NCBI GenBank assembly: GCA_963726265.1
Contig: CAVSBQ010000002.1
Span: 608,001-672,000, forward strand
Direction: 5' to 3'
DNA from: Candidatus Aenigmatarchaeota archaeon
GTDB taxonomy: Archaea > Aenigmatarchaeota > Aenigmatarchaeia > QMZP01 > QMZT01
DNA: 64,000 bases
Part shown: positions 1-64,000 of the stretch, in pieces
Layout: the number at the start of each line of letters is the position of its first letter
Numbering within the stretch: position 1 is the stretch's first letter
The notes under the pieces: model-generated
The model's database searches: none
Told to the model about the DNA's origin: nothing
What the model saw: only the letters and a program-made list of their open reading frames with translations
Program-made: the position numbers and the translations under genes

Positions 1-81
1 AATGACTTCCAGCTCGATGCGGCATTCAGAACCGGGAAGATATTTAATTACAGCTGGATGGACATGGATTTCATAACCTAG
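1..81 (+). CDS. 3' end of an unidentified CDS truncated by the window edge
   Basis: Frame 1 is open from base 1 (NDFQLDAAFRTGKIFNYSWMDMDFIT) to TAG at 79-81 and converges on the next gene. Confidence 0.4.
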   Translation, partial: NDFQLDAAFRTGKIFNYSWMDMDFIT

Positions 82-963
82 TTATAGCCTTGGGTTCGCT
101 TTTTTGAAAGCGCTTATTATCTCACAAATTATATCGCTTATCCTTTTCATGTTCTCAAAGGTTTGCGCCCCCAGATGGGGCGTGAGCAGCACATTCTCCA
201 AGGAAAGCAGCGGTGAGCCTGCCGGCGGCTCCTGCTGATAGACGTCGAGACCAGCATATCTTACCTTTCCGGATTTGAGCGCCTCGGCAAGGTCGTTTTC
301 ATTCACCAGTTTCCCTCTTGCGGTGTTAATCAGGACGACCCCGTCCTTCATTTTCTTTATGGTCTTCCTGTTTATCATTTCCTGCGTCTCGTCCGTGAGC
401 GGGACGTGGAGCGATATGAAATCCGACCGCTTCAAAACCTCGTCAAGCGACACGATCTCAGCGTATTCGCATGGCCTGCTGCTTTTTTCACAGCCTATGA
501 CATTCATGCCGAACGCCTTCGCGCGCTTCGCGACCTCGGTTCCTATCCTGCCGAGCCCGATTATCCCCAGCGTCTTGCCGCAGAGCTCGCTGCCTTTCAT
601 GCCCTTCTCCCACTGGCCGCTTTTCATGGAATTGTGCGCTTTCACGATGTTCCTAGCTATGCTAAGCATGAAGGCGAACGCCAGCTCGGCGACTGCGGTG
701 GTTGAGGCCTCTGGCGTGCCCTTGACTATTATGCCTTTTTTATCGCAGTAATCAACGTCTATGTTGTCGAGGCCGACGCCGCCGCGTATCACCATCTTCA
801 ATTTTTTTGCGCTGTCAATGAAAGCCCTGTCGGCCTTTGTCGCGCTCCTAACCAGAACTACATCGGCATCCGGGATTTCTTTTTTGTCTTCCGTCACATT
901 ACCGAACTCCCTGAGTCTTTGCGGAAGGTCCTTTGAAAATGGATCGGATATTAATATTTTCAT
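82..963 (-). CDS. serA: D-3-phosphoglycerate dehydrogenase-like D-2-hydroxyacid dehydrogenase (no ACT domain)
   Basis: VRSATK, RGGVGLDNID, GIIGLGRIG Rossmann motif, INTARG, LDVY, TPHLGA. Confidence 0.85.
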   Translation of the reverse strand: MKILISDPFSKDLPQRLREFGNVTEDKKEIPDADVVLVRSATKADRAFIDSAKKLKMVIRGGVGLDNIDVDYCDKKGIIVKGTPEASTTAVAELAFAFMLSIARNIVKAHNSMKSGQWEKGMKGSELCGKTLGIIGLGRIGTEVAKRAKAFGMNVIGCEKSSRPCEYAEIVSLDEVLKRSDFISLHVPLTDETQEMINRKTIKKMKDGVVLINTARGKLVNENDLAEALKSGKVRYAGLDVYQQEPPAGSPLLSLENVLLTPHLGAQTFENMKRISDIICEIISAFKKANPRL

Positions 964-2049
964 TCAGCCGCCTCCGAGTATTTCGTCTATCATTCCAAGG
1001 AGCTCCTTTATCTCGCCGGGCTGCGTGTCGCCCATGTGCGCGATGCGGAATGTCTTCTCCTTCAGTTTACCATAACCATCGCTGATGGTCACTCCCCGTT
1101 CCACGAGCTTCTTGTTGAGGTCAGACACGTTTATGCCTTTGCTATTGGTGACCGCGGTGAGCGTGTCCGATTCGTAGCCTTTCTCCGCGAAGAGTTCGAA
1201 ACTCCTCGCGAGCGCCCATTTCCTAACGTAGTCTGCCATTCTTCTGTGGCGCTCGAAGCGGTTTTCCATGCCCTCTTTGAGCATCTTGTCCAACTGCAGG
1301 TTGAGCCCGTATATCTGCGGTATCGCGGGCGTCGACGGCGTCTGGTTCTTTTCGGCAAATTTTTTGAACGTGAAAAAGTCGAAGTAATAGCCGCGATTTT
1401 TTATTTTTTCGGCGCGCTCATACGCCTTCTTGCTGACCGTGAAAATCGCCAGCCCTGGCGGGAGCGCGAAGGCCTTCTGCACGCTCGCGAGGCAGACATC
1501 GATGCCGAGCCTGTCGACTTCTAATTTCATGCCCGTGAGCGAACTCACGGCATCAACCATGAAAATCACGTCGGGATATTTTTTCATGACTTTCGCGACG
1601 TCGTAAAGCGGATTCGCCACTCCAGTGCTTGTCTCGTTGTGCACGAAAAGCAGCGAGTCGTACTCGCCTGTCGCGAGCTTTTCGTCAATCATCTCAGGCT
1701 TTATGGCCCTGCCCCACTGGACCTCGATTTTGTCAGCCTGCTTGCCGTTGGCGAGCGCCACCGTGTGCCAGCTTTCGGAGAAGGCGCCGTTCACGCAGGC
1801 CAGCGCTTTTTTTGCGACGCAGTTCCTTACGCAGCCTTCCCACACGCCCGTCGCCGACGATGTCGAAAGGAACGAGTCATTTGCCGTGTAAAGGACTTTC
1901 TTGAGCTTCGCTGTCGTGTCGACAAAAAGGTCCTGGAACGCGCTGCTGCGGTGGCCTATGACCGGCCTTGCCATTTCCTTCAGAACATCCGGATATACTT
2001 CGACGGGGCCAGGTATGAACAGCTTTACGTGTTTTTCCCAGCTTTTCAT
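964..2049 (-). CDS. Class V PLP aminotransferase (serine-pyruvate/phosphoserine aminotransferase-like)
   Basis: LFIPGPV, VHNETSTG, VDAVSS, SVQKAFALPPG, FRIAHMG; start placed at MKSWEK after a GGTGA RBS. Confidence 0.85.
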   Translation of the reverse strand: MKSWEKHVKLFIPGPVEVYPDVLKEMARPVIGHRSSAFQDLFVDTTAKLKKVLYTANDSFLSTSSATGVWEGCVRNCVAKKALACVNGAFSESWHTVALANGKQADKIEVQWGRAIKPEMIDEKLATGEYDSLLFVHNETSTGVANPLYDVAKVMKKYPDVIFMVDAVSSLTGMKLEVDRLGIDVCLASVQKAFALPPGLAIFTVSKKAYERAEKIKNRGYYFDFFTFKKFAEKNQTPSTPAIPQIYGLNLQLDKMLKEGMENRFERHRRMADYVRKWALARSFELFAEKGYESDTLTAVTNSKGINVSDLNKKLVERGVTISDGYGKLKEKTFRIAHMGDTQPGEIKELLGMIDEILGGG

Positions 2050-2107
2050 GGCATCACCCTTTGGCGCGGATAAAGGTCTTTCCCCAGACTTATATTCGGC
2101 CGTGTTC

Positions 2108-3421
2108 TTAAAAATTCCGTTCTCCGTTCTCAAACTTGTACATGACAAGGCCGTTGTAGACCTTGGGATAATAGCAGGTTGATTTCGGAGGCACCATCTC
2201 TCCTTTTTCCGCTATGACCTTTATGGTCTCAGTGGAAACCGGGTTGACAAAAATGGCTGCCTGGCATTCCCCACTTTTAACTTTATGCAGGCAGTCAAGC
2301 ACGTGTTGCCCTATGTCCTTCACGTATTCCACGTGGCACTGCTCGCGTTCATCCGTGGTGTCAACGCCGACGATTTCCTTCAGTATTATGGAGTGCAGGA
2401 TGTTCATGTCGAAGCTTTTCCACTCGTCGGATTTCCCTGCAGCATCCATGTATTTCTCGCTCTTGATTTTGAGAACATGCAGTTTTCCGCCGCCCACGTA
2501 AAGGCCGAATTTGTGCTCGTGTTTTTTCTCTGCGAGTTTGGCCAGCAGCTTTCTCATTTCTTCGATCCCGCAACAGTCGTTGAATTCGATTGTTTCTATG
2601 TCAAACTTTGCCTTCAGTTTTTCTAATATCTTTTCGCTGTCGAAATCCTTCACGCCTTTGATGAGCCTGTGCGTGGGGAGAACGAGTAGGCCTTTGTTGC
2701 TGGCGTTCACCATCAGCATTGAATTGTATTTCGCGCCTTCGTCATCCGGATGGCTTCTGCTGTATTCAAGATGTATCTTGTATCTGTGATGGCCGTCGGC
2801 AATCAGGAGTTTTTTATCCTTCATGAGCTCTGTTATTGCGTTTATGGTTCTTTCGTCCGTTATGGCCCAGAGCATATGCCTGACGCCTTCATATGCCGTG
2901 AAAAAATCCATGACAGGCCCGCTTTTTTTCGCGGCCTCCAAAATGGCCTCGATTTTTTTCTGCGGGTCGGAATAGAGCGAAAATATGAGGCCGAAGTTCG
3001 CTCTTGTCTTTTCCAGCAGGACTTTCCTGTTGATCAAGGCCTCGTACAGGGTGAGCTCGTGCGGGAATATGTTCTTGCCGAAGGCCTCGAGCTCGATTAA
3101 TGATATGAAGCCCGTTCTTTCCATTGGTTTGCCGTTTATCTCGAATTGCTGCGAATAAACGTAAATGGAAGGCTTCTCGTCTTTTTTTATGTAGCGTTTT
3201 TTTATCCAGGCCTCGAAAAGCCTTGCTGAATACTCATATCTTTCGCCGTTGTTCTTGCCGATGCCGCCAAGCACCACGCGGATTATGTTGTAGTCTGAAA
3301 TGTTGATGAAAATGTCCCTGAATTCCTTGTTATTAAGCTCATATGGCGGAAAAACGGCCCTGCTTACGTCGACCCTGTCCGGGTCGTAATGGTATGCTTT
3401 GAAGGGCCGGATTTTTACCAT
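2108..3421 (-). CDS. DUF1015 family protein (ParB/SerK-like fold)
   Basis: MVKIRPFK, PPY, PHELT, LIADGHHRY, LPTHR, PPKSTCYYPK..GLV. Confidence 0.85.
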   Translation of the reverse strand: MVKIRPFKAYHYDPDRVDVSRAVFPPYELNNKEFRDIFINISDYNIIRVVLGGIGKNNGERYEYSARLFEAWIKKRYIKKDEKPSIYVYSQQFEINGKPMERTGFISLIELEAFGKNIFPHELTLYEALINRKVLLEKTRANFGLIFSLYSDPQKKIEAILEAAKKSGPVMDFFTAYEGVRHMLWAITDERTINAITELMKDKKLLIADGHHRYKIHLEYSRSHPDDEGAKYNSMLMVNASNKGLLVLPTHRLIKGVKDFDSEKILEKLKAKFDIETIEFNDCCGIEEMRKLLAKLAEKKHEHKFGLYVGGGKLHVLKIKSEKYMDAAGKSDEWKSFDMNILHSIILKEIVGVDTTDEREQCHVEYVKDIGQHVLDCLHKVKSGECQAAIFVNPVSTETIKVIAEKGEMVPPKSTCYYPKVYNGLVMYKFENGERNF

Positions 3422-3449
3422 AGTAATCCATGTTTGTTTTACTTAAATA

Positions 3450-3473
3450 TTTTGTGCGCAGCGGCGCACAAAA
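3450..3473. terminator. Perfect 10-bp hairpin, possible terminator
   Basis: TTTTGTGCGC-AGCG-GCGCACAAAA just downstream of the DUF35 gene. Confidence 0.4.
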
Positions 3474-3485
3474 CACAAAAATGTC

Positions 3486-3890
3486 CTAAACGGGCTTGAA
3501 CTTGAAGCCGTAAAGAACGAGGCCTGTCGCATTCTCGCTTCTTATGCGGCGGAAACATGATTTGACCTGCATCCCGATTTTCACGTCATTCGGGTCGCAG
3601 TCAACCACCTGCGACAAAACCTTTGCGCCCTCCTCAAGCTCGACTATGGCTATTATGTAAGGCGCAAATTCCTTGAAGCCCTCCGGAGGCGCGCGGACTA
3701 TGGTGTAGGAATAAACTTTACCCTTCCCGGAAAAGGTGATGTCCTTCACGTGCCCTGCCCTTCTGCAGTGCGGGCAGATGACCCTTATCGGGTAAAATGA
3801 TTTTTTACAGTGGTTGCATCTCGAGCCGATAAGCCGGTATCTCTCCCTGAACCTTCTCCAGTGGAACGGGACTGCGAATTCTTTTGTCAT
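3486..3890 (-). CDS. DUF35 Zn-ribbon/OB-fold scaffold of the thiolase-HMG-CoA synthase complex
   Basis: LIGSRCNHC..YP...CPHC, GKVYSYT, PYIIAIVELEEG, YGFKFKP; directly follows the thiolase. Confidence 0.9.
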   Translation of the reverse strand: MTKEFAVPFHWRRFRERYRLIGSRCNHCKKSFYPIRVICPHCRRAGHVKDITFSGKGKVYSYTIVRAPPEGFKEFAPYIIAIVELEEGAKVLSQVVDCDPNDVKIGMQVKSCFRRIRSENATGLVLYGFKFKPV

Positions 3891-3934
3891 ATATTCTCAA
3901 CCTAATTTTGCCGAAATAATTGATTATTTCAGCT

Positions 3935-5122
3935 TTATTTTTTGTTTGACAGGATGTGGACCGTTACTGTCGCGCCTGAGCCGCCGACATTGTGGGCCAG
4001 GCCCGTCTCGGCATTTTTGACTTGGCGCTTGCCTGCATCGCCTCTCAACTGCATTACTATTTCCGCTATCTGCGCCACGCCGGTCGCTCCCACAGGATGG
4101 CCTTTCGCCTTCAGCCCGCCGGAAGTGTTGACCGGTATTTTGCCTCCCATTGCCGTCTGGCCGCTTTCTACCAGTTTTCCTCCATTGCCTTTCTCCGTGA
4201 AGCCGAGATCTTCGTAAGCGCATATTTCGGCAATGGTAAAGCAGTCATGGACCTCCGCGAGGTCTATGTTTTTATGCGTAATCTTCGCCCGGCGGTAAGC
4301 CTCTCTTGCCGCGTGGACGGTTGCATCAAGTGTCGTTATGCTGCGCCTTGAAAATAAGCTGAGGGTGTCAGATGCCTGCGCCGATGCCTTTATGTAAATC
4401 GGCGTGTCCGTGTATTTTTTCGCGATATCCGCCGGCGCGAGTATTATGGTTGCTGCGCCGTCCGTCAGCGGAGAGCAGTCGAGAAGGCGTAACGGATCCG
4501 CGACCATGGCCGACTTTTCGACGTCCTCAACGGTTATTTTGTTCCTGTATTGGGCAAAGGGGTTGTGCATCGCATGGGCGTGGTTTTTTACCGCGACCAT
4601 GGAAAGCTGCCTCCTCGTCGTGCCGAAATCATGCATGTGTCTCCTGGCTATCAGCGCATATATGGCCGGGAAAGTCGCACCGAAATACGCCTCGGTTTCG
4701 TAGTCCATCGCGCCGGAAAGCGCGGTCGTTGCCTGTGGACCGTAAACGTCGGTCATCTTCTCGACCCCGCCGACTGCAACAACGTCATACATGCCGGAAG
4801 CGACCGCGAGATATCCGACCCTTACTGCGAGCCCGCCTGAGCTGCACGCGCCTTCAGTCCTTATAGCTGGTATGGGATTAAGACCGAGATAATCAGCAAG
4901 AAGGCCTGCCCCGTGCTCCTGTCCGGCGAACAGGCCGCCCGACATGTTGCCTCCAACGACGAGCTGTATGTTTTCGCCGCTTATGCCTGCATCCTCGACT
5001 GCCTTTATGCCCGCTTCGACCGCGAGCTCCTTGAGGCCCATGTGCCAGTGTTCGCCGAATTTTGTCAGGCCGATGCCTATGATGGCGACATTTCTCACAG
5101 GCTTAAGATGGTTCAAGTTCAT
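3935..5122 (-). CDS. Acetyl-CoA acetyltransferase (archaeal thiolase)
   Basis: [42 protein letters not shown]. Confidence 0.93.
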
Positions 5123-6162
5123 GCATTCACACCCTTTATCTTTCTCCTGAACTTAATGTATTCGGCATAGTCAAGATATCTCCTGTTCTTGAGCGTCTCG
5201 TCGACTGATATCGCCTTTTTTCTCGCCCTGAGAATTTTATTTGTCACGAGTATGGAGAATGAGTCAGAGCCAGCGCCGGAACCGAACGATGTCACCATTA
5301 TCCTGTCGCCTGGCTTCGCTATGTCAAGAACCCTTGCAAGGCCTATCAGCGTTGCAGCAGAATAGGTATTGCCTATCATGGGGACAAGCAAGCCCGGCAT
5401 GACCTTTTCGGCCGGCACCCCGAGCATTCTCGCGGCTGCAAGCGGGAACTTTGAATTGGGCTGGTGAAAGACAAAATAATCGAAATCGCCGACTTTCCTG
5501 CCGGTTTTTTTGAGCAGGCCGTTCGTAGCCGAAAGAACGTGCTTGAAATAAGCCGGCTCTCCGGTGAAGCGGCCGCCATGGCGCGGGAAGTCTTCGCCTT
5601 CGCGCCTCCAGAAATCGGGCGTGTCCGTCGTGAATGAATAGGTTTCCTCTATTTCCGCTATGACGTTTTCCATGCCGATTATGTAGGCCCCGGCGCCGGC
5701 CGCGGCCGTGTATTCAAGCTCGTCACCTGGACGCCCCTGCGCCGTGTCTGAACCTATGGCAAGGCCGTATTTTATCCTGCGCGACTCGGCGAGGCCCATG
5801 CACATCTGGATGCCTGCGGTCCCGGCCTTGCATGCAAATTCCAGGTCGGCGGCAGTCATCTCCGGTGTGGCGCCGATGGCTTCGGCGACGATGGACGCCG
5901 TCGGCTTTACAACATACGGGTGGCTTTCGCTTCCGACGTAAACCGCGCCTATCAGCAGCGGATTTATGCCTGCGACCGCTAGGGCGCGCAGGCTGGCTTC
6001 GACCGCCATGGTAGCGGCATCCTCGTCAGGACCAGGCACGCTTTTTTCCTCGAGGAGGCCCTTGAGCCGTTCGGGATCGGAGCCCCATATCCTTGCTATG
6101 TTTGCTGATTTTATTCTCCAATGGGGGACATACGCCCCATATCCAATGATGCCGACTTTCAT
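5119..6162 (-). CDS. Hydroxymethylglutaryl-CoA synthase
   Basis: GSESHPY, EFACKAG (catalytic Cys), [24 protein letters not shown] overlap with thiolase. Confidence 0.93.
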
Positions 6163-6299
6163 AAAAACTCCGTATTAAACCCCGTATTAAATAAAAGGTT
6201 AGTGACGGCTTTTAAACCTTTCAATGCTCCTTCGGCAATAGACGTTTAATGCGGCAGAATATGGGATAATTTTAAATAAACCCCCGACATTAACCATGT

Positions 6300-8615
6300 A
6301 TGGACGCTAGGGACAGCCTTAAAAAAAATTACTGGGTACTTGCCCTTCTTGTAATTTTTCTGATGGCATGGTATATACGCTGCATACCTGGCACGAAGCT
6401 TGTGTATCCGCAGCTGCTTGAAATCGACACGCATTATTTCCTCAGGCTCGGCGAATACATCATAGAAAACGGGACGCTGCCGCAGGGCGATGCCATAGCC
6501 GGATGGGGCACGATTTCAGGCGGCCCCGACAGGAACCAGGCCGAACTCGTTGCGCTGTGGACGTATCCGCTTTTTTATTTCATGCTGCATCCTCTCCTGC
6601 CTAGTATAACGCTCTACTGGATAGGCGTATGGGTCCCCGCATTCCTCGGGGCGCTGCAGGTTTTGTTCATGTTTTTCCTGGGCAAGGAGCTTTTCAACAG
6701 CAGGAAGATAGGCCTTCTCTCGGCGGCGTTTCTCGCCTTCGCTCCCGGTATACTTTACAGGTCGTCCGCTGGCTGGATGGAGAAGGAGGCAATAGCCGGC
6801 ATTTTCATAGTGCTCGGCTTTTACTTCTTCGTCAAAAGCTTCAAGGAGAAGGACATCCGGAAGGATGCCAGCTGGCAATACATATTATCGCATCCTTTCT
6901 CGGCCTTCGACAAAATAAAACTTGATGATGAAAAAATCAAGACCATAAAAACAGCGGCATACGGATTCGTGTCCGGGTTTTTCTTCACGTTGCTTGCCGG
7001 GACGTCGGGTCAGGTCAGGATTTCGCTGCTGCTGCTTGCAGGCGCCGTGATGCTTTCGCTTATACTCAATAAATATTCCAAAACGCTGCTTTATGCGCAC
7101 TTCTCCACTTTCATTTCGTATTACATCATGTCCAGGGCCTTTGCGGTTTCACCGGGCTTAACGGACGTTGATACGATTATGAATATCGCAGTGATGGCAT
7201 TCCTGCTGATAAGATACGGCGTTGAAAGGTTCAAAGTCGTGGAGGAAAAATACCTGCCGCTTGTCGTGCCAGCCCTGGTTGTCGCTGGCATTTTTGCGAC
7301 AGGAATTATCTCTTACGTATATACGGATGTGGGCCATTGGGTCGGCGATATTCTGGAGAGGGTAACCAATCCGATGACGCTTGGCGTGATACCATCGACC
7401 GTTGCCGAATCCCAGAGCGTGGGGCATTTCTTCGAGGACTCGCTTTCAAACTTCGGAACGGGCTATGCAGTGAGCGCCCTCCAGTGGCCGCAGTTCATGC
7501 TGTATTTTTCGGGCATATACCTGGCGATTCTTGGCGTCATGCTCATGTGCTATGAATTCGCATTCAAGAAAAGGAATGTTGAAAACATTCTGGTTGCAGT
7601 GATGTTCATTATCACCCTCATTCTTGCAATAGGCGCCGCCAGGCTCGCGTTCCAGTTCGTGTTCCCTTTCGCGATTGCTGCGGGCTACTTCCTTGTAAGA
7701 GGCGGGAGCTACGTTCTGGAAGGCAGCAAGAAGGTTGTGAAAAGCGACAAGGGACAGCAGTATGTAAAAATCACCGGCGGCGTCCTGATAGGCGTCATCA
7801 TGGTGACGAGCTTCGCATCGGCATGGGTGATGGCCAACAATATAGTGACCCCGCTGACCGACGACTTCTACCAGGCCATGGTCTGGCTGAAAGACAATAC
7901 ACCAAACAGGGCTGTCCTTCTCGAGTGGTGGGATTACGGCTGGTGGTACCAATACATAGCCCAGAAAACGACCCTTGTGGACGGCGGTTATCACGATCAG
8001 GTGCCAACACAGGACATTGCCCAATTTTATACCAACCCGTTGTCCGACAGAAGTCTCAGCTTCCTGAAGAATTATACCGTTGATTACGTCATGGTTTCAT
8101 CGGATCTTATACCCAAATTCGGCGCGATGTCGAAGATAGCCAATTGGGGCGCGAAAGTGGACGTGCTTCCGACGTTCAGCCTGGTGCAGAATTACCAAGA
8201 AGGCGACAAGATCCTTCTTGAGTATGGCGGCGACGGCCAGACCATCCTTGTCGCATACTCCGTTGAGCAGAACGGGAACGAGAGCACACTCAAAAACATA
8301 ACCGCCTTGGTAAAGATGACGCAGGGACAGGCATATGTGAGAGACGTAGGCATAGGCAACCAGATAATAAGGAGCGACAAGCCGAACACGATACCCGGCA
8401 TGGTATACTTTGCCGGGAATGCCGTGGTATTCATACCCGATGCGGTCGAGGACTGCACCTTCGTGAGGCTTTTCCTTTTCAACGGCGCCGGCATGGAGAA
8501 TTATTTTGAAAAGGTTTATGACAACCTTGGCATAAAGATTTACAAGGTCGAGTATGAAAATTTCCCGGCAAATGTAACAAGCCAGTATGTAAACACTGCT
8601 TTTCTGACTGACTGA
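6300..8615 (+). CDS. aglB: Oligosaccharyltransferase STT3/AglB
   Basis: Multi-TM N-terminus, EIDTHYFLR, EKE, TVAES, WWDYG and downstream D-G motif. Confidence 0.92.
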   Translation: MDARDSLKKNYWVLALLVIFLMAWYIRCIPGTKLVYPQLLEIDTHYFLRLGEYIIENGTLPQGDAIAGWGTISGGPDRNQAELVALWTYPLFYFMLHPLLPSITLYWIGVWVPAFLGALQVLFMFFLGKELFNSRKIGLLSAAFLAFAPGILYRSSAGWMEKEAIAGIFIVLGFYFFVKSFKEKDIRKDASWQYILSHPFSAFDKIKLDDEKIKTIKTAAYGFVSGFFFTLLAGTSGQVRISLLLLAGAVMLSLILNKYSKTLLYAHFSTFISYYIMSRAFAVSPGLTDVDTIMNIAVMAFLLIRYGVERFKVVEEKYLPLVVPALVVAGIFATGIISYVYTDVGHWVGDILERVTNPMTLGVIPSTVAESQSVGHFFEDSLSNFGTGYAVSALQWPQFMLYFSGIYLAILGVMLMCYEFAFKKRNVENILVAVMFIITLILAIGAARLAFQFVFPFAIAAGYFLVRGGSYVLEGSKKVVKSDKGQQYVKITGGVLIGVIMVTSFASAWVMANNIVTPLTDDFYQAMVWLKDNTPNRAVLLEWWDYGWWYQYIAQKTTLVDGGYHDQVPTQDIAQFYTNPLSDRSLSFLKNYTVDYVMVSSDLIPKFGAMSKIANWGAKVDVLPTFSLVQNYQEGDKILLEYGGDGQTILVAYSVEQNGNESTLKNITALVKMTQGQAYVRDVGIGNQIIRSDKPNTIPGMVYFAGNAVVFIPDAVEDCTFVRLFLFNGAGMENYFEKVYDNLGIKIYKVEYENFPANVTSQYVNTAFLTD

Positions 8616-8630
8616 CAACAAGCGCAAAAA

Positions 8631-9638
8631 CTATACGAAAAGGAACGCAAGAGCGCATATTATGACCTCTGCGCATATCAGCAGCGTTGTGATTTCCCGC
8701 TCCTTCATGGGTTTTATTTTCATAAGCAGGTGCGTGAGCGAATAGGTTTTTTCATAAGGCGATGCAAGCGTCCCGTCCTTCCGCAGGTCGCCGAGGCTCC
8801 TTGCCCTGAAGCCCGAGCGCAGCTTCAGGAACGCCTCGATTATCCATGGCGTGAAAATGATTATGCCGAATTTTTCAACGTTGCCTATTATCACGATCGA
8901 CGCGAAAGCCGCGCCTATGAGATACGTTAGCGAGTCGCCGGGGAGGAATTTCGCGGGATACCAGTTCCATTTGAGGAAGGCCAGCAGCGAGAAGCAGATC
9001 ACGAAGGCCAGCAGGCTCGCCTCGAGCCTTCCCAGCATGAACGTGTATGCACCCAGCGAGAACATTGACACTATGCCTAGCCCCGTTTCGAGGCCGTTCA
9101 TGCCGGCCAGCATATTGGTGGCGTTGCTTACTGTGACGACTGCAAACGGTATGAGAATGAGCGGATAAAGCACGCCAAAATTCACGCTTCCCAGGAATGG
9201 CAGGTCCATCGTGTTCGTCCCTGCCATTATGGCCATAAGGGGTATCGCGGCCGGCAGCGTGAGCAGCGGCTTCTGCCACTGCTTCAGGCCTATCCTTATG
9301 TCCGCGAGGCCCTTGCTCCTTCTGGGGCTTTTCGAAACATTCAGGTCGTCGAGAAAGCCGATGAAAGTGACTATTATTATTGAACAGTAAGCTGCAAGTA
9401 TGTATGTAAGGTTCATGGCCAGGTGTATCAGAAACGTGTGGATGCCGATGAAGAAAAACCCCCCGAGCAAAACGCCTGTCATTACAAGTATGCCTGCCGA
9501 AGCCGCCATTTTTGGCTTTTCTTTCTTCTGCTGGTCCACTCCAACGACGCCTGCTCTCTCGAGGAATTTTTTGAGCGCCGGCGCCAGAAAAGCGACTGTG
9601 AAAAAGGAGATTAGTGCCGCGAAAACCAACGTAAGCAT
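8631..9638 (-). CDS. aglH: UDP-GlcNAc:dolichol-phosphate GlcNAc-1-P transferase (MraY/GPT family)
   Basis: GFLDD, NATNMLAGMNGLE, NWYPAKFLPGDSLTY. Confidence 0.8.
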   Translation of the reverse strand: MLTLVFAALISFFTVAFLAPALKKFLERAGVVGVDQQKKEKPKMAASAGILVMTGVLLGGFFFIGIHTFLIHLAMNLTYILAAYCSIIIVTFIGFLDDLNVSKSPRRSKGLADIRIGLKQWQKPLLTLPAAIPLMAIMAGTNTMDLPFLGSVNFGVLYPLILIPFAVVTVSNATNMLAGMNGLETGLGIVSMFSLGAYTFMLGRLEASLLAFVICFSLLAFLKWNWYPAKFLPGDSLTYLIGAAFASIVIIGNVEKFGIIIFTPWIIEAFLKLRSGFRARSLGDLRKDGTLASPYEKTYSLTHLLMKIKPMKEREITTLLICAEVIICALAFLFV

Positions 9639-9718
9639 TCACATCACGTTATTTTGTTTTTTGGTTCGGTGCTTATTAAATCATGCGTGCTTGGACATCA
9701 GGCTGAAAACCTGGCAGG

Positions 9719-12430
9719 CTATTCAAGGGACGCGTGTATTATTCTTCCGTAGACCAGCATCGCCACGTAGACGCCGCAAGAGGCGCCTATTATTTCAATC
9801 CATTCCACTGGGCCGAGGGCTGTTGTGCCAAACACGGGCTGCAGGAACGGCGTATAAACCACTACCAGCTGCAGGATGATTGACGAGGCGATTGCCAGCA
9901 GCAGCTTCCTGTTGGAGAAGAATCCGATTTTATATTTCATCCTGACAGACTCGGTCCTCACCATCTCGAACATGACCACTGCCGTGAACGCGACTGTTAT
10001 CGCCTTCGCGGCTCCCTGTGGCAGGTTGTAATCGAACAGGAACAGCGTGCCTGCGCACATTACCGTGCCGAAGACGAGGATTTCTATCAGCATGCTCTTT
10101 GTCAGTATGTTTTCCTTCGGGTCCCTTGGCGGCCTTTCCATTATTCTTGGCGATGCGGGGTCGACGCCTATTGCCAGGGCTGGCAGGCCGTCGGTAAGCA
10201 GATTTATCCACAGAAGCTGTATGGCCGTCAGCGGCAGTATTATTTCAGCCGTGGCCGGGTTCTGGAAGCCGATGAGCAGCGCGAAGAAGACAACCATGAC
10301 TTCCCCCACGTTGCACGACAGGAGATACTGTATGAATTTCTTTATGTTGTCGTATATGCCCCTGCCCTCGCGCACAGCGCTGACAATCGAAACGAAGTTA
10401 TCATCCTTCAGTATCATCTTGGACGCTTCTTTCGCGACATCCGTCCCTTTTATGCCCATGGCTATGCCTATGTCCGCCTTCTTGAGCGCGGGCGCGTCGT
10501 TCACTCCATCGCCCGTCATGGCGACTATTTCGCCGCGTCTCTGCAGTGCGTCGACTATCATGACCTTCTGCAAAGGATTGACCCTTGCATAAACGGAAAC
10601 CTCGCCGACTATTTTTTCCAGGGCCCCTTCCTGCATTTTCTCCAGATCCTCGCCGGTCAGCACCCTGCCGTCTTCGAGGAGGCCGAGCTGCTTCGCAACC
10701 GCGGCAGCGGTGTTCCTGTGGTCGCCCGTTATCATCACGACGCGTATGCCGGCCTTCTTGCATTCCTTAACGCTTTCTATTGCATCCTCGCGCGGCGGGT
10801 CTATCATGCCGACGAGGCCGAGGAACGTGAGTTCCCTTTCAGCTGACTTCGCGTCAGCTGCAGGCATCTCCTTGTATGCGATTGCAAGCACGCGCAGCGC
10901 TCTGCTGGTCATGTCCGCGTTCTTGGCGCTTATTTTTTCCTTCCACTCCCTGCTCAGCTTGGCAGGCTTGCCGTCGACGAGAAGCGTTTCGCACAGCTCA
11001 ACTATGGTCTCAGGCGCTCCCTTTACGCAGGCCATGTACCTTCTCTCGTGGACCATGTTTATGGTGCTCATCATCTTCCTTTCGGACGAGAAGGGCATCT
11101 CGTGCACCCTCCTGAATTCGGCCTCCATCTGCGCCTTGTCAAGGCCGGCCTTCTTCGCGGTGACGATTATCGAGCCCTCGGTCGGGTCGCCGATTATCAT
11201 ATATTCCTCGCCCTTCTTTGTCAGGCTCGCATTGGTGCACAGCGTCCCGGCCCTGAGCATCAGGGAAACACCTTCCATCGTCTTCGCGTCGATTTCCTTT
11301 TTGTCGATGAGGAACCTGCCTTCTGGTTTGTAGCCTTCGCCCGTGACCTCGATCGTCTTGTCAGAACACCACAGCTCGCTTATGGTCATCTCGTTTTTCG
11401 TCAGCGTGCCCGTCTTGTCCGAGCAGATGACGGTCGTCGAGCCCAGCGCCTCGACTGCGGGAAGCTTGCGCATTAGTGCGTTGCGCTTCGCGAGCCTTTG
11501 CAGGCCTATGGCGAGCGTTATGGTCATTACCGCCGGCAGGCCTTCCGGTATCGCCGCGACCGCGAGGGCGATGCCCGTTATCACCATCGTGACGAGAAGC
11601 GTTTCTGTCAGCGGTTTTCCCGCGAGCGGGCCTTCCCTTGCAATGCCCATGACCACCACGAGGGCGCATATCACCATGATTATTATGCCGAGCACCTTGC
11701 CGAAGGCGGCGATTTTTTTCTGCAGCGGCGTCGCCTGCTCTTCCTCTTCCTGGACGACCTGTGCTATCTTGCCCATCTCGGTGTTCATGCCAGTTGCTAT
11801 CACCACGCCCGTGCCGTGCCCGTATGTCACCAGCGTTCCCATGTAAGCCAGGTCTTTCCTGTCGGCAACCGAGGCGCTTTTAAGCGGCTCTGTCTGCTTG
11901 TTGGCAGGAACGGATTCTCCGGTAAGGATTGCTTCATCTATCTTGAGTTCGGCCTCGCTTATCAGCCGCATGTCTGCCGGCACCCTCGTGCCTTCCTCCA
12001 GAATGACGATGTCGCCGGGGACCAGCATGCGACTTTCGATTTTCATTTCCTTGTCGCCGCGGATTACGATGGCTTCTGGCGACGTCAGCTTCTTCAGCGC
12101 TTCTATTGTCTTTTCTGCCTTGAACTCCTGGATGAAACCGAAGATTGCGTTTAATATCACGATGGCTATTATCGCAGCCGCGTCGACCATCTCCCCGACA
12201 AGCGCGGAAAAAATGGTTGCCGCTATCAGGATGATTATGAGCAGGTTCTTGAACTGCTCGATGAAAATCTGCAGCTTGCTTATGCCTTTCCGTTTCTGCA
12301 GCTCGTTATAGCCGAACCTGGCTAGCCGGGCCTCTGCTTCGCTTTCCGAAAGGCCTTTTTCAGAAGTGCCCAGTTTTTTGAGCGCGTCCTTTGCATCGAG
12401 CTCGTGCCAGTTGACGCCGGAGGACTCCAT
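9719..12430 (-). CDS. P-type cation-transporting ATPase (Ca2+-type, P2A)
   Basis: TGES, IPEGLP, CSDKTGTLT, KGAPE, DPPR, TGDGVNDAPALK, QLLWINLLTDG. Confidence 0.95.
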   Translation of the reverse strand: MESSGVNWHELDAKDALKKLGTSEKGLSESEAEARLARFGYNELQKRKGISKLQIFIEQFKNLLIIILIAATIFSALVGEMVDAAAIIAIVILNAIFGFIQEFKAEKTIEALKKLTSPEAIVIRGDKEMKIESRMLVPGDIVILEEGTRVPADMRLISEAELKIDEAILTGESVPANKQTEPLKSASVADRKDLAYMGTLVTYGHGTGVVIATGMNTEMGKIAQVVQEEEEQATPLQKKIAAFGKVLGIIIMVICALVVVMGIAREGPLAGKPLTETLLVTMVITGIALAVAAIPEGLPAVMTITLAIGLQRLAKRNALMRKLPAVEALGSTTVICSDKTGTLTKNEMTISELWCSDKTIEVTGEGYKPEGRFLIDKKEIDAKTMEGVSLMLRAGTLCTNASLTKKGEEYMIIGDPTEGSIIVTAKKAGLDKAQMEAEFRRVHEMPFSSERKMMSTINMVHERRYMACVKGAPETIVELCETLLVDGKPAKLSREWKEKISAKNADMTSRALRVLAIAYKEMPAADAKSAERELTFLGLVGMIDPPREDAIESVKECKKAGIRVVMITGDHRNTAAAVAKQLGLLEDGRVLTGEDLEKMQEGALEKIVGEVSVYARVNPLQKVMIVDALQRRGEIVAMTGDGVNDAPALKKADIGIAMGIKGTDVAKEASKMILKDDNFVSIVSAVREGRGIYDNIKKFIQYLLSCNVGEVMVVFFALLIGFQNPATAEIILPLTAIQLLWINLLTDGLPALAIGVDPASPRIMERPPRDPKENILTKSMLIEILVFGTVMCAGTLFLFDYNLPQGAAKAITVAFTAVVMFEMVRTESVRMKYKIGFFSNRKLLLAIASSIILQLVVVYTPFLQPVFGTTALGPVEWIEIIGASCGVYVAMLVYGRIIHASLE

Positions 12431-12503
12431 AAATTAGAATTGCTGTTTCTTCCTTAAATTCCAGAATGGTTTTATTTGGTTTTGTTCGGTTCTGTCTGCA
12501 GAA

Positions 12504-12836
12504 TCAGCCTTTCTTGAGCCGCATTATCGCCTCTGCGATGTCGCCAGTCTCGCGCAACATGGCCCTCGCCTCTTCCTTCGAGACGCCCGCCTGCTCTGAT
12601 ACCATGTCGACGTCGTCGTCGCCCACGTCCTCGCGCTCGCGCTCGGTCACCTGGCCGCCTGTTATCTGGAACGTTTCCTGGCCCATGACCCTTATCTTGG
12701 AAACCTGCGGCTCCACGATGACTATGTCCTTCTCAGGCGTGCGAATCACGACTTCCTCGGCGTCGATATTCGTGACGTTCATGCCCATCTGCTTCATCAT
12801 CTTATCCATCTGTTTGGGGTCCATTTTCATGCCCAT
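12504..12836 (-). CDS. nac: Nascent polypeptide-associated complex protein
   Basis: DPKQMDKMMKQMG, AEEVVI, GQETFQI, UBA-like C-terminus GDIAEAI. Confidence 0.9.
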   Translation of the reverse strand: MGMKMDPKQMDKMMKQMGMNVTNIDAEEVVIRTPEKDIVIVEPQVSKIRVMGQETFQITGGQVTEREREDVGDDDVDMVSEQAGVSKEEARAMLRETGDIAEAIMRLKKG

Positions 12837-12972
12837 AGCGGTCAATAAGGATATTGTGCGGCTGTTCTTAAATTCCTTTTGCAGCCCACAACCTGTTCGT
12901 GCGAAATCCATTTTTCAAAGTATACTTTTGGATAACGAAATGATTTTATAATTTGATAGCCAATTTCTCATT

Positions 12973-15618
12973 ATGCTTTTTCAGATACTCGATGCAGACT
13001 ACACGCTGGTCAACGAGAAGCCGATAATACGCATCTTCGGCAAGGACGAGCGCGGCGAGACGGTCTGCGGCTTCTACGAGGGTTTCGAGCCCTATTTCTA
13101 TGTCCTCGGCAGCAACGCTGAGGAAAGCCTGAAGAACGAGGCGAACGTCGTCCGCGTCGAGAAGGTGAAGAAATTCATGCCGCTCGGCTACCAGGCAGAA
13201 ATGGCCGAGGTATGGAAGGTGACCATAAGGAATCCCGCCAGGACTCCGGAGCTGAGGGAGAAGCTGTTTGCCAGGGGCTTCCGCGTCTTCGAAGCAGACA
13301 TCCCCTTCAAATACAGGTTCATGGCCGACCTCGGGCTGTGCGGCATGGAATGGGTGGAAACCGACGACGCCGGTAGCGTCAATACGAGCACGGTCAGGGC
13401 CCAGAAGATGATGAAGGTAAAAGGTTTCAAAAAGGCAGCCAAAGACGGCATCGTCACGCTGAGGTCGCTTGCGCTTGACATAGAATGCGTCTCGCTCAAG
13501 GAGGGTGAGATGCCGGAGAGCAGGAAAGATCCCATAATAATGATTTCCATGGTCTTCAGCGAGCCGTTCAAGGGACGCAGGGACATGGTACTGAGCACGA
13601 GAGCGGACAGGGACGTCACGTATTTCGAAACTGAAAGAGAAATGCTCGCCGGCATGAATGACTTGATAAACGAATACGACCCGGATATCATAACAGGCTT
13701 CAATATAAACAACTTCGACATGCCTTACATCCTCGAAAGGATGAAGGCAAACGAGGTCTTCGCCGGCTTCGGCAGGTGCACCAAGCCCGTGACCACAAAC
13801 CAGGTAATGGGCAGGCACAAGGTTAACATAGCCGGCAGGATAATGGTCGATTCTTTCGAAATCGTGAAAAGGGGTTTCTCGCTGAAAAGGTACGACCTCA
13901 ACACGGTCTGCCTTGAGCTGCTCGGCGAAGAGAAGGAAGCGGTCAAGAAATCGGAGATAGAGAAGTTCTGGAACGGCAACCAGGAAAAATTCAGGATGCT
14001 TGTCAACTATTCCAGGAAGGACTCCCAGCTGGCCATGAACCTCCTGCTCAGGCTGAACCTCCTTGACAAATACATAGCTTTGTCCAAGGTTTCGGGAATC
14101 CTGCTGCAGGACATACTCGATTCCGGCGAGACCACAAGAATCGAAAACCTGATACTGCGCGAGTTCAACAAGGAAGGTTTCATCGTCCCGTGCAGGCCCG
14201 CCAACCTGGAAGTCGGCAGGAGGGAGAACGCCAGGAAAATCGAGCTCAAGGGCGGCTTTGTGATAGAACCGGACAAGGGCCTGCATTCGAGCGTACTCGT
14301 TCTCGACTTCAAGTCGATGTATCCTTCGCTGATAAGGACCTACAACATATGCCCGACCACGCTCCTGCTGTCGGGCAATGTCGAAGGCGCGGTGGAAGCG
14401 CCGTCGGGGGCGAAATTCGTTCCCGAGAGCATGCGCAAAGGCATCATACCAAGAATACTGGAGCAGCTCATGAAGGAGCGGCAGGCCGTGAAGAAGGAGA
14501 TGAGGAAAGAAACGAAGGCCGAGCGCGTCCGCGAGCTGAAGGCGAAACAGCAGGCGCTGAAGATAATGTCCAACGCGTTCTACGGCTATTTCGGCTATCC
14601 CAGGTCCAAAATATACTGTCTGGAAATTGCCAATTCTATAACGGCCTTCGGAAGGGAGACCATAAAGAAGACGAAGGACTACATAGAAGAGAAATTCAAA
14701 TACAGGGTTGTTTATGGCGACACGGATTCCGTCATGGTCAAGGTCCCTTTCGAAGACCTGGAGGAAATGAGCAAGGCGGGCGAGGATGTGGCAAAGAACG
14801 TGACCTCTGTCCTGAAAGGAGTGATGGAGCTGGAGTTTGAAAAGGTCTTCAAGAGGTTCCTGCCGCTCACTAAAAAAAGATACGCGGCATGGCGTTTTGA
14901 GAAGGTGAACGGCAATTGGATTGAAAGCATCGAAACGAAGGGCATAGAAACCGTCAGAAGGGACTGGTGCGACCTGACGTCGGAAACGATACAGAAGGTG
15001 CTGGAGACCATCCTGAAGGAAAATGACATCAAACAGGCAGTCAGGTATTTCAAGAAAGTCGTCGATGAGATGGTAACCGGAAAGATCGCCATGCAGAAGC
15101 TTATCATAACCAAGACCATGACCAAGAAAGCGGACGGTTATAACGGCATCCAGCCCCATGCGGAACTCGTTAAAAAAATAACGAAACGCAGCCCCGCAGA
15201 GGCGCCGGGCATCGGCGACAGGATTGGCTATGTCATAATAAAAGGGCTTGACCTGCTTTCGAGAAGGGCGGAAGACCCGATATATGTCATGGAAAGGGGC
15301 CTGGAAATAGACCCAAAATATTACATAGAAAACCAGCTGCTTCCGCCCCTGGAAAGGATATTCGACGCGCTGAATATATCCAAGACAGAGCTGCTTGGCA
15401 AGGGCAAGCAGATAGACCTCTTCAGGATAATGAACGGCGTGAACGGTGCTGAAACCAAAACGGATGCAGCCGATGTCCCCATAGGCGATGTCAACGGCTT
15501 CATATGCAAAAAATGCTCCAAGACTTACGCGCTTCCGCCTTTGTCAGGCGTATGCGACTGCGGAAGCTGCCTGCTGTTCTCGTCTCCGCAGGGCCCTGCA
15601 AAAAGCATTATTGTCTGA
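12973..15618 (+). CDS. polB: Family B DNA polymerase, Pol delta-like, with C-terminal Zn finger
   Basis: ExoI DIEC, ExoII NNFDMPY, ExoIII YSRKD, DFKSMYPS, KIMSNAFYGY, YGDTDS, KKRY; C-terminal CKKC-x12-CDC. Confidence 0.95.
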   Translation: MLFQILDADYTLVNEKPIIRIFGKDERGETVCGFYEGFEPYFYVLGSNAEESLKNEANVVRVEKVKKFMPLGYQAEMAEVWKVTIRNPARTPELREKLFARGFRVFEADIPFKYRFMADLGLCGMEWVETDDAGSVNTSTVRAQKMMKVKGFKKAAKDGIVTLRSLALDIECVSLKEGEMPESRKDPIIMISMVFSEPFKGRRDMVLSTRADRDVTYFETEREMLAGMNDLINEYDPDIITGFNINNFDMPYILERMKANEVFAGFGRCTKPVTTNQVMGRHKVNIAGRIMVDSFEIVKRGFSLKRYDLNTVCLELLGEEKEAVKKSEIEKFWNGNQEKFRMLVNYSRKDSQLAMNLLLRLNLLDKYIALSKVSGILLQDILDSGETTRIENLILREFNKEGFIVPCRPANLEVGRRENARKIELKGGFVIEPDKGLHSSVLVLDFKSMYPSLIRTYNICPTTLLLSGNVEGAVEAPSGAKFVPESMRKGIIPRILEQLMKERQAVKKEMRKETKAERVRELKAKQQALKIMSNAFYGYFGYPRSKIYCLEIANSITAFGRETIKKTKDYIEEKFKYRVVYGDTDSVMVKVPFEDLEEMSKAGEDVAKNVTSVLKGVMELEFEKVFKRFLPLTKKRYAAWRFEKVNGNWIESIETKGIETVRRDWCDLTSETIQKVLETILKENDIKQAVRYFKKVVDEMVTGKIAMQKLIITKTMTKKADGYNGIQPHAELVKKITKRSPAEAPGIGDRIGYVIIKGLDLLSRRAEDPIYVMERGLEIDPKYYIENQLLPPLERIFDALNISKTELLGKGKQIDLFRIMNGVNGAETKTDAADVPIGDVNGFICKKCSKTYALPPLSGVCDCGSCLLFSSPQGPAKSIIV

Positions 15619-15648
15619 ATGCCGCTGTATGAATTTTGTATCCTTCAT

Positions 15649-15842
15649 CGTGATTCACCGTGAAGTTGGACCCCCCTGTTTCCTGTGGAGATTTCCGTGA
15701 AGTTCAGGAACGAAACCTTCACTTTTCCTTAACGTGATTCACTGTGAACGTGAAAAATACCTTCATTTCATGTGGAGTTTTGAAATTTCATATAGTTCTA
15801 CGTATGCTTGTTTTTACTTCATTTCACAGGAAATGAAGGGGT
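15649..15842. other. Putative replication origin-like element (ORB cluster 2)
   Basis: Minus-strand ORB-like CTCCACAGGAAACAGGGGGGT (15670-15690) and CTCCACATGAAATGAAGGT (15759-15777); plus-strand TTTCACAGGAAATGAAGGGGT (15822-15842); 44-nt AT-rich spacer between the last two. Confidence 0.6.
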
Positions 15843-15867
15843 TGCTATGCTCATGTATGACAGTTTG

Positions 15868-17091
15868 TTACCATAACAGGTTGAAGAGCGCCGGGTTCAG
15901 TCCGGAGAAATACGTGATGGTGGGCAGGACGAGAAATCCCATCATATGGCTCCTTTTTATGTTTAATGAGATCGCCAGCAGGCCGAGGAACATGCCTGTT
16001 GCAGAAACCAGGATTCCGAGCGGGCCTGACAACACTGCAACGAGCACTACCAATATGATGAGCGTAAAGAGCATGACATTCGTGTAATTCACGTCTTTCA
16101 TTTTTTTCAGCATCAGTTTTGCCGCCTTGACTGTTATCAAAGCCGACAGCAGCGACGTGATTATGCCAACTATTATGATCAAAGCCATATCAGAGAGGCG
16201 CATGTTATCTATGACCTGCGAAAGCATCCAGACCGCGCCTGACCTTGTTTTCCCTATTGCATAAAAAACGACGAACGTGAAAAACATGTTCGACGTGTTT
16301 ATCCCGCCAAGGGCTATCAGGAACTCCTTCACTTTTGCCCTGAATATCTGGGCTGATATTATGCCTGTCTGGGAAGAACCAAGGCCGGGCAGCAGGCCCG
16401 CCAGCAGGCCGGCAAGCCATCCGGTCAGGCTTCCTTTCAGCCAGTCGCCGCTAATTTCGCTCTGGATTTTCTGCGGTGGTATTTTCGTTTTGGCCACTAT
16501 GCTGGTGAGTATGGTGCTCAGACCGAACAGGCCAGTGAGCGCGGGGAACATGGCGCCGTCGGATGGAAAGGAATTGAGCGTCACGAAGCCGAAGATGCCT
16601 GAAAACATGAAAACAAAAGCTGCCGCAAGCCTGTTCTTGTCGCTCCATACCATCCACAGGACAACCGAAAGCAGGATTAAGTGGATAACCGGCCTTATCG
16701 CGGCATGCAATATGGGCAGCAGGAAAACGAGCGCGGGAAGGCTTATGATTGTAAGAAAAACTACTCCAAGCCCTCCCATGACCGTGAGGAAGATTGCCTC
16801 ATACCCCCGCCCGTCCAGCAGCATCTTGTGCCCTGGGAGGACTGAGAGCGCGGAATCCTCGTCCGGCGCGCCGAATATGACCGAAGGTATGAAATCGAAA
16901 AACGTGTTGGATATCGCCAGCGAGACGACGAACGCCATGATGGCCTCTGTTGGCAGGCCGGCCATGAGGAAGACCAAAGAGAATGTCAGGGCGAACACGG
17001 TATTTGGATGGATGCCCGGCGCGAGGCCGGTGATGAAGCCCAGCGCCACGCCAAGGAGCGTGAAGAACACGATCTCCATGAACATGAGCAC
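15868..17091 (-). CDS. Tripartite tricarboxylate transporter TctA/DUF112 family membrane protein
   Basis: GFITGLAPGIHPN, FFDFIPS..GAP, LSVLPGH..LLDGRGYEAI, PALTGLFG. Confidence 0.85.
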   Translation of the reverse strand: MLMFMEIVFFTLLGVALGFITGLAPGIHPNTVFALTFSLVFLMAGLPTEAIMAFVVSLAISNTFFDFIPSVIFGAPDEDSALSVLPGHKMLLDGRGYEAIFLTVMGGLGVVFLTIISLPALVFLLPILHAAIRPVIHLILLSVVLWMVWSDKNRLAAAFVFMFSGIFGFVTLNSFPSDGAMFPALTGLFGLSTILTSIVAKTKIPPQKIQSEISGDWLKGSLTGWLAGLLAGLLPGLGSSQTGIISAQIFRAKVKEFLIALGGINTSNMFFTFVVFYAIGKTRSGAVWMLSQVIDNMRLSDMALIIIVGIITSLLSALITVKAAKLMLKKMKDVNYTNVMLFTLIILVVLVAVLSGPLGILVSATGMFLGLLAISLNIKRSHMMGFLVLPTITYFSGLNPALFNLLW

Positions 17092-17119
17092 ATTTTTGCT
17101 TCACGCCTTAAAAAATTAA

Positions 17120-17144
17120 GTTTAAACATGCGTTTAAACATAGC
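17120..17144. promoter_or_regulatory. Palindromic operator-like motif GTTTAAAC-N4-GTTTAAACATAGC (copy 1)
   Basis: Same motif recurs at 60745-60769; lies in a divergent intergenic region. Confidence 0.4.
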
Positions 17145-17287
17145 CTGCTGATGGCGGTTAATTCCGTGAAATTGCGTGAATTTCATGCCATTCTGGGCGC
17201 GCATGTGAAGTTTTGTGAATTTGATTGCAAAATGAGGGTCAATGAAAGAAACGGAACGGATTTAAGTAATTGACGTAAATTAATTAC

Positions 17288-18007
17288 ATGGTTGACGAAA
17301 TAACTCTGGTCAACGGAAAGTTGGCAAAGGATATAATAGGCGAGATCATACTCTCCGACAGGCCCGAAGAGGTCCTGAAGAAGTGGAGGGTCATTTTCGG
17401 GCTTTCCCAGAAGGCGCTCGCCAGCCACATGGGCATAACGTCATCTGTCATATCGGACTACGAATCCGGACGTAGGAAGTCGCCTGGCATAAACGTCATA
17501 AAGAGGTATGTGAACGCTTTGCTGGCGATGGATATGAAAAGGGGCGGGATTGTCGTTAAAACGTTCACCCCGCCCGTCGGCCCCTCGAACCTGTCCAAGG
17601 CGATAATAGACATAAAGGAATTCTCGAAAGGCGTCCCAATTGAAGAGTTCTGCATGAAGATAAGCGCTCCCATAATAACCAAAAGGGCGCCCCTCGACAG
17701 GGAAGTTTACGGCTACACCGTTGTCGATTCCGTCAAGGCAATACTCGAGGTGCCGCACACGCAGCTCGTACAGCTCTACGGAGCGACCACGCAGCGCGCC
17801 CTCATCTTCACCGGCGTGACGACGGGCAAAACGCCTCTGGTCGCCATCAAGCTCACGGGCCTGCAGCCAGGGCTTGTCGTGCTTCACGGCCTGGAAAAGG
17901 TGAATGAAGTTGCCATGAACATCGCTGAAGTGGAGGGCATACCGGTCGCTCTATGCAGGATAGACTCGATACAGGAAATAGTCAACAAGCTGAAGGAGCT
18001 TGGCTGA
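17288..18007 (+). CDS. XRE-type HTH transcriptional regulator (archaeal COG1709-like)
   Basis: IIGEIILSD, LKKWR..FGLSQKALA, SVISDYESGRRKSPG, LYGATTQRALIFT. Confidence 0.85.
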   Translation: MVDEITLVNGKLAKDIIGEIILSDRPEEVLKKWRVIFGLSQKALASHMGITSSVISDYESGRRKSPGINVIKRYVNALLAMDMKRGGIVVKTFTPPVGPSNLSKAIIDIKEFSKGVPIEEFCMKISAPIITKRAPLDREVYGYTVVDSVKAILEVPHTQLVQLYGATTQRALIFTGVTTGKTPLVAIKLTGLQPGLVVLHGLEKVNEVAMNIAEVEGIPVALCRIDSIQEIVNKLKELG

Positions 18008-18023
18008 ACAGGAAATTTCGTTT

Positions 18024-18698
18024 TTATATCTTCTTTATTTCACATTTCACTTCCTTGTCTATCTCGACAAGGCCGTAATACCCTTCATAAGACGCACCCG
18101 GATAAAACAGGGTGGTGGTCCCCAGCTTGTCTACGCCGCCTGCCTCATGGATGTGCGCCGATATCGCCAGCAGGGGCTTCTCTTTCTCTATGAACTGCCT
18201 CACTGCCTTCGAACCAACGTGCTCCCCCGCCTCCACTTTGTCAAGGTTCGTTTCGAACGGCGGGTTATGGACGACCAGAATGAACTTTCCCTTCACGCCC
18301 TTCATGCTCTTCGTGAGCGCGGCGTCTATTTCCTCATCAGTCGGCTCGAACTTCGTGTTGAATGGCGTTGCGGCCCCGCCGAAACCTATGAACTCCGTCC
18401 CCATGAAAGCCCTCGTCTTCTCGTGCAGGTTGGTGCCGTACTCGTCGAACAGCTCGATTATATCATATGGCTCGTGGTTGCCCGGGATGCAGAAAACGGG
18501 TTTTCCGAGCGAAAGCAGCTTCTGTATTATCAGCTCGGCTATGTCAAGCTGGGAATAACCCTCGGGGATGTTATACATGTCGGTAAAGTCGCCGGGGCAT
18601 ATGACAAGGTCGAATTCGTGGCTTCTTATTTTATCAACAAGCTTCGAAAACTTTTCAAATTCCCCGTGCACGTCCGCGATCACAAGGATTTTTAGCAT
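18024..18698 (-). CDS. Calcineurin-like metallophosphoesterase (Icc-related)
   Basis: DVHG, GDFTD, PGNHE, HNPP, HVGS, AHIHE. Confidence 0.9.
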   Translation of the reverse strand: MLKILVIADVHGEFEKFSKLVDKIRSHEFDLVICPGDFTDMYNIPEGYSQLDIAELIIQKLLSLGKPVFCIPGNHEPYDIIELFDEYGTNLHEKTRAFMGTEFIGFGGAATPFNTKFEPTDEEIDAALTKSMKGVKGKFILVVHNPPFETNLDKVEAGEHVGSKAVRQFIEKEKPLLAISAHIHEAGGVDKLGTTTLFYPGASYEGYYGLVEIDKEVKCEIKKI

Positions 18699-18758
18699 AT
18701 TAATCCTTTGTTGAACGGTTATTAAATTTGCTGCTGTCGCATCCAACGGGTTCGGGAG

Positions 18759-19649
18759 TCATAGATTTCCGAAAACGACCTCGTCGCCGTCGTATTCGGC
18801 AAAGCTGTCGGCGTCCGTGGATATGATGACGACGCCCCTGTAGTTCCTAGTCCAGTTCTTGCCGTTGCCGAAGAGCCAGAAAATGCCCGGCACGTCTTCT
18901 ATTACATTATCCGTGGCGCCTTCATTTGGCAGTGTCCTTTTTTTCAATATCCTGATGGCCTCTTCTTCGGGTGTTTCTTTGATGGGCGCATAGGCAAGCA
19001 CAAAAAGTTCCCTGCCATGCCTTGATATCTTTATCGTGCCGATTCTGCTGAAGCCGGTTATTATGTTGTCCGCTTTCATCGCGCCAGGGCATATTATCGT
19101 GCCTGGCATGCCTTCCTTCATCTTGGACGTGAGCGTTATTTTCATATGAACCGGCTTCGGGCTGCTTTCAAGCGGGATGTCGGGCCATATTGTCTGGTTC
19201 GGGAAGAAGCTGTTGTCCCTGAAGAAGCCGCGGAAACCCATCACATCGCCCGTTTTTATGTCCATGCTGTCGCTCATGACTTCGGTTTCCCCTGTTATGT
19301 CTTCAAGGACGAAGCCGCGTGATGTGGAGCTTTTTATCCTTCCGATTATCGTCGCCTCTGAAAAGACCTTCTTGCCTTTGTTGATGGAAACGGCGTCCGT
19401 TTTTTTCAGGAGCAGGCCCCTGAGGAACTCGAACCTTCTCCCGCAGCCCTTTATGAAATCTTCGCAGGAAACCCTGCCAGTTTTCGGCGTGCCGACCTCG
19501 AAACCGTCCTTTTTGTTTTCCGATAGCTTTTTCTCGAGGACTTGCATGTAGTTTTTTTCGTCAAGCGCCCCGGCTTCCTCGGGTGTGAGCATTATGCCGT
19601 TCTTGAGAAAGAGGCCTATGATGTCTTTCTTGCCTTCAAGCCTGTCCAT
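18759..19649 (-). CDS. Degenerate PolD small-subunit (DP1)/B-subunit homolog, predicted nuclease-inactive
   Basis: N-term FLKNGIMLTPE; OB-fold IIGRI..LEDITG..GDVMGFRG..IWPDIP; C-term LKKRTLP..DNVIEDVPGIF..YRGVVII matching DP1 LKKRHLAP..LVIE.VPDIF..YRGV; metal-binding His motifs absent; directly downstream of cdc6. Confidence 0.7.
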   Translation of the reverse strand: MDRLEGKKDIIGLFLKNGIMLTPEEAGALDEKNYMQVLEKKLSENKKDGFEVGTPKTGRVSCEDFIKGCGRRFEFLRGLLLKKTDAVSINKGKKVFSEATIIGRIKSSTSRGFVLEDITGETEVMSDSMDIKTGDVMGFRGFFRDNSFFPNQTIWPDIPLESSPKPVHMKITLTSKMKEGMPGTIICPGAMKADNIITGFSRIGTIKISRHGRELFVLAYAPIKETPEEEAIRILKKRTLPNEGATDNVIEDVPGIFWLFGNGKNWTRNYRGVVIISTDADSFAEYDGDEVVFGNL

Positions 19650-19740
19650 GAGCCATTATTCAGAAAACGGACATTTAAATTTGCTCGGGCGTGTTGCTCG
19701 GTGGGTCACAGGGCGCATGCGAACAAACCCAGGAAAGGGC

Positions 19741-20958
19741 TCAGATGAACTCGCCGCTGAACAGTTTCTCGATTTTTTCAACCATGTCGGAAGAAAGGTC
19801 CGTCTTTATCTCCCTAGTCCTGCCGTAACGACCTTTCGATATGACCTTGGCGTTCACTATGCCGAACATGTCGAGCTCGGATATGAGATCCGAGACGCGC
19901 CTCTGCGTGAGCGGCTTGAGGTTGTTCTTCCTGCACGTGCTGGCATAAACGTCGTATATGTCGCCCGTCTGTATTTTCTGCCTGCCTTCCTTCGAAAGCT
20001 TGAGTATCGCGATTAGCACGCACTGCGACTGTTTCGGCTGGTTGCGGATTATTTCGGTCGTCTTGTCCGTGTCCAGCCTCTTTTCCGCAAGGTCGACGTG
20101 CTCCTCTGAAACCGTGCTGCTGTTCACGCGCTCTGCGGTCTCGCCGGCGACTCGCAGCAGGTCGAGCGCCTTCCTGGCGTCTCCGTGCTCCTGGGCGGCG
20201 AGCGCAGAGCATTTGGCAACCGTCGAAGGCAAAACCACGCCGTCGTTGAAGGCCTGGCCGACCCTTTCGGCAAGGATGTCCCTCAGTTCGTTGGCGTTGT
20301 ACGGCGGGAAAACTATCTCCTCCTCCGAAAGCGACGACTTGACACGCGGGTCAAGGTCGTTTATGAAGGATATGTTGTTGGATATCCCCACCAGGGTAAG
20401 CTTGGATTTCCTGAGGTCCTGGTTTACTCTCGTGAGGTTGTAGAGCACGCCGTCGCCTATCTTGCTGACGAGGGCGTCAATTTCGTCCAGGACTAGTATG
20501 ACATTCTGTTCCTCGGAATCGAGCAGCTCAAAAAACCTCCGGTAGAGCTGGTTCGTCGGGAGACCCGTAAAGGGAACCGTGATACCGAAGTTTAAAATGA
20601 GCTGGGAAAGCATGCGGTATTCGGTATCGGACACCTTGCTCATCTTGCAGTTTATGTAAATTACCTTTATCTTACCGTTGCCGTTTTTCCTGGCCGCCTC
20701 CTTGAGTTTTGCCGTGGTGTGCTGGACGCACAGGGATTTGCCCGTTCCTGTCTTGCCATAGATGAATATGTTCGACGGTTTTTCCCCCCTCAAAACAGGA
20801 GCCAGTATCATGCCGATCTGGTTGATTTGTTTTTCCCTATGCGGTATGTTGTCCGGTGTGAATTGTATGGATAATCTGTTCTTGTCCCTGAAAACCGCCC
20901 TTTTTTCCACGCAGTTCTGGAATATTTCGCCTAAGGAAAGCTGGGCCATATTCTCCAT
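19741..20958 (-). CDS. cdc6: Orc1/Cdc6 replication initiator
   Basis: IPHRE, IYGKTGTGKS, YINC, VLDEID, LDPRVKSSL, FPPY, HGDARKALDLL, wHTH SKGRYGRTR. Confidence 0.96.
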   Translation of the reverse strand: MENMAQLSLGEIFQNCVEKRAVFRDKNRLSIQFTPDNIPHREKQINQIGMILAPVLRGEKPSNIFIYGKTGTGKSLCVQHTTAKLKEAARKNGNGKIKVIYINCKMSKVSDTEYRMLSQLILNFGITVPFTGLPTNQLYRRFFELLDSEEQNVILVLDEIDALVSKIGDGVLYNLTRVNQDLRKSKLTLVGISNNISFINDLDPRVKSSLSEEEIVFPPYNANELRDILAERVGQAFNDGVVLPSTVAKCSALAAQEHGDARKALDLLRVAGETAERVNSSTVSEEHVDLAEKRLDTDKTTEIIRNQPKQSQCVLIAILKLSKEGRQKIQTGDIYDVYASTCRKNNLKPLTQRRVSDLISELDMFGIVNAKVISKGRYGRTREIKTDLSSDMVEKIEKLFSGEFI

Positions 20959-21126
20959 ATGAAACTGGGGTTTAAATGCTTTTCAAAAACACCGAGACAC
21001 CTTCGTTTCCCATGGAACTTTGTTTTTTTATTTCATATGGAACTTTATAACATTGTTATAATATCATTACTCTTACTTGATTCTTAAACAAAACAAAACA
21101 ATTAAATCTCCAGTGGAAATTAGGGT
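20953..21126. other. Replication origin oriC adjacent to cdc6
   Basis: Minus ORB GTTCCATGGGAAACGAAGGTGTC (20996-21018), minus mini-ORB GTTCCATATGAAAT (21030-21043), 64-nt very AT-rich DUE, plus ORB CTCCAGTGGAAATTAGGGT (21108-21126), and plus ORB-like CTCCATATGAAACTGGGGT (20953-20971). Confidence 0.8.
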
Positions 21127-21150
21127 CAGTGGGCCACAAACGACGAGAAA

Positions 21151-22339
21151 TTATTTATTTTTTAACTTCCTGGTTGACCTTTCTATCCTCTCCAAAGCCA
21201 ACCCAATCTTTTCATAAGACGTCGCGAAAGAGCATCTGATATAACCTTCCCCGCACCTGCCGAACTCCGTGCCCGGCGTGACAGCAACATTCGCCTTTTT
21301 CAGCAGCCACCTGGAAAAGCCAAGGGAACTCATGCCAAAGGCCTTTATGTTCGGGAAAGCGTAGAAAGCGCCACCAGGCTCGATGCAGGATACGCCGGGT
21401 ATCTCGTTCAGGCGTCTTGTGATAAGCTGCCTTCTGCGGTCGTATTCCTTTACCATCTTCGCCACCGCCTTCTGTGGTCCGCCGAGCGCGGCAAGGGCGG
21501 CCTCCTGTGATATGGTCGGCGCGCAGACGCTGGTGTACAGGTGAATTTTTTTCATGGCATTTATTATGTTTTCCGGGCCGGCTGCATAACCCAGCCTGAA
21601 ACCGGGCATGGCATACGTTTTCGAGAAAGATTGCAGCGTAAGCACGCGGTTTCCCATGCCGTTCAGCGAGCCGATTGATATGTGCTTCTCGCCGCCATAG
21701 ACGAGCTTTTCATACGCCTCGTCAGAAAGGATCAGCAGATCATACTCGCACGCGAAATCGGCTATTTCCTCAAGCGTTTTCCTTCTTGAAAACTACGCCC
21801 GTCGGGTTGGATGGGGTGTTGACTATCATCACATTGGTTTTTTCAGGCAGTATAATCTTCCGCGCCTCTTCGGCCATGAACCGGAAGCCGTGCTCCTCAT
21901 AATGCGGCACGCACAGCGGCATGCCGTCAAGCATTTCAACCGTGGGCCTATATGCAAGGAAGCCCGGGTCAGGCACGAGCACGCCCTCGCCCGGGTCGGT
22001 CGTGCACATGAGCGCCATCATTATCGCCTCGGTCGAGCCCACGGTAACAATGACCTGGTCCGGCGAAACGTCTATTTTGTTTTCCCTCTTAAGTTTTTTG
22101 GATATCGCCTCCCTGAGATTCCTCCGCCCTTCTGGCGGAGCGTAATGTGTATAGCCTTCGCGCAGCTTCCTGCACGCAAAGTCAATGATGTGTTTTGGGG
22201 TGTCAAAGTCCGGCTCTCCCGGACCTAGGGAAATTATGCCCTTATTCTCTTCTGCGATTTTTATAAGGTAGCCCATCGTGGACAGCGGCAGCTCCTCCTC
22301 CCTTTCAGCGATTATGTGGCGTGACACCAATTTGCGCAT
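21151..22339 (-). pseudogene. Class I/II PLP aminotransferase (AspAT-like) interrupted by a 1-nt frameshift
   Basis: LGPGEPDF, NTPSNPTG, then a frame change near 21777-21782; continues as TLEEIADFA..ILSDEAY..SFSKTYAMPGFRLG..GAFY..GEGYIR. Confidence 0.8.
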
Positions 22340-22413
22340 CTTATGTTTCGTTGGACGTTTTTCGGACCGCATAATAATATATTCTCCTTGGCAATAATAT
22401 TCCTGAGGGCATC

Positions 22414-23814
22414 ATGAACAAACTAGACAGCTTCTTCAACCCGAAGACAATCGCCATCATAGGCGCCTCGAGGGACCAGAGCAAGATAGGCCACGTCGTC
22501 ATGCGCAACCTGGTGGAAGGCGAGTTCAAAGGCAAGGTCTTCCCGGTCAATCCTAACACCAGCAGGATACTCGGCATAAAATGCTACCCGAGCGTTACCA
22601 AGATAAAGGAGCGGCTCGAACTCGCCGTCATTTCAATACCCGCGGAATTCGTGCCCAAGGCGCTGGAGGAATGCGGAAAAAAGCGAATCCACAGCGTGAT
22701 TATAATAAGCGGAGGCTTCAAGGAAACAGGCAACGTCGAGCTTGAAAAAAGGCTGGTCGAAATCGCCAGAAAATACAAGATAAAGGTGATTGGCCCAAAC
22801 TGCCTCGGCATCTTCGATCCGAACAGCGGTGTCGACACGGTCTTCCTCCCGCGCTACAAACTGGGCAGGCCCAAAGCCGGCGATATCGCATTCATAACCC
22901 AGTCCGGAGCAGTCGGCTCGGTGGTGATAGACTGGATGGCGCGCAAAGGCTACAAGATGTCGAAGTTTGTTTCTTACGGCAACGCCATGGACGTCGACGA
23001 GGCCGATTTGATTGAATACCTGATAAACGACAGGAAGACGAAGGTCATATGCGCGTATTTCGAGGGCGTTAAAGAAGGAAGGAAGTTCTTCGAGATAACG
23101 AAGAAGTTCACCGGCAAAAAGCCCATCATAGTTCTCAAGGGCGGAACCACGTCCGCCGGGACGAAAGCCGTTTCGTCTCACACGGGTTCGCTCGCCGGAG
23201 CTTTCGAAATTTATTCAGCGGCGTTCAAACAGGCAGGCGTGATAAAAGCGGATGACATGGAGGAGCTTTTCGACTTCGCGCGCACGCTGTCTGCGCTGCC
23301 CAAGCCGAAATGCAACAGGGTGCAGATCATAACGGACGGCGGCGGCTTCGGCGTGCTGCTCACTGATAATATCATAAAAGAAGGCCTGCAGCTCGCCGAG
23401 ATGAGCAGCAAGAAGGTCGAGGAAATCCGCAGCAAGATGCCGTCTTATGTCATAATTAAAAATCCCATCGACCTGACAGGAGATACGGACGCGGAGCGGT
23501 ATCAGATCGCGCTCGCGGCCGCGATAGAGGACCCGAACGTCGACATAATCGGGCTTATCGTCCTGCTGCAGGTCCCGCGCCTCGGCGGCGAGATAGTGGA
23601 CACCATAATAAACGCCTTCAAGACTAGCGAGAAGCCGATATTCGTAATATCCGCCGGAGGCGAATACACCGAGGTTCTCAAGAAGACTATGGAGGACATC
23701 GGCATCCCGACGTTCTCGTATCCGCAGGACGCGGCGATGGCCATGAGGGTTTTGTATGAGTTCGGTCAGGAAAGGAAAAAGAACAAGGAATGCGAAAAGG
23801 CCAGGCAGAAGTAA
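22414..23814 (+). CDS. acdA: Acetate-CoA ligase (ADP-forming), alpha subunit
   Basis: AIIGAS, IGPNCLG, TQSGA, SYGNAMD, SSHTGSLAG, DGGGFG, NPIDLTGD. Confidence 0.9.
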   Translation: MNKLDSFFNPKTIAIIGASRDQSKIGHVVMRNLVEGEFKGKVFPVNPNTSRILGIKCYPSVTKIKERLELAVISIPAEFVPKALEECGKKRIHSVIIISGGFKETGNVELEKRLVEIARKYKIKVIGPNCLGIFDPNSGVDTVFLPRYKLGRPKAGDIAFITQSGAVGSVVIDWMARKGYKMSKFVSYGNAMDVDEADLIEYLINDRKTKVICAYFEGVKEGRKFFEITKKFTGKKPIIVLKGGTTSAGTKAVSSHTGSLAGAFEIYSAAFKQAGVIKADDMEELFDFARTLSALPKPKCNRVQIITDGGGFGVLLTDNIIKEGLQLAEMSSKKVEEIRSKMPSYVIIKNPIDLTGDTDAERYQIALAAAIEDPNVDIIGLIVLLQVPRLGGEIVDTIINAFKTSEKPIFVISAGGEYTEVLKKTMEDIGIPTFSYPQDAAMAMRVLYEFGQERKKNKECEKARQK

Positions 23815-25132
23815 AGTGATAATCATCGGCGCGGCCGGACGCGATTTCCACAACTTCAACGTTTTCTTCCGCGACAACAGCGCTTACGAAATCGTATGCT
23901 TCACCGCCGCGCAGATCCCTGACATCGCCGGCAGGACGTATCCGAAAGAGCTCGCGGGAAAGCTCTATCCGAAAGGCATACCGATTTTCGAAGAGAAAGA
24001 GCTCGCTGGCCTGATCAAAAAATACAAGGCCGATGCGGCAGTGCTTTCATATTCAGACCTTTCATTCGCCGAAGTAATGCACAAGGCGAGCATAACGAAT
24101 GCGAACGGCGCGGACTTCATGTTGCTTGGAAATGAAAAGACCATGCTGAAATCCAGCAAACCGATTATTTCCATCTGCGCTGTCCGAACTGGCTGCGGCA
24201 AGTCGCAGACCACCCGCAAGATTTCAAGCCTGTTGAGGGACATGGGCTACGACGTCGTCGTGGTCCGCCACCCCATGCCTTACGGCGACCTGCGCAGGCA
24301 GGCATGCCAGCGCTTCGCCACGTATGACGACCTGAAAAAGAACGAGTGCACGATCGAGGAGCGCGAGGAATACGAGCAGCACATCAAGAACGGCTTCGTC
24401 GTTTATGCGGGCGTGGATTATGAAAAAATCCTGCGCGCCGCGGAGAAGGAAGCCGACGTCATTCTCTGGGACGGCGGCAACAACGACACGCCATTCTACA
24501 GGCCGGACATGCACATAGTGGTCGCCGACCCGCACAGGGCTGGCCACGAGCTCGCATACTATCCCGGGGAAACGAACCTGCTCATGGCGGACGTGGTCAT
24601 CATAAACAAGGAGAACACGGCAAAAAAGGAAAACATACAAAAGGTTTTTGGCGACATAAAAAAAGCAAACCCAAGAGCGAAAATCATACATGCGGATTCC
24701 GAGGTCGCTGTCGAAGACCCTTCGAAAATAAGGGGCAAAAGCGTCCTCGTCGTCGAGGACGGTCCGACGCTGACGCACGGCGGGATGGCGTATGGCGCGG
24801 GCTGGGTTGCTGCGAAGAAGTTCGGCGCGAGGGTGATAGTCAAGCCAAAGCGTTACGCAGTCGGCTCGATAAGGCAGGCTTATGAAAAATATGCCCAGAT
24901 AACCGATGTGCTGCCGGCGCTGGGCTACAGCGACGCGCAGATAAGCGAGCTCGAAAAGACCATAAACAGGACGCCATGCGACCTCGTCGTCATCGGCACG
25001 CCCATGGACCTCACCAGAATAATAAAAATAAACAAGCCTTCAATCCACGTCACCTATTACCTCAAGGAAAAAGGCAGGCCGGATTTGCAAGCCATTCTTA
25101 AGGAATTTGCTAAGAAATTCATCCAACATTAG
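23756..25132 (+). CDS. COG2403 P-loop enzyme (cyclic 2,3-diphosphoglycerate synthetase / arginine synthetase-like)
   Basis: IIGAAGRDFHNFN, AVRTGCGKSQTTR, RHPMPYGDL, WDGGNND, VEDGPTLTHG; start uncertain (GTG at 23816 possible). Confidence 0.8.
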   Translation: MSSVRKGKRTRNAKRPGRSKVIIIGAAGRDFHNFNVFFRDNSAYEIVCFTAAQIPDIAGRTYPKELAGKLYPKGIPIFEEKELAGLIKKYKADAAVLSYSDLSFAEVMHKASITNANGADFMLLGNEKTMLKSSKPIISICAVRTGCGKSQTTRKISSLLRDMGYDVVVVRHPMPYGDLRRQACQRFATYDDLKKNECTIEEREEYEQHIKNGFVVYAGVDYEKILRAAEKEADVILWDGGNNDTPFYRPDMHIVVADPHRAGHELAYYPGETNLLMADVVIINKENTAKKENIQKVFGDIKKANPRAKIIHADSEVAVEDPSKIRGKSVLVVEDGPTLTHGGMAYGAGWVAAKKFGARVIVKPKRYAVGSIRQAYEKYAQITDVLPALGYSDAQISELEKTINRTPCDLVVIGTPMDLTRIIKINKPSIHVTYYLKEKGRPDLQAILKEFAKKFIQH

Positions 25133-25166
25133 CATGTGTTATAAAAACGGTTAAAATAAAAATGGT

Positions 25167-25808
25167 TTAAAGCATCGCTTCTATTTTCTTCGCTTCCTCT
25201 AGCGGGGCGCAGACGGTCAGGATGTCGCCTTCCCTGATTTTGGTTTCGGGCTTTGGGATGACGAGCTTGTCTTCGCGGTAGATACAGGCAATTGAAAAAT
25301 CCTTGGAGAAATCCGATACGGGCTTGCCAGCGAACTTCGATTCCTTGCGAACGTTGACCTCGAATATCTCGCCCTTGCCGCCAGCGACGAAGCTGACGAG
25401 CTGCTTGCCCGGCTTCTCCACAAGCTTCTTGAAGGCAAGTGCCGCCGTCGCCGTCGCGTCGATCACGCTGGTGACGCCGATTTTCGAGAACTCAACCTCG
25501 CTGCCCGGGTTGTTCAGCCTTGAGATTATGTTTTTCACTTTCGCCTCTTTCGCGAATTCGCAGACCGCGACGTTGGCCTTGTCGTCATTCGTAGCCGCAA
25601 TGATGGCATCGGCGTTTTCGATGTTCGCGTCTTTCAGGATGTCCTTATCCGAGCCGTCTCCGCTAAGGACGAGCGCGTCAAGCCGCTCTGCAAGCTCTTC
25701 CGCCAGGGAATCCTTTCTCTCAATCAGGACGACGTCGTGCCTTTCCTTTGACAAAAGCCTTGAAAGCGTTTCGCCGAGCTTCCCGCCGCCCACAACTATG
25801 ACTTTCAT
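25167..25808 (-). CDS. trkA: TrkA-family K+ transport NAD-binding (RCK) subunit
   Basis: IVVGGGKLG, GDGSD..L..A.I, ATNDD..N, C-terminal RCK_C. Confidence 0.88.
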   Translation of the reverse strand: MKVIVVGGGKLGETLSRLLSKERHDVVLIERKDSLAEELAERLDALVLSGDGSDKDILKDANIENADAIIAATNDDKANVAVCEFAKEAKVKNIISRLNNPGSEVEFSKIGVTSVIDATATAALAFKKLVEKPGKQLVSFVAGGKGEIFEVNVRKESKFAGKPVSDFSKDFSIACIYREDKLVIPKPETKIREGDILTVCAPLEEAKKIEAML

Positions 25809-25883
25809 GATAAATATATGGCTGGCCTATTAAAAACCGTAGCTAGCCACGGTCAAAATCACACGAAAAAGGCAGCAAACAAA

Positions 25884-26348
25884 TCACCAGACAATGAGCC
25901 TGAGCGTCGCCATTTCGCCCTGCAGGAGGCCAAGCCTTCCCATCTCGGCCCTCGTCACGTTTCTTGGGGTAACGAGGCCGCATTCGAGAAGCACGCTGCC
26001 CTGGCTGGACAATTCGATTTTGACGTTGCCCGGCATGATGCCAAACGAGCTTTTTTCATAAAGGTGCAGGTCCCTTACAAGCTGCTGGTAACCTGTTATG
26101 TTTTTGCAATAAGTTTCATTGAACGCGTCGATTTTGGTGATGTTGAAGACGTTGCCGTCAGCCACGCTCATGGGACCGGAACCCATCATAACCTCGGATA
26201 TCTGCACGGCCTTGCTCTGCAGGCGGTTCTGGTAGGACTTGAGCCGGAAATCCGAGACGTTGACGTTCATGTAGTTGATGGTATAGACGACTATCCCGAA
26301 GAAAATCATGCCTGCCACCAGGAACTCGAAAACAAGCTGGCCCTTCAT
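25884..26348 (-). CDS. Class III signal-peptide (pilin-like) protein
   Basis: MKG/QLVFEFLVA followed by a hydrophobic helix; ends in LRLIVW. Confidence 0.7.
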   Translation of the reverse strand: MKGQLVFEFLVAGMIFFGIVVYTINYMNVNVSDFRLKSYQNRLQSKAVQISEVMMGSGPMSVADGNVFNITKIDAFNETYCKNITGYQQLVRDLHLYEKSSFGIMPGNVKIELSSQGSVLLECGLVTPRNVTRAEMGRLGLLQGEMATLRLIVW

Positions 26349-26409
26349 AATTTATACTTTCCGCGCTGTCAATAAAAATAAATGCTCACGCATCGAATAA
26401 TATAGTGTT

Positions 26410-27525
26410 ATGAAATGGATTTTCGTCATCGCCGCGCTTTCCCTGGTCATTTTCAGTTCAGGCTGCACCGTCCCGGGGCTCAACATAGAGATTCCCTTCC
26501 TTCCCGACATATTCGGTGGCATGAACGTCCAGGAGCAGCGACATGACGTCATTTCCATAGAAAGCCTCGACGCGATTCCGTCGTCGACGGTCCGCTCGGG
26601 CCAGTCCATACGCCTGCGCGCCGTCGTTAAAAACCTGCAGCAGCCCGAATACAACCCGGTGGACAACGTCGAGATAACGCTTTACAATGACTGCGGCCTG
26701 TTCGAGGTCACTGGCGATTTCTGCGCAAACAGTTTTGAAAGCGATAAAATCACATGCAAGGTGAAAATGTATCCGCAGTCGACGTCGCTGGTCCAGTGGA
26801 AACTCGATGCCAAAGAAATAAAAGTGGAGACGCCGTGCAACATAGGCATAATGGCCAGATACAGTTACACGACCTATTCGACGGCTTCGGTGACGTTCGT
26901 CAACAAGGCGGAGCTGGAAAGGCTCGTGACCGAAGGCAAGAGCTTCTCCGAGACAGGGACGCTTTCGATAGGCGAAGGCCCGGTAAAGCCATACATAGAG
27001 GTCCTGAACCAGCCAATAGTCATTGATGTAGTAGGAACAACTGTAAAGAACAGGGGCAGCGGCATCATGAGCTTCTGGCTTGAAAATAAGGGCAGCGGGA
27101 TTATTGGTCTGAAGCCGGCAACTGAAGGCAACGTATACTTCGATGACTGCACCAAGATGTCAGACGACAAAAGCGACAAGGGCACCAAAATATGCCTCAG
27201 CATAAGCGGCGCGCAGACGGGCGGAAATGAAGCCAACGGCGTAAGGGCTATAATTAAAGACCAACAAAATAAAGACCAGACGACGGACTTGGTAAATTGT
27301 ATAAAGGAGCGCATGAACATTAAAGGCGCAAATGGTGCACCTACTGACAAATATGGCACCAACTTCATAGGCAAAAAGACGCCTGAGTATCCCTGCTCGA
27401 TAACCGTCGAAAAGTCGGAGACAATAAAGCAGGAGTCCACGTATCAGATAACGGCGGATGTCAGCTATTTCTACAAGTTCACGAAGGAGATAGCGATTAC
27501 GGTTCAGCCGCAAATAAAGCTGTGA
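26410..27525 (+). CDS. Secreted lipoprotein-like protein, paralog 1 of tandem array
   Basis: Signal peptide ending SSGC; VRSGQSIRLRAVVKN; YSYTT; GPV; NKGSG; terminal VSYFY. Confidence 0.75.
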   Translation: MKWIFVIAALSLVIFSSGCTVPGLNIEIPFLPDIFGGMNVQEQRHDVISIESLDAIPSSTVRSGQSIRLRAVVKNLQQPEYNPVDNVEITLYNDCGLFEVTGDFCANSFESDKITCKVKMYPQSTSLVQWKLDAKEIKVETPCNIGIMARYSYTTYSTASVTFVNKAELERLVTEGKSFSETGTLSIGEGPVKPYIEVLNQPIVIDVVGTTVKNRGSGIMSFWLENKGSGIIGLKPATEGNVYFDDCTKMSDDKSDKGTKICLSISGAQTGGNEANGVRAIIKDQQNKDQTTDLVNCIKERMNIKGANGAPTDKYGTNFIGKKTPEYPCSITVEKSETIKQESTYQITADVSYFYKFTKEIAITVQPQIKL

Positions 27526-27559
27526 AAGATATAAAAGCTTGATTATGTATTAAATAAAT

Positions 27560-28525
27560 ATGGCCGACATATTCAGGAAAACGAATTTCCTTTTGCTGTT
27601 ATTCGTGCTAGCAGTGCTTACAACTTCTGGTTGCATAGGTGGAACTACCAGCGGCAGCGCAGGAGGACAGGGACTGGTCATAGAGACGTTCAAGACGACG
27701 AGCGACAGCATAGAGTCTGGGGAGTCGGTTGGCCTTCAGCTCGAGGTCAGGAACATGGGCGGTTACAACGGCCAGACGGGAATAGGCGTGCCGGCAATCG
27801 CCGAAATCATGTCAATAGACCCGAACGAGTGGATGGTAACGCCAGCCACAATCGTTGACCTCGGAACACTGCTCATACCGGACACGGAGTCGCAGACGCC
27901 CGGCGGCCTGGCAAAGGCCACCTGGGAACTCGTAGCTCCGAGACTGGAAAGGGGCATAACCAAGCCGTATGCTTTGAGAGCTAGGGTATACTACCCCTAT
28001 GAGACCACCGTCGTCAGGCCAGTGTGGTTCGTGACGTCGGAGGAGCTCAGAAGGATAGTCCAGCTCGGCAACGCCCTTGAGAGCCAATCGCAGACGCAGA
28101 CGTCAGGACCGCTCACAGTGACAATCAATGCAGGCAATTTCGTGAAGGCGCAGGATTTCAGGACTTCCAAATTTCAGCTGCAGATAAGGATAGACAACAC
28201 GGGCAGCGGAGAGATAAGAGGCAAGGACTACCCGGTGGCTATATCAGTGGAATGGCCGCAGTGGGTCTCGCCGATCGGAGGCTATTGCCCGCAGCAGACG
28301 CAGTGGACAGTGCCGCTATACACCGATATTCCGGCAGGCCTTCCTCAGCCGGCAGGGACTTTCATAAAGATGTGGAACGGCAAGACGACGGACATGACAT
28401 GCGAATTCCAGATAGTTCAGCCGCCTTCAAGCAGGACAGCCGGAGACTTCAAGGTAAAGCTCGGATACATCTACTCAACAGACTCATCGACGCAGGTAAC
28501 AGTCAAGGGAATGGAAGAATTCTAA
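27560..28525 (+). CDS. Secreted lipoprotein-like protein, paralog 2
   Basis: TSGC lipobox; GLVIETF; IESGESVGLQLEVRN; YPYET; TSGPL; NTGSG; GYIY. Confidence 0.75.
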   Translation: MADIFRKTNFLLLLFVLAVLTTSGCIGGTTSGSAGGQGLVIETFKTTSDSIESGESVGLQLEVRNMGGYNGQTGIGVPAIAEIMSIDPNEWMVTPATIVDLGTLLIPDTESQTPGGLAKATWELVAPRLERGITKPYALRARVYYPYETTVVRPVWFVTSEELRRIVQLGNALESQSQTQTSGPLTVTINAGNFVKAQDFRTSKFQLQIRIDNTGSGEIRGKDYPVAISVEWPQWVSPIGGYCPQQTQWTVPLYTDIPAGLPQPAGTFIKMWNGKTTDMTCEFQIVQPPSSRTAGDFKVKLGYIYSTDSSTQVTVKGMEEF

Positions 28526-28573
28526 TTTGCATTGCTTTTTATTTGTTTTTTCAAATTATATAGTGTGGACAAC

Positions 28574-29557
28574 ATGAAGTTTATAGCCTTACTGCCGGTT
28601 TTTATTCTGGTCATGGTCTCAGGCTGCGTCATGCCATTCAACACGGATCCGTTCCAGTCCGAAACGCCAAGCGGGACAGGCGTCATAATAGAAGCCTTTG
28701 CACCGGATTTCCAGACCGTTTATTCAGGAGAGGACGTCACCTTCAGGCTTAAGGTAAAAAACACAGGCTCGATAACGGCGGAACGCGGCTTCGCCGAACT
28801 CCTCGGTATCGACCAGATATGGCTCGGGGAACAGTCACAAACCAGCGAAGGCGGGGAGATTTTTCCGAAAGAAACGCAGTGCAGATATGACACCAAGGGC
28901 ATAACCCTTCTGCCAGAGCAGACGGATGCCGGCATAACCGGCGGCGAGACGACATGCACATGGGTATACAAGGCCCCGCCCATTTCAACAGGCCTTAGCG
29001 TAAATTCGAAGCCGCGGGCAAGGTTTTACTATACTTACAAAACGTCAACCATAAAGACGATAACGCTCGTCCCGAAGTATGAGATGAAGGCCCTTCAGGA
29101 CCAGGGCAAGACGCTGCCGATCGAGGCCTACAGCACAACCAAATCGCCGATATCCATTGACATTGAGACGGCAAGCCCCATCAGAACATATGGCGATGAA
29201 ATCGGATTCCCCATAGTCATTACCGTGAAAAACGTCGGGGGCGGAACAGTCTGCCTGGACAAGAGCGACAACTGCAAAAAACCCGGAGGGGTGCAATCAA
29301 ACTCAGAATGGAACAGACTGAAGATTAACATAGTGTTGGCCAGCGACTTGGAGCTTGCGACAGGCTCCTGCAAAAAAGACGGAGAAGAAATAGTTTTCAC
29401 TGACAAAGACCCGCAGACAATCTCCTGCGTTATAATTGCCAAAAACATAGACACACAAATAGGCGTCATCCAGAAGAACATAGAGGTCGACGCGGACTAT
29501 GGTTATTTCATAGACAAAACGACGGATGTGACGGTTTATCCTTCGGCCGCGCCCTGA
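28574..29557 (+). CDS. Secreted lipoprotein-like protein, paralog 3
   Basis: VSGC lipobox; GVIIEAF; VYSGEDVTFRLKVKN; YTYKT; TKSPI; NVGGG; DYGY. Confidence 0.75.
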   Translation: MKFIALLPVFILVMVSGCVMPFNTDPFQSETPSGTGVIIEAFAPDFQTVYSGEDVTFRLKVKNTGSITAERGFAELLGIDQIWLGEQSQTSEGGEIFPKETQCRYDTKGITLLPEQTDAGITGGETTCTWVYKAPPISTGLSVNSKPRARFYYTYKTSTIKTITLVPKYEMKALQDQGKTLPIEAYSTTKSPISIDIETASPIRTYGDEIGFPIVITVKNVGGGTVCLDKSDNCKKPGGVQSNSEWNRLKINIVLASDLELATGSCKKDGEEIVFTDKDPQTISCVIIAKNIDTQIGVIQKNIEVDADYGYFIDKTTDVTVYPSAAP

Positions 29558-29577
29558 TAAGAAATAAAAGTGTTGCA

Positions 29578-30519
29578 ATGCATCTTATAAATATGCATGG
29601 CAAAAAAGCATTTTCTGTTTTTGCAATCCTGTGCCTTTTTTCTGTTTTAACAACATCCGGATGCATCAGCCAAAGCGCGGCTTCAGGCAGCGGCGTTGTG
29701 ATAGAAAATTTCGAGGTGGATTTCCAGAAGGTATACGCCAGCGAAAATTTCAAGCTGCAGGCCAAGATAAAGAACGTCGGCTCTGTGGACGCGCTTAACG
29801 TGTTCCCTGAACTTTACAACCTGCAGAGCAGCAGCCAGGAAGGCCAGCTGGAAATTTCATGCGACGGGACATGCCCAAGCGAGATCACGCTTCTCGCCCC
29901 CGATGCCGAAAGAGGAACTACCGGCGAAACCAAGACCTGTGTATGGAATTGCGTTGCGCCCGCCATACCCAAGGGCCTTTCGGTTGCGTTCAATCCGAGC
30001 GTCAGGCTTTATTACGGGTATGCCACCCACACCGTGAAATCAGTAACAATAGCCTCGCAGGACGAGCTGAGGTCAATACAGAACCAGGGCGGTGCGCTGC
30101 CGAGTGAAACCGTAAGCACGACCACGAGTCCAGTTCAACTCTCAGTGACAGTGAACGGCCCGATAAGATACCAGGAGGATGACAACAGCGTCACGTTCCC
30201 GATAAACATAGGCATACAAAACACCGGCGGCGGCACGGCCTGCGCCGGGAACGGCTGCATGGACACCAAAAACTGGAACAAGGTCAACATATTATTCGAC
30301 CGCGGGGACGATACTTCAATCGGGCTGAAATCATGCAGCATGGATTCTGAAGAGGAAGTGCCAATAGATTTATGGAAAGGCCAGTCAGCGACGCTCACGT
30401 GCGAGATTGAGATAAACGTCCAGGAAGCTGCAAGCCTTGTGCAGAAAAACCTGAAATTCAGCATATATTATGATTATTTCACCGATACCTCGACGAGCAT
30501 AGAAGTCTCAGGCAGATAA
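29578..30519 (+). CDS. Secreted lipoprotein-like protein, paralog 4
   Basis: TSGC lipobox; GVVIENF; VYASENFKLQAKIKN; YGYAT; TTSPV; NTGGG; YYDY. Confidence 0.75.
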   Translation: MHLINMHGKKAFSVFAILCLFSVLTTSGCISQSAASGSGVVIENFEVDFQKVYASENFKLQAKIKNVGSVDALNVFPELYNLQSSSQEGQLEISCDGTCPSEITLLAPDAERGTTGETKTCVWNCVAPAIPKGLSVAFNPSVRLYYGYATHTVKSVTIASQDELRSIQNQGGALPSETVSTTTSPVQLSVTVNGPIRYQEDDNSVTFPINIGIQNTGGGTACAGNGCMDTKNWNKVNILFDRGDDTSIGLKSCSMDSEEEVPIDLWKGQSATLTCEIEINVQEAASLVQKNLKFSIYYDYFTDTSTSIEVSGR

Positions 30520-30540
30520 ACCATCCAAATGCGGCATGTC

Positions 30541-31806
30541 CTAGAAATCGCCCAATGTCTTCTGCGGTTTTTTATCAAGTCTATGCCTTGCTGCGCTTCC
30601 CTTGCCTGAGTCAAGCTCGCCATAAACGCCGTCATAGCCTGGCTTTATCTTTATCCTGCCGTTCCTGACCATGATTATCATCTCTGCGATTTTTTCCTTC
30701 GTGATTTTTTTAAGCCCTTCTTCGCTCGCTTCCGCCAGCACGTTGAGCTCGGAGCCGAAGGCATTAACGAGCTTGCTGTATTCCTCCCACACCCTGGCCG
30801 AGGCCGCATGCGTTCCGCTGACAGCTGCTATTATTTCAGAGAGTGGAAGAAGGGAACGGAACGGCTTCGCCCCCATTGGCACGAAACCCGCAGGGCGTTC
30901 AGCATCAGCAAGTTCCTCGACCCTGTGCAGCACGCCTATCGTCAGCGGCTTCCTGCACACGGGGCAGATGTTGCGCAGCTTTATGCTCTCTCCCGGTTCC
31001 AGCGATACGTTGCAGTCGCGATGGCCGTCGTAATGGTATTTGCCATAGGATGGGTTAACCTCAAGCGTTTCAACCAGGCCATCCTTCGTCCTCAGCGCCT
31101 TGATCATGTTGTCGTATGTAAGCTCTTTCAGTTCGAAAACAGTAGCCTCTCTTCCTATGCGCCATGGCCAGAATGAATGAGAGTCTGAGAATGAAACCAG
31201 CGCGAATCTGTCGAGCTGCGAAAGCCTCCAGTTCATCGCGGGGTCGGATGACAATCCCGTTTCGAGTGCATGGATGTTTTTGGTCTGGTCTTTGAAACAG
31301 TCCTCGATGCGGTCGAAGCCCGATTTCGAGCCGAACAGCGAAAACCACGGGGTCCAGATGTGGGCTGGTATGATTTCATTTCTGGGGCTTATCTCCTTGA
31401 GCATTTCAACCAGTTCATGAGCCGGAATGCCGCATATGGGCCTGCCGTCCGATGCGATATTTACCTTCTTTCTCATTAGAGCTGAATTTATCTGCTCGGC
31501 AGTCTCAAGGTCTGGCGAAAGAATTATGTTGTGGATTCTCCTCAGTGCCTTGTCCTGCATGTAGATGCTGGATATCTCACCTGAGAGAATGAACGGGAAA
31601 CCTTCACGCGTTCTGAGGATGCCGCTTCCGTCTTCATGCAGTTCTCCCCTTATTTCATCCAGCCATGAAGGATGCGTGAAGTCGCCGGTTCCCAGGAGGC
31701 CTATGCCCTTCATTTTCGCGTATTTCACAAGATTATCTATGCTAAGCTCGCTGCTGGTTGCCCTTGAAAAGCGTGAATGAATGTGAAGGTCGGCTGCGAA
31801 TTTCAT
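30541..31806 (-). CDS. Endonuclease Q family protein (PHP domain plus Zn finger)
   Basis: DLHIHSRFSRATS, GTGDFTHP, PAHIWTPWFS, ETGLSSDP, SDSHS, GKYHYDGHRDC..CPVC, PGYDGVYG. Confidence 0.9.
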   Translation of the reverse strand: MKFAADLHIHSRFSRATSSELSIDNLVKYAKMKGIGLLGTGDFTHPSWLDEIRGELHEDGSGILRTREGFPFILSGEISSIYMQDKALRRIHNIILSPDLETAEQINSALMRKKVNIASDGRPICGIPAHELVEMLKEISPRNEIIPAHIWTPWFSLFGSKSGFDRIEDCFKDQTKNIHALETGLSSDPAMNWRLSQLDRFALVSFSDSHSFWPWRIGREATVFELKELTYDNMIKALRTKDGLVETLEVNPSYGKYHYDGHRDCNVSLEPGESIKLRNICPVCRKPLTIGVLHRVEELADAERPAGFVPMGAKPFRSLLPLSEIIAAVSGTHAASARVWEEYSKLVNAFGSELNVLAEASEEGLKKITKEKIAEMIIMVRNGRIKIKPGYDGVYGELDSGKGSAARHRLDKKPQKTLGDF

Positions 31807-31849
31807 AGTGACCATGAAAATAAGTGTAAACAATCGTTAAAAATATGAA

Positions 31850-31970
31850 TGGGCTCGCGGGGAGTCGAACCCCGGGCCTCCGGCTTTCCTAGTTAATAGG
31901 TCAAAGCATATCAGGCTAACGCCTGAAGGTCTTATAAGACCGGCGCTCTAACCAGCTGAGCTACGAGCCC
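31850..31970 (-). tRNA. tRNA-Ile(UAU) with a 47-nt intron at position 37/38 (31886-31932)
   Basis: GGGCTCG/CGAGCCC acceptor, D arm GCTC..GAGC, anticodon stem CCGGT/GCCGG with loop CT-TAT-A^A, T arm CGGGG-TTCGACT-CCCCG; BHB-type helix CUUA/UAGG with 3-nt bulges; 74 nt mature, no encoded CCA. Confidence 0.9.
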
Positions 31971-32227
31971 ACCCATCGAAAGACAGCCTGAATCATAAAC
32001 CCAAGTTGTCAATCGCTATTCACGAAGGACAGCTTCTTTAAGAATGCCAAGCCGTCGTTATATTCAACTATATTGAGATAGCCGTTTAAATTGCTTGCAT
32101 GCCCAATATAGCTGCAGAATGTTGAGAATAAAATTTATAAATAACCCATATATAATCTCTATATCTCTGGTTTCATTATAAACCGATATACGTAATGATT
32201 AAAGGAGAATAAAAAAGAGGTGATGAT

Positions 32228-33868
32228 ATGAATGGAGCACAGTCGGTTCAGCCGATTTTTATACTACCCGAAGGAACAATGAGGACGAAGGGCAGGGAGG
32301 CGCACAAGAACAACATCACAGCGGCAAAGCTCGTTGCGGATGCCGTGCGCACCACGCTTGGCCCCAAGGGAATGGACAAGATGCTTGTCGATTCGCTGGG
32401 AGACATTACGATAACGAATGACGGAGCGACTATCCTGAAGGAGATGCAGATAGAGCATCCAGCGGCGAAAATGATGGTCGAGGTCGCCAAGACGCAGGAC
32501 GAGGCGGTCGGCGACGGCACGACAACGGCGGTCATAATTGCGGGTGAGCTTCTTGCGGAGGCCGAAAAGCTTCTGGAGCAGCAGATACATCCGACGGTCG
32601 TCACCAAAGGCTTCAGGCTTGCAAAAATAAAAGCGCTGGAAGTGGTGGAAAAGCTGGCGAAGAAGGTCACGATAGAGAACGAGGATACGCTCAAGAAACT
32701 GGCGAACACCGCCATGACAGGCAAGTCTGCTGAAAGGGCGTCGGAAAGGCTTTCAGACCTTGCTGTCAAAGCTGTCAAAAGGATAGCAGAGGTCAAGGAA
32801 GGAAAAGTCTACATCGACACGGACAATATTAAAATAGAGAAGAAGCAGGGCGGCTCTATGGCAGACACGGAACTCATAGACGGCATAGTCCTGGACAAGG
32901 AGATTGTCCATTCGGCCATGCCGAAGAGGCTCGAAAAGGCCAAGATAGCGCTTCTGGATTCCGCGCTCGAAATCAAGGAGCTTGAAGGCGACGCCAAGAT
33001 AAGCATAGATTCGCCCGAGAAGCTCCAGGCATTCCTGGACGACGAGGAGCGGATGCTGAAGTCCATGGCCGACATAGTGATCAGATCAGGCGCCAATGTA
33101 GTTTTCTGTCAGAAAGGCATAGACGACATGGCGCAGCACTACCTCGCGAAGGCAGGCATAATGGCTGCAAGAAGGGTCAAAAAATCAGACATGGACAAGC
33201 TGGCAAGAGCGACTGGCGCGAAGGTCGTTACGAGCATAAAGGACCTGGGCAAGAGCGACCTTGGCTACGCCGGCTTGGTGGAAGAAAAGAAAATCGCCGG
33301 AGAAGAGATGACTTTCGTCGAGAAATGCAAGGAGCCGAAGGCTGTGACCATCCTCATCCGCGGCGGCAGCGAGCACGTGATTGACGAGGTTGAGCGCGCC
33401 GTGGAAGACGCCGTCAAAGGCGTCGCATCGGCGCTTGAACTTGGGAAAATAGTTGCCGGCGGCGGAGCAGTCGAGATCGAGCTCGCGAGGCAGCTGAGAA
33501 AATACGCGGATACTTTCAAGGGCAGGGAGCAGCTCGCCATAAACGCCTTTGCCAATGCACTGGAGGTTGTCCCGAAAAGCCTAGCCGAAAACGCAGGCCT
33601 TGACCCGATAGACAAGCTTGCGTTGCTGAGATCCGAGCACGACAAAAACAGGTTGTCAGCAGGCCTTGACGTCTTCACGGGCAACGTGCAGGACATGGCC
33701 GCGCTTGGCGTGATAGAACCGCTTAAAATAAAGGTACAGGCCATAAAGAGCGCCAGCGAGGTAGCGGAGATGATACTCAGGATTGACGACATAATCACCT
33801 CGAGCGGCCATGGCGACAGGAAAATGCCGCAGATGCCGGGCGCTGGCGAGATGGGCGGGGAATACTAA
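32228..33868 (+). CDS. ths: Thermosome (group II chaperonin) subunit
   Basis: [37 protein letters not shown]. Confidence 0.97.
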
Positions 33869-33870
33869 AA

Positions 33871-33904
33871 AGACTGCCGGGTGCAGTCTGCCCCTTTATT
33901 TTTT
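33871..33904 (+). terminator. Hairpin plus T-rich tract after thermosome
   Basis: AGACTGC-CGGGT-GCAGTCT followed by GCCCCTTTATTTTT. Confidence 0.4.
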
Positions 33905-33940
33905 AAGATATTTATATTAGGATAGAGCCAAATATTTACT

Positions 33941-34453
33941 ATGACACCAGATATCGCCAGTTCGGATGAGGAATTTGAGATAATACCGACATCGCCTATC
34001 AGAAGGCTTGAAAAAAGAATGGAGAAGGTTGAGGGCGGAACGTATTCTTCAGAGGTCCGCAGGCTCGTGGAACAGGTTGTAGACCTCATAAAGGCGAACC
34101 AGAAAATCATCGACAGCACTATAAGGGCGAACAACGACCTCATAACAGAGGTATCCAAGCTTCCGAAGAAGATGGACGACCTTATTCTGGAGATGAGGGA
34201 GTTCATGAAGCTCCTTAAGGTATCCGCCGAGGAAGAGGAAGTATCGAACGTTTCGAAGGAGGTCATGACGCCGCTTGTCGACAAGCTCTCTGAACTCATA
34301 GATCAGAACAAGAAAAATTTCGAGACAAACCAGGCCGTTTTGACGACGCTGGGCATCATAGAAAAAAGACTGAAAAGATTCTATGCCCCGGCAGGACCAC
34401 CGCCAATGGCACCGGTAAGGCCGTCAACCGACTACAGGTCAGAGCTAAGATAA
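33941..34453 (+). CDS. Hypothetical coiled-coil protein
   Basis: 170-aa ORF with upstream TATA-like TTTATA, heptad-rich helices and Pro-rich tail. Confidence 0.7.
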   Translation: MTPDIASSDEEFEIIPTSPIRRLEKRMEKVEGGTYSSEVRRLVEQVVDLIKANQKIIDSTIRANNDLITEVSKLPKKMDDLILEMREFMKLLKVSAEEEEVSNVSKEVMTPLVDKLSELIDQNKKNFETNQAVLTTLGIIEKRLKRFYAPAGPPPMAPVRPSTDYRSELR

Positions 34454-34499
34454 GGCGCCTAAACACATCACGTTCATCATAAAATTGGGAGGTTAAAAA

Positions 34500-34928
34500 A
34501 TGAAGGGAATAACGCCAATAATATCGGTAATAATCCTTTTGCTGATAACAATAGGCCTTGCGTCAGCAGCATGGACATACATGAGCGGCTACATGAACAG
34601 CCTTACTTCAAGGGTTCTGGAGATATCGCCGGCAAGCTGCATAGGCGGAACGCAGGTCACGTTCCTTGTAAGAAATGCAGGCACCAACAACATAGGCGGC
34701 GACAGCATAAAAGCCATGAACCTCAACAGCGGCGCGGCAGAAGCTCTCACATGGCAATACCTGAATGGCACCGATGTCACGTCGCCCATAATCGAATCAG
34801 GTTCAACTATCAGGGCAAAAATAACCAACCCATGCACAACCGCTGGCGTAGCCAAAACATGCGAATATGAATTAACGCTTATCGGTTCGACATGGAAACA
34901 GGAGATACCGGTAGCCTGCACGGGTTAA
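34500..34928 (+). CDS. Archaeal type IV pilin
   Basis: MKG/ITPIISVIILLLITI class III signal; VRNAG; GGAGG RBS. Confidence 0.88.
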   Translation: MKGITPIISVIILLLITIGLASAAWTYMSGYMNSLTSRVLEISPASCIGGTQVTFLVRNAGTNNIGGDSIKAMNLNSGAAEALTWQYLNGTDVTSPIIESGSTIRAKITNPCTTAGVAKTCEYELTLIGSTWKQEIPVACTG

Positions 34929-34948
34929 TTTTTTCCGCTTATTTTATC

Positions 34949-37783
34949 TTATTTTTCACTTTTAAACTTATCTATATCGAGCTTACCCTGAGCTAGCCTT
35001 CCCCTTCCGCCGCCCGAGCCGCAGCACTTTTTGCAGAGGGTTTTCACTTTTTCGGATATGTCTGTGCGTTCGCTCATGCCGACCACGTCGCCGTTTTTAT
35101 TTATCAGGATTACTGTCAGCTCAGGGTGCCCAGAAACAATGGAATCGGAAAGCTTTATCATCTCATTCCTGTCCATGTCGACAATTTCGAATATCTCGTT
35201 ATTTCTCGCCCTTTTCAAGAAATTTTCCAATTCAGAGCCAGCCTTCTCACTTGACAATTTTTCCAACTCCTTTTTCAGGTTTTTCCACAGCTCAAAGACA
35301 ACATTGCATGCTTCCTTCATGCTTTTGGCGCTTCTTTTTTTTGGTACCATTCTCAATTTTTTATTGCAGGCATCTATTTCACCCGTGAATTTTTTCACGG
35401 TTTTGCCGACCTGTTCCACCGGCACAGAGAAGCACTCCGCACATTCCCTCAGCTGCCTGGACGTATTGTTGTCCGGCCTGAAGGCAGCAAACCTTCCCAA
35501 CTCTCTGGCAATATCATCAAGCATGACACTTTCCTTGTCTGATATCTTGTTGGCTTCCTCGCCGGCAGTGAATTCTATCCTGTCGATGCCGTCCTGGATT
35601 CTGGTCGTTTTCAGTATCTTTATCCTTCCGACTTCTCTGGTGCTGTTCAGATGCGTTCCGCCGCATGCTTCGACATCAATGCCATGGATATTGACTATCC
35701 TCAGAAGCCTGCCCGGGACCGCCCCGCCCTGATAAATTCTCATGCCGAACCTTTTTTCAGCCTCGTTTCTCGGAATAAGAAGCTTTTCGACTTTAATGCC
35801 GCTTTCGACCATTTTGTTGGCCGTCTCCTCTATCTTCTTTACGTCCTCGGCTGTCAGGGGCTGATAGTGAGTTATGTCAAGGTGCGACTTCTCCTCGGTT
35901 TTCTTGGCCCCGGCCTGGTTTATGTGGTTGCCGAGGATTTTTTTCGCGGCTGCGTTCAGTATGTGTGTTGCCGTGTGCTGCTGGGAGAGCTTGAATCTTC
36001 TTGCCTGGTTTATTTTGCACGCCACTTCGTCACCTGCTTTAAGGCCGTGTTTTTTGTCAAGTTTGTGCACGATTATGCCTCCCTGTTTCAGGACTGCCGT
36101 AACGTCATGGCCATTTATAGTGCCAATGTCATGCAGCTGCCCCCCAGATGTGGGGTAGAATGCTGTCCGGTCAAGAATGGCATACTCGCCCAGCACCCTG
36201 AGGATTTTCGCGTGGAAATCGGCAACCCTGTAGTCATCGTAATACAGAATCTCCGTATCTGGAACTCCGTCAAGCGGCAGTCTTTTGCCAGCGCCGGTTT
36301 CGGCAACCTGCGTCGTTTTTTCATGCAGCTCCGATACCCTGGAGTAAAAATCATCAGGTATCTTTATTTTCTTGCCGCGCCTTTGGAGTTCGTCCCTTAT
36401 CATTTCCGGAGGGATGCCGTGGCTGTCATAAAGTTTAAGGAGTCTTTTTTCATCGATGCCTTCCTTCATCAGCTTGCCCACAATCCTTGCCGAATTCGTC
36501 CGCGTGGTTTCATATTTCCTTTCCTCAACGCCGATTATTTTCATGACGTCTTCAAGATTTTCTGTCAGTTCCGGGAAAATGGGCCTGAGATGGGCGGCAT
36601 GCAGTTCACATATCTTCGGCAGTTCTATGCTCCATCCGTATTTGTCTTTGAACATCATGGCCCTTCTTGCCAGCATCCTGAGGTTGTAGCCGCCGCCCAC
36701 GTTGCTCGGCAGGCCGCCGTCGGCCAAAGCAAAAAGCAGGCTCCTCATGTGCTCCGCTATCGAATAAATGCCGGAAAGCGGCATTATGAAATTTTTGAGT
36801 TCGTTAACGTCGGTGCCAACCCTTGCCGCGACAAGCCTCCAGGCTTTCTCCACGTTTTCAATCTCATCCAAATTCAGCAGCCCGGCATGGGGTATGTATT
36901 TTTTCATCAGCTGCCGGTCTATCTTGATGCCGGTTTTCGACAGGAGTTTTTCGATTACGGCCGGGAAGGTCGCATCGTAGATGGTTTCGCATCCCTGGGA
37001 GAACCACGCATTTCTTTCCTGCCCCATGCCCATGTCGAGCACCTTTATGTCAAGTTCCTTGTTGCCGGAAGGCGTTTGCTCATAAAGCATGTAAACCTGG
37101 TTTCCGAGCTCGCAGCCGCGCGAAAAGAATTCCATACACGGCCCGAAATTCCCTCCGCCTGCCCAGGCATCCTCGTGGAATATTATGTCATCCCTCGCAA
37201 GGCCAAGGCCCTTGCTGAGCCAAACGTAAATATCCCTGAATATCCTGTTCTGGTCCCAGGCTTCAGGCTTTACGAACATGTGCTGGCCTATCATGACGAA
37301 ACCCGTGTTGTGCGACTGCGTGATGCCAACGTTGTCTATGTCATTGAACCTCAGGCAAAACTGCGGGATGACTAGGGGATTTGCGGGCGGTTCGACCTCG
37401 CCTGATATCACATATGGCTGGAATGCCGCTATTGACGCATTTGTATATTCCACCGTTGGATTCCACCTCGCGACTACAGGATAGCGTTTTATCGGTGTGT
37501 AACCAAGGCCTTTGAACATCCTAGAAAATTCCTGCCATACCTCGACATAACCAAGTTTTCTTTTGGCAGGAGTGTTGCCGATGAATGAGAAGCCTTCACC
37601 GCTGCATATGGGATCGCCGCATACCTTTCTTTCGGCGTCCGTTGACCAGAAGGGTTTTTTGCATCTGGCGCATATCTTTCTGGCAAAACCCTCTTCTATA
37701 AGAACTGAGGTTGCATAATATTTTTCAGGCTTCGACCAGAACTTCGGCTTGAACTCCTTTTTGATTTCCTTATCCGGCTTCAT
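34949..37783 (-). CDS. alaS: Alanyl-tRNA synthetase (archaeal type, with editing domain)
   Basis: CARCKKPFWS, RYPVVARW, QFCLRFNDIDNVG, DMGMGQER, HTATH, ACGGTH, GSGGG. Confidence 0.96.
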   Translation of the reverse strand: MKPDKEIKKEFKPKFWSKPEKYYATSVLIEEGFARKICARCKKPFWSTDAERKVCGDPICSGEGFSFIGNTPAKRKLGYVEVWQEFSRMFKGLGYTPIKRYPVVARWNPTVEYTNASIAAFQPYVISGEVEPPANPLVIPQFCLRFNDIDNVGITQSHNTGFVMIGQHMFVKPEAWDQNRIFRDIYVWLSKGLGLARDDIIFHEDAWAGGGNFGPCMEFFSRGCELGNQVYMLYEQTPSGNKELDIKVLDMGMGQERNAWFSQGCETIYDATFPAVIEKLLSKTGIKIDRQLMKKYIPHAGLLNLDEIENVEKAWRLVAARVGTDVNELKNFIMPLSGIYSIAEHMRSLLFALADGGLPSNVGGGYNLRMLARRAMMFKDKYGWSIELPKICELHAAHLRPIFPELTENLEDVMKIIGVEERKYETTRTNSARIVGKLMKEGIDEKRLLKLYDSHGIPPEMIRDELQRRGKKIKIPDDFYSRVSELHEKTTQVAETGAGKRLPLDGVPDTEILYYDDYRVADFHAKILRVLGEYAILDRTAFYPTSGGQLHDIGTINGHDVTAVLKQGGIIVHKLDKKHGLKAGDEVACKINQARRFKLSQQHTATHILNAAAKKILGNHINQAGAKKTEEKSHLDITHYQPLTAEDVKKIEETANKMVESGIKVEKLLIPRNEAEKRFGMRIYQGGAVPGRLLRIVNIHGIDVEACGGTHLNSTREVGRIKILKTTRIQDGIDRIEFTAGEEANKISDKESVMLDDIARELGRFAAFRPDNNTSRQLRECAECFSVPVEQVGKTVKKFTGEIDACNKKLRMVPKKRSAKSMKEACNVVFELWKNLKKELEKLSSEKAGSELENFLKRARNNEIFEIVDMDRNEMIKLSDSIVSGHPELTVILINKNGDVVGMSERTDISEKVKTLCKKCCGSGGGRGRLAQGKLDIDKFKSEK

Positions 37784-37814
37784 AATTTATTATTTCTCTG
37801 TTAACTGCTTTAAA

Positions 37815-38504
37815 TTAGGAATGGCCAGTCACGCTGAATCGAAAACTCATATATTTTCTCCCAGAATTAGGCATTTCATAAAGGCCGCCGCTCACAACGG
37901 CATTAAAACCTTTGATGGAGAGATTATAATTAAAGTCCAGCTCTGCCGGATCTGAAAGATCGCGCAAATTAACTGCCAGTTTTTTATATATTATCGTTGC
38001 TGATGAGTTTGCCTTTATCTTGCCGAAATCATATGCTGGACGTATCCCGATAGCCGCTTCTCCCAGCTTGATTTCCGGCACATAGCCGTTGAACCTGCTG
38101 CTCATTGTAAAATCGCTGTCTATGAAACAGCGCAGCAAATTTTCATAATTATGTCCGATTGCATCATGCAATAATTCACCGGTATATTTGGGCGCCAGGA
38201 CTTTTTTAAGAATATCGCCTGCAACAGCTTTCGGGCTGTTTAATTTCATGTTGCCATGGCCGTCTATAACCACGCCGATTTCAAGAAGGCGCTTCAGCAA
38301 ACCCTCCGCAATGCCGCTCTTGCCTATCTTTATTTTTTCGCCGGCTATCATCTTTGCATGCACAAACGTTTTTTGGCGTTCTTCAGCGGCAGCAGCCCTT
38401 GTTTCATGTCTGTTTACCTGCCTGTATGGAAATTCACCGGAACCGTGCAGGTTTGGGACAAGGGTTGTAAAAAGCAGAACAAACGGCATCCATTTCCGTT
38501 TCAT
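37815..38504 (-). CDS. Hypothetical protein with N-terminal hydrophobic segment
   Basis: 229-aa ORF filling the gap between rpl12 and alaS; no recognised motifs. Confidence 0.55.
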   Translation of the reverse strand: MKRKWMPFVLLFTTLVPNLHGSGEFPYRQVNRHETRAAAAEERQKTFVHAKMIAGEKIKIGKSGIAEGLLKRLLEIGVVIDGHGNMKLNSPKAVAGDILKKVLAPKYTGELLHDAIGHNYENLLRCFIDSDFTMSSRFNGYVPEIKLGEAAIGIRPAYDFGKIKANSSATIIYKKLAVNLRDLSDPAELDFNYNLSIKGFNAVVSGGLYEMPNSGRKYMSFRFSVTGHS

Positions 38505-38595
38505 TATTAATTATTTATGGATTTACAATTTTAAAGATGCATGAATTTTCAAAACTAGAAAAGTGGCCCGCGGCTTTTCGGAAATAAAATAAAGT

Positions 38596-38889
38596 TTAAC
38601 CGAAAAGCGCGCTAAGACCCGCTGCTGCCTCTTCTGCCTTTTCCTCAGTTTTCTCTTCTTTCTTGGCTTCTGCCTTCTCTTCCTTCGGTTTCTCTGAAGG
38701 GGCCGCCTGGGCAAACGATGCGCCCTTTATGGCTTCGTTTATATTGACTTTCTTCAGGTTCGCTACAAGGGCCTTTATCTGTGCATGCTCTGCATGAGCG
38801 CCTGCAGCTTCCATGATTTTTTTTATGTGTTCTTCGTCAACGTCCTTTCCCAGAGAGTGTAGGAGCAAGGCTGCGTATATCATTTCCAT
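38596..38889 (-). CDS. rpl12: 50S ribosomal protein L12 (P1)
   Basis: MEMIYAALLLH, acidic hinge, C-terminal AAAGLSALFG. Confidence 0.95.
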   Translation of the reverse strand: MEMIYAALLLHSLGKDVDEEHIKKIMEAAGAHAEHAQIKALVANLKKVNINEAIKGASFAQAAPSEKPKEEKAEAKKEEKTEEKAEEAAAGLSALFG

Positions 38890-38890
38890 T

Positions 38891-39772
38891 TTATCCCTCC
38901 TCTTTTTTATCAGCATTTTCGGCGCCTGGTATATTCATGCTATCCAAATCAGTTTTGACCGCTTCCATCTGGGCCCGCGCCTCGGCCAGAAGGGTTCCTA
39001 TAGTATCCTTCGTCGGTATCTTGGCTTCGATCGCCAGACTGACCGCTTCCTTGTATGCCTTCACGCATAGCAGCGGAAGCGTTTGCGGAGTCGCGTGGCC
39101 TATGTTAAGTGCAAGACTGAACGCGCATCTGTAAGCATTGATGATGTCGCTTTCGTATTTTTCGGTTGGTATGAACAGCAAAGCCTTTCCGTATATTTCG
39201 CCTTTGTCATAGGCCGCTATAAGGTTGAGCGATATTTCAACGGGTTCTATGCCGAGTTTCATCAGAATATCGGCAAGCGGTTTTGTTATAGGTTCGCCAC
39301 TCTTTACGACCACGGTATCTTTTTTCACGACTATCTTATCCCCCTCGACGCCGGCGGGTATCTTGACCCTCTGCAGTTCTCCTATCACGGGACCGGGCTT
39401 AAGGCTTGTCGGTCCCTCCTTGATGACGATTTCCTTGGCTGCGATATCGCCCGCTTTGGCGGCTGCGGATGACTTGGATGCCTCTATTATTTTTGCCAGT
39501 TCGAAGGGGTTTACGTCGCTCAGCAACAGTGCAGGCTGGTTTTTTATCAACGCCTCGAGTTTTTCAAGGCCGCTCACGCCCGCCTTTTCTATGGCCAACT
39601 TTATGACGTTTTTCTTAGTCATTTTTATTGTGGCCTTGCCCCTGAGCCCGTCCCTTATTTCCTGCAGCTGTTTTGCCGGGAGCTTATGCATGTCAAGCAG
39701 CCCTATCACTGAATATTTTTTCAGTTCCTTGCTCAGTTGCTCGACTTCCAGTTTTTTCCTTTCTGATACCAT
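38891..39772 (-). CDS. rpl10: 50S ribosomal protein L10 (P0)
   Basis: LPAKQLQEIR, NPFEL, AKAGDIA, GPTSLKPGP, LGIEP. Confidence 0.95.
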   Translation of the reverse strand: MVSERKKLEVEQLSKELKKYSVIGLLDMHKLPAKQLQEIRDGLRGKATIKMTKKNVIKLAIEKAGVSGLEKLEALIKNQPALLLSDVNPFELAKIIEASKSSAAAKAGDIAAKEIVIKEGPTSLKPGPVIGELQRVKIPAGVEGDKIVVKKDTVVVKSGEPITKPLADILMKLGIEPVEISLNLIAAYDKGEIYGKALLFIPTEKYESDIINAYRCAFSLALNIGHATPQTLPLLCVKAYKEAVSLAIEAKIPTKDTIGTLLAEARAQMEAVKTDLDSMNIPGAENADKKEEG

Positions 39773-39774
39773 CT

Positions 39775-40410
39775 TTACACCTTGAGTTTGATGGGCGGAC
39801 CCATCGTAAGTTTGACATATGCGTCTTTTATGTTCATCTTGCCTTTCGGCAGCTTTTCCTTCACGAAGTTCATCACGGCAATCACGTTTTTCATTATTTG
39901 TTCTTCCTTCATGTCTTCCTTGCCAACAGCCAGATGTATGACAGGCGAATCCTTCAGTCTTATCTTGACCATCCTTTTAGACATCTCGACGAATGGCAGA
40001 ATGCTTCCCTTTGGCGGTATCGGCCTTGGCATCTTGCCCCTCGGGCCAAGGACAGTTCCAAGGGTTTTACCCACAAGAGGCATGAGCGGCGCTTCGCAGA
40101 ACCACCATTCATATTCCTCGGCATATTTCTTGAGCTTCTTTTTGTCTTTGCCAAGGGCTTCCAGATCGCCCCTGACGATAACCAAACCATCCGTTTTTTT
40201 GGCTTCCGGGAGAAGCATGTCAACAATAAAAATGTATTTGCTTTCCCTGCCCCTGCCTTCCGGCAGGGCCAATTCGAGGTTAAGCTTGTTTTCCGGTTTC
40301 TTGAGGTCAAGGTTCTTGAGATTGATTAACAGATCCCAGGTTTGCAGAAATTTCCTTTGCTTGGCCTTTTCCTTCGCTTCCCTTATTTCCTTCAAAAACT
40401 CTTCTTCCAT
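39775..40410 (-). CDS. rpl1: 50S ribosomal protein L1
   Basis: RKFLQTWDLLINLK, LGPRGKMP, YVKLTMG. Confidence 0.95.
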   Translation of the reverse strand: MEEEFLKEIREAKEKAKQRKFLQTWDLLINLKNLDLKKPENKLNLELALPEGRGRESKYIFIVDMLLPEAKKTDGLVIVRGDLEALGKDKKKLKKYAEEYEWWFCEAPLMPLVGKTLGTVLGPRGKMPRPIPPKGSILPFVEMSKRMVKIRLKDSPVIHLAVGKEDMKEEQIMKNVIAVMNFVKEKLPKGKMNIKDAYVKLTMGPPIKLKV

Positions 40411-40480
40411 CGTCTTAACCTCCTGCTTACGCAGTAAACGGCTAGGATTCTTTATTCTTGTCAATGTGGGTATTTAAATA

Positions 40481-40900
40481 TTATGCCATACCCATGGCCA
40501 TTAGAATCATGTAAAAAACCAGAAAAACGTGCCTGAGCGGCAGTATCAGATGCCTTCTGCGCGCGACGGACCACAGCGACAAAAGGCAGTTAAGCGTGAA
40601 AAGGCAGAACCACGGGAAGAATACCACAAACACGATGCCTTCCGAAAGCCTGTCGCTTGCAATGTCCACAAGATGACCTTCCTCGGACGTCCTGCTGAAT
40701 TTTCTGGCCACGATGCCGTCAAACCAGTCAAGCAGCAGCGTGCAAAAAAGCAGCGTCAGCGCCAGGGGCATGGAATATTTAACAGACAGAAGAAAGAGCA
40801 TGGATGTTATTATGGACATGCCTGAAAGTGCATTGGGATTAATGTCAGGCAGCGGCAGCCTCATGCCTATTGCATCCATTCCATTCCTCAGTTTTTTCAC
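40481..40900 (-). CDS. CDP-alcohol phosphatidyltransferase family protein
   Basis: PNALS; DWFDGIVARK...G..VD..SDR signature. Confidence 0.8.
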   Translation of the reverse strand: MKKLRNGMDAIGMRLPLPDINPNALSGMSIITSMLFLLSVKYSMPLALTLLFCTLLLDWFDGIVARKFSRTSEEGHLVDIASDRLSEGIVFVVFFPWFCLFTLNCLLSLWSVARRRHLILPLRHVFLVFYMILMAMGMA

Positions 40901-41361
40901 AAAAGCAGGCTTGCTGTATCCAACCAGAATAACACCCCCGTCAAAAGAGTCAATACAATTTCGAATAAAATTTTGTTCCTGTAGCCGTAAGGGAATATGT
41001 GCAGAAAAACCTCGGTTTTAGAATATGGATAAAAAGGCATGGACTTGCCGGCAAGGAAATCAAGCGCAAAATGGAGGACCATGCAAAGCGCCGCTATCAT
41101 GGTCGCGTGGGGAAAAAACAGGTAACAGATGCAAACAAGGGCGGACAGCAGCGTCAGGCCGTATATTTCATGAAATCTAGTTCTGGATGCCGAGCCGAAC
41201 CTTCTTTTGATGACTCCGCTTCCCGTCTTCAACAGATAAGGGACATGCGTCAGGTCGATAGCAACCGAAAAAATAAGAATGAATATAACATAACTCCACG
41301 CATTGCCTATCACGAAATCAACAAAAAGGTAATTGAATAAAAAATGAAAAGCCACATTCAT
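40897..41361 (-). CDS. Membrane metal-dependent hydrolase (YdjM/DUF457-like)
   Basis: N-terminal H, IDLTH, RTRFHE, HFALD, PFYP. Confidence 0.65.
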   Translation of the reverse strand: MNVAFHFLFNYLFVDFVIGNAWSYVIFILIFSVAIDLTHVPYLLKTGSGVIKRRFGSASRTRFHEIYGLTLLSALVCICYLFFPHATMIAALCMVLHFALDFLAGKSMPFYPYSKTEVFLHIFPYGYRNKILFEIVLTLLTGVLFWLDTASLLL

Positions 41362-42740
41362 ATTTTCCTCTCGAAATATTTTCTGAGAAAGACGGAAAAT
41401 CCCATGTTTTTTTCAACAAGCTTCCCGGCGTCCTTTGATTTTAAAAGCATGAAGCCTCTCGAAATGCCTTTCGCTATATGCGACCTTATCCCATCGCGAG
41501 TCAGCTGCCTCTCTGATTTTCTAAGGAAGCCTTTCAGGAGAAGTTCAAGCTTTCTGCATTTCCTTTTAGCCTCGACACAAAGCTTGCCATTTTCAACATA
41601 AACGTTGTATTTGCCGTATTTTTTCCTGAATTCAGCGGCATGCCTTTCGGAACTGGCAGGGGGACCAGATACCTTGGTCATTTCAGACAGAAGCCAAGTC
41701 TTCATTTCAAATATCATGTAGGCTTTCTTTTCATCACCCCATACATCCTGATGAAAAACATCAAAGTCATTTTCCTCCATTAGATGCGCAAGCCTCAAAG
41801 ACGTTTTTCTCATCTGGGACCAGAGTATGTCATCCACAACTTTGGGCCTGTTAAATTTCAGAACGAAAAGTTCCGTGCCTCTTTTTTTAAGGTGATTTTT
41901 GACGTCATTTTTTTTCAGATAACCTTTATCTATCTCGAAAAACCTCAAAGAAGGTTTTCTGGAGAATTTCTTGCACACATCAACGAATTTCACGAAGTTT
42001 TCCTTCGACAGCGACGCTGCAACATTCCTTTTCGGATCAGTCGGGTCTATAACTATCAATGGTTGGTCCCTGAAATTTTCAGTAGGGTATTCAAACTTGC
42101 AATGATTTTTAAGGTCAATGAATACGCCGAATTTCCATTTTTTCGCGGCATTCAGAAGCCTCCTGAAATCTTTGTATTTTATTATCAGAAGCTCGCACAG
42201 ATAACCGGAAAAACCCAGCGTGCGTATATCGGAGCCGTATATATCAATCGCTTTGCAGAACTGCTTCAAAAGCCTGACGTCATTCGCCATTTTAGGCCTC
42301 AGGTTTTCAAGTATATACTTGTTGTGGAAGGGCGTGCGGTCAACTGCTGACATTATTTTGGCTGCCGATGCAACCTTATAGCAAGGCACGATATCCACAG
42401 AAAACTCGCCAATTTTTCCCTTCACATAGGGGTGCTCAGCATACGCTATTTCGTATTTGCCTTTCATTTTTTTCACGATTTGTCTGCCGATTTCGAGGCC
42501 GGTTTTTTCAAGCCTTTCTCTCGTGTATGTGACCGGGAACAGTATGAAAAGGTCCAGCTCCCTTTTATCAGCGAGCCACGTGTCGCGTATAAACGAACCG
42601 GCTATCGTTTTTTCAAGTTTGAGCGGCCTTATGACGCTGTCGGTGGCAGCCAAAACTTTTTGCAGGACCTCGGAAAATTCCCTCATTTCGCTTTCCTTCG
42701 GCACTATTTTTTCCAGCGCCCTTTTCAGAACGGCATCCAT
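41358..42740 (-). CDS. cca: CCA-adding enzyme (archaeal class I)
   Basis: GSFIRDTWL..ELDLF, YAEHPY, DIVPCY, SAVDRTPFH, GFSGYLCELL, IDPTDPKRNVAA. Confidence 0.95.
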   Translation of the reverse strand: MDAVLKRALEKIVPKESEMREFSEVLQKVLAATDSVIRPLKLEKTIAGSFIRDTWLADKRELDLFILFPVTYTRERLEKTGLEIGRQIVKKMKGKYEIAYAEHPYVKGKIGEFSVDIVPCYKVASAAKIMSAVDRTPFHNKYILENLRPKMANDVRLLKQFCKAIDIYGSDIRTLGFSGYLCELLIIKYKDFRRLLNAAKKWKFGVFIDLKNHCKFEYPTENFRDQPLIVIDPTDPKRNVAASLSKENFVKFVDVCKKFSRKPSLRFFEIDKGYLKKNDVKNHLKKRGTELFVLKFNRPKVVDDILWSQMRKTSLRLAHLMEENDFDVFHQDVWGDEKKAYMIFEMKTWLLSEMTKVSGPPASSERHAAEFRKKYGKYNVYVENGKLCVEAKRKCRKLELLLKGFLRKSERQLTRDGIRSHIAKGISRGFMLLKSKDAGKLVEKNMGFSVFLRKYFERKI

Positions 42741-42776
42741 AGTTATTCTATTTGCTCGGTATTTTATTAAACATCA

Positions 42777-43886
42777 TCAGCGCACGTCAAACCTGATGTT
42801 GCCAGTGTTGCCCAATACGTGCCACCAGCTCAGATAAGGCTGCATGGCAAGCATAAACAATATTATCAATAAAAGGAGGCCGAATTTCTTCCCGTGCGCA
42901 GATGACATCCTGAACAAAAACCCGGAAGAAATCATGCACATGGGAACAACAGCATATGTGCAGAATCTGTCCGGATAAAAAGGTATCAGGACAAGCAAAA
43001 CAAAAAACCATAAAAACAGCATCACATTAAACCTGTCCAGGTCCCTTCTTTTTAAAAAAATACAGATGGACGACACTGAAAACAATGAAACCGGAACCCA
43101 TCCAAGATACTCAAAAAAATACAGCGGGTTCTGCCAAACCAAATTCTCCTGCGGGTTTTGTATTCTCATTGCAGCCGAGCCGAAATATGAAGGCAAAAAA
43201 ACCAGAGTCAGCATGATCAGTGGGATTGAAGCAACCAGAACCTGAATGATAAATTTCGAGCCGGTTTTGAATCTCCATGAATAAATCACCAATGATCCCA
43301 GAATAAGCAAGCCGAAAACGCCATGTGAATATATCGTGATAAGCATCGAAATGATGAATGGCACACGTCTTTTCTGCATGAAAAAATAGATTGCCAGCGG
43401 AAAAAATATCATATCCAGTGCCTGTGGTGTTACCTGCACAGACCTGTCGAAAAAGGCAATAGATGATAGAAGCATGACCGAGACGAAAGCCGCCGGGGCA
43501 ATGCCAGCCTTTTTGTATACAATAAAAACTGAGGCAAATAATGCCAGTGGATAGAATATCATCTGCAGAAGAAGAGCGAACTGAGCAGCGATGCCTAATC
43601 TGATGAACGGCACAAAAATAAGATGAAACAGCGGGGGATACGGACCCATGTTGGGGTTCATAAATTCCTCCTTGAACATGGCATTTTCTCCCCGTGCATA
43701 AGACTCTGCAATTTCAATATGATACCAAAAATCCCCGCCTATCGGTTTCCCGATCGTCATGGATATTGCTGTAGAAAGGAGAAATGACAGGAAGATTGCC
43801 ACGATTGCAAAAAGCAGATAAATTTTATTCTCCGTTCCCTTTGGCAGGATTTTTGCCAGCATGGTATTTTTCATAGAGATCTTCAA
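42777..43886 (-). CDS. Polytopic membrane protein, GT-C glycosyltransferase-like
   Basis: GDFWYH, YPPLFH, PQA, about 10 TM segments. Confidence 0.6.
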   Translation of the reverse strand: MKISMKNTMLAKILPKGTENKIYLLFAIVAIFLSFLLSTAISMTIGKPIGGDFWYHIEIAESYARGENAMFKEEFMNPNMGPYPPLFHLIFVPFIRLGIAAQFALLLQMIFYPLALFASVFIVYKKAGIAPAAFVSVMLLSSIAFFDRSVQVTPQALDMIFFPLAIYFFMQKRRVPFIISMLITIYSHGVFGLLILGSLVIYSWRFKTGSKFIIQVLVASIPLIMLTLVFLPSYFGSAAMRIQNPQENLVWQNPLYFFEYLGWVPVSLFSVSSICIFLKRRDLDRFNVMLFLWFFVLLVLIPFYPDRFCTYAVVPMCMISSGFLFRMSSAHGKKFGLLLLIILFMLAMQPYLSWWHVLGNTGNIRFDVR

Positions 43887-43929
43887 TTAAGTTTTTATTG
43901 CGTTTAAATTAAAATAAAGCGTCAGGCAG

Positions 43930-44769
43930 GTGATTCTTGTGGCATTTATAAAAGTAAGCCTTGGCTCCTTTGTCGACACGCAACGACAGGTAACCGACAT
44001 ATCATCAAAGAGGCTCGTTACCATTGAAGAAAATTCAAGGCTTCTGGATGTTTTAAGCCTCCTTTTTTCAGAAGGGGTCAGAAAAATCCCGATAATTGAT
44101 AAGGCGGGCAACCTTAAAGGCATCGTGTCATCCATAGACATACTCAGCCTGCTTGGCGGCGGCGACAAACATGAAATTTTCAGGAAAAACATGGGGAGCA
44201 TGGAACTAAAGACGGACAAATTCGCCACAAGACAAGTAAAGACGATACATTTCAGAACGAGCATAAAGAAGGCGCTGGAAACATTCAAGACGGAAAGGAG
44301 CGGCATGTATCCCTTGACTGATTCGAGGAAGCTGATATCCGTAGTCTCTGAATGGGATTTCGTAAAACTGATCGACAGGCCGGTGGGGATAAAGATAGGT
44401 GAAATCATGGTCGAACGGCCGCTTTTCGTTCAAAAGAAGCACACTACGTATGAAGCTGCAAAAATGATGTGCAGGGGCGGCTTCAGGCGCCTGCCTGTAG
44501 TGGAGGAGAACATACTGCTGGGAGTGATAACACCTACCGACATACTTTCCCACGTCAAAAACAGCAGAATCTGGGGCAGCCTTGTTGCGGACAAAACGCG
44601 CGTGGAGCATGTTATGAAAAAGGAAGTGGTCACAGTCAGCGCGGATGATGATTTGTTTACTGCGGCCAGCATCATGAAAGGCAGGCACATTGGCGGCTTG
44701 CCCGTGGTGGATGATGAAGAGCTTGTCGGCATAGTGACCGAAAGGGATATAGTGGATGTATTAGCATGA
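43930..44769 (+). CDS. CBS-domain protein (4 CBS)
   Basis: RKIPII..GIVS..D, FRRLPVV..GVIT..D, IGGLPVV..GIVTERD. Confidence 0.88.
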   Translation: MILVAFIKVSLGSFVDTQRQVTDISSKRLVTIEENSRLLDVLSLLFSEGVRKIPIIDKAGNLKGIVSSIDILSLLGGGDKHEIFRKNMGSMELKTDKFATRQVKTIHFRTSIKKALETFKTERSGMYPLTDSRKLISVVSEWDFVKLIDRPVGIKIGEIMVERPLFVQKKHTTYEAAKMMCRGGFRRLPVVEENILLGVITPTDILSHVKNSRIWGSLVADKTRVEHVMKKEVVTVSADDDLFTAASIMKGRHIGGLPVVDDEELVGIVTERDIVDVLA

Positions 44770-45227
44770 AAAACAGCAGAATAGATGAAGAGCAGCTCCA
44801 GAACATCATAAAAGAGCTGGCCGAGGCCCTGGTCATAGTCGAAGGCAAAAACGACGAAAAAGCTTTAAAAAGCCTCGGCCTGAAAGATATTATTGCGATC
44901 AAGGGGACGCCGCTCTATAAGGTGGCCGAGGTCGCATTGAGAACAAAAAAAGAAGTCGTGATATTGACTGATTTCGATAAAAAAGGCAGGGAGATGGAAA
45001 AAAAGCTGAGAACCCTGCTTCAAAGGCACGGGAAAATCCCGAATTCGAAATTAAGGTGTAAGGTAATGTCACTGGAAAAAAACAGGATAGAGGATCTGTG
45101 GGGCATTGATACCCACGGGACCATTTCATTCAGGGAGGATGATTTTTATGTCAAAACTAGCACCGACTTCGATAAAATACGTGGTAAAAGCAGAGATAGA
45201 TGCCCAAGGGGTAATAGAAAAACCTGA
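44766..45227 (+). CDS. Small TOPRIM-domain protein (RNase M5-like)
   Basis: IVEGKND, ILTDFDKKG. Confidence 0.85.
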   Translation: MKNSRIDEEQLQNIIKELAEALVIVEGKNDEKALKSLGLKDIIAIKGTPLYKVAEVALRTKKEVVILTDFDKKGREMEKKLRTLLQRHGKIPNSKLRCKVMSLEKNRIEDLWGIDTHGTISFREDDFYVKTSTDFDKIRGKSRDRCPRGNRKT

Positions 45228-46428
45228 TGTCATAGGCGCAATATTCGGACAGACAGAAGGCTTGCTTGGTTCTGATCTTGACCTGAGAGAGCTTCAGAGA
45301 ACAGGTAGAATAGGCAGGATAGAAGTCAACATAAATTCTGAAAGGGGCAAATCGCACGGAGAGGTTATAATACCATCGTCGCTTGATTCCGCCGAGACTG
45401 CCCTAATAGCAGCTACGCTGGAGACGATAGAGAGAGTAGGACCATGCATAGCAAAAATAATCCTCAAGTCCGTCGAGGACACGCGTGAACTGAAGAGAAA
45501 GTTCGTCATAGACAAGGCCAAAATCATCCTGAGAGAACTTCTTGAAAAAGGCATACCGGACACGTCAAAAATAGCAGAGGAAATAAAACAAGAAATAAAG
45601 ACCTACGAAATAACCACATATCAAGGCCTCCCATGCGGTCCGGGCATACTGGAATCCGAAGAAACAATCATAGTGGAGGGAAGGGCAGATGTCATAAACC
45701 TCGTGAGATACGGCATAAAGAATGTCATTGCCATTGAAGGCAGTTCCATACCGCAGCAGATAATAAACCTGTCAAGGCAGAAAACAACGACCGCCTTCTT
45801 TGACGGCGACAGGGGAGGAACCCTCAACCTGAAAAGCCTCATGGAAACAACGGACCTGGATTTCGTCGCGATCGCGCCCGAAGGCAAAGAAGTCGAGGAG
45901 CTTTCGAAAAAAGAAGTGTTCAAGGCGCTCAGGGACAAGGTAGCAGCTTCCCAGTTCAGGACGGAAGCCAGGGGAGACAGGCAGAATAACAATGACAGAA
46001 GGGAAAGGCCGGTCGAAAGGCCAGTAGAAAGGCCCGTCGAAAAGCTAAATGAGAGACCCCCGGAAAGGCTAGGCGCCGAACAGCCTAGAGATGTCGAATT
46101 CAGACAGCAGCAGCAAATGCCGCCCAGAAAAATACCAATAACAGATGAGCAGAAAAGGATATTCAAAAAAACACTGGAAGAACTGATAGGCACAAGGGCG
46201 GCATGCATATTCGATTCGTCTTTCAACATACTGGGCAAAGTCCCGACCAAGGAGCTGCATAACACTCTCAAAACTCTGGATAACCCGTATGCAGTCATCT
46301 TTGACGGGCGGGTTGACTACAAACTGGACATAATAGCGAGAAGAAAATCGGTCAAATTTTTGATAGGCATGGAGAAAGATAACATAAAGTCACCCGTCAA
46401 CATCCTGTCAAAAGAGGACATAGAATAA
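45148..46428 (+). CDS. dnaG: Archaeal DnaG (exosome-associated primase homolog)
   Basis: EKPDVIGAIFGQTEGLLG, GRIGRI, IIVEGRADV, FFDGDRGG; GGAGG RBS before 45148. Confidence 0.95.
   Translation: MSKLAPTSIKYVVKAEIDAQGVIEKPDVIGAIFGQTEGLLGSDLDLRELQRTGRIGRIEVNINSERGKSHGEVIIPSSLDSAETALIAATLETIERVGPCIAKIILKSVEDTRELKRKFVIDKAKIILRELLEKGIPDTSKIAEEIKQEIKTYEITTYQGLPCGPGILESEETIIVEGRADVINLVRYGIKNVIAIEGSSIPQQIINLSRQKTTTAFFDGDRGGTLNLKSLMETTDLDFVAIAPEGKEVEELSKKEVFKALRDKVAASQFRTEARGDRQNNNDRRERPVERPVERPVEKLNERPPERLGAEQPRDVEFRQQQQMPPRKIPITDEQKRIFKKTLEELIGTRAACIFDSSFNILGKVPTKELHNTLKTLDNPYAVIFDGRVDYKLDIIARRKSVKFLIGMEKDNIKSPVNILSKEDIE
46003..46038 (+). repeat. Three 12-bp tandem repeats encoding ERPV in the DnaG linker
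   Basis: GAAAGGCCGGTC GAAAGGCCAGTA GAAAGGCCCGTC. Confidence 0.8.
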
Positions 46429-46486
46429 ATTTATAGGCCGAAAGCCCAATATTCTATATATTCGGTTTAAAAATTCAGGTGAGAGA

Positions 46487-47518
46487 ATGGAAGATTTATT
46501 GAAAAAGCTCGTAATGTCTCCTTCAATTTCAGGCTATGAAAAAAACATAAGAGACACCATGGCTAAGGAATTGAAGCCGTATGTTGATGAAATAAGAATC
46601 GACAAAATAGGCAACCTTATATGCAGGAAGGGTTCCGGTTCCCCTAAAATAATGCTTACCGCACATATGGATGAGCTTGGCCTGATGGTAAAATACATAG
46701 ATGACAGCGGTTTCATAAGATTCGAGACCATAGGAGGCTGGGATCCGAAAATTTTGCTCGCGCAAAAATTCAAAATACATGGCTCAAGCGGCCCTGTCGT
46801 AGGAGTGGTCGGCGCCAAGCCGATCCACCTTCAGGAAAAGGAAGATGTTAAGAATCCCGTTAAGCTGACGGAGATGTTCATTGACATAGGGGCGAAAGAC
46901 AGAAAAGAAGCTGAGAAGATGGGAATAAGGATAGGAGATTATATAACAAATTACGGCGAATTCGACAAACTGGGGCCATCGAAGGTAACAGCTTACGGCT
47001 TTGACGACAGAATAGGATGCCTGGTGATGATAGAAGCCATGAAAAACCTCAAGAAGGTCAAGGGAACTGTATATGCCATCGGGACCGTGAAGGAGGAAAT
47101 AGGCCTAATAGGAATACGGGGGCCGGTTTTCAGCATAAACCCGGACATTGTAATATCACTTGATGTCACAACGTCTGGTGATACCCCTGAACTGAAACCG
47201 TATGATGCCACTTCAAAATTAGGCGGAGGACCAGTTCTTATGATAAAGGATGCAATAAGTATAATACAAACTGAAATGAAGGACTGGGTCGAGGATGTTT
47301 CCAGAAAAAACAAGATAAAATTACAGTTTGACGTAGTTTCCGGTGGCGCTACGGATGCATCGGTGACACCCATGATAAGGGAAGGAGTGCCGTCAATCTC
47401 GATATTGACACCTTCACGTTATCTACACACGCCGGTTGAAGTTGCGGATATGAATGACGTGAAAGAGTCCGTGAAGCTTATAATAGAACTTATTAAGTCG
47501 GCGCATGAACGTTTCTGA
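46487..47518 (+). CDS. M42 family aminopeptidase (TET-like)
   Basis: AHMDELG, DDRIG, EEIG, GGATDA, RYLHT. Confidence 0.92.
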   Translation: MEDLLKKLVMSPSISGYEKNIRDTMAKELKPYVDEIRIDKIGNLICRKGSGSPKIMLTAHMDELGLMVKYIDDSGFIRFETIGGWDPKILLAQKFKIHGSSGPVVGVVGAKPIHLQEKEDVKNPVKLTEMFIDIGAKDRKEAEKMGIRIGDYITNYGEFDKLGPSKVTAYGFDDRIGCLVMIEAMKNLKKVKGTVYAIGTVKEEIGLIGIRGPVFSINPDIVISLDVTTSGDTPELKPYDATSKLGGGPVLMIKDAISIIQTEMKDWVEDVSRKNKIKLQFDVVSGGATDASVTPMIREGVPSISILTPSRYLHTPVEVADMNDVKESVKLIIELIKSAHERF

Positions 47519-47524
47519 TAGTAT

Positions 47525-47917
47525 TCATGAATTTTCTATCAGTCTAACATTTCCACGCATAGGTATAACTTCCAGTTCACCCATATATATCTGCACATCT
47601 CCAACCACATTAATTGATTCTCCTATTTTTATAGCATTTGCATCAATATTTTTTGTTTCCAGCAGCCTTATGGTGTCTTCCCATAAAACAATTTTTATCT
47701 CTCCCGTGGCATCTTGAAGATTCATGAAAATATTACCATCATTTTCACGGATACTCTTCACGAACCCAGTTATATTCACGACCTTTCCAGCGAACGATTT
47801 GTCAATTTCACCTATGTTCACGTGAAGTGAAGATAGGTTGTATGTGACCAAATACAGCAGTATGAAACATACAAAAATACCCGCTACTGATAGTCTGGCC
47901 AGCTTTTTCTCATTCAT
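47525..47917 (-). CDS. Membrane-anchored OB-fold protein
   Basis: N-terminal TM; VNITGFV, LQDATGEI, V.GDVQIY.GELEV. Confidence 0.75.
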   Translation of the reverse strand: MNEKKLARLSVAGIFVCFILLYLVTYNLSSLHVNIGEIDKSFAGKVVNITGFVKSIRENDGNIFMNLQDATGEIKIVLWEDTIRLLETKNIDANAIKIGESINVVGDVQIYMGELEVIPMRGNVRLIENS

Positions 47918-47918
47918 A

Positions 47919-48461
47919 TTATCGCCCCATTTTCCAAACTGCTATATCGCTGTGAATCGGACCTCCGGGTGTCAGGATGCTTGATTTCAGTTTCACCTCG
48001 TTCACGTTCATTTCACCAAAGTTCACGTTTTCGCGATTCTTTATCAGCATTGACAGTGAATCCAGATTCTTTCCTGATTTAACCCTCGCTATGGTCATGT
48101 GGGATGATGTGCTATTTTCGCCAAACTTCACGTTTTCATTCACTTTATTCATGAGAATCTTCATTTTGGCTTCACCGTCTTTGATGCCAACCCAAAGCGT
48201 CCTTATAAAATGAGATTTACCGAAATAGCCGATACCGTACATGGCTATGTTAAAGGGACATTCATTTTCAATGAATGCAAGCGATTTTTTAATAATCTCC
48301 ACTTCACATTCCTTCACTTCGCCGATGAATTTAAGTGTGAAGTGCATTTGTGCCGGTTCCACCAGTTTTAAATCCGACTCTGTCGATACAAGTTCTCTCT
48401 GTAACCTGACAATGGCATCTTTAAGGCCTTCGTCAACATCTACGCATATGAAACATCTCAT
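47919..48461 (-). CDS. thpR: RNA 2',3'-cyclic phosphodiesterase (2H family)
   Basis: MRCFI, HFTLKFIG, HMTIARVK, S.LTPGGP. Confidence 0.9.
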   Translation of the reverse strand: MRCFICVDVDEGLKDAIVRLQRELVSTESDLKLVEPAQMHFTLKFIGEVKECEVEIIKKSLAFIENECPFNIAMYGIGYFGKSHFIRTLWVGIKDGEAKMKILMNKVNENVKFGENSTSSHMTIARVKSGKNLDSLSMLIKNRENVNFGEMNVNEVKLKSSILTPGGPIHSDIAVWKMGR

Positions 48462-48607
48462 ATGAAATATAAACAATTTCTATATAAATTGATTTCACAC
48501 CACTCATTTGAATCATATTCTTTCACATAACTTCACGAAAAGCATTTAAATATAATTATGAATTATATGAAAATATGAACAAGAATATGAACTTTGGTGA
48601 AGGATAC

Positions 48608-49672
48608 ATGAAGTTGTTTAACTGGAAGGACAATCCCTTCAACTTCAAGATAATGCCGAACCTTTTCGTCGGTTACCCCAGAGAGACAGAAAAACTGGCA
48701 AACAGCATACACAGCAACCACAAAATCTCCATCCTCATAGGCCCCACCGGCTCGGGAAAAACAACCTTTCTCAGATTCCTTGCAAAAACATTTGAAAAAA
48801 ACAGGAAAATTTTTTACCTATCCAAGCCACCGAACAACCCGGATGACTGGGTAAAAATATTCACGAACTTCATAGGCCCCGGAACGATTGGAAGATTGTT
48901 TTCACGCACGAAAAACGTGAACATATACAATCTGAGCGAATGGACAAACAGCAGGATGAAAAACAAAAAAATGATATTATTTGTCGATGAAAGCCATGAA
49001 GCAAGCACGGAAACGTTGGAATGGCTGAGAACTCTCGCAGACCAGATAGATAATCTTTCGGTGGTAATTGCGGGCCTGCCTGTTCTGGAGACAATGCTCG
49101 TGGACAAGCTTGAAACCTTCATGAGAAGATCGAACCTGAAAATCGAGCTCACAAGCCTGACAAAATCGGAGACAAGAGAACTTATCAAAAAGAGGATAGA
49201 ATGGGCAGGCGGCGAGGACATAAAACCCTTCACTTCGGAAACCGTGGAGCGCATATATGAAAAAACAGGCGGCTTCCCCAGGGAAGTCATAAGAATGTGC
49301 AACGACCTTGTGCAAAAGGCCATAGAAGAAAACATAACATCGATAGACATGGATTTCCTCGGCGATTCTGATTTTCTCATGCATGCTGCGCACAGGCACC
49401 ACCACAGGATCCCGCTCAGTTCGCTGGACTCCATGCCGTCGAAACAAAAAAATATTATTGAGATATTGTGGAAATACGGAGAACTTACTCCGGCCGAGAT
49501 AGTCGATAAAATGGACATGGATGATTACAAAAACAAGGATAATGCCATACGCTCCATAAATAACATCGTTAAAAGACTCGTTAAAGACGGCACCATCATA
49601 AGAAAGCGCAGAGGGAAAAGCTATCAGTATCTGCTTTCTGACAAAATGAGAACTTTAATGGTGCACGCATAA
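48608..49672 (+). CDS. AAA+ ATPase (ExeA/AAA_22-like) with C-terminal winged-helix domain
   Basis: NPF, GPTGSGKTT, LFVDESH, IAGLP, TGGFPRE; C-terminal wHTH LTPAEI..VKRLVKDG.I.R..RGKSYQY; GGTGA RBS. Confidence 0.8.
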   Translation: MKLFNWKDNPFNFKIMPNLFVGYPRETEKLANSIHSNHKISILIGPTGSGKTTFLRFLAKTFEKNRKIFYLSKPPNNPDDWVKIFTNFIGPGTIGRLFSRTKNVNIYNLSEWTNSRMKNKKMILFVDESHEASTETLEWLRTLADQIDNLSVVIAGLPVLETMLVDKLETFMRRSNLKIELTSLTKSETRELIKKRIEWAGGEDIKPFTSETVERIYEKTGGFPREVIRMCNDLVQKAIEENITSIDMDFLGDSDFLMHAAHRHHHRIPLSSLDSMPSKQKNIIEILWKYGELTPAEIVDKMDMDDYKNKDNAIRSINNIVKRLVKDGTIIRKRRGKSYQYLLSDKMRTLMVHA

Positions 49673-49724
49673 ATTTAAATAAGCTGCCCATATTATAAAT
49701 ATCATTATCGGGGGAGGGTTTTTT

Positions 49725-49988
49725 ATGGCGGAAGAAAGAGTGCGAAGCAGGGACCTTGTAGGCAAGATTCTGATTTCAGAGGAAAGCGGGAAGAAATTCG
49801 GCGTTGTTGGCGACCTTGATTACATAGTTGAATCCGGCGAGCTGATAAACCTGGTTCTCGTTCAGCCGACGAAACACGCAAGCGAACTTAACCTGCAGGA
49901 AGATGACAAAGGCAGGACGCTTGTCCCGTTCTCTGCAGTCAAGTCGGTCGGGGATTTCGTCATCGTATCCGAAAAGGATATAATCTAA
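49725..49988 (+). CDS. PRC-barrel domain protein (archaeal CdpB-like)
   Basis: LVGK.L....G...G.V.D....SGEL, VPFSAVKSVGDFVIV. Confidence 0.85.
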   Translation: MAEERVRSRDLVGKILISEESGKKFGVVGDLDYIVESGELINLVLVQPTKHASELNLQEDDKGRTLVPFSAVKSVGDFVIVSEKDII

Positions 49989-50059
49989 AATACGCCCTTC
50001 CGATATTTTCTATATTTTTAGATATAGATTTAAATTTTGACCCAGTCAAATATATAATC

Positions 50060-50362
50060 ATGGCCGGCAAAGACTACTATAAGAAAACCATAAAAAACGT
50101 TATGCAGATATTCAGTCTGCTCAAAGAAGCCAATGCAAGAAACGAGCTTCTTACCGTATCAAAAATTTCAAAGCTTACGGGTCTGCACAAATGGACCGTA
50201 TCCCGGACTTTGGATTTGTATATGTCGCCTTATGTCGAAATAACAATTCCAGAAGGCTTCGATGACGTAGGACTCAGGATTAAATTCGTGCGCCTGAAAA
50301 ACAAAAACATGACAAGGGAGCAAGTGCTGAGGTTTCTGAATATCAGAAGTCTCACTTTTTAG
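50060..50362 (+). CDS. Small HTH DNA-binding protein
   Basis: [21 protein letters not shown]. Confidence 0.7.
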
Positions 50363-51326
50363 AGCCTTCTTCTACATCCCTCACGCCCTCGCCTAGGACC
50401 CTGAAAACTATTTCGCCCTCAGGCAGGTTTGGCGAGTCTATGAGCTTCGCTATCCTTTTGTCTTCCTTGGATTTCCTCAGATAAACTCTGTAGGTAGCTT
50501 GGTGGCCGACTATATGACCTCCTATGGGAGTGGTCGGGTCGCCGAATAGGACGTCGGGCCTTGACATGACCTGATTGGTCACGTAGATGGCAAGATTGTA
50601 GACGTCAGCAAGCCTCTGCAGCTTGTGCATGTGCCTGTTAAGCTTCTGCTGGCGGTCAGCAAGCGTTCCACGACCGGTGTAATCGGACCTGAAGGCCGAT
50701 GTGAGCGAATCGACCACTATAAGCTTGACGTTTTCCTTCTTGATGAGCTCTTCGGCCTTCTCGATGAGAATCACCTGATGGTCAGAGTTGTAAGCCCTCC
50801 CCACGAATATGTTTTCCATCACTTTATCCGGGTCAAGATCAAGACCTTCTGCCATCTGCTTTATCCTTTCAGGCCTGAATGTCTGCTCGGTATCTATGAA
50901 TATGACCTTTCCGTCCAGCCCGCCCCTTTCCCGTGGAAGCTGCACGGTGACCGAAAGCTGGTGGGCAAGCTGGGACTTGCCCGAGCCGTATGCGCCATGC
51001 ATTTCTGTTATTGCCTGAGTCTCGACGCCACCGCCAAGCAGTTTGTCCAGCTCTTTTGAGCACGTGGTTATTTTTCCCAGGCTTTCTCTTTTGATCATGA
51101 CGTCCTTCGCTGTTTCGAAACCCATCTTGAGCTTCTGTCTAGCTCCGGCTATTATTTTGTTTGCAGTATCAACGCCTATGCCCGTTGCCGCGACAAGCTC
51201 GCCGGCCGAAGCGGCAGCTATACCCATTAGATTATCATAACCGGCTTCTATGAATTTTTCAAGGGTTTTTTCACCGACTCCGGGAAGACTCTCTATATCC
51301 TTATTGACGTCCGTTTCTTTTGCCAT
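50352..51326 (-). CDS. radA: DNA repair and recombination protein RadA
   Basis: LPGVG Hh[41 protein letters not shown]. Confidence 0.96.
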
Positions 51327-51355
51327 ACCAACACCTCACACCAGGGGTTTATATT

Positions 51356-52381
51356 TCATTTGGGTATTTTAATTTTCAATGCGTCTATTTTTGCGAGCAG
51401 GCTCTCGGATTCCTCCCTCGGTTTTATCTCTTCAGCGTCGTTTGCAACAATTTCCAGTTTTTCCGAGAACTGGTTTTTCTTCACTCTGCCTTTTATCATG
51501 AATTCCCTGCCAAGTTGTATATTTTCATAAATTTCCGTAAGCTTTCCGGTCTTGGCATTTTTCAGGTCCTTTGCGGCATCGCCGACAATCTTTTCGGCCA
51601 GCTCCCTGAAGAAAACGACGCGTATATTGCCGGTTCCGTCATCAAGAACACCGGAAACAACAAGATTGCGCTTCGGCTCGACCTGGCCGTGCTCCTTGCA
51701 TTTCCATACATTCCCATCATTCTCCAGCCGCGCCTCGCATTTGGGACACACGTCGTAGAAGGGAGTCCTTTCAAACACCTGAACAAGCGAGGCCCTGACC
51801 TCGCAGTATTCCTCCTCTTTCAGTTCGGAGATGTTTTTTGTCTTGAGTGAATCGAAACTGTCCTCCATCTCGCTTATTGCCGGCATTTCCTCATCCGATT
51901 TAGCCATCCTGCCGAACCTGCCAAGGTGTATTTCGATCTCGCCTCTCCCGTTCTCCTTGATATAGCCGTTCCTTATGCTTATCACGTCGCCGCTGTTTAC
52001 ATCCAGCTTGCTGATCCAGTCTATTTCGCTGTCCCAGAGCGGAAGCCTTAGCATCCCCGTTTCGTCGCCAAGCATGACATTAACAACACCTCTCGTTTTA
52101 CCGTCCCTTTCGAAATCCCTCCGGTTCGATATCCTGACAACCCTTCCCATGACATCAACCGATCGCATGCCTACGGTGACGTTTTTTATTTTCAGCCGGC
52201 GGTTGGGCACGTCTTTCACGAGGTTCACTCCGAGTTCCTTGCCGACAATGTAGGCAGCCCCTTCGGGCGAAACAAGGCCAGAGAGTTCCAGCAGCTTATC
52301 CTCTATTTTTTCATTTACTTCATGCTCGGCCAGGCCGGATGCCCTTGATATTTCCTTTACCATATCCTTGAATGAGAACAT
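51356..52381 (-). CDS. rpa: Replication protein A large subunit (OB folds, Zn finger)
   Basis: LGDETG..RL.LW, CPKC..CKEHG, LDDGTGNIRVVFF. Confidence 0.85.
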   Translation of the reverse strand: MFSFKDMVKEISRASGLAEHEVNEKIEDKLLELSGLVSPEGAAYIVGKELGVNLVKDVPNRRLKIKNVTVGMRSVDVMGRVVRISNRRDFERDGKTRGVVNVMLGDETGMLRLPLWDSEIDWISKLDVNSGDVISIRNGYIKENGRGEIEIHLGRFGRMAKSDEEMPAISEMEDSFDSLKTKNISELKEEEYCEVRASLVQVFERTPFYDVCPKCEARLENDGNVWKCKEHGQVEPKRNLVVSGVLDDGTGNIRVVFFRELAEKIVGDAAKDLKNAKTGKLTEIYENIQLGREFMIKGRVKKNQFSEKLEIVANDAEEIKPREESESLLAKIDALKIKIPK

Positions 52382-52457
52382 ACTAAACCCTGAGTAAAGA
52401 TTGAGAATTAAGTATAAAAGTTTATGTTTAAACGCCATTCTGCAGGTTTCTCGGATT

Positions 52458-54137
52458 TCAGTCAATGACCCTGAGACCAGTGTAGGATTGCAGGATTTTG
52501 GTCGCTTCCTTCGCCCTGGTCTTGAAAGGCGGGACGTCTTTCGTCACCCATTCGGTGATTATGGAAGGTTCCTTGTAGTAAAGGTTGATCAGCTTTGCAA
52601 CATCCTCGAAATTCGTCACCCCGAATTTCCTCATCCACTCGAGGATTTTCTCTCTGCTTCTCAGCTCCCTGAGCATTTCCTCATGCGTGACGCCCTTTTC
52701 AAAGGCCATTTTTTTCAGGACATATGACTCTTCTATGTTGGCCGAATAAGTGTCCGTCGAGGGGTTCCATGTAAAAACCTTTATGATATGCGCCGTCCCG
52801 GTCTTCGGATCCAGCGATTCTACCTCATCCAGTTCCTTTAGCCTCCTCGCAGACTTGCCCCTTTCCTTGGCGTGTATCATGACCACCACAAGGTCAAGCG
52901 TTTCAATAAGGGTCGGTGACAGTTCAATCGGCGGCATTTCCAGGCGCTTTATCACGTCCTCAACAGAGCCGGCGTGTATCGTCCCCATGGACGAGTGGCC
53001 GCTCGCCATGCCCTGGAACATAACATACGCTTCCTTCCCCCTCACCTCGCCGACTATGACGTAATCGGGATTCTGCCTGAATGACTCCTTCAGCAGCTCG
53101 AAGAGTGTGACCTCGCCATAGCGTCTCCCCCCGATTTCAGGCACGCCAAAGCCAACCCTCGAAACGCTCGGTATCCAGTTCTCATGCTGCAGGTTCAGCT
53201 CACGGGTGTCCTCTATGGAGACGATTTTGTCCTCCGGAGGGATGAACATGCTCATGACATTGAGGAATGTCGTCTTGCCGGTTGAAACGCCACCGCATAT
53301 GAGCGTCGATGCGCGCGATTCTACCATCAGCCAGAGGTATGCCATGATTTCGGACGATGCGGTGTTGAAGTTTATCACGTCTATCGGAGAAAACGGCTCG
53401 ACCCTGAACTTGCGTATCGAGAAGGTCGGGCCTTTCGTCGTCACGTCCTTTGCGAGCGTGGCCTGCACCCTCGAGCCGTCCGGCAGCGAGCCGTCGAGCA
53501 GGGGTTTCGCATAGGATATGTATCTGCCGCAGCGTTCAGACAGCTTTATCACGAAATTGTTAAGGTAGTCGCTGTCCTTGAATGATATGTTCGTTTCGAT
53601 GGAGCCGAATTTCCTGTGAACCACGAAAACCGGTATATCAAGGCCCGTGCAACCTATATCCTCGATATACGGGTCGTGCAGAAGGCCTTCTATATCGTTG
53701 AAGCCGACAAAATCCCTGTATATGAAATAGATCACCTTGATATACGTTTCATTCGGCAGCTTCATGTTTTCTTCCTCCAGGATTTTTTTGAGCTTCGCTT
53801 CAACGTATTCCATGACCCTGCCGCCGGCCTTTATCACAGAAAGCTCCACGTCAATCGTCTCAAGCAGGTCTTTCTTTATCACTTCAAGTATTTCATTTTC
53901 GCTTCTGGAAAGCACGGGCTCTATGACATCGTAAACGAGACCTTTCTTTTGCTGGTCCCATCTTATGTGTGCATAAACAAACGGCTCGATAAGAGGGTAT
54001 TTTATGTCCGTTTCAGTGGTTCTCTGAGATGAAGGGAAAACAACAAGGTTTTTGGGCTCTTTAATTTCGACATGGGGGTATTCCGTCTTCTTCCCCGCAT
54101 TTTCTATTCTTTTCCTCAAGGCTCCCCTAAAACCCAT
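52458..54137 (-). CDS. Type IV pilus/archaellum assembly ATPase (FlaI/PilB/VirB11 family)
   Basis: DPYIEDI, LPDGSRV, FSIRKF, GGVSTGKTT, SIEDTRE, RQNPDYVIVGEVRG, GH..MGTIHA. Confidence 0.92.
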   Translation of the reverse strand: MGFRGALRKRIENAGKKTEYPHVEIKEPKNLVVFPSSQRTTETDIKYPLIEPFVYAHIRWDQQKKGLVYDVIEPVLSRSENEILEVIKKDLLETIDVELSVIKAGGRVMEYVEAKLKKILEEENMKLPNETYIKVIYFIYRDFVGFNDIEGLLHDPYIEDIGCTGLDIPVFVVHRKFGSIETNISFKDSDYLNNFVIKLSERCGRYISYAKPLLDGSLPDGSRVQATLAKDVTTKGPTFSIRKFRVEPFSPIDVINFNTASSEIMAYLWLMVESRASTLICGGVSTGKTTFLNVMSMFIPPEDKIVSIEDTRELNLQHENWIPSVSRVGFGVPEIGGRRYGEVTLFELLKESFRQNPDYVIVGEVRGKEAYVMFQGMASGHSSMGTIHAGSVEDVIKRLEMPPIELSPTLIETLDLVVVMIHAKERGKSARRLKELDEVESLDPKTGTAHIIKVFTWNPSTDTYSANIEESYVLKKMAFEKGVTHEEMLRELRSREKILEWMRKFGVTNFEDVAKLINLYYKEPSIITEWVTKDVPPFKTRAKEATKILQSYTGLRVID

Positions 54138-54147
54138 CAAAACACCG

Positions 54148-54402
54148 CTATCGCCTTTTCTTTATTATCCTTCTGTGCCTTGCGCATGATGGACATGCAT
54201 AAATCTTGGTGGAGAACAGCGAAAGGTTTCTCCCGCCCAGATCCTTTCTGAGCGATGGATCGGTGATTGAAAACCCCCTGTAAACAGGGAAGGTCTTGTA
54301 TTTAGGGACCATCCTACCGCAAAAACCACACGTGACGTTGGTTTCCTGTCCCCTGTTTTTGGTGTGGTGCCACCCTCTTTTGTAAAACTGCTTTCTCGAC
54401 AT
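54148..54402 (-). CDS. rps26e: 30S ribosomal protein eS26 (S26e) homolog
   Basis: Basic N-terminus, V.CGFCGRMVPKYK, DP.L, K.YACPSCARHRRIIK; GGTGA RBS. Confidence 0.75.
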   Translation of the reverse strand: MSRKQFYKRGWHHTKNRGQETNVTCGFCGRMVPKYKTFPVYRGFSITDPSLRKDLGGRNLSLFSTKIYACPSCARHRRIIKKRR

Positions 54403-54511
54403 TAGTTTCACCTGCCGAATATTTTGCTATCCCGCCGAATAATAATATATTAATTGTTCCTATATAAGAAAAATTTAAATATAAAACATCATAGTTTCCT
54501 GGAGGGGTTTA

Positions 54512-55918
54512 ATGAAGCAAAAGATGAAGCAGCTTTCTGCTTACGAGTGGGAGCTTGACAAAAGCGTCAGGCCAAGGATGAACGTGAAGGCCAAGATAAT
54601 AGGCAACAGGAAGGTCATAGACGGCCTCGAGGCGGCTGCCATAGAGCAGCTGACGAACGTTGCCTGCCTGCCGGGCGTGATAGAGCCGGTCATAGGCCTT
54701 CCCGACATGCACTGGGGCTACGGCCTGCCCATGGGCGCGGTAAGCGCGTTTGATTTCGAGAACGGCATAATCTCTGCCGGCCTGTGCGGCTTCGACATAA
54801 ACTGCGGCGTGAATTCGATAAGAACGAACCTGACTTATGAGGAGGTCAAGCCAAGGCTGAGCGAGCTCATAGCCTCGCTTTTCAAGACGATTCCCTGCGG
54901 CGTTGGAGCTAAAGGCAAATTGAAACTGACGCACGCTCAGCTTGAGCAAGTTCTTACCAGAGGAATAGACTGGGCGATAGAAAACGGCTATGGCGTAGCG
55001 CAGGACAAGGAACACATGGAAGAAAAGGGATGCATGGAAGGCGGAGACCCGGGGAAGGTTTCGGACCTCGCGAGGCGACGTGGTCTCGAGCAACTGGGAA
55101 CGCTGGGCGCAGGCAATCATTTTTTGGAAATACAGAAGGTTTCTGACATATATGACAGTCACGTCGCCGGCAAGTGGGGCATTGAAAAACCGGACCAGGT
55201 TCTGATAATGCTGCACTGCGGCTCCCGCGGCTTGGGCCACCAGGTTGCGACCGATTACCTCAAGATACAGGAAAAAGCCGCCGATAAATACAAGATATGG
55301 CTTCCGGACAGGCAGCTGGCATGCGCTCCGGCGAAGACGCCTGAGGCGCAGGACTATTTTGCCGCCATGAAATGCGCCGTGAATTATTCGTTCACGAACC
55401 GCCTCGTCATGACGCAGTGGATACGCGAGACTTTCGAAAAGGTCTTCGCCCGCGATTGGGAAGCCATGGGCATGCACACGGTTTACGGCCTCTGCCACAA
55501 CGTCGTGAAAATAGAGGAGCATACAATAGAAGGAAAAAAACGGAAAGTTTATGTGCACAGGAAGGGCTCGACGAGGAGCTTCCCCGGCGATCCGGTTCTC
55601 ATTGCAGGCACGATGGGCACATCGAGCTACATCCTGAAAGGAACGGAAAAGGCGATGGAAAAGACGTTCGGCTCGACCGTCCACGGCGCAGGCAGGGCGA
55701 TGTCGAGGAACGATGCGATAAGAAAATTCTGGGGCGGCAAGGTGAAGGAAGACCTCGCGAAAAGAGGCATCATCGCGCAGGCGACGCATCCGACCGTCCT
55801 TTCCGAAGAGGCGCCGGATGCATACAAGAACGTCGATGACGTGATAGAGAGTGTGCACGGCATCGGCATCTCGCTAAAGGTCGCGAAGGCGCTCCCGATC
55901 GGCGTGTGCAAGGGATAG
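54512..55918 (+). CDS. rtcB: RNA-splicing ligase RtcB
   Basis: PDMHWGYG, GFDINCG, LGTLGAGNHFLE, HCGSRG, HN, VHRKGST, HGAGR, EEAPDAYK. Confidence 0.96.
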   Translation: MKQKMKQLSAYEWELDKSVRPRMNVKAKIIGNRKVIDGLEAAAIEQLTNVACLPGVIEPVIGLPDMHWGYGLPMGAVSAFDFENGIISAGLCGFDINCGVNSIRTNLTYEEVKPRLSELIASLFKTIPCGVGAKGKLKLTHAQLEQVLTRGIDWAIENGYGVAQDKEHMEEKGCMEGGDPGKVSDLARRRGLEQLGTLGAGNHFLEIQKVSDIYDSHVAGKWGIEKPDQVLIMLHCGSRGLGHQVATDYLKIQEKAADKYKIWLPDRQLACAPAKTPEAQDYFAAMKCAVNYSFTNRLVMTQWIRETFEKVFARDWEAMGMHTVYGLCHNVVKIEEHTIEGKKRKVYVHRKGSTRSFPGDPVLIAGTMGTSSYILKGTEKAMEKTFGSTVHGAGRAMSRNDAIRKFWGGKVKEDLAKRGIIAQATHPTVLSEEAPDAYKNVDDVIESVHGIGISLKVAKALPIGVCKG

Positions 55919-55938
55919 AAAACACGTAAAAACGCGGA

Positions 55939-56349
55939 TTAAATATCAAGACTCACAGTCGCCTTTAAGCCGTCTTTCGTCTTTTCGATGTTGAACTTGT
56001 AATAGGTCACGGCCTTGACCAGCGTGCCCCCTTTTCGCGGATCGGAAGCCTCGCCGTAGCATTTCGCTATCAGACGCTTGCCATCGATTTTATTGATTTC
56101 GAACTTGGAAAAGAACAGGTTCTCGATGTCAACCATTTCTATGATTTTCTGCAGCCAGTTGAACAGCAGGTCCCTTTCGTCCTCGCCGCTGACCTCGACG
56201 CTCTTGGACAGCAGCGGCGCCACCGTGTCCATCTGGCATATGACGCTCATGAGGGCGAGACCCGCGTTTTCGAACAGCTCTTTTTTGCCTTCGCCGTATG
56301 CTTCAAACACGACGTCCGAAGTCATATCCTTGAGAAACCTGAATTTCAT
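55939..56349 (-). CDS. Archease
   Basis: TSDVVFEAYG, ELFENA, LFNWL, VKAVTYY, terminal LDI. Confidence 0.92.
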   Translation of the reverse strand: MKFRFLKDMTSDVVFEAYGEGKKELFENAGLALMSVICQMDTVAPLLSKSVEVSGEDERDLLFNWLQKIIEMVDIENLFFSKFEINKIDGKRLIAKCYGEASDPRKGGTLVKAVTYYKFNIEKTKDGLKATVSLDI

Positions 56350-56403
56350 AAAGACAATTACAGTTAAGGTAAATAAAAACAAGGCAGGCGATGAACAGCT
56401 GTT

Positions 56404-56844
56404 CTAACCCGGCCTGAAGCCAATACCCTGTATGTCGTATTTGCCTACCTGGTCCTGTGCGCCTTTGCATTCCATAGACTGGACCAAGACCTGCTTCAGG
56501 GTATCGTCTGAAAGGACTGATATGGTTTTTATGTCCTGATACGAGATGTTCAGCGTCTCGAACTTTTCAGCGGTCACGGTCTCATTGTTGTATATCAGTC
56601 TCACTGAAAAGCCATGCAGAGGCACGTCGCCGGTATTGAACATGGCAAGTGCAAGGGTCTGCGTAGCGTTGTCGTAATACGCCCGTTGTATCAGCAGCTG
56701 CGCCCTCGAGCAGAACTGCAGCTCCGAGCGGCTCTGCGTGACAAACTGGGTCGCCCATCCGGCGAGAATCCCAGCGACTATCATCGTGAACGCTATCAGC
56801 ATTATAACCGATATCAATGGCGAAATACCCTTTTTCATCTTCAT
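56404..56844 (-). CDS. Archaeal type IV pilin
   Basis: KKG/ISPLISVIMLIAFT; FNTG; TGATG coupling to upstream pilin. Confidence 0.88.
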   Translation of the reverse strand: MKMKKGISPLISVIMLIAFTMIVAGILAGWATQFVTQSRSELQFCSRAQLLIQRAYYDNATQTLALAMFNTGDVPLHGFSVRLIYNNETVTAEKFETLNISYQDIKTISVLSDDTLKQVLVQSMECKGAQDQVGKYDIQGIGFRPG

Positions 56845-57323
56845 CACTCCCTTGTTATAGTCGAAGTTTCGGCCGGAAATGCCGGACATGCCGCATTAAG
56901 GACCTTTATCCTGTCGGCCGTTCGTCCAAGATTCGAGCCGTAATCCCCGCTCATGCTTATTATTACCACGGCGGAACGCTGTTGTTTCAACGGGTTGGAC
57001 TGCGTTATGTTCGGACTTATCCTGTATCTGGCGTCGCTGTAATTGTAAACCACCACGTCGGTCAGGTTCATTATCTGGACGCTGAGGCCGTATATTTCCA
57101 CGGTTCCGTAGTTCGTCAGTATTATAGTCATGTTGCTGCTGGCCGACGAAAACGTCGCCGAATCGATTTTGTAATTGGTGCTGGTCGCGCAGGCGCTGCT
57201 TACTTCCTGCGTTCTCGTTCCTATGAAGTGCGTTATCCACGAGGACAGCATCACCCCAATCGCAACGGTTATCCCTATCAGCAGGACGCTCGCTATTATC
57301 GGGGATACACCTTTCATGCCCAT
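56844..57323 (-). CDS. Archaeal type IV pilin
   Basis: MKG/VSPIIASVLLIGIT; TNYG. Confidence 0.88.
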   Translation of the reverse strand: MGMKGVSPIIASVLLIGITVAIGVMLSSWITHFIGTRTQEVSSACATSTNYKIDSATFSSASSNMTIILTNYGTVEIYGLSVQIMNLTDVVVYNYSDARYRISPNITQSNPLKQQRSAVVIISMSGDYGSNLGRTADRIKVLNAACPAFPAETSTITRE

Positions 57324-57409
57324 ATATATAAGTTTGAGACGGCTTTAATATATATTTTAAATAAAAAGCCATAAAGATTAATCCTTATTGGCAACGGCAG
57401 GGTGTTGGC

Positions 57410-60142
57410 ATGAAAAAGATGATTTATTTTTTCGGAGGCGGAAAAGCCGACGGGAACGAGAAGATGAAGGAGCTTCTTGGAGGCAAGGGAGCGAATCTCG
57501 CCGAGATGGCCGGCCACAGAGATTTGCGCCTTCCAGTACCGCCGGGCTTCACCATCACGACAGAGGTCTGCACCTATTATTACAGAAGTAAGGGGAAATA
57601 TCCCGCTGGCCTGAAAGAAGACGTCGAAAAGTCGATCAGGAGAATCGAGGGGCTAATGGGCAAGAAGTTCGGCGATGCTCATAATCCGCTGCTCGTTTCA
57701 GTCCGTTCCGGCGCACGCAGATCAATGCCGGGCATGATGGAAACCGTGCTTAACGTCGGCCTTACCGAGAAAACCATTCCCGGCCTGATAAGACAGAGCG
57801 GAGGCAACGAGCGCTTCGTTTACGATGCGTATCGCAGGCTCATAATGATGTATTCCGACGTCGTCATGGAGAAGGCGGCAGGCGTTGAGACAGCCGACGA
57901 TAATGGCATACGCAAGCAACTGGACAGGCTTATGGACAGGATGAAAAAAGAGAAAGGCTATAGCAGCGACACGGACATGACGGCAGATGATCTCAAGAGG
58001 CTCTGTGCGGTGTTCAAGGCAAAGGTCAGGGAGGTCCTCAAAAAGACATTCCCTGACGACCCGAAGGAGCAGCTGTGGGGCGGCATAGGAGCAGTCTTCG
58101 CATCCTGGAACGGCAAGCGCGCCGTAAGCTACCGCCGCATAGAGAACATACCGGACGACTGGGGAACCGCTGTCAATGTGCAGGCAATGGTCTTCGGCAA
58201 CATGGGCAATGATTCCGCGACCGGCGTGGCTTTCACGCGCAACCCCGGCAACGGCGAAAATGGTTTCTATGGCGAATACCTCGCCAACGCGCAGGGTGAG
58301 GACGTCGTCGCAGGCATTCGCACGCCCGCGCCCATAAACGGCTACTCGAAGTCGGAACACAACAGAACGCTGGTCACGCTTGAAAAATACATGCCGAAAC
58401 TTTACAGGGAACTTTTTGATTATCAAAAGAGGCTTGAGAAGCATTACCGCGACATGCAGGACATAGAGTTCACGATAGAGCGCGGCAAGCTGTACATGCT
58501 CCAGTGCCGCATCGGCAAGCGCAACGGCACGGCAGCGGTGCGCATGGCGCTTGAAATGCACAGGGAAAAGCTCATAACAAAGGAGGAGGCCATAATGCGC
58601 GTGACACCTTCGCAGCTTGACGAGCTGCTGCACCCGGTTATAGACCCGAAGGTGGAGGCATCATCAAAGCCAATTGCCAAAGGCCTTCCTGCCGGCCCTG
58701 GCAGCGCGAGCGGGCAGGTCGTATTTTCTGCGAAAGATGCCGTGGCATGGGCGGGCCTGGGCAAGAAAGTCATACTTGTGCGCGAAGAGACTAACCCGGA
58801 AGACGTCGAAGGCATGCGCGCTGCGCAGGCGATACTCACAGCACGCGGCGGCATGACATCGCATGCCGCGCTAGTGGCGAGAGGCTGGGGCAAGTGCTGC
58901 ATAGTCGGGGCAGGCAGCCTGCACGTCAGCGCCAGCAAAAGGGAAATCAGTGTCGATGGAAAAACAATAAAAGAGGGCGCGTGGATAACGCTCAACGGCA
59001 CAAAGGGCGTGTTTTACGAGGGCAGGCTTCCCATGATGGAAGCGCTTGAAGCGAATAAAAACCTCACCGACTTTTTGAAGCTTTGCGATTCTGTCAGGCG
59101 ACTCGGCGTCCGCACAAATGCAGATACGCCCGAAGACGCGGCGAAAGCAAGGCAGTTCGGCGCAGAGGGTATAGGCCTGTTCAGAACAGAGCACATGTTT
59201 TACGGCAAGGGTTCTGACAAGCCGCTTTTCATGCTGAGAAAGATGATAGTGTCCAAAACCGAAGAGGAAAGGCGCAAGGCGCTGAATGAGCTTTTCCCGT
59301 ATATCAAGAAAGATATCAAGGGCGCGCTTGCGGCCATGGACGGCTTCCCGGTTGTTATACGCCTACTGGACCCGCCGCTGCACGAATTCGTGCCGCGCGA
59401 CGAGGCAAAGCTGGCGCAGCTGGCAAAGGAACTCGGCATAACCATTCAGGAGCTGAAAGGCAGGGCCGAAGATCTCCACGAATCGAATCCCATGATGGGC
59501 CACCGCGGCGTGCGCCTGGGAATAACGTACCCCGAAGTTTCCGAAACCCAGATACGAGCCATATTCGAGGCAGCCGCGGAACTTATAATGGAAGGCAGGA
59601 AGCCGCATCCGGAAATAATGATACCTGTCGTTTCCGACGTCAGGGAGCTCAGCAACCAGATGGCCATCTGTAAAAAAGTCTACCACGAAGTTCTGGCTAA
59701 ATACAGGCTTAAAGGCATAACGCACGCGTTCGGCACGATGATTGAAATCCCGCGCGCATGCATAGTTGCCGACAAAATTGCCGAAGCAGCGGAATTTTTT
59801 TCGTTCGGGACCAACGACCTGACGCAGATGGGCTTCGGCTTCTCGCGCGACGACATAGGCAGCTTCCTGCCGGATTACATCAGGAAGGAAATCCTGAAGG
59901 AAGACCCGTTCCAGAGCATCGACCAGCAGGGCATCGGCGACCTTATAAAGATTGGCATCGAGCGCGGGCGCAAGACGCGGAGGAATCTCGAGATCGGCAT
60001 ATGCGGCGAGCACGGAGGAGAGCCGCGCTCGATCGAATTCTGCCACGCCGTCGGGATGGACTACGTCAGCTGCTCACCATTCAGGGTGCCTATCGCTAGG
60101 CTTGCGGCAGCGCAGGCGAAAATAAAAGAAAAACAAAAATAG
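57410..60142 (+). CDS. ppdK: Pyruvate, phosphate dikinase
   Basis: LGGKGANLAEM, VPPGF, VSVRSGA, GGMTSHAA, GIGLFRTEHM, FSFGTNDLTQ, GICGEHGG. Confidence 0.97.
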   Translation: MKKMIYFFGGGKADGNEKMKELLGGKGANLAEMAGHRDLRLPVPPGFTITTEVCTYYYRSKGKYPAGLKEDVEKSIRRIEGLMGKKFGDAHNPLLVSVRSGARRSMPGMMETVLNVGLTEKTIPGLIRQSGGNERFVYDAYRRLIMMYSDVVMEKAAGVETADDNGIRKQLDRLMDRMKKEKGYSSDTDMTADDLKRLCAVFKAKVREVLKKTFPDDPKEQLWGGIGAVFASWNGKRAVSYRRIENIPDDWGTAVNVQAMVFGNMGNDSATGVAFTRNPGNGENGFYGEYLANAQGEDVVAGIRTPAPINGYSKSEHNRTLVTLEKYMPKLYRELFDYQKRLEKHYRDMQDIEFTIERGKLYMLQCRIGKRNGTAAVRMALEMHREKLITKEEAIMRVTPSQLDELLHPVIDPKVEASSKPIAKGLPAGPGSASGQVVFSAKDAVAWAGLGKKVILVREETNPEDVEGMRAAQAILTARGGMTSHAALVARGWGKCCIVGAGSLHVSASKREISVDGKTIKEGAWITLNGTKGVFYEGRLPMMEALEANKNLTDFLKLCDSVRRLGVRTNADTPEDAAKARQFGAEGIGLFRTEHMFYGKGSDKPLFMLRKMIVSKTEEERRKALNELFPYIKKDIKGALAAMDGFPVVIRLLDPPLHEFVPRDEAKLAQLAKELGITIQELKGRAEDLHESNPMMGHRGVRLGITYPEVSETQIRAIFEAAAELIMEGRKPHPEIMIPVVSDVRELSNQMAICKKVYHEVLAKYRLKGITHAFGTMIEIPRACIVADKIAEAAEFFSFGTNDLTQMGFGFSRDDIGSFLPDYIRKEILKEDPFQSIDQQGIGDLIKIGIERGRKTRRNLEIGICGEHGGEPRSIEFCHAVGMDYVSCSPFRVPIARLAAAQAKIKEKQK

Positions 60143-60198
60143 CTTCAGCTCAGGATAAGACTTAAAAAACCCCTTGCGAATTATAATTGGGCGTTTGC

Positions 60199-60735
60199 AT
60201 GATAAGAGTAAAAGATGTGATGAAGAAGCACGTCGTAACAGTAGAGCCAAAGATGACAATGTCGGTGACTGCAAAAATACTGACCAACAACAAGATAGGA
60301 TGCGTTGTCATAGTCAGCAGCAATAAACCCGTTGGCATAATCACAACGAACGACATAGTGACGCTGGTTGCCAAGGAAAAGAACCTCAAGAAAGTCAGGG
60401 TCGGCGATTTCTGGAGCAGCATGAAAAGACCTTTCATCACGGTTTCCCCGGACGAGAGCATGATGAAGGTGGCGAAAAAAATGCTCAAGACGGGCTACAA
60501 GAGATTCCCCGTGATGGAAAACAACGAGCTGAAAGGCATAGTCTCCACGAAGGAAGTCCTGACGGTTTCACCGGAGCTGATAGAGATTCTTTCCGAAAGG
60601 CTGAAGGCGAAAGTCGAGGCGGTCGCAAGGCCCGACCAGACCATTTCCGGTCTGTGCGAGAGATGCGGGGAATATTCAGACGACCTGAGAAACGCCAACG
60701 GCAGATGGGTTTGCACCGACTGCAGGGATTCCTGA
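60199..60735 (+). CDS. CBS-domain protein with C-terminal Zn ribbon
   Basis: Two CBS repeats, then GLCERCG...CTDC. Confidence 0.85.
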   Translation: MIRVKDVMKKHVVTVEPKMTMSVTAKILTNNKIGCVVIVSSNKPVGIITTNDIVTLVAKEKNLKKVRVGDFWSSMKRPFITVSPDESMMKVAKKMLKTGYKRFPVMENNELKGIVSTKEVLTVSPELIEILSERLKAKVEAVARPDQTISGLCERCGEYSDDLRNANGRWVCTDCRDS

Positions 60736-60744
60736 AGCGAAAAT

Positions 60745-60769
60745 GTTTAAACGTAAGTTTAAACATAGC
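60745..60769. promoter_or_regulatory. Palindromic operator-like motif (copy 2)
   Basis: GTTTAAAC-GTAA-GTTTAAACATAGC, matches 17120-17144 outside the 4-nt spacer. Confidence 0.4.
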
Positions 60770-60798
60770 TATTTTAATATATATTTCAAATTAGTTTC

Positions 60799-62283
60799 AT
60801 GAAATTTTGCGTATTTTTCATGCTTGTGCTCTTAGTCTCCGTTTCACGGACAGTTTCTGCCATGCAGATAAATGAATTTATGCCAGCTCCAAACGATACC
60901 TGCGCCCAATGTTCAGAATGGATAGAGATAACAAGCGACCAAAACGAATCCCTTGAAAATATCACGATAGACACGGGGGAATCGATGCTCACGAAGCTGA
61001 ATGGCACGATTTTTTGCGGTGACTTCATTATAGTCACCAAAAACGCGAGTGTTTTTTCCGAGATATGGAATCCTAAAGATGTTATAATTTTTGAGAACAG
61101 CAAAATGAGGCTCACCGATAGCAGAGATAATATTACAATTTATAATGGTTCTCATCCACTGCAGCGGATTGAGTATTTCAACGCCTCTAAAAATGTTTCA
61201 TACGGCTTGTGCGGCAATGTGACTGTCCAGCAAAACGTATCGACGCCAGGCCTGCCGAACATATGCGCTTCCCAGGCCGAGAATGAAAGCAATGCAACAG
61301 CCGGTAATTGCAACGTTTCGATATTCATATCATCAGGTGATATTTTTATTTCAGGGGGAAAACAAAGCTACTATTTGATCATCGACGACAGTAACTGTTC
61401 GGAAAAAGAAGTGAGAATAGAATACTGGATAGAGGACCTTTTCGGAAACATAATCAAACCTAAATACAATACGACGCAGAGCGTATCGTGTTCAAAGACT
61501 GTGTCAAGAGAGTGGACGCCAGACGAAATCAAAAGTTCAGAGGCCTATTACATAAAAGCGGCAATAGCAGATGCTTCCTGCAACGATTCCGACTTCTCCA
61601 ACAATTACGATGAAAAACTGATAGTGGTCAAAGGCACAGAACCTCCGCATGAATCCGGCATTAAAATAGAAGAAATCAGTTTGGGCTCGGACGGCAAGGC
61701 AAAATTCGGCGATGCCGTCGAGGTAAAGCTGAATGTTTACAGGGGAGACACGTCCAAAAGCGCCGTTGATGTCTGGCTGGAGAATGCGCAGGGCGACAAG
61801 GCAGGCAAAGCCAGTTTCAACGCCTACGGCAAGTTGATCAATTACAGCCTTTCCATACCGGTCAATATACATCCGAACTGTGACGGCAAACTGCCGAACG
61901 GCACTTATTTTCTGAAAGCCGAGGGCATAGATTGCTACGACGAAGCGGCGGTTACCATAGAGGGTTCGGCTTCTGTATGCAAAACAAAGGCATGCGATGC
62001 GTCGAAAGCCTGTTCATGCCCTTCATGCAGCTCGGAAAAAAAGAACTGCACGTGCAATAGTTCTGTGACAAAAATATCCGGGAAAACAGAAAATGCAGCA
62101 AAAAACACCACCAATAAAACAAGCGAAAAGGCCGGTGAAAAGCTTGGTGAAAACCAGACAAGCAATGAAACGAGAAAGGAAATCAAAATACCGACAGGGC
62201 GAATTACCGCAGGCGAAGACAACTGGTTCTCAGCTGCGCTGAAAAACGTCGCAGATTTCTTTAAAAACCTGTTCAAGCTATAA
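60799..62283 (+). CDS. Secreted lamin-tail-domain (LTD) protein, Cys-rich, many N-glycosylation sequons
   Basis: Signal peptide, QINEFMPAP, EWIEI, STPG.PN; C-terminal amphipathic FFKNLF. Confidence 0.75.
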   Translation: MKFCVFFMLVLLVSVSRTVSAMQINEFMPAPNDTCAQCSEWIEITSDQNESLENITIDTGESMLTKLNGTIFCGDFIIVTKNASVFSEIWNPKDVIIFENSKMRLTDSRDNITIYNGSHPLQRIEYFNASKNVSYGLCGNVTVQQNVSTPGLPNICASQAENESNATAGNCNVSIFISSGDIFISGGKQSYYLIIDDSNCSEKEVRIEYWIEDLFGNIIKPKYNTTQSVSCSKTVSREWTPDEIKSSEAYYIKAAIADASCNDSDFSNNYDEKLIVVKGTEPPHESGIKIEEISLGSDGKAKFGDAVEVKLNVYRGDTSKSAVDVWLENAQGDKAGKASFNAYGKLINYSLSIPVNIHPNCDGKLPNGTYFLKAEGIDCYDEAAVTIEGSASVCKTKACDASKACSCPSCSSEKKNCTCNSSVTKISGKTENAAKNTTNKTSEKAGEKLGENQTSNETRKEIKIPTGRITAGEDNWFSAALKNVADFFKNLFKL

Positions 62284-62342
62284 GATTAAACAGCCAGACA
62301 GCTCGGAATTGCGCTGCAAGTTGCCTTTCGAACGAAGCGTAT

Positions 62343-62366
62343 GACGCATACGCAGTATGCGTCTTT
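62343..62366 (+). terminator. 9-bp hairpin, possible terminator
   Basis: GACGCATAC-GCA-GTATGCGTC-TTT between the LTD gene and the tRNA promoter. Confidence 0.35.
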
Positions 62367-62420
62367 CGTGAATAGCGATTGACAGCTTGGGTTTATAATT
62401 CAGGCTGTCCTTCGATGTAT

Positions 62421-62494
62421 GGGCCTGTAGCTCAGTTGGACAGAGCAGTAGCCTCCTAAGCTAAAGGTCGGGGGTTCGAATCCCCCCAGGTCCG
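62421..62494 (+). tRNA. tRNA-Arg(CCU)
   Basis: GGGCCTG/CAGGTCC acceptor, anticodon loop CT-CCT-AA, GGGGG-TTCGAAT-CCCCC; upstream TTTATA box; no encoded CCA. Confidence 0.95.
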
Positions 62495-62588
62495 TCCGGC
62501 GCAGGATGCAGGCGTTGCCCGCGTCTTTCACCGGTGTTTTTCTGGTGAAGTAATAGATTTATAACTTTTCAAAGACAAAATTATAAAC

Positions 62589-63353
62589 ATGACCAGGATA
62601 ATTGCGATTTCTTCGGGCAAGGGGGGCGTCGGCAAAACAACCCTCGTTTCTAACCTCGCCGCGGCGCTCGCCCAATACGGCAAGTCGGTGGTCGCAGTCG
62701 ACGCGAACCTTACGACATCGAATCTCGCGCTCCATCTCGGCATGCATCTTTACCCCAAAACGATACATGACGTTTTCGAGGGCAGGGCGAAAATAAAGGA
62801 TGTCATGTATGCCCACAAGTCCGGCTTCAAGGTAATTCCAGCGGACATTTCGCTGAGGCGGAACAGGAACCTGAAATCGCACGATTACATAGACGTCCTT
62901 TACAGATTGTTGGAAGGCCATGATTTCATCCTTATAGATTCGCCGGCCGGCCTTGGCAGGGATTCGCTCGCCGCGCTAGAGGCCGCCGACGAGCTGATAA
63001 CGATAACAAACCCCGAGCTGCCCGCAGTCACGGATGCGCTGAAGCTCACGCTGCTTGCGAAAAAATACTCCACGCACAACCTTGGCGTGGTCATCAACCG
63101 GATAAAGAGGGAAACGCATGAGATGCCAAGCGATCACATAGCGAGTATGCTTGGCCTTCCGGTCATAGGCAAGATACCAGAGGACAGGGAAGTGAGGAAA
63201 GCGATAGCGCTCAAGGAGCCTGTTGTAATTTACAACCCGAGATCGCCTGCCGCGCAGCACATAAGAGCGATAGCAGCAGGCCTCATAGGAGAAACATTCG
63301 AGCCGAAAATGCCGTGGAGCTACCGCCTTTCCAACTGGCTGGCTTCAAGATAG
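62589..63353 (+). CDS. minD: MinD-family ATPase (archaeal)
   Basis: SGKGGVGKTT, VDANL, LIDSPAGLG, ITNPE, IPED. Confidence 0.9.
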   Translation: MTRIIAISSGKGGVGKTTLVSNLAAALAQYGKSVVAVDANLTTSNLALHLGMHLYPKTIHDVFEGRAKIKDVMYAHKSGFKVIPADISLRRNRNLKSHDYIDVLYRLLEGHDFILIDSPAGLGRDSLAALEAADELITITNPELPAVTDALKLTLLAKKYSTHNLGVVINRIKRETHEMPSDHIASMLGLPVIGKIPEDREVRKAIALKEPVVIYNPRSPAAQHIRAIAAGLIGETFEPKMPWSYRLSNWLASR

Positions 63354-63361
63354 CAATCGGC

Positions 63362-64000
63362 TCAACTTTTTATCAGGCGTGATATGGCGTCCAGGTCAAC
63401 CTCGAAGGCGCAAACAGGCTGTTCCACACCGAAGTTTTCGAGAACCTTTGGATGCACCTCACCGACGAGTGCTATGTCACTGCCGTCTGAAGCCACTATT
63501 TTCCCGACCCGCCCTTCAATGAAAGAGCTGTGCTCCATTTCAACGATCCCGTAATTTATGCCAAGGCCGTTCATCAGCGAGTCGAGGCCCTGCTTCGCTT
63601 TCGTGAAGTTCGCATCCGCGCCGGCGTATGCCCATGCCATCTTTGCAGGGCTTCTCGTCCGCGTTTCAGCCTTTGCGTCGAACAGCACGACTTCTCCTAT
63701 TTCAAATATGTTCTGCGGATATTCATTGCTCGTGTTGCTGGAAAGGAATTCCATGAGTGACGGCAGCAGCCATGTCCTGAAGACGCTCCAGGTCTTCGAT
63801 ACAGGTTTGTCTATTTCTATGAACTTTGTGCTTTCCGCGCCCATCTTTTCTATGAGGTTGCTTCTGTTCGTCAATATGTAAGAAAGGATTTCCTGTGAGC
63901 CAAGGCCGATCATTATGTCGGCAGCCACCCTTGACAGCACGTTTATCGGAGTCAGCTCCCCATTGCTTGCAAGCCTCGGTTTTATCGGCCCGATTCTGTT
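63362..64000 (-). CDS. pheT: Phenylalanyl-tRNA synthetase beta subunit, C-terminal part (truncated at window edge)
   Basis: R.WLLPSLM.FL..N, YPQNIFEIGEV, SFIEGRVG, GEVHPKVL.NF, FEVDL. Confidence 0.9.
   Translation of the reverse strand, partial: NRIGPIKPRLASNGELTPINVLSRVAADIMIGLGSQEILSYILTNRSNLIEKMGAESTKFIEIDKPVSKTWSVFRTWLLPSLMEFLSSNTSNEYPQNIFEIGEVVLFDAKAETRTRSPAKMAWAYAGADANFTKAKQGLDSLMNGLGINYGIVEMEHSSFIEGRVGKIVASDGSDIALVGEVHPKVLENFGVEQPVCAFEVDLDAISRLIKS

Follow-up and report, generated by a model that had tools for sequence, protein, structure and literature searches.

A zinc-finger B-family polymerase and an inactive DP1 homolog as the likely replacement of polymerase D in an Aenigmarchaeota archaeon

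Introduction

Which polymerase copies the chromosome of an archaeon whose origin-like locus carries the gene of a B-family DNA polymerase (PolB) close to that of a DP1-like protein? The locus lies in a window (the whole stretch of DNA analysed) of 64,000 nucleotides, and a preliminary description had placed a PolB with a zinc finger, a degenerate DP1 homolog, cdc6 and origin-like elements within 8 kb of it; all four, the PolB, the DP1-like protein, Orc1/Cdc6 and the ORB-like repeats, are present at the coordinates it gave. As argued below, they very probably make up the gene cluster of a replication origin in an Aenigmarchaeota archaeon, a two-subunit B-family polymerase having taken the place of polymerase D (PolD). 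The same description had presented the linked inactive partner as new, a claim that has to be withdrawn since the arrangement of a PolB with a dead DP1 in this lineage is already published and tested: Kazlauskas et al. 2020 (PMC7544198) report that DP2 is lost and describe the PolB group concerned and the inactive DP1, and a study of 2025 (PMC12680538) presents an interaction of DP1 with PolB-DP2CTD in Aenigmatarchaeota, by AlphaFold3 and by yeast two-hybrid.

Results

The PolB combines intact exonuclease motifs with a DP2-type zinc finger

The PolB (881 aa; 12973–15618, plus strand) matches the Pfam families DNA_pol_B (E 6.6e-114, 381.6 bits) and DNA_pol_B_exo1 (E 6.2e-38, 131 bits; Pfam cut-off 23). 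A motif search found all the Exo I, II and III motifs, as the preliminary description had claimed, together with Pol A, B and C, the motif stretches being DIE169, NINNFD244, YSRKD346, DFKSMYPS445, KIMSNAFYG530, YGDTDS581 and KKRY634. On domains and motifs, the protein is predicted to be an active, proofreading B-family polymerase. Its closest solved structure by sequence is the catalytic subunit of human Pol delta (6s1m_A, E 1.7e-124), behind which ranks the Thermococcus PolB (1wns_A, E 3.6e-116).

The C-terminal tail (15406–15615, plus strand) consists of a conserved GKGKQ motif, a linker, a single Cys4 zinc finger and a short conserved end. All 28 aligned relatives share the four finger cysteines (Cys845, Cys848, Cys861 and Cys863; nucleotides 15505–15561), and P, G, G, F and G positions do not vary among them either. 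The tail matched no Pfam zinc-finger family; however, hhalign related the finger to the DP2 C-termini of the family of this phylum that keeps PolD (97.1%, E 5.4e-11, 35 columns), and a profile of the PolB tail matched inside the DP2 frames of that family (E about 1e-6). When a DP2 C-terminus was used as a tblastn query, the PolB tail was the best place in the source genome, with a weak score (E 0.084). Judged by these profile comparisons, the finger of PolB and the C-terminal one of DP2 are homologs. The tail is nevertheless shorter than the DP2 C-terminal domain, being devoid of a post-finger segment of ~45 aa and of the terminal PIP motif, and PMC12680538 describes the Aenigmatarchaeota tail as degenerate, with a different predicted structure. 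With one Cys4 module only, it does not make up the CysA + CysB C-terminal domain of eukaryotic polymerases.

The small protein has the fold of DP1 and B subunits and has lost the nuclease motifs

The DP1-like protein (296 aa; 18759–19649, minus strand) stays below the cut-offs of both curated DP1 models: a Pfam search gave no match, PF04042 included, and the NCBIfam DP1 equivalog NF003118 matched in the OB region only (E 3.9e-10, 39 bits vs a cut-off of 445). A profile of its family reached PDB DP1 at E 4e-12, with an additional weak, colinear stretch at the C-terminus. An AlphaFold2 model (pLDDT 87.2) comprises an N-terminal helical domain, an OB fold and a shortened remnant of a phosphodiesterase fold. 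With this model as query, Foldseek placed P. abyssi DP1 first (9f2a_A, E 3.8e-15), followed by the B subunits of Pol epsilon, delta and alpha, DP1 and B subunits all having a probability of 1.00; the match to p50 (6tny_B) has an E of 3.8e-9 and a TMq of 0.63. By its modelled fold, an OB domain followed by a shortened calcineurin-like phosphodiesterase domain, the protein belongs to the DP1/eukaryotic B-subunit family.

Aligned with three full DP1 proteins of the same phylum, it is ~180 residues shorter than full DP1 and the DxH, GD, GNHD and GHxH motifs are absent from it: of the five motifs tested (DxH, GD, GNHD, H and GHxH), the single His aligns and the others are replaced. A regular-expression search of the protein likewise found no DxH, GNH or GHxH. 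An active DP1, that is, the proofreading subunit of PolD, can therefore be rejected. The degenerate DP1 homolog of the preliminary description is thus borne out, both in its DP1-like fold and in the loss of its catalytic motifs.

PolD and the PolB tail exclude each other in a sample of the phylum

In the source genome (88% complete), DP2 was not found with PF03833, with a 787-aa stretch of a DP2 from the same phylum, or by tblastn (best match at E 0.074). A full DP1 of the same phylum used as a query matched this genome at the DP1-like locus only (E 3e-11), and no second DP1 was found there. Neither DP2_N nor PF04042 was detected in any of the 61 genomes of the order sample, in which 23 genomes reach a completeness of 90% or more. 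PolD is therefore rejected for the source genome, its large subunit being found neither in this assembly nor in the 61 order genomes. The search for a separate intact DP1 and DP2 that the preliminary description had proposed thus leaves the DP1-like gene as the only DP1 found in this assembly.

We extended the comparison to a sample of 151 genomes of the phylum. DP2 occurs in eight of them, namely the seven genomes of a single family (f10) and one further genome (G131). In that family, which still has PolD, DP1 is full length and bears all five motifs; its DP1 frames span 460–523 aa vs about 290–400 aa elsewhere in the sample. A strong PolB tail (E≤7.5e-13) is present in 138 of the 144 genomes outside f10, and the DP1-like protein was found in 39 of 41 relatives and in 145 of the 151 genomes. 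Over this sample, DP2 with full DP1 and the PolB tail with short DP1 are mutually exclusive traits, and the co-occurrence that the preliminary description had proposed to check is borne out. Two sequences examined, from two DP2-less families, have lost just one of the five nuclease motifs; the decay of the DP1 motifs therefore looks stepwise across families, and DP2 seems to have gone first.

The gene order around cdc6 is conserved

The product of the next gene (405 aa; 19741–20958, minus strand) carries the Pfam domains AAA, Cdc6_lid and Cdc6_C, scores 431 bits with TIGR02928 (cut-off 181) and falls just under the cut-off of the equivalog NF001625 (499 vs 501). Its AAA+ module, lid and winged helix assign it, on sequence grounds, to the Orc1/Cdc6 initiators. 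The cdc6 gene, here on the same strand as the DP1-like gene, adjoins the latter on its upstream side in 98 of the 100 tabulated genomes outside f10 (35/35 in the order, 63/65 among the other genomes without PolD). Outside the order, PolB is the immediate, co-directional neighbour of the DP1-like gene in 92 of 97 genomes; within it, the two are convergent and 1.5–5.1 kb apart in 27 of 34. Most of the phylum thus has cdc6, the DP1-like gene and PolB arrayed in one direction; in this order PolB is inverted, and three other genes separate it from the DP1-like gene. Convergence and the three intervening genes imply that PolB and the DP1-like gene are not co-transcribed in this order. The main texts of PMC7544198 and PMC12680538 do not mention the gene order of the Aenigmarchaeota cluster (operon, synteny or neighbourhood), and the array may therefore be an addition to the published picture.

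The locus also carries two groups of repeats, which we regard as candidate archaeal ORB elements. The first, in the PolB–TctA intergenic region (15670–15842, no strand assigned), comprises direct copies at 15679 and 15766 and an inverted copy at 15822 (span 15679–15833), which enclose an AT-rich spacer of 50 nt; the inverted repeats I7 and I8 are located in the same region. The pattern TTTCMTGTGRAR, derived post hoc, after inspection of the sequence, has 9 matches in the window with at most one mismatch, vs 2.66 expected, a number reached in 0 of 100 shuffles; in the loci of many relatives, exact copies closely follow the stop codon of PolB. The second group precedes the start of cdc6 (21007–21119, plus strand) and consists of three short repeats (21007, 21032 and 21108) flanking an AT-rich stretch. 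Its pattern YTCMNNTGGAAM, obtained post hoc in the same way, has 5 matches in the window vs 1.44 expected, three of them at 21007–21119, and is likewise clustered ahead of cdc6 in all ten loci from L005 to L014.

The PolB tail is predicted to dock on the DP1-like protein

The preliminary description had proposed that the zinc-finger PolB pairs with the dead DP1, and had suggested complex modelling of the two. The complex predicted for the PolB tail and the DP1-like protein scored 0.73, as compared to 0.01 for the best control. Of 157 solved complexes, 116 reach the score mark used, as do 2 of 215 mismatched pairs; this calibration holds only roughly here because our own alignments served as input, and the score may also derive from likeness to the solved DP1–DP2 and B-subunit complexes. 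Prediction runs agreed in at least 93% of contacts, with a partner pLDDT of at least 64, and the predicted interface involves residues 48–57, 67–73, 80–83 and 90–95 of the 95-aa tail piece. The PolB tail thus probably docks on the DP1-like protein, and a C-terminal metal module docked on a small subunit, the hallmark of a catalytic/B-subunit heterodimer, is predicted here in silico. Altogether, the absence of DP2 and of a second DP1, the homology of the fingers, the complex prediction, which passed its controls, and the exclusive distribution and conserved order of the genes support the proposed pairing.

Discussion

We propose that the 881-aa PolB would provide both polymerisation and proofreading, its tail being the last zinc finger retained from the lost DP2 subunit. 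This tail would most likely dock where the OB fold of the DP1 homolog meets its phosphodiesterase remnant, in the way DP2 docks on DP1 and eukaryotic catalytic subunits on B subunits. The DP1 homolog, its nuclease motifs gone, would now act as a scaffold only, and its N-terminal domain and OB fold probably tie the polymerase to other parts of the replisome, as Gins51 is bound by the DP1 of Thermococcus (PMC8096248).

The main replicase, we infer, is the zinc-finger PolB. The source genome also encodes a second PolB (841 aa; G000:C2:164399-166924), which has both Pfam PolB domains, no zinc finger and, as read by eye, a PIP-like motif at its C-terminus; among the matches listed, a PolB of this second type (about 30–34% identity) occurs in most genomes of the order. 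Archaea and eukaryotes usually divide tasks among their polymerases. The PolB/DP1-like pair could then be real while the second PolB replicates the chromosome, the zinc-finger enzyme being specialised, e.g. for one strand or for repair. We consider this a serious, if clearly less probable, alternative: throughout the phylum, the PolB kept in the cluster with cdc6 is the zinc-finger enzyme, which is also the one that took over the DP2 docking module, and PMC12680538 reports that DP1 shows no interaction with tail-less PolBs.

The gene order itself invites a reading in which the DP1-like protein works independently of PolB, assisting Orc1/Cdc6 or acting as an adaptor for GINS or primase, the PolB finger serving to bind DNA or PCNA. 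The cdc6/DP1-like pair is indeed the tightest of the cluster, conserved throughout the order genomes tabulated despite the inversion of PolB, and the Gins51 contact of Thermococcus DP1 (PMC8096248) points the same way. We nevertheless hold it to be improbable, given that PolB directly follows the DP1-like gene almost everywhere outside the order, that the tail and the short DP1 occur together and to the exclusion of DP2, that the complex prediction passes its controls, and that a yeast two-hybrid interaction is published for the lineage (PMC12680538).

On the downstream side of the DP1-like gene, at a distance of 12 nt, lies a stand-alone metallophosphoesterase (240-aa frame; 18024–18746, minus strand). 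It matches Metallophos (E 1.6e-22) and Metallophos_3 (E 4e-16) in Pfam; among solved structures, the hypothetical protein aq_1956 (2yvt_A, E 6.4e-5) comes closest to it, and Mre11/SbcD match it only weakly. Matches at E≤1e-5, paralogs included, occur in 58 of the 61 order genomes, and the best match of each genome usually adjoins the cdc6/DP1-like pair (positions judged by eye). The gene follows the DP1-like gene here, is divergent from cdc6 in sister families and lies upstream of the array in others. We would give little credence to the idea that it is a third component, a phosphoesterase or nuclease acting in trans at the fork or origin in place of the activity of the dead DP1.

Two further readings are very hard to maintain. 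A functionless, decaying relic of the lost PolD would account for the missing nuclease motifs and reduced length of the DP1-like protein, but not for its confident fold, for 23 invariant columns over 26 sequences of the family at identities down to 26%, for a frame open without stops in every one of the matches listed, or for its presence in nearly all relatives and genomes of the phylum sample. A DP2 gene hidden in the unassembled 12% of the source genome, with the DP1-like protein as its divergent partner, is conceivable at this completeness but scarcely credible, as DP2_N was found in none of the 61 order genomes, the well-completed ones included, and the sole DP2-bearing family has the full-length, five-motif DP1 and not the short form.

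We therefore retain the two-subunit PolB as the very probable replacement of PolD. Such a system is a living archaeal analogue of eukaryotic polymerases made of a catalytic and a B subunit and bears on the origin of these polymerases from PolD, a significance already in print. To the published work we add the co-directional array, the apparently stepwise decay of the DP1 motifs and the recurrent metallophosphoesterase of the cluster.

Comparison with known systems

The window is an instance of the published B6-aenigma1 system and differs from it in nothing of kind. Kazlauskas et al. (PMC7544198) describe, in Aenigmarchaeota, the group B6 PolB 'B6-aenigma1', an exonuclease-proficient PolB with a single DP2-like Cys4 motif, and an inactive DP1 group, 'Aenigma_GB_GCA_002789635-like', in the absence of DP2. 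Our PolB probably belongs to the B6 subgroup with one C-terminal Zn motif, an assignment based on the Cys4 motif and the similarity to the DP2 finger; the Aenigmarchaeota source names of the homologs, which give the lineage, and the best PDB match, to Pol delta, are further indications of its place in B6.

As for PolD, DP1 is homologous to the small subunit in its N-terminal domain, OB fold and phosphodiesterase fold, and the docking zinc finger of DP2 to the PolB finger. In Pyrococcus, the cdc6, DP1 and DP2 genes lie beside the origin; this order resembles the cdc6, DP1-like, PolB array, and the conserved array would fit an in-place swap of the catalytic body. Unlike in PolD, this body is a PolB and not the double-psi beta-barrel DP2, proofreading would reside in PolB and not in DP1, and the tail has neither the post-finger segment nor the terminal PIP motif of DP2.

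The resemblance to eukaryotic Pol delta (p50/Pol31), and also to Pol alpha, epsilon and zeta, lies in the predicted docking of a tail metal module on a dead DP1 homolog and, for Pol delta, in a catalytic subunit of family B that carries an exonuclease of its own. Of the eukaryote-like heterodimer that the preliminary description had put forward, the pairing is supported, whereas the tail is not the two-module eukaryotic domain: one Cys4 takes the place of CysA + CysB, the small subunit is far shorter (296 aa), and, in contrast to Pol delta, no third or fourth subunit is known for the pair.

Finally, the Baldrarchaeia are the other archaeal lineage reported in PMC12680538 to be without DP2 and to keep DP1 together with a PolB-DP2CTD fusion (PolB3) that binds it; according to the same study, the Baldrarchaeia tail is longer and nearer to the DP2 and eukaryotic domains, while that of Aenigmatarchaeota is shorter and degenerate.

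A zinc-finger PolB with a DP2-like tail

The 881-residue B-family polymerase encoded at 12973–15618 on the forward strand (hereafter PolB) matches both Pfam PolB domains and displays the Exo I, II and III as well as the Pol A, B and C motifs. Among solved structures, the human Pol delta catalytic subunit is the nearest in sequence (E = 1.7e-124), with Thermococcus PolB (E = 3.6e-116) and yeast Pol delta (E = 6.7e-116) close behind. Its last 70 residues comprise (i) a GKGKQ motif, (ii) a variable linker, (iii) a CxxC-x12-CxC finger and (iv) a short conserved tail. In all 28 relatives aligned, which come from the order of the window's genome, the finger cysteines and five further positions do not vary. 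Direct alignment of this finger with the C-terminal finger of DP2, the large subunit of polymerase D (PolD), gave a probability of 97.1% and an E-value of 5.4e-11 over 35 columns. Judged by its sequence, the PolB finger comes from DP2. DP2 continues for about 45 residues after the finger and ends in a PIP-type motif, both of which PolB lacks.

The 161-aa open reading frame directly preceding PolB (12466–12951, forward strand) was considered as an extra subunit and rejected as the shadow of an opposite-strand NAC-domain gene (12504–12911, reverse strand; a 135-aa NAC plus UBA protein), which is better conserved and outscores it in tblastn searches; both frames match 22 of the 29 PolB loci of relatives that were searched. 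Five relatives (G028, G081, G112, G141 and G148) have zinc-finger PolB frames of 1317–1730 residues, a length that suggests the presence of inteins. The window's own genome (G000) also encodes a second PolB of 841 residues (G000:C2:164399-166924; positions 295–2820 of locus L002), about 33% identical to the first, which has no zinc finger and, as read by eye, carries a PIP-like motif at its C-terminus; a counterpart is listed in most genomes of the order.

A shortened and inactive DP1 homolog

The 296-aa protein encoded at 18759–19649 on the reverse strand has no match in Pfam, and its homology to DP1, the small PolD subunit, was established via NCBIfam, a family profile and the fold. The NCBIfam DP1 equivalog matches its OB region only, with 39 bits for a cut-off of 445. 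A profile of 26 members of the DP1-like family retrieves solved DP1 chains (E = 4e-12) and reveals a further weak colinear stretch, where other residues stand in place of DP1's GHxH motif. The AlphaFold2 model (pLDDT 87.2, pTM 0.77) has Pyrococcus abyssi DP1 as its closest structure (E = 3.8e-15), followed by the B subunits of Pol epsilon, delta, alpha and zeta. Alignment with three full-length DP1 sequences from the same phylum shows that the DP1-like protein is about 180 residues shorter and has none of the DxH, GD, GNHD and GHxH motifs. Given the fold match and the loss of these motifs, it is a true, shortened and catalytically dead DP1 homolog, in agreement with the preliminary description.

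Other families of the phylum hint at a stepwise decay of DP1, as far as can be told from single sequences read for each of families f13, f14, f15 and f8, which provide a lead and not a count. All five motifs are present in the DP1 sequences of f10 (472–494 residues), the family that has kept PolD. One sequence each from f14 (364 residues) and f13 (392 residues) retains motifs I, II, IV and V, with GNHD replaced; nearly all motifs are gone from one f15 sequence, one f8 sequence (339 residues) and the DP1-like protein of the window.

We considered whether the metallophosphoesterase encoded next to this protein (18024–18746, reverse strand) is the split-off nuclease domain of DP1, and rejected this reading because the DP1-like protein has a phosphodiesterase-fold remnant of its own, because the metallophosphoesterase is a generic family member (generic motifs, the hypothetical Aquifex protein aq_1956 as best solved relative, no PF04042 match) and because the genome encodes paralogs of it at other sites. 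Matches, paralogs included, occur in 58 of 61 genomes of the order (E ≤ 1e-5) and, at E ≤ 1e-15, in 94 of the 151 genomes sampled across the phylum. At the latter threshold the protein is found in none of the seven f10 genomes and is largely missing from f8, f17, f7 and f14; that several families without DP2 also lack it speaks against an obligatory role. Its position, read by eye, also varies: directly after the DP1-like gene in f1 and f4, divergent from cdc6 in f3, f5 and f6, and upstream of the array in f11 and f13.

Predicted contact between the PolB tail and the DP1-like protein

The alignment of the DP1-like family was folded together with that of the 95-residue PolB tail. The resulting complex scored 0.73, against 0.01 for the best control; the score mark is reached by 116 of 157 solved complexes and by 2 of 215 mismatched pairs, a calibration that is only rough since our own alignments were used here. 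Contact agreement between complex runs was at least 93%, and partner pLDDT at least 64. The predicted interface connects the helix preceding the OB fold, the OB strands and remnant residues 244–246 of the DP1-like protein with the finger and C-terminal tail of PolB. The pairing put forward in the preliminary description thus passes as a prediction; since similar complexes have already been solved, this denotes likeness and not proof of binding.

Either PolD or the PolB tail with a short DP1 in genomes of the phylum

A separate DP1 or DP2 elsewhere in the genome had been named as a point to check, and neither was found in the own assembly (4 contigs, 1.13 Mb, 88% complete). DP2 was sought with PF03833, with 787 residues taken from a DP2 of the same phylum and by tblastn (best E = 0.074), and a full same-phylum DP1 matched the DP1-like locus only. 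Likewise, neither the DP2 N-terminal domain nor the Pfam DP1 domain was found in any of the 61 genomes of the order, 23 of which are at least 90% complete.

Among the 151 genomes of the phylum sample, DP2 is present in eight, namely all seven of f10 and G131. A strong PolB tail (E ≤ 7.5e-13, frames of about 890 residues) is found in 138 of the 144 genomes outside f10; of the other six, four have no match (G054, G098, G168 and G172), one has a weak match (G106) and one, G004, reaches a contig end. The latter, from the same genus as the window, was rejected as a case of a DP1-like gene without zinc-finger PolB: its contig stops directly after the metallophosphoesterase gene, so that the missing PolB reflects an assembly gap. 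In f10, the PolB-tail profile gives weak matches only (E about 1e-6), and those listed fall within DP2 frames, near the DP2 C-termini. The DP1-like profile matches 145 of the 151 genomes, with frames of 460–523 residues in f10 and about 290–400 residues in the other families. Genomes thus have either DP2 and a long DP1 or the PolB tail and a short DP1, the co-occurrence that the proposed pairing called for, and only G131 has both. In this f13 genome (contigs C64 and C30), DP1 and DP2 lie adjacent on a 3-kb contig and the zinc-finger PolB on another, which represents either bin contamination or real coexistence.

A conserved cdc6, DP1-like and PolB array

In the window, PolB is followed by genes for a TctA-family membrane protein (15868–17091, reverse strand), an HTH protein (17288–18007, forward strand), the metallophosphoesterase, the DP1-like protein and Orc1/Cdc6 (19741–20958, reverse strand). 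Close homologs carry source names that point to Aenigmarchaeota. Gene order was tallied from the best listed match per genome; secondary and weak matches were left out, as was f10. Outside the order, the DP1-like gene precedes PolB on the same strand in 92 of the 97 genomes with both genes among the matches listed; the remaining five have them on different contigs (three), convergent (one) or with PolB first (one). The median span of the 92 co-directional pairs is 3,748 nt, so the two genes are adjacent; longer spans coincide with intein-sized frames. Within the order, the genes are convergent in 27 of 34 listed genomes, with 1.5–5.1 kb between them, on different contigs in five and with PolB upstream in two. 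In 35 of 35 genomes of the order and 63 of 65 others outside f10, the gene directly upstream of the DP1-like gene is a cdc6 ortholog (E ≤ 1e-100); this holds for none of the seven f10 genomes, in which cdc6 and DP1 are on different contigs. The 8-kb linkage noted in the preliminary description is therefore the remnant of a cdc6, DP1-like and PolB array in which PolB has been inverted in this order.

In the f13 genomes listed, the best cdc6 match reaches only 31–36% identity and is located apart from the DP1-like/PolB pair. Elsewhere, a cdc6 of 50–60% identity directly precedes that pair; f13 has apparently lost or replaced its linked initiator.

Origin-like repeats and other features of the window

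Between PolB and TctA, three copies of TTTCMTGTGRAR surround 50 nt of AT-rich sequence; two of them are direct and the third is inverted. Allowing at most one mismatch, the window holds nine matches for 2.66 expected, a count reached by none of 100 shuffles; in many loci of relatives, exact copies follow closely after the end of PolB, and in four they lie upstream of cdc6. The window also has an AT-rich stretch upstream of cdc6 that is flanked by three copies of YTCMNNTGGAAM, a pattern that recurs at this position in 10 of 10 family loci. Both patterns, made post hoc after inspection of the sequence, presumably resemble archaeal origin recognition boxes. The YTCMNNTGGAAM pattern replaces a first one that missed the third copy and was at chance level (its count was equalled in 15 of 100 shuffles).

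Short GTGAA-based direct repeats (families D12 and D20) at 17166–17225, before the HTH gene, and at 15649–15748, in the PolB–TctA spacer, may be operator sites of the HTH protein. A class I/II aminotransferase at 21151–22372 (reverse strand) is split into two frames 112 nt apart, of 200 residues (Pfam profile positions 2–166) and 168 residues (positions 211–361), and is probably a disrupted gene. The stretch 40001–50000, with a G+C content of 0.42–0.47 versus 0.50–0.57 across most of the window, may be an island.

Comparison with known systems

The observation that a PolB with a finger, a dead DP1 and cdc6 are linked is confirmed, and its interpretation as a pairing is supported; its novelty does not hold, the system being already known. 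Passages of PMC7544198 report that group B6 PolBs of Aenigmarchaeota carry one DP2-like zinc motif, describe an inactive DP1 group, note that DP2 is absent in most Aenigmarchaeota, and propose that PolB took the place of DP2 and that its proofreading allowed DP1 to become inactive. Parts of PMC12680538 state that DP1 is kept and DP2 missing in Baldrarchaeia and Aenigmatarchaeota and that the Aenigmatarchaeota tail is degenerate, and a passage of PMC8096248 describes a DP1–Gins51 link. Our literature search found no further paper on the zinc-finger PolB/dead DP1 system. Word searches of the main texts of PMC7544198 and PMC12680538 found no mention of Aenigmarchaeota gene order; their supplements may show order or motif tables. 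To the system described in these papers, the present analysis adds the conservation of the gene array and the inversion within it, the family that retains PolD, and hints of a stepwise DP1 decay.
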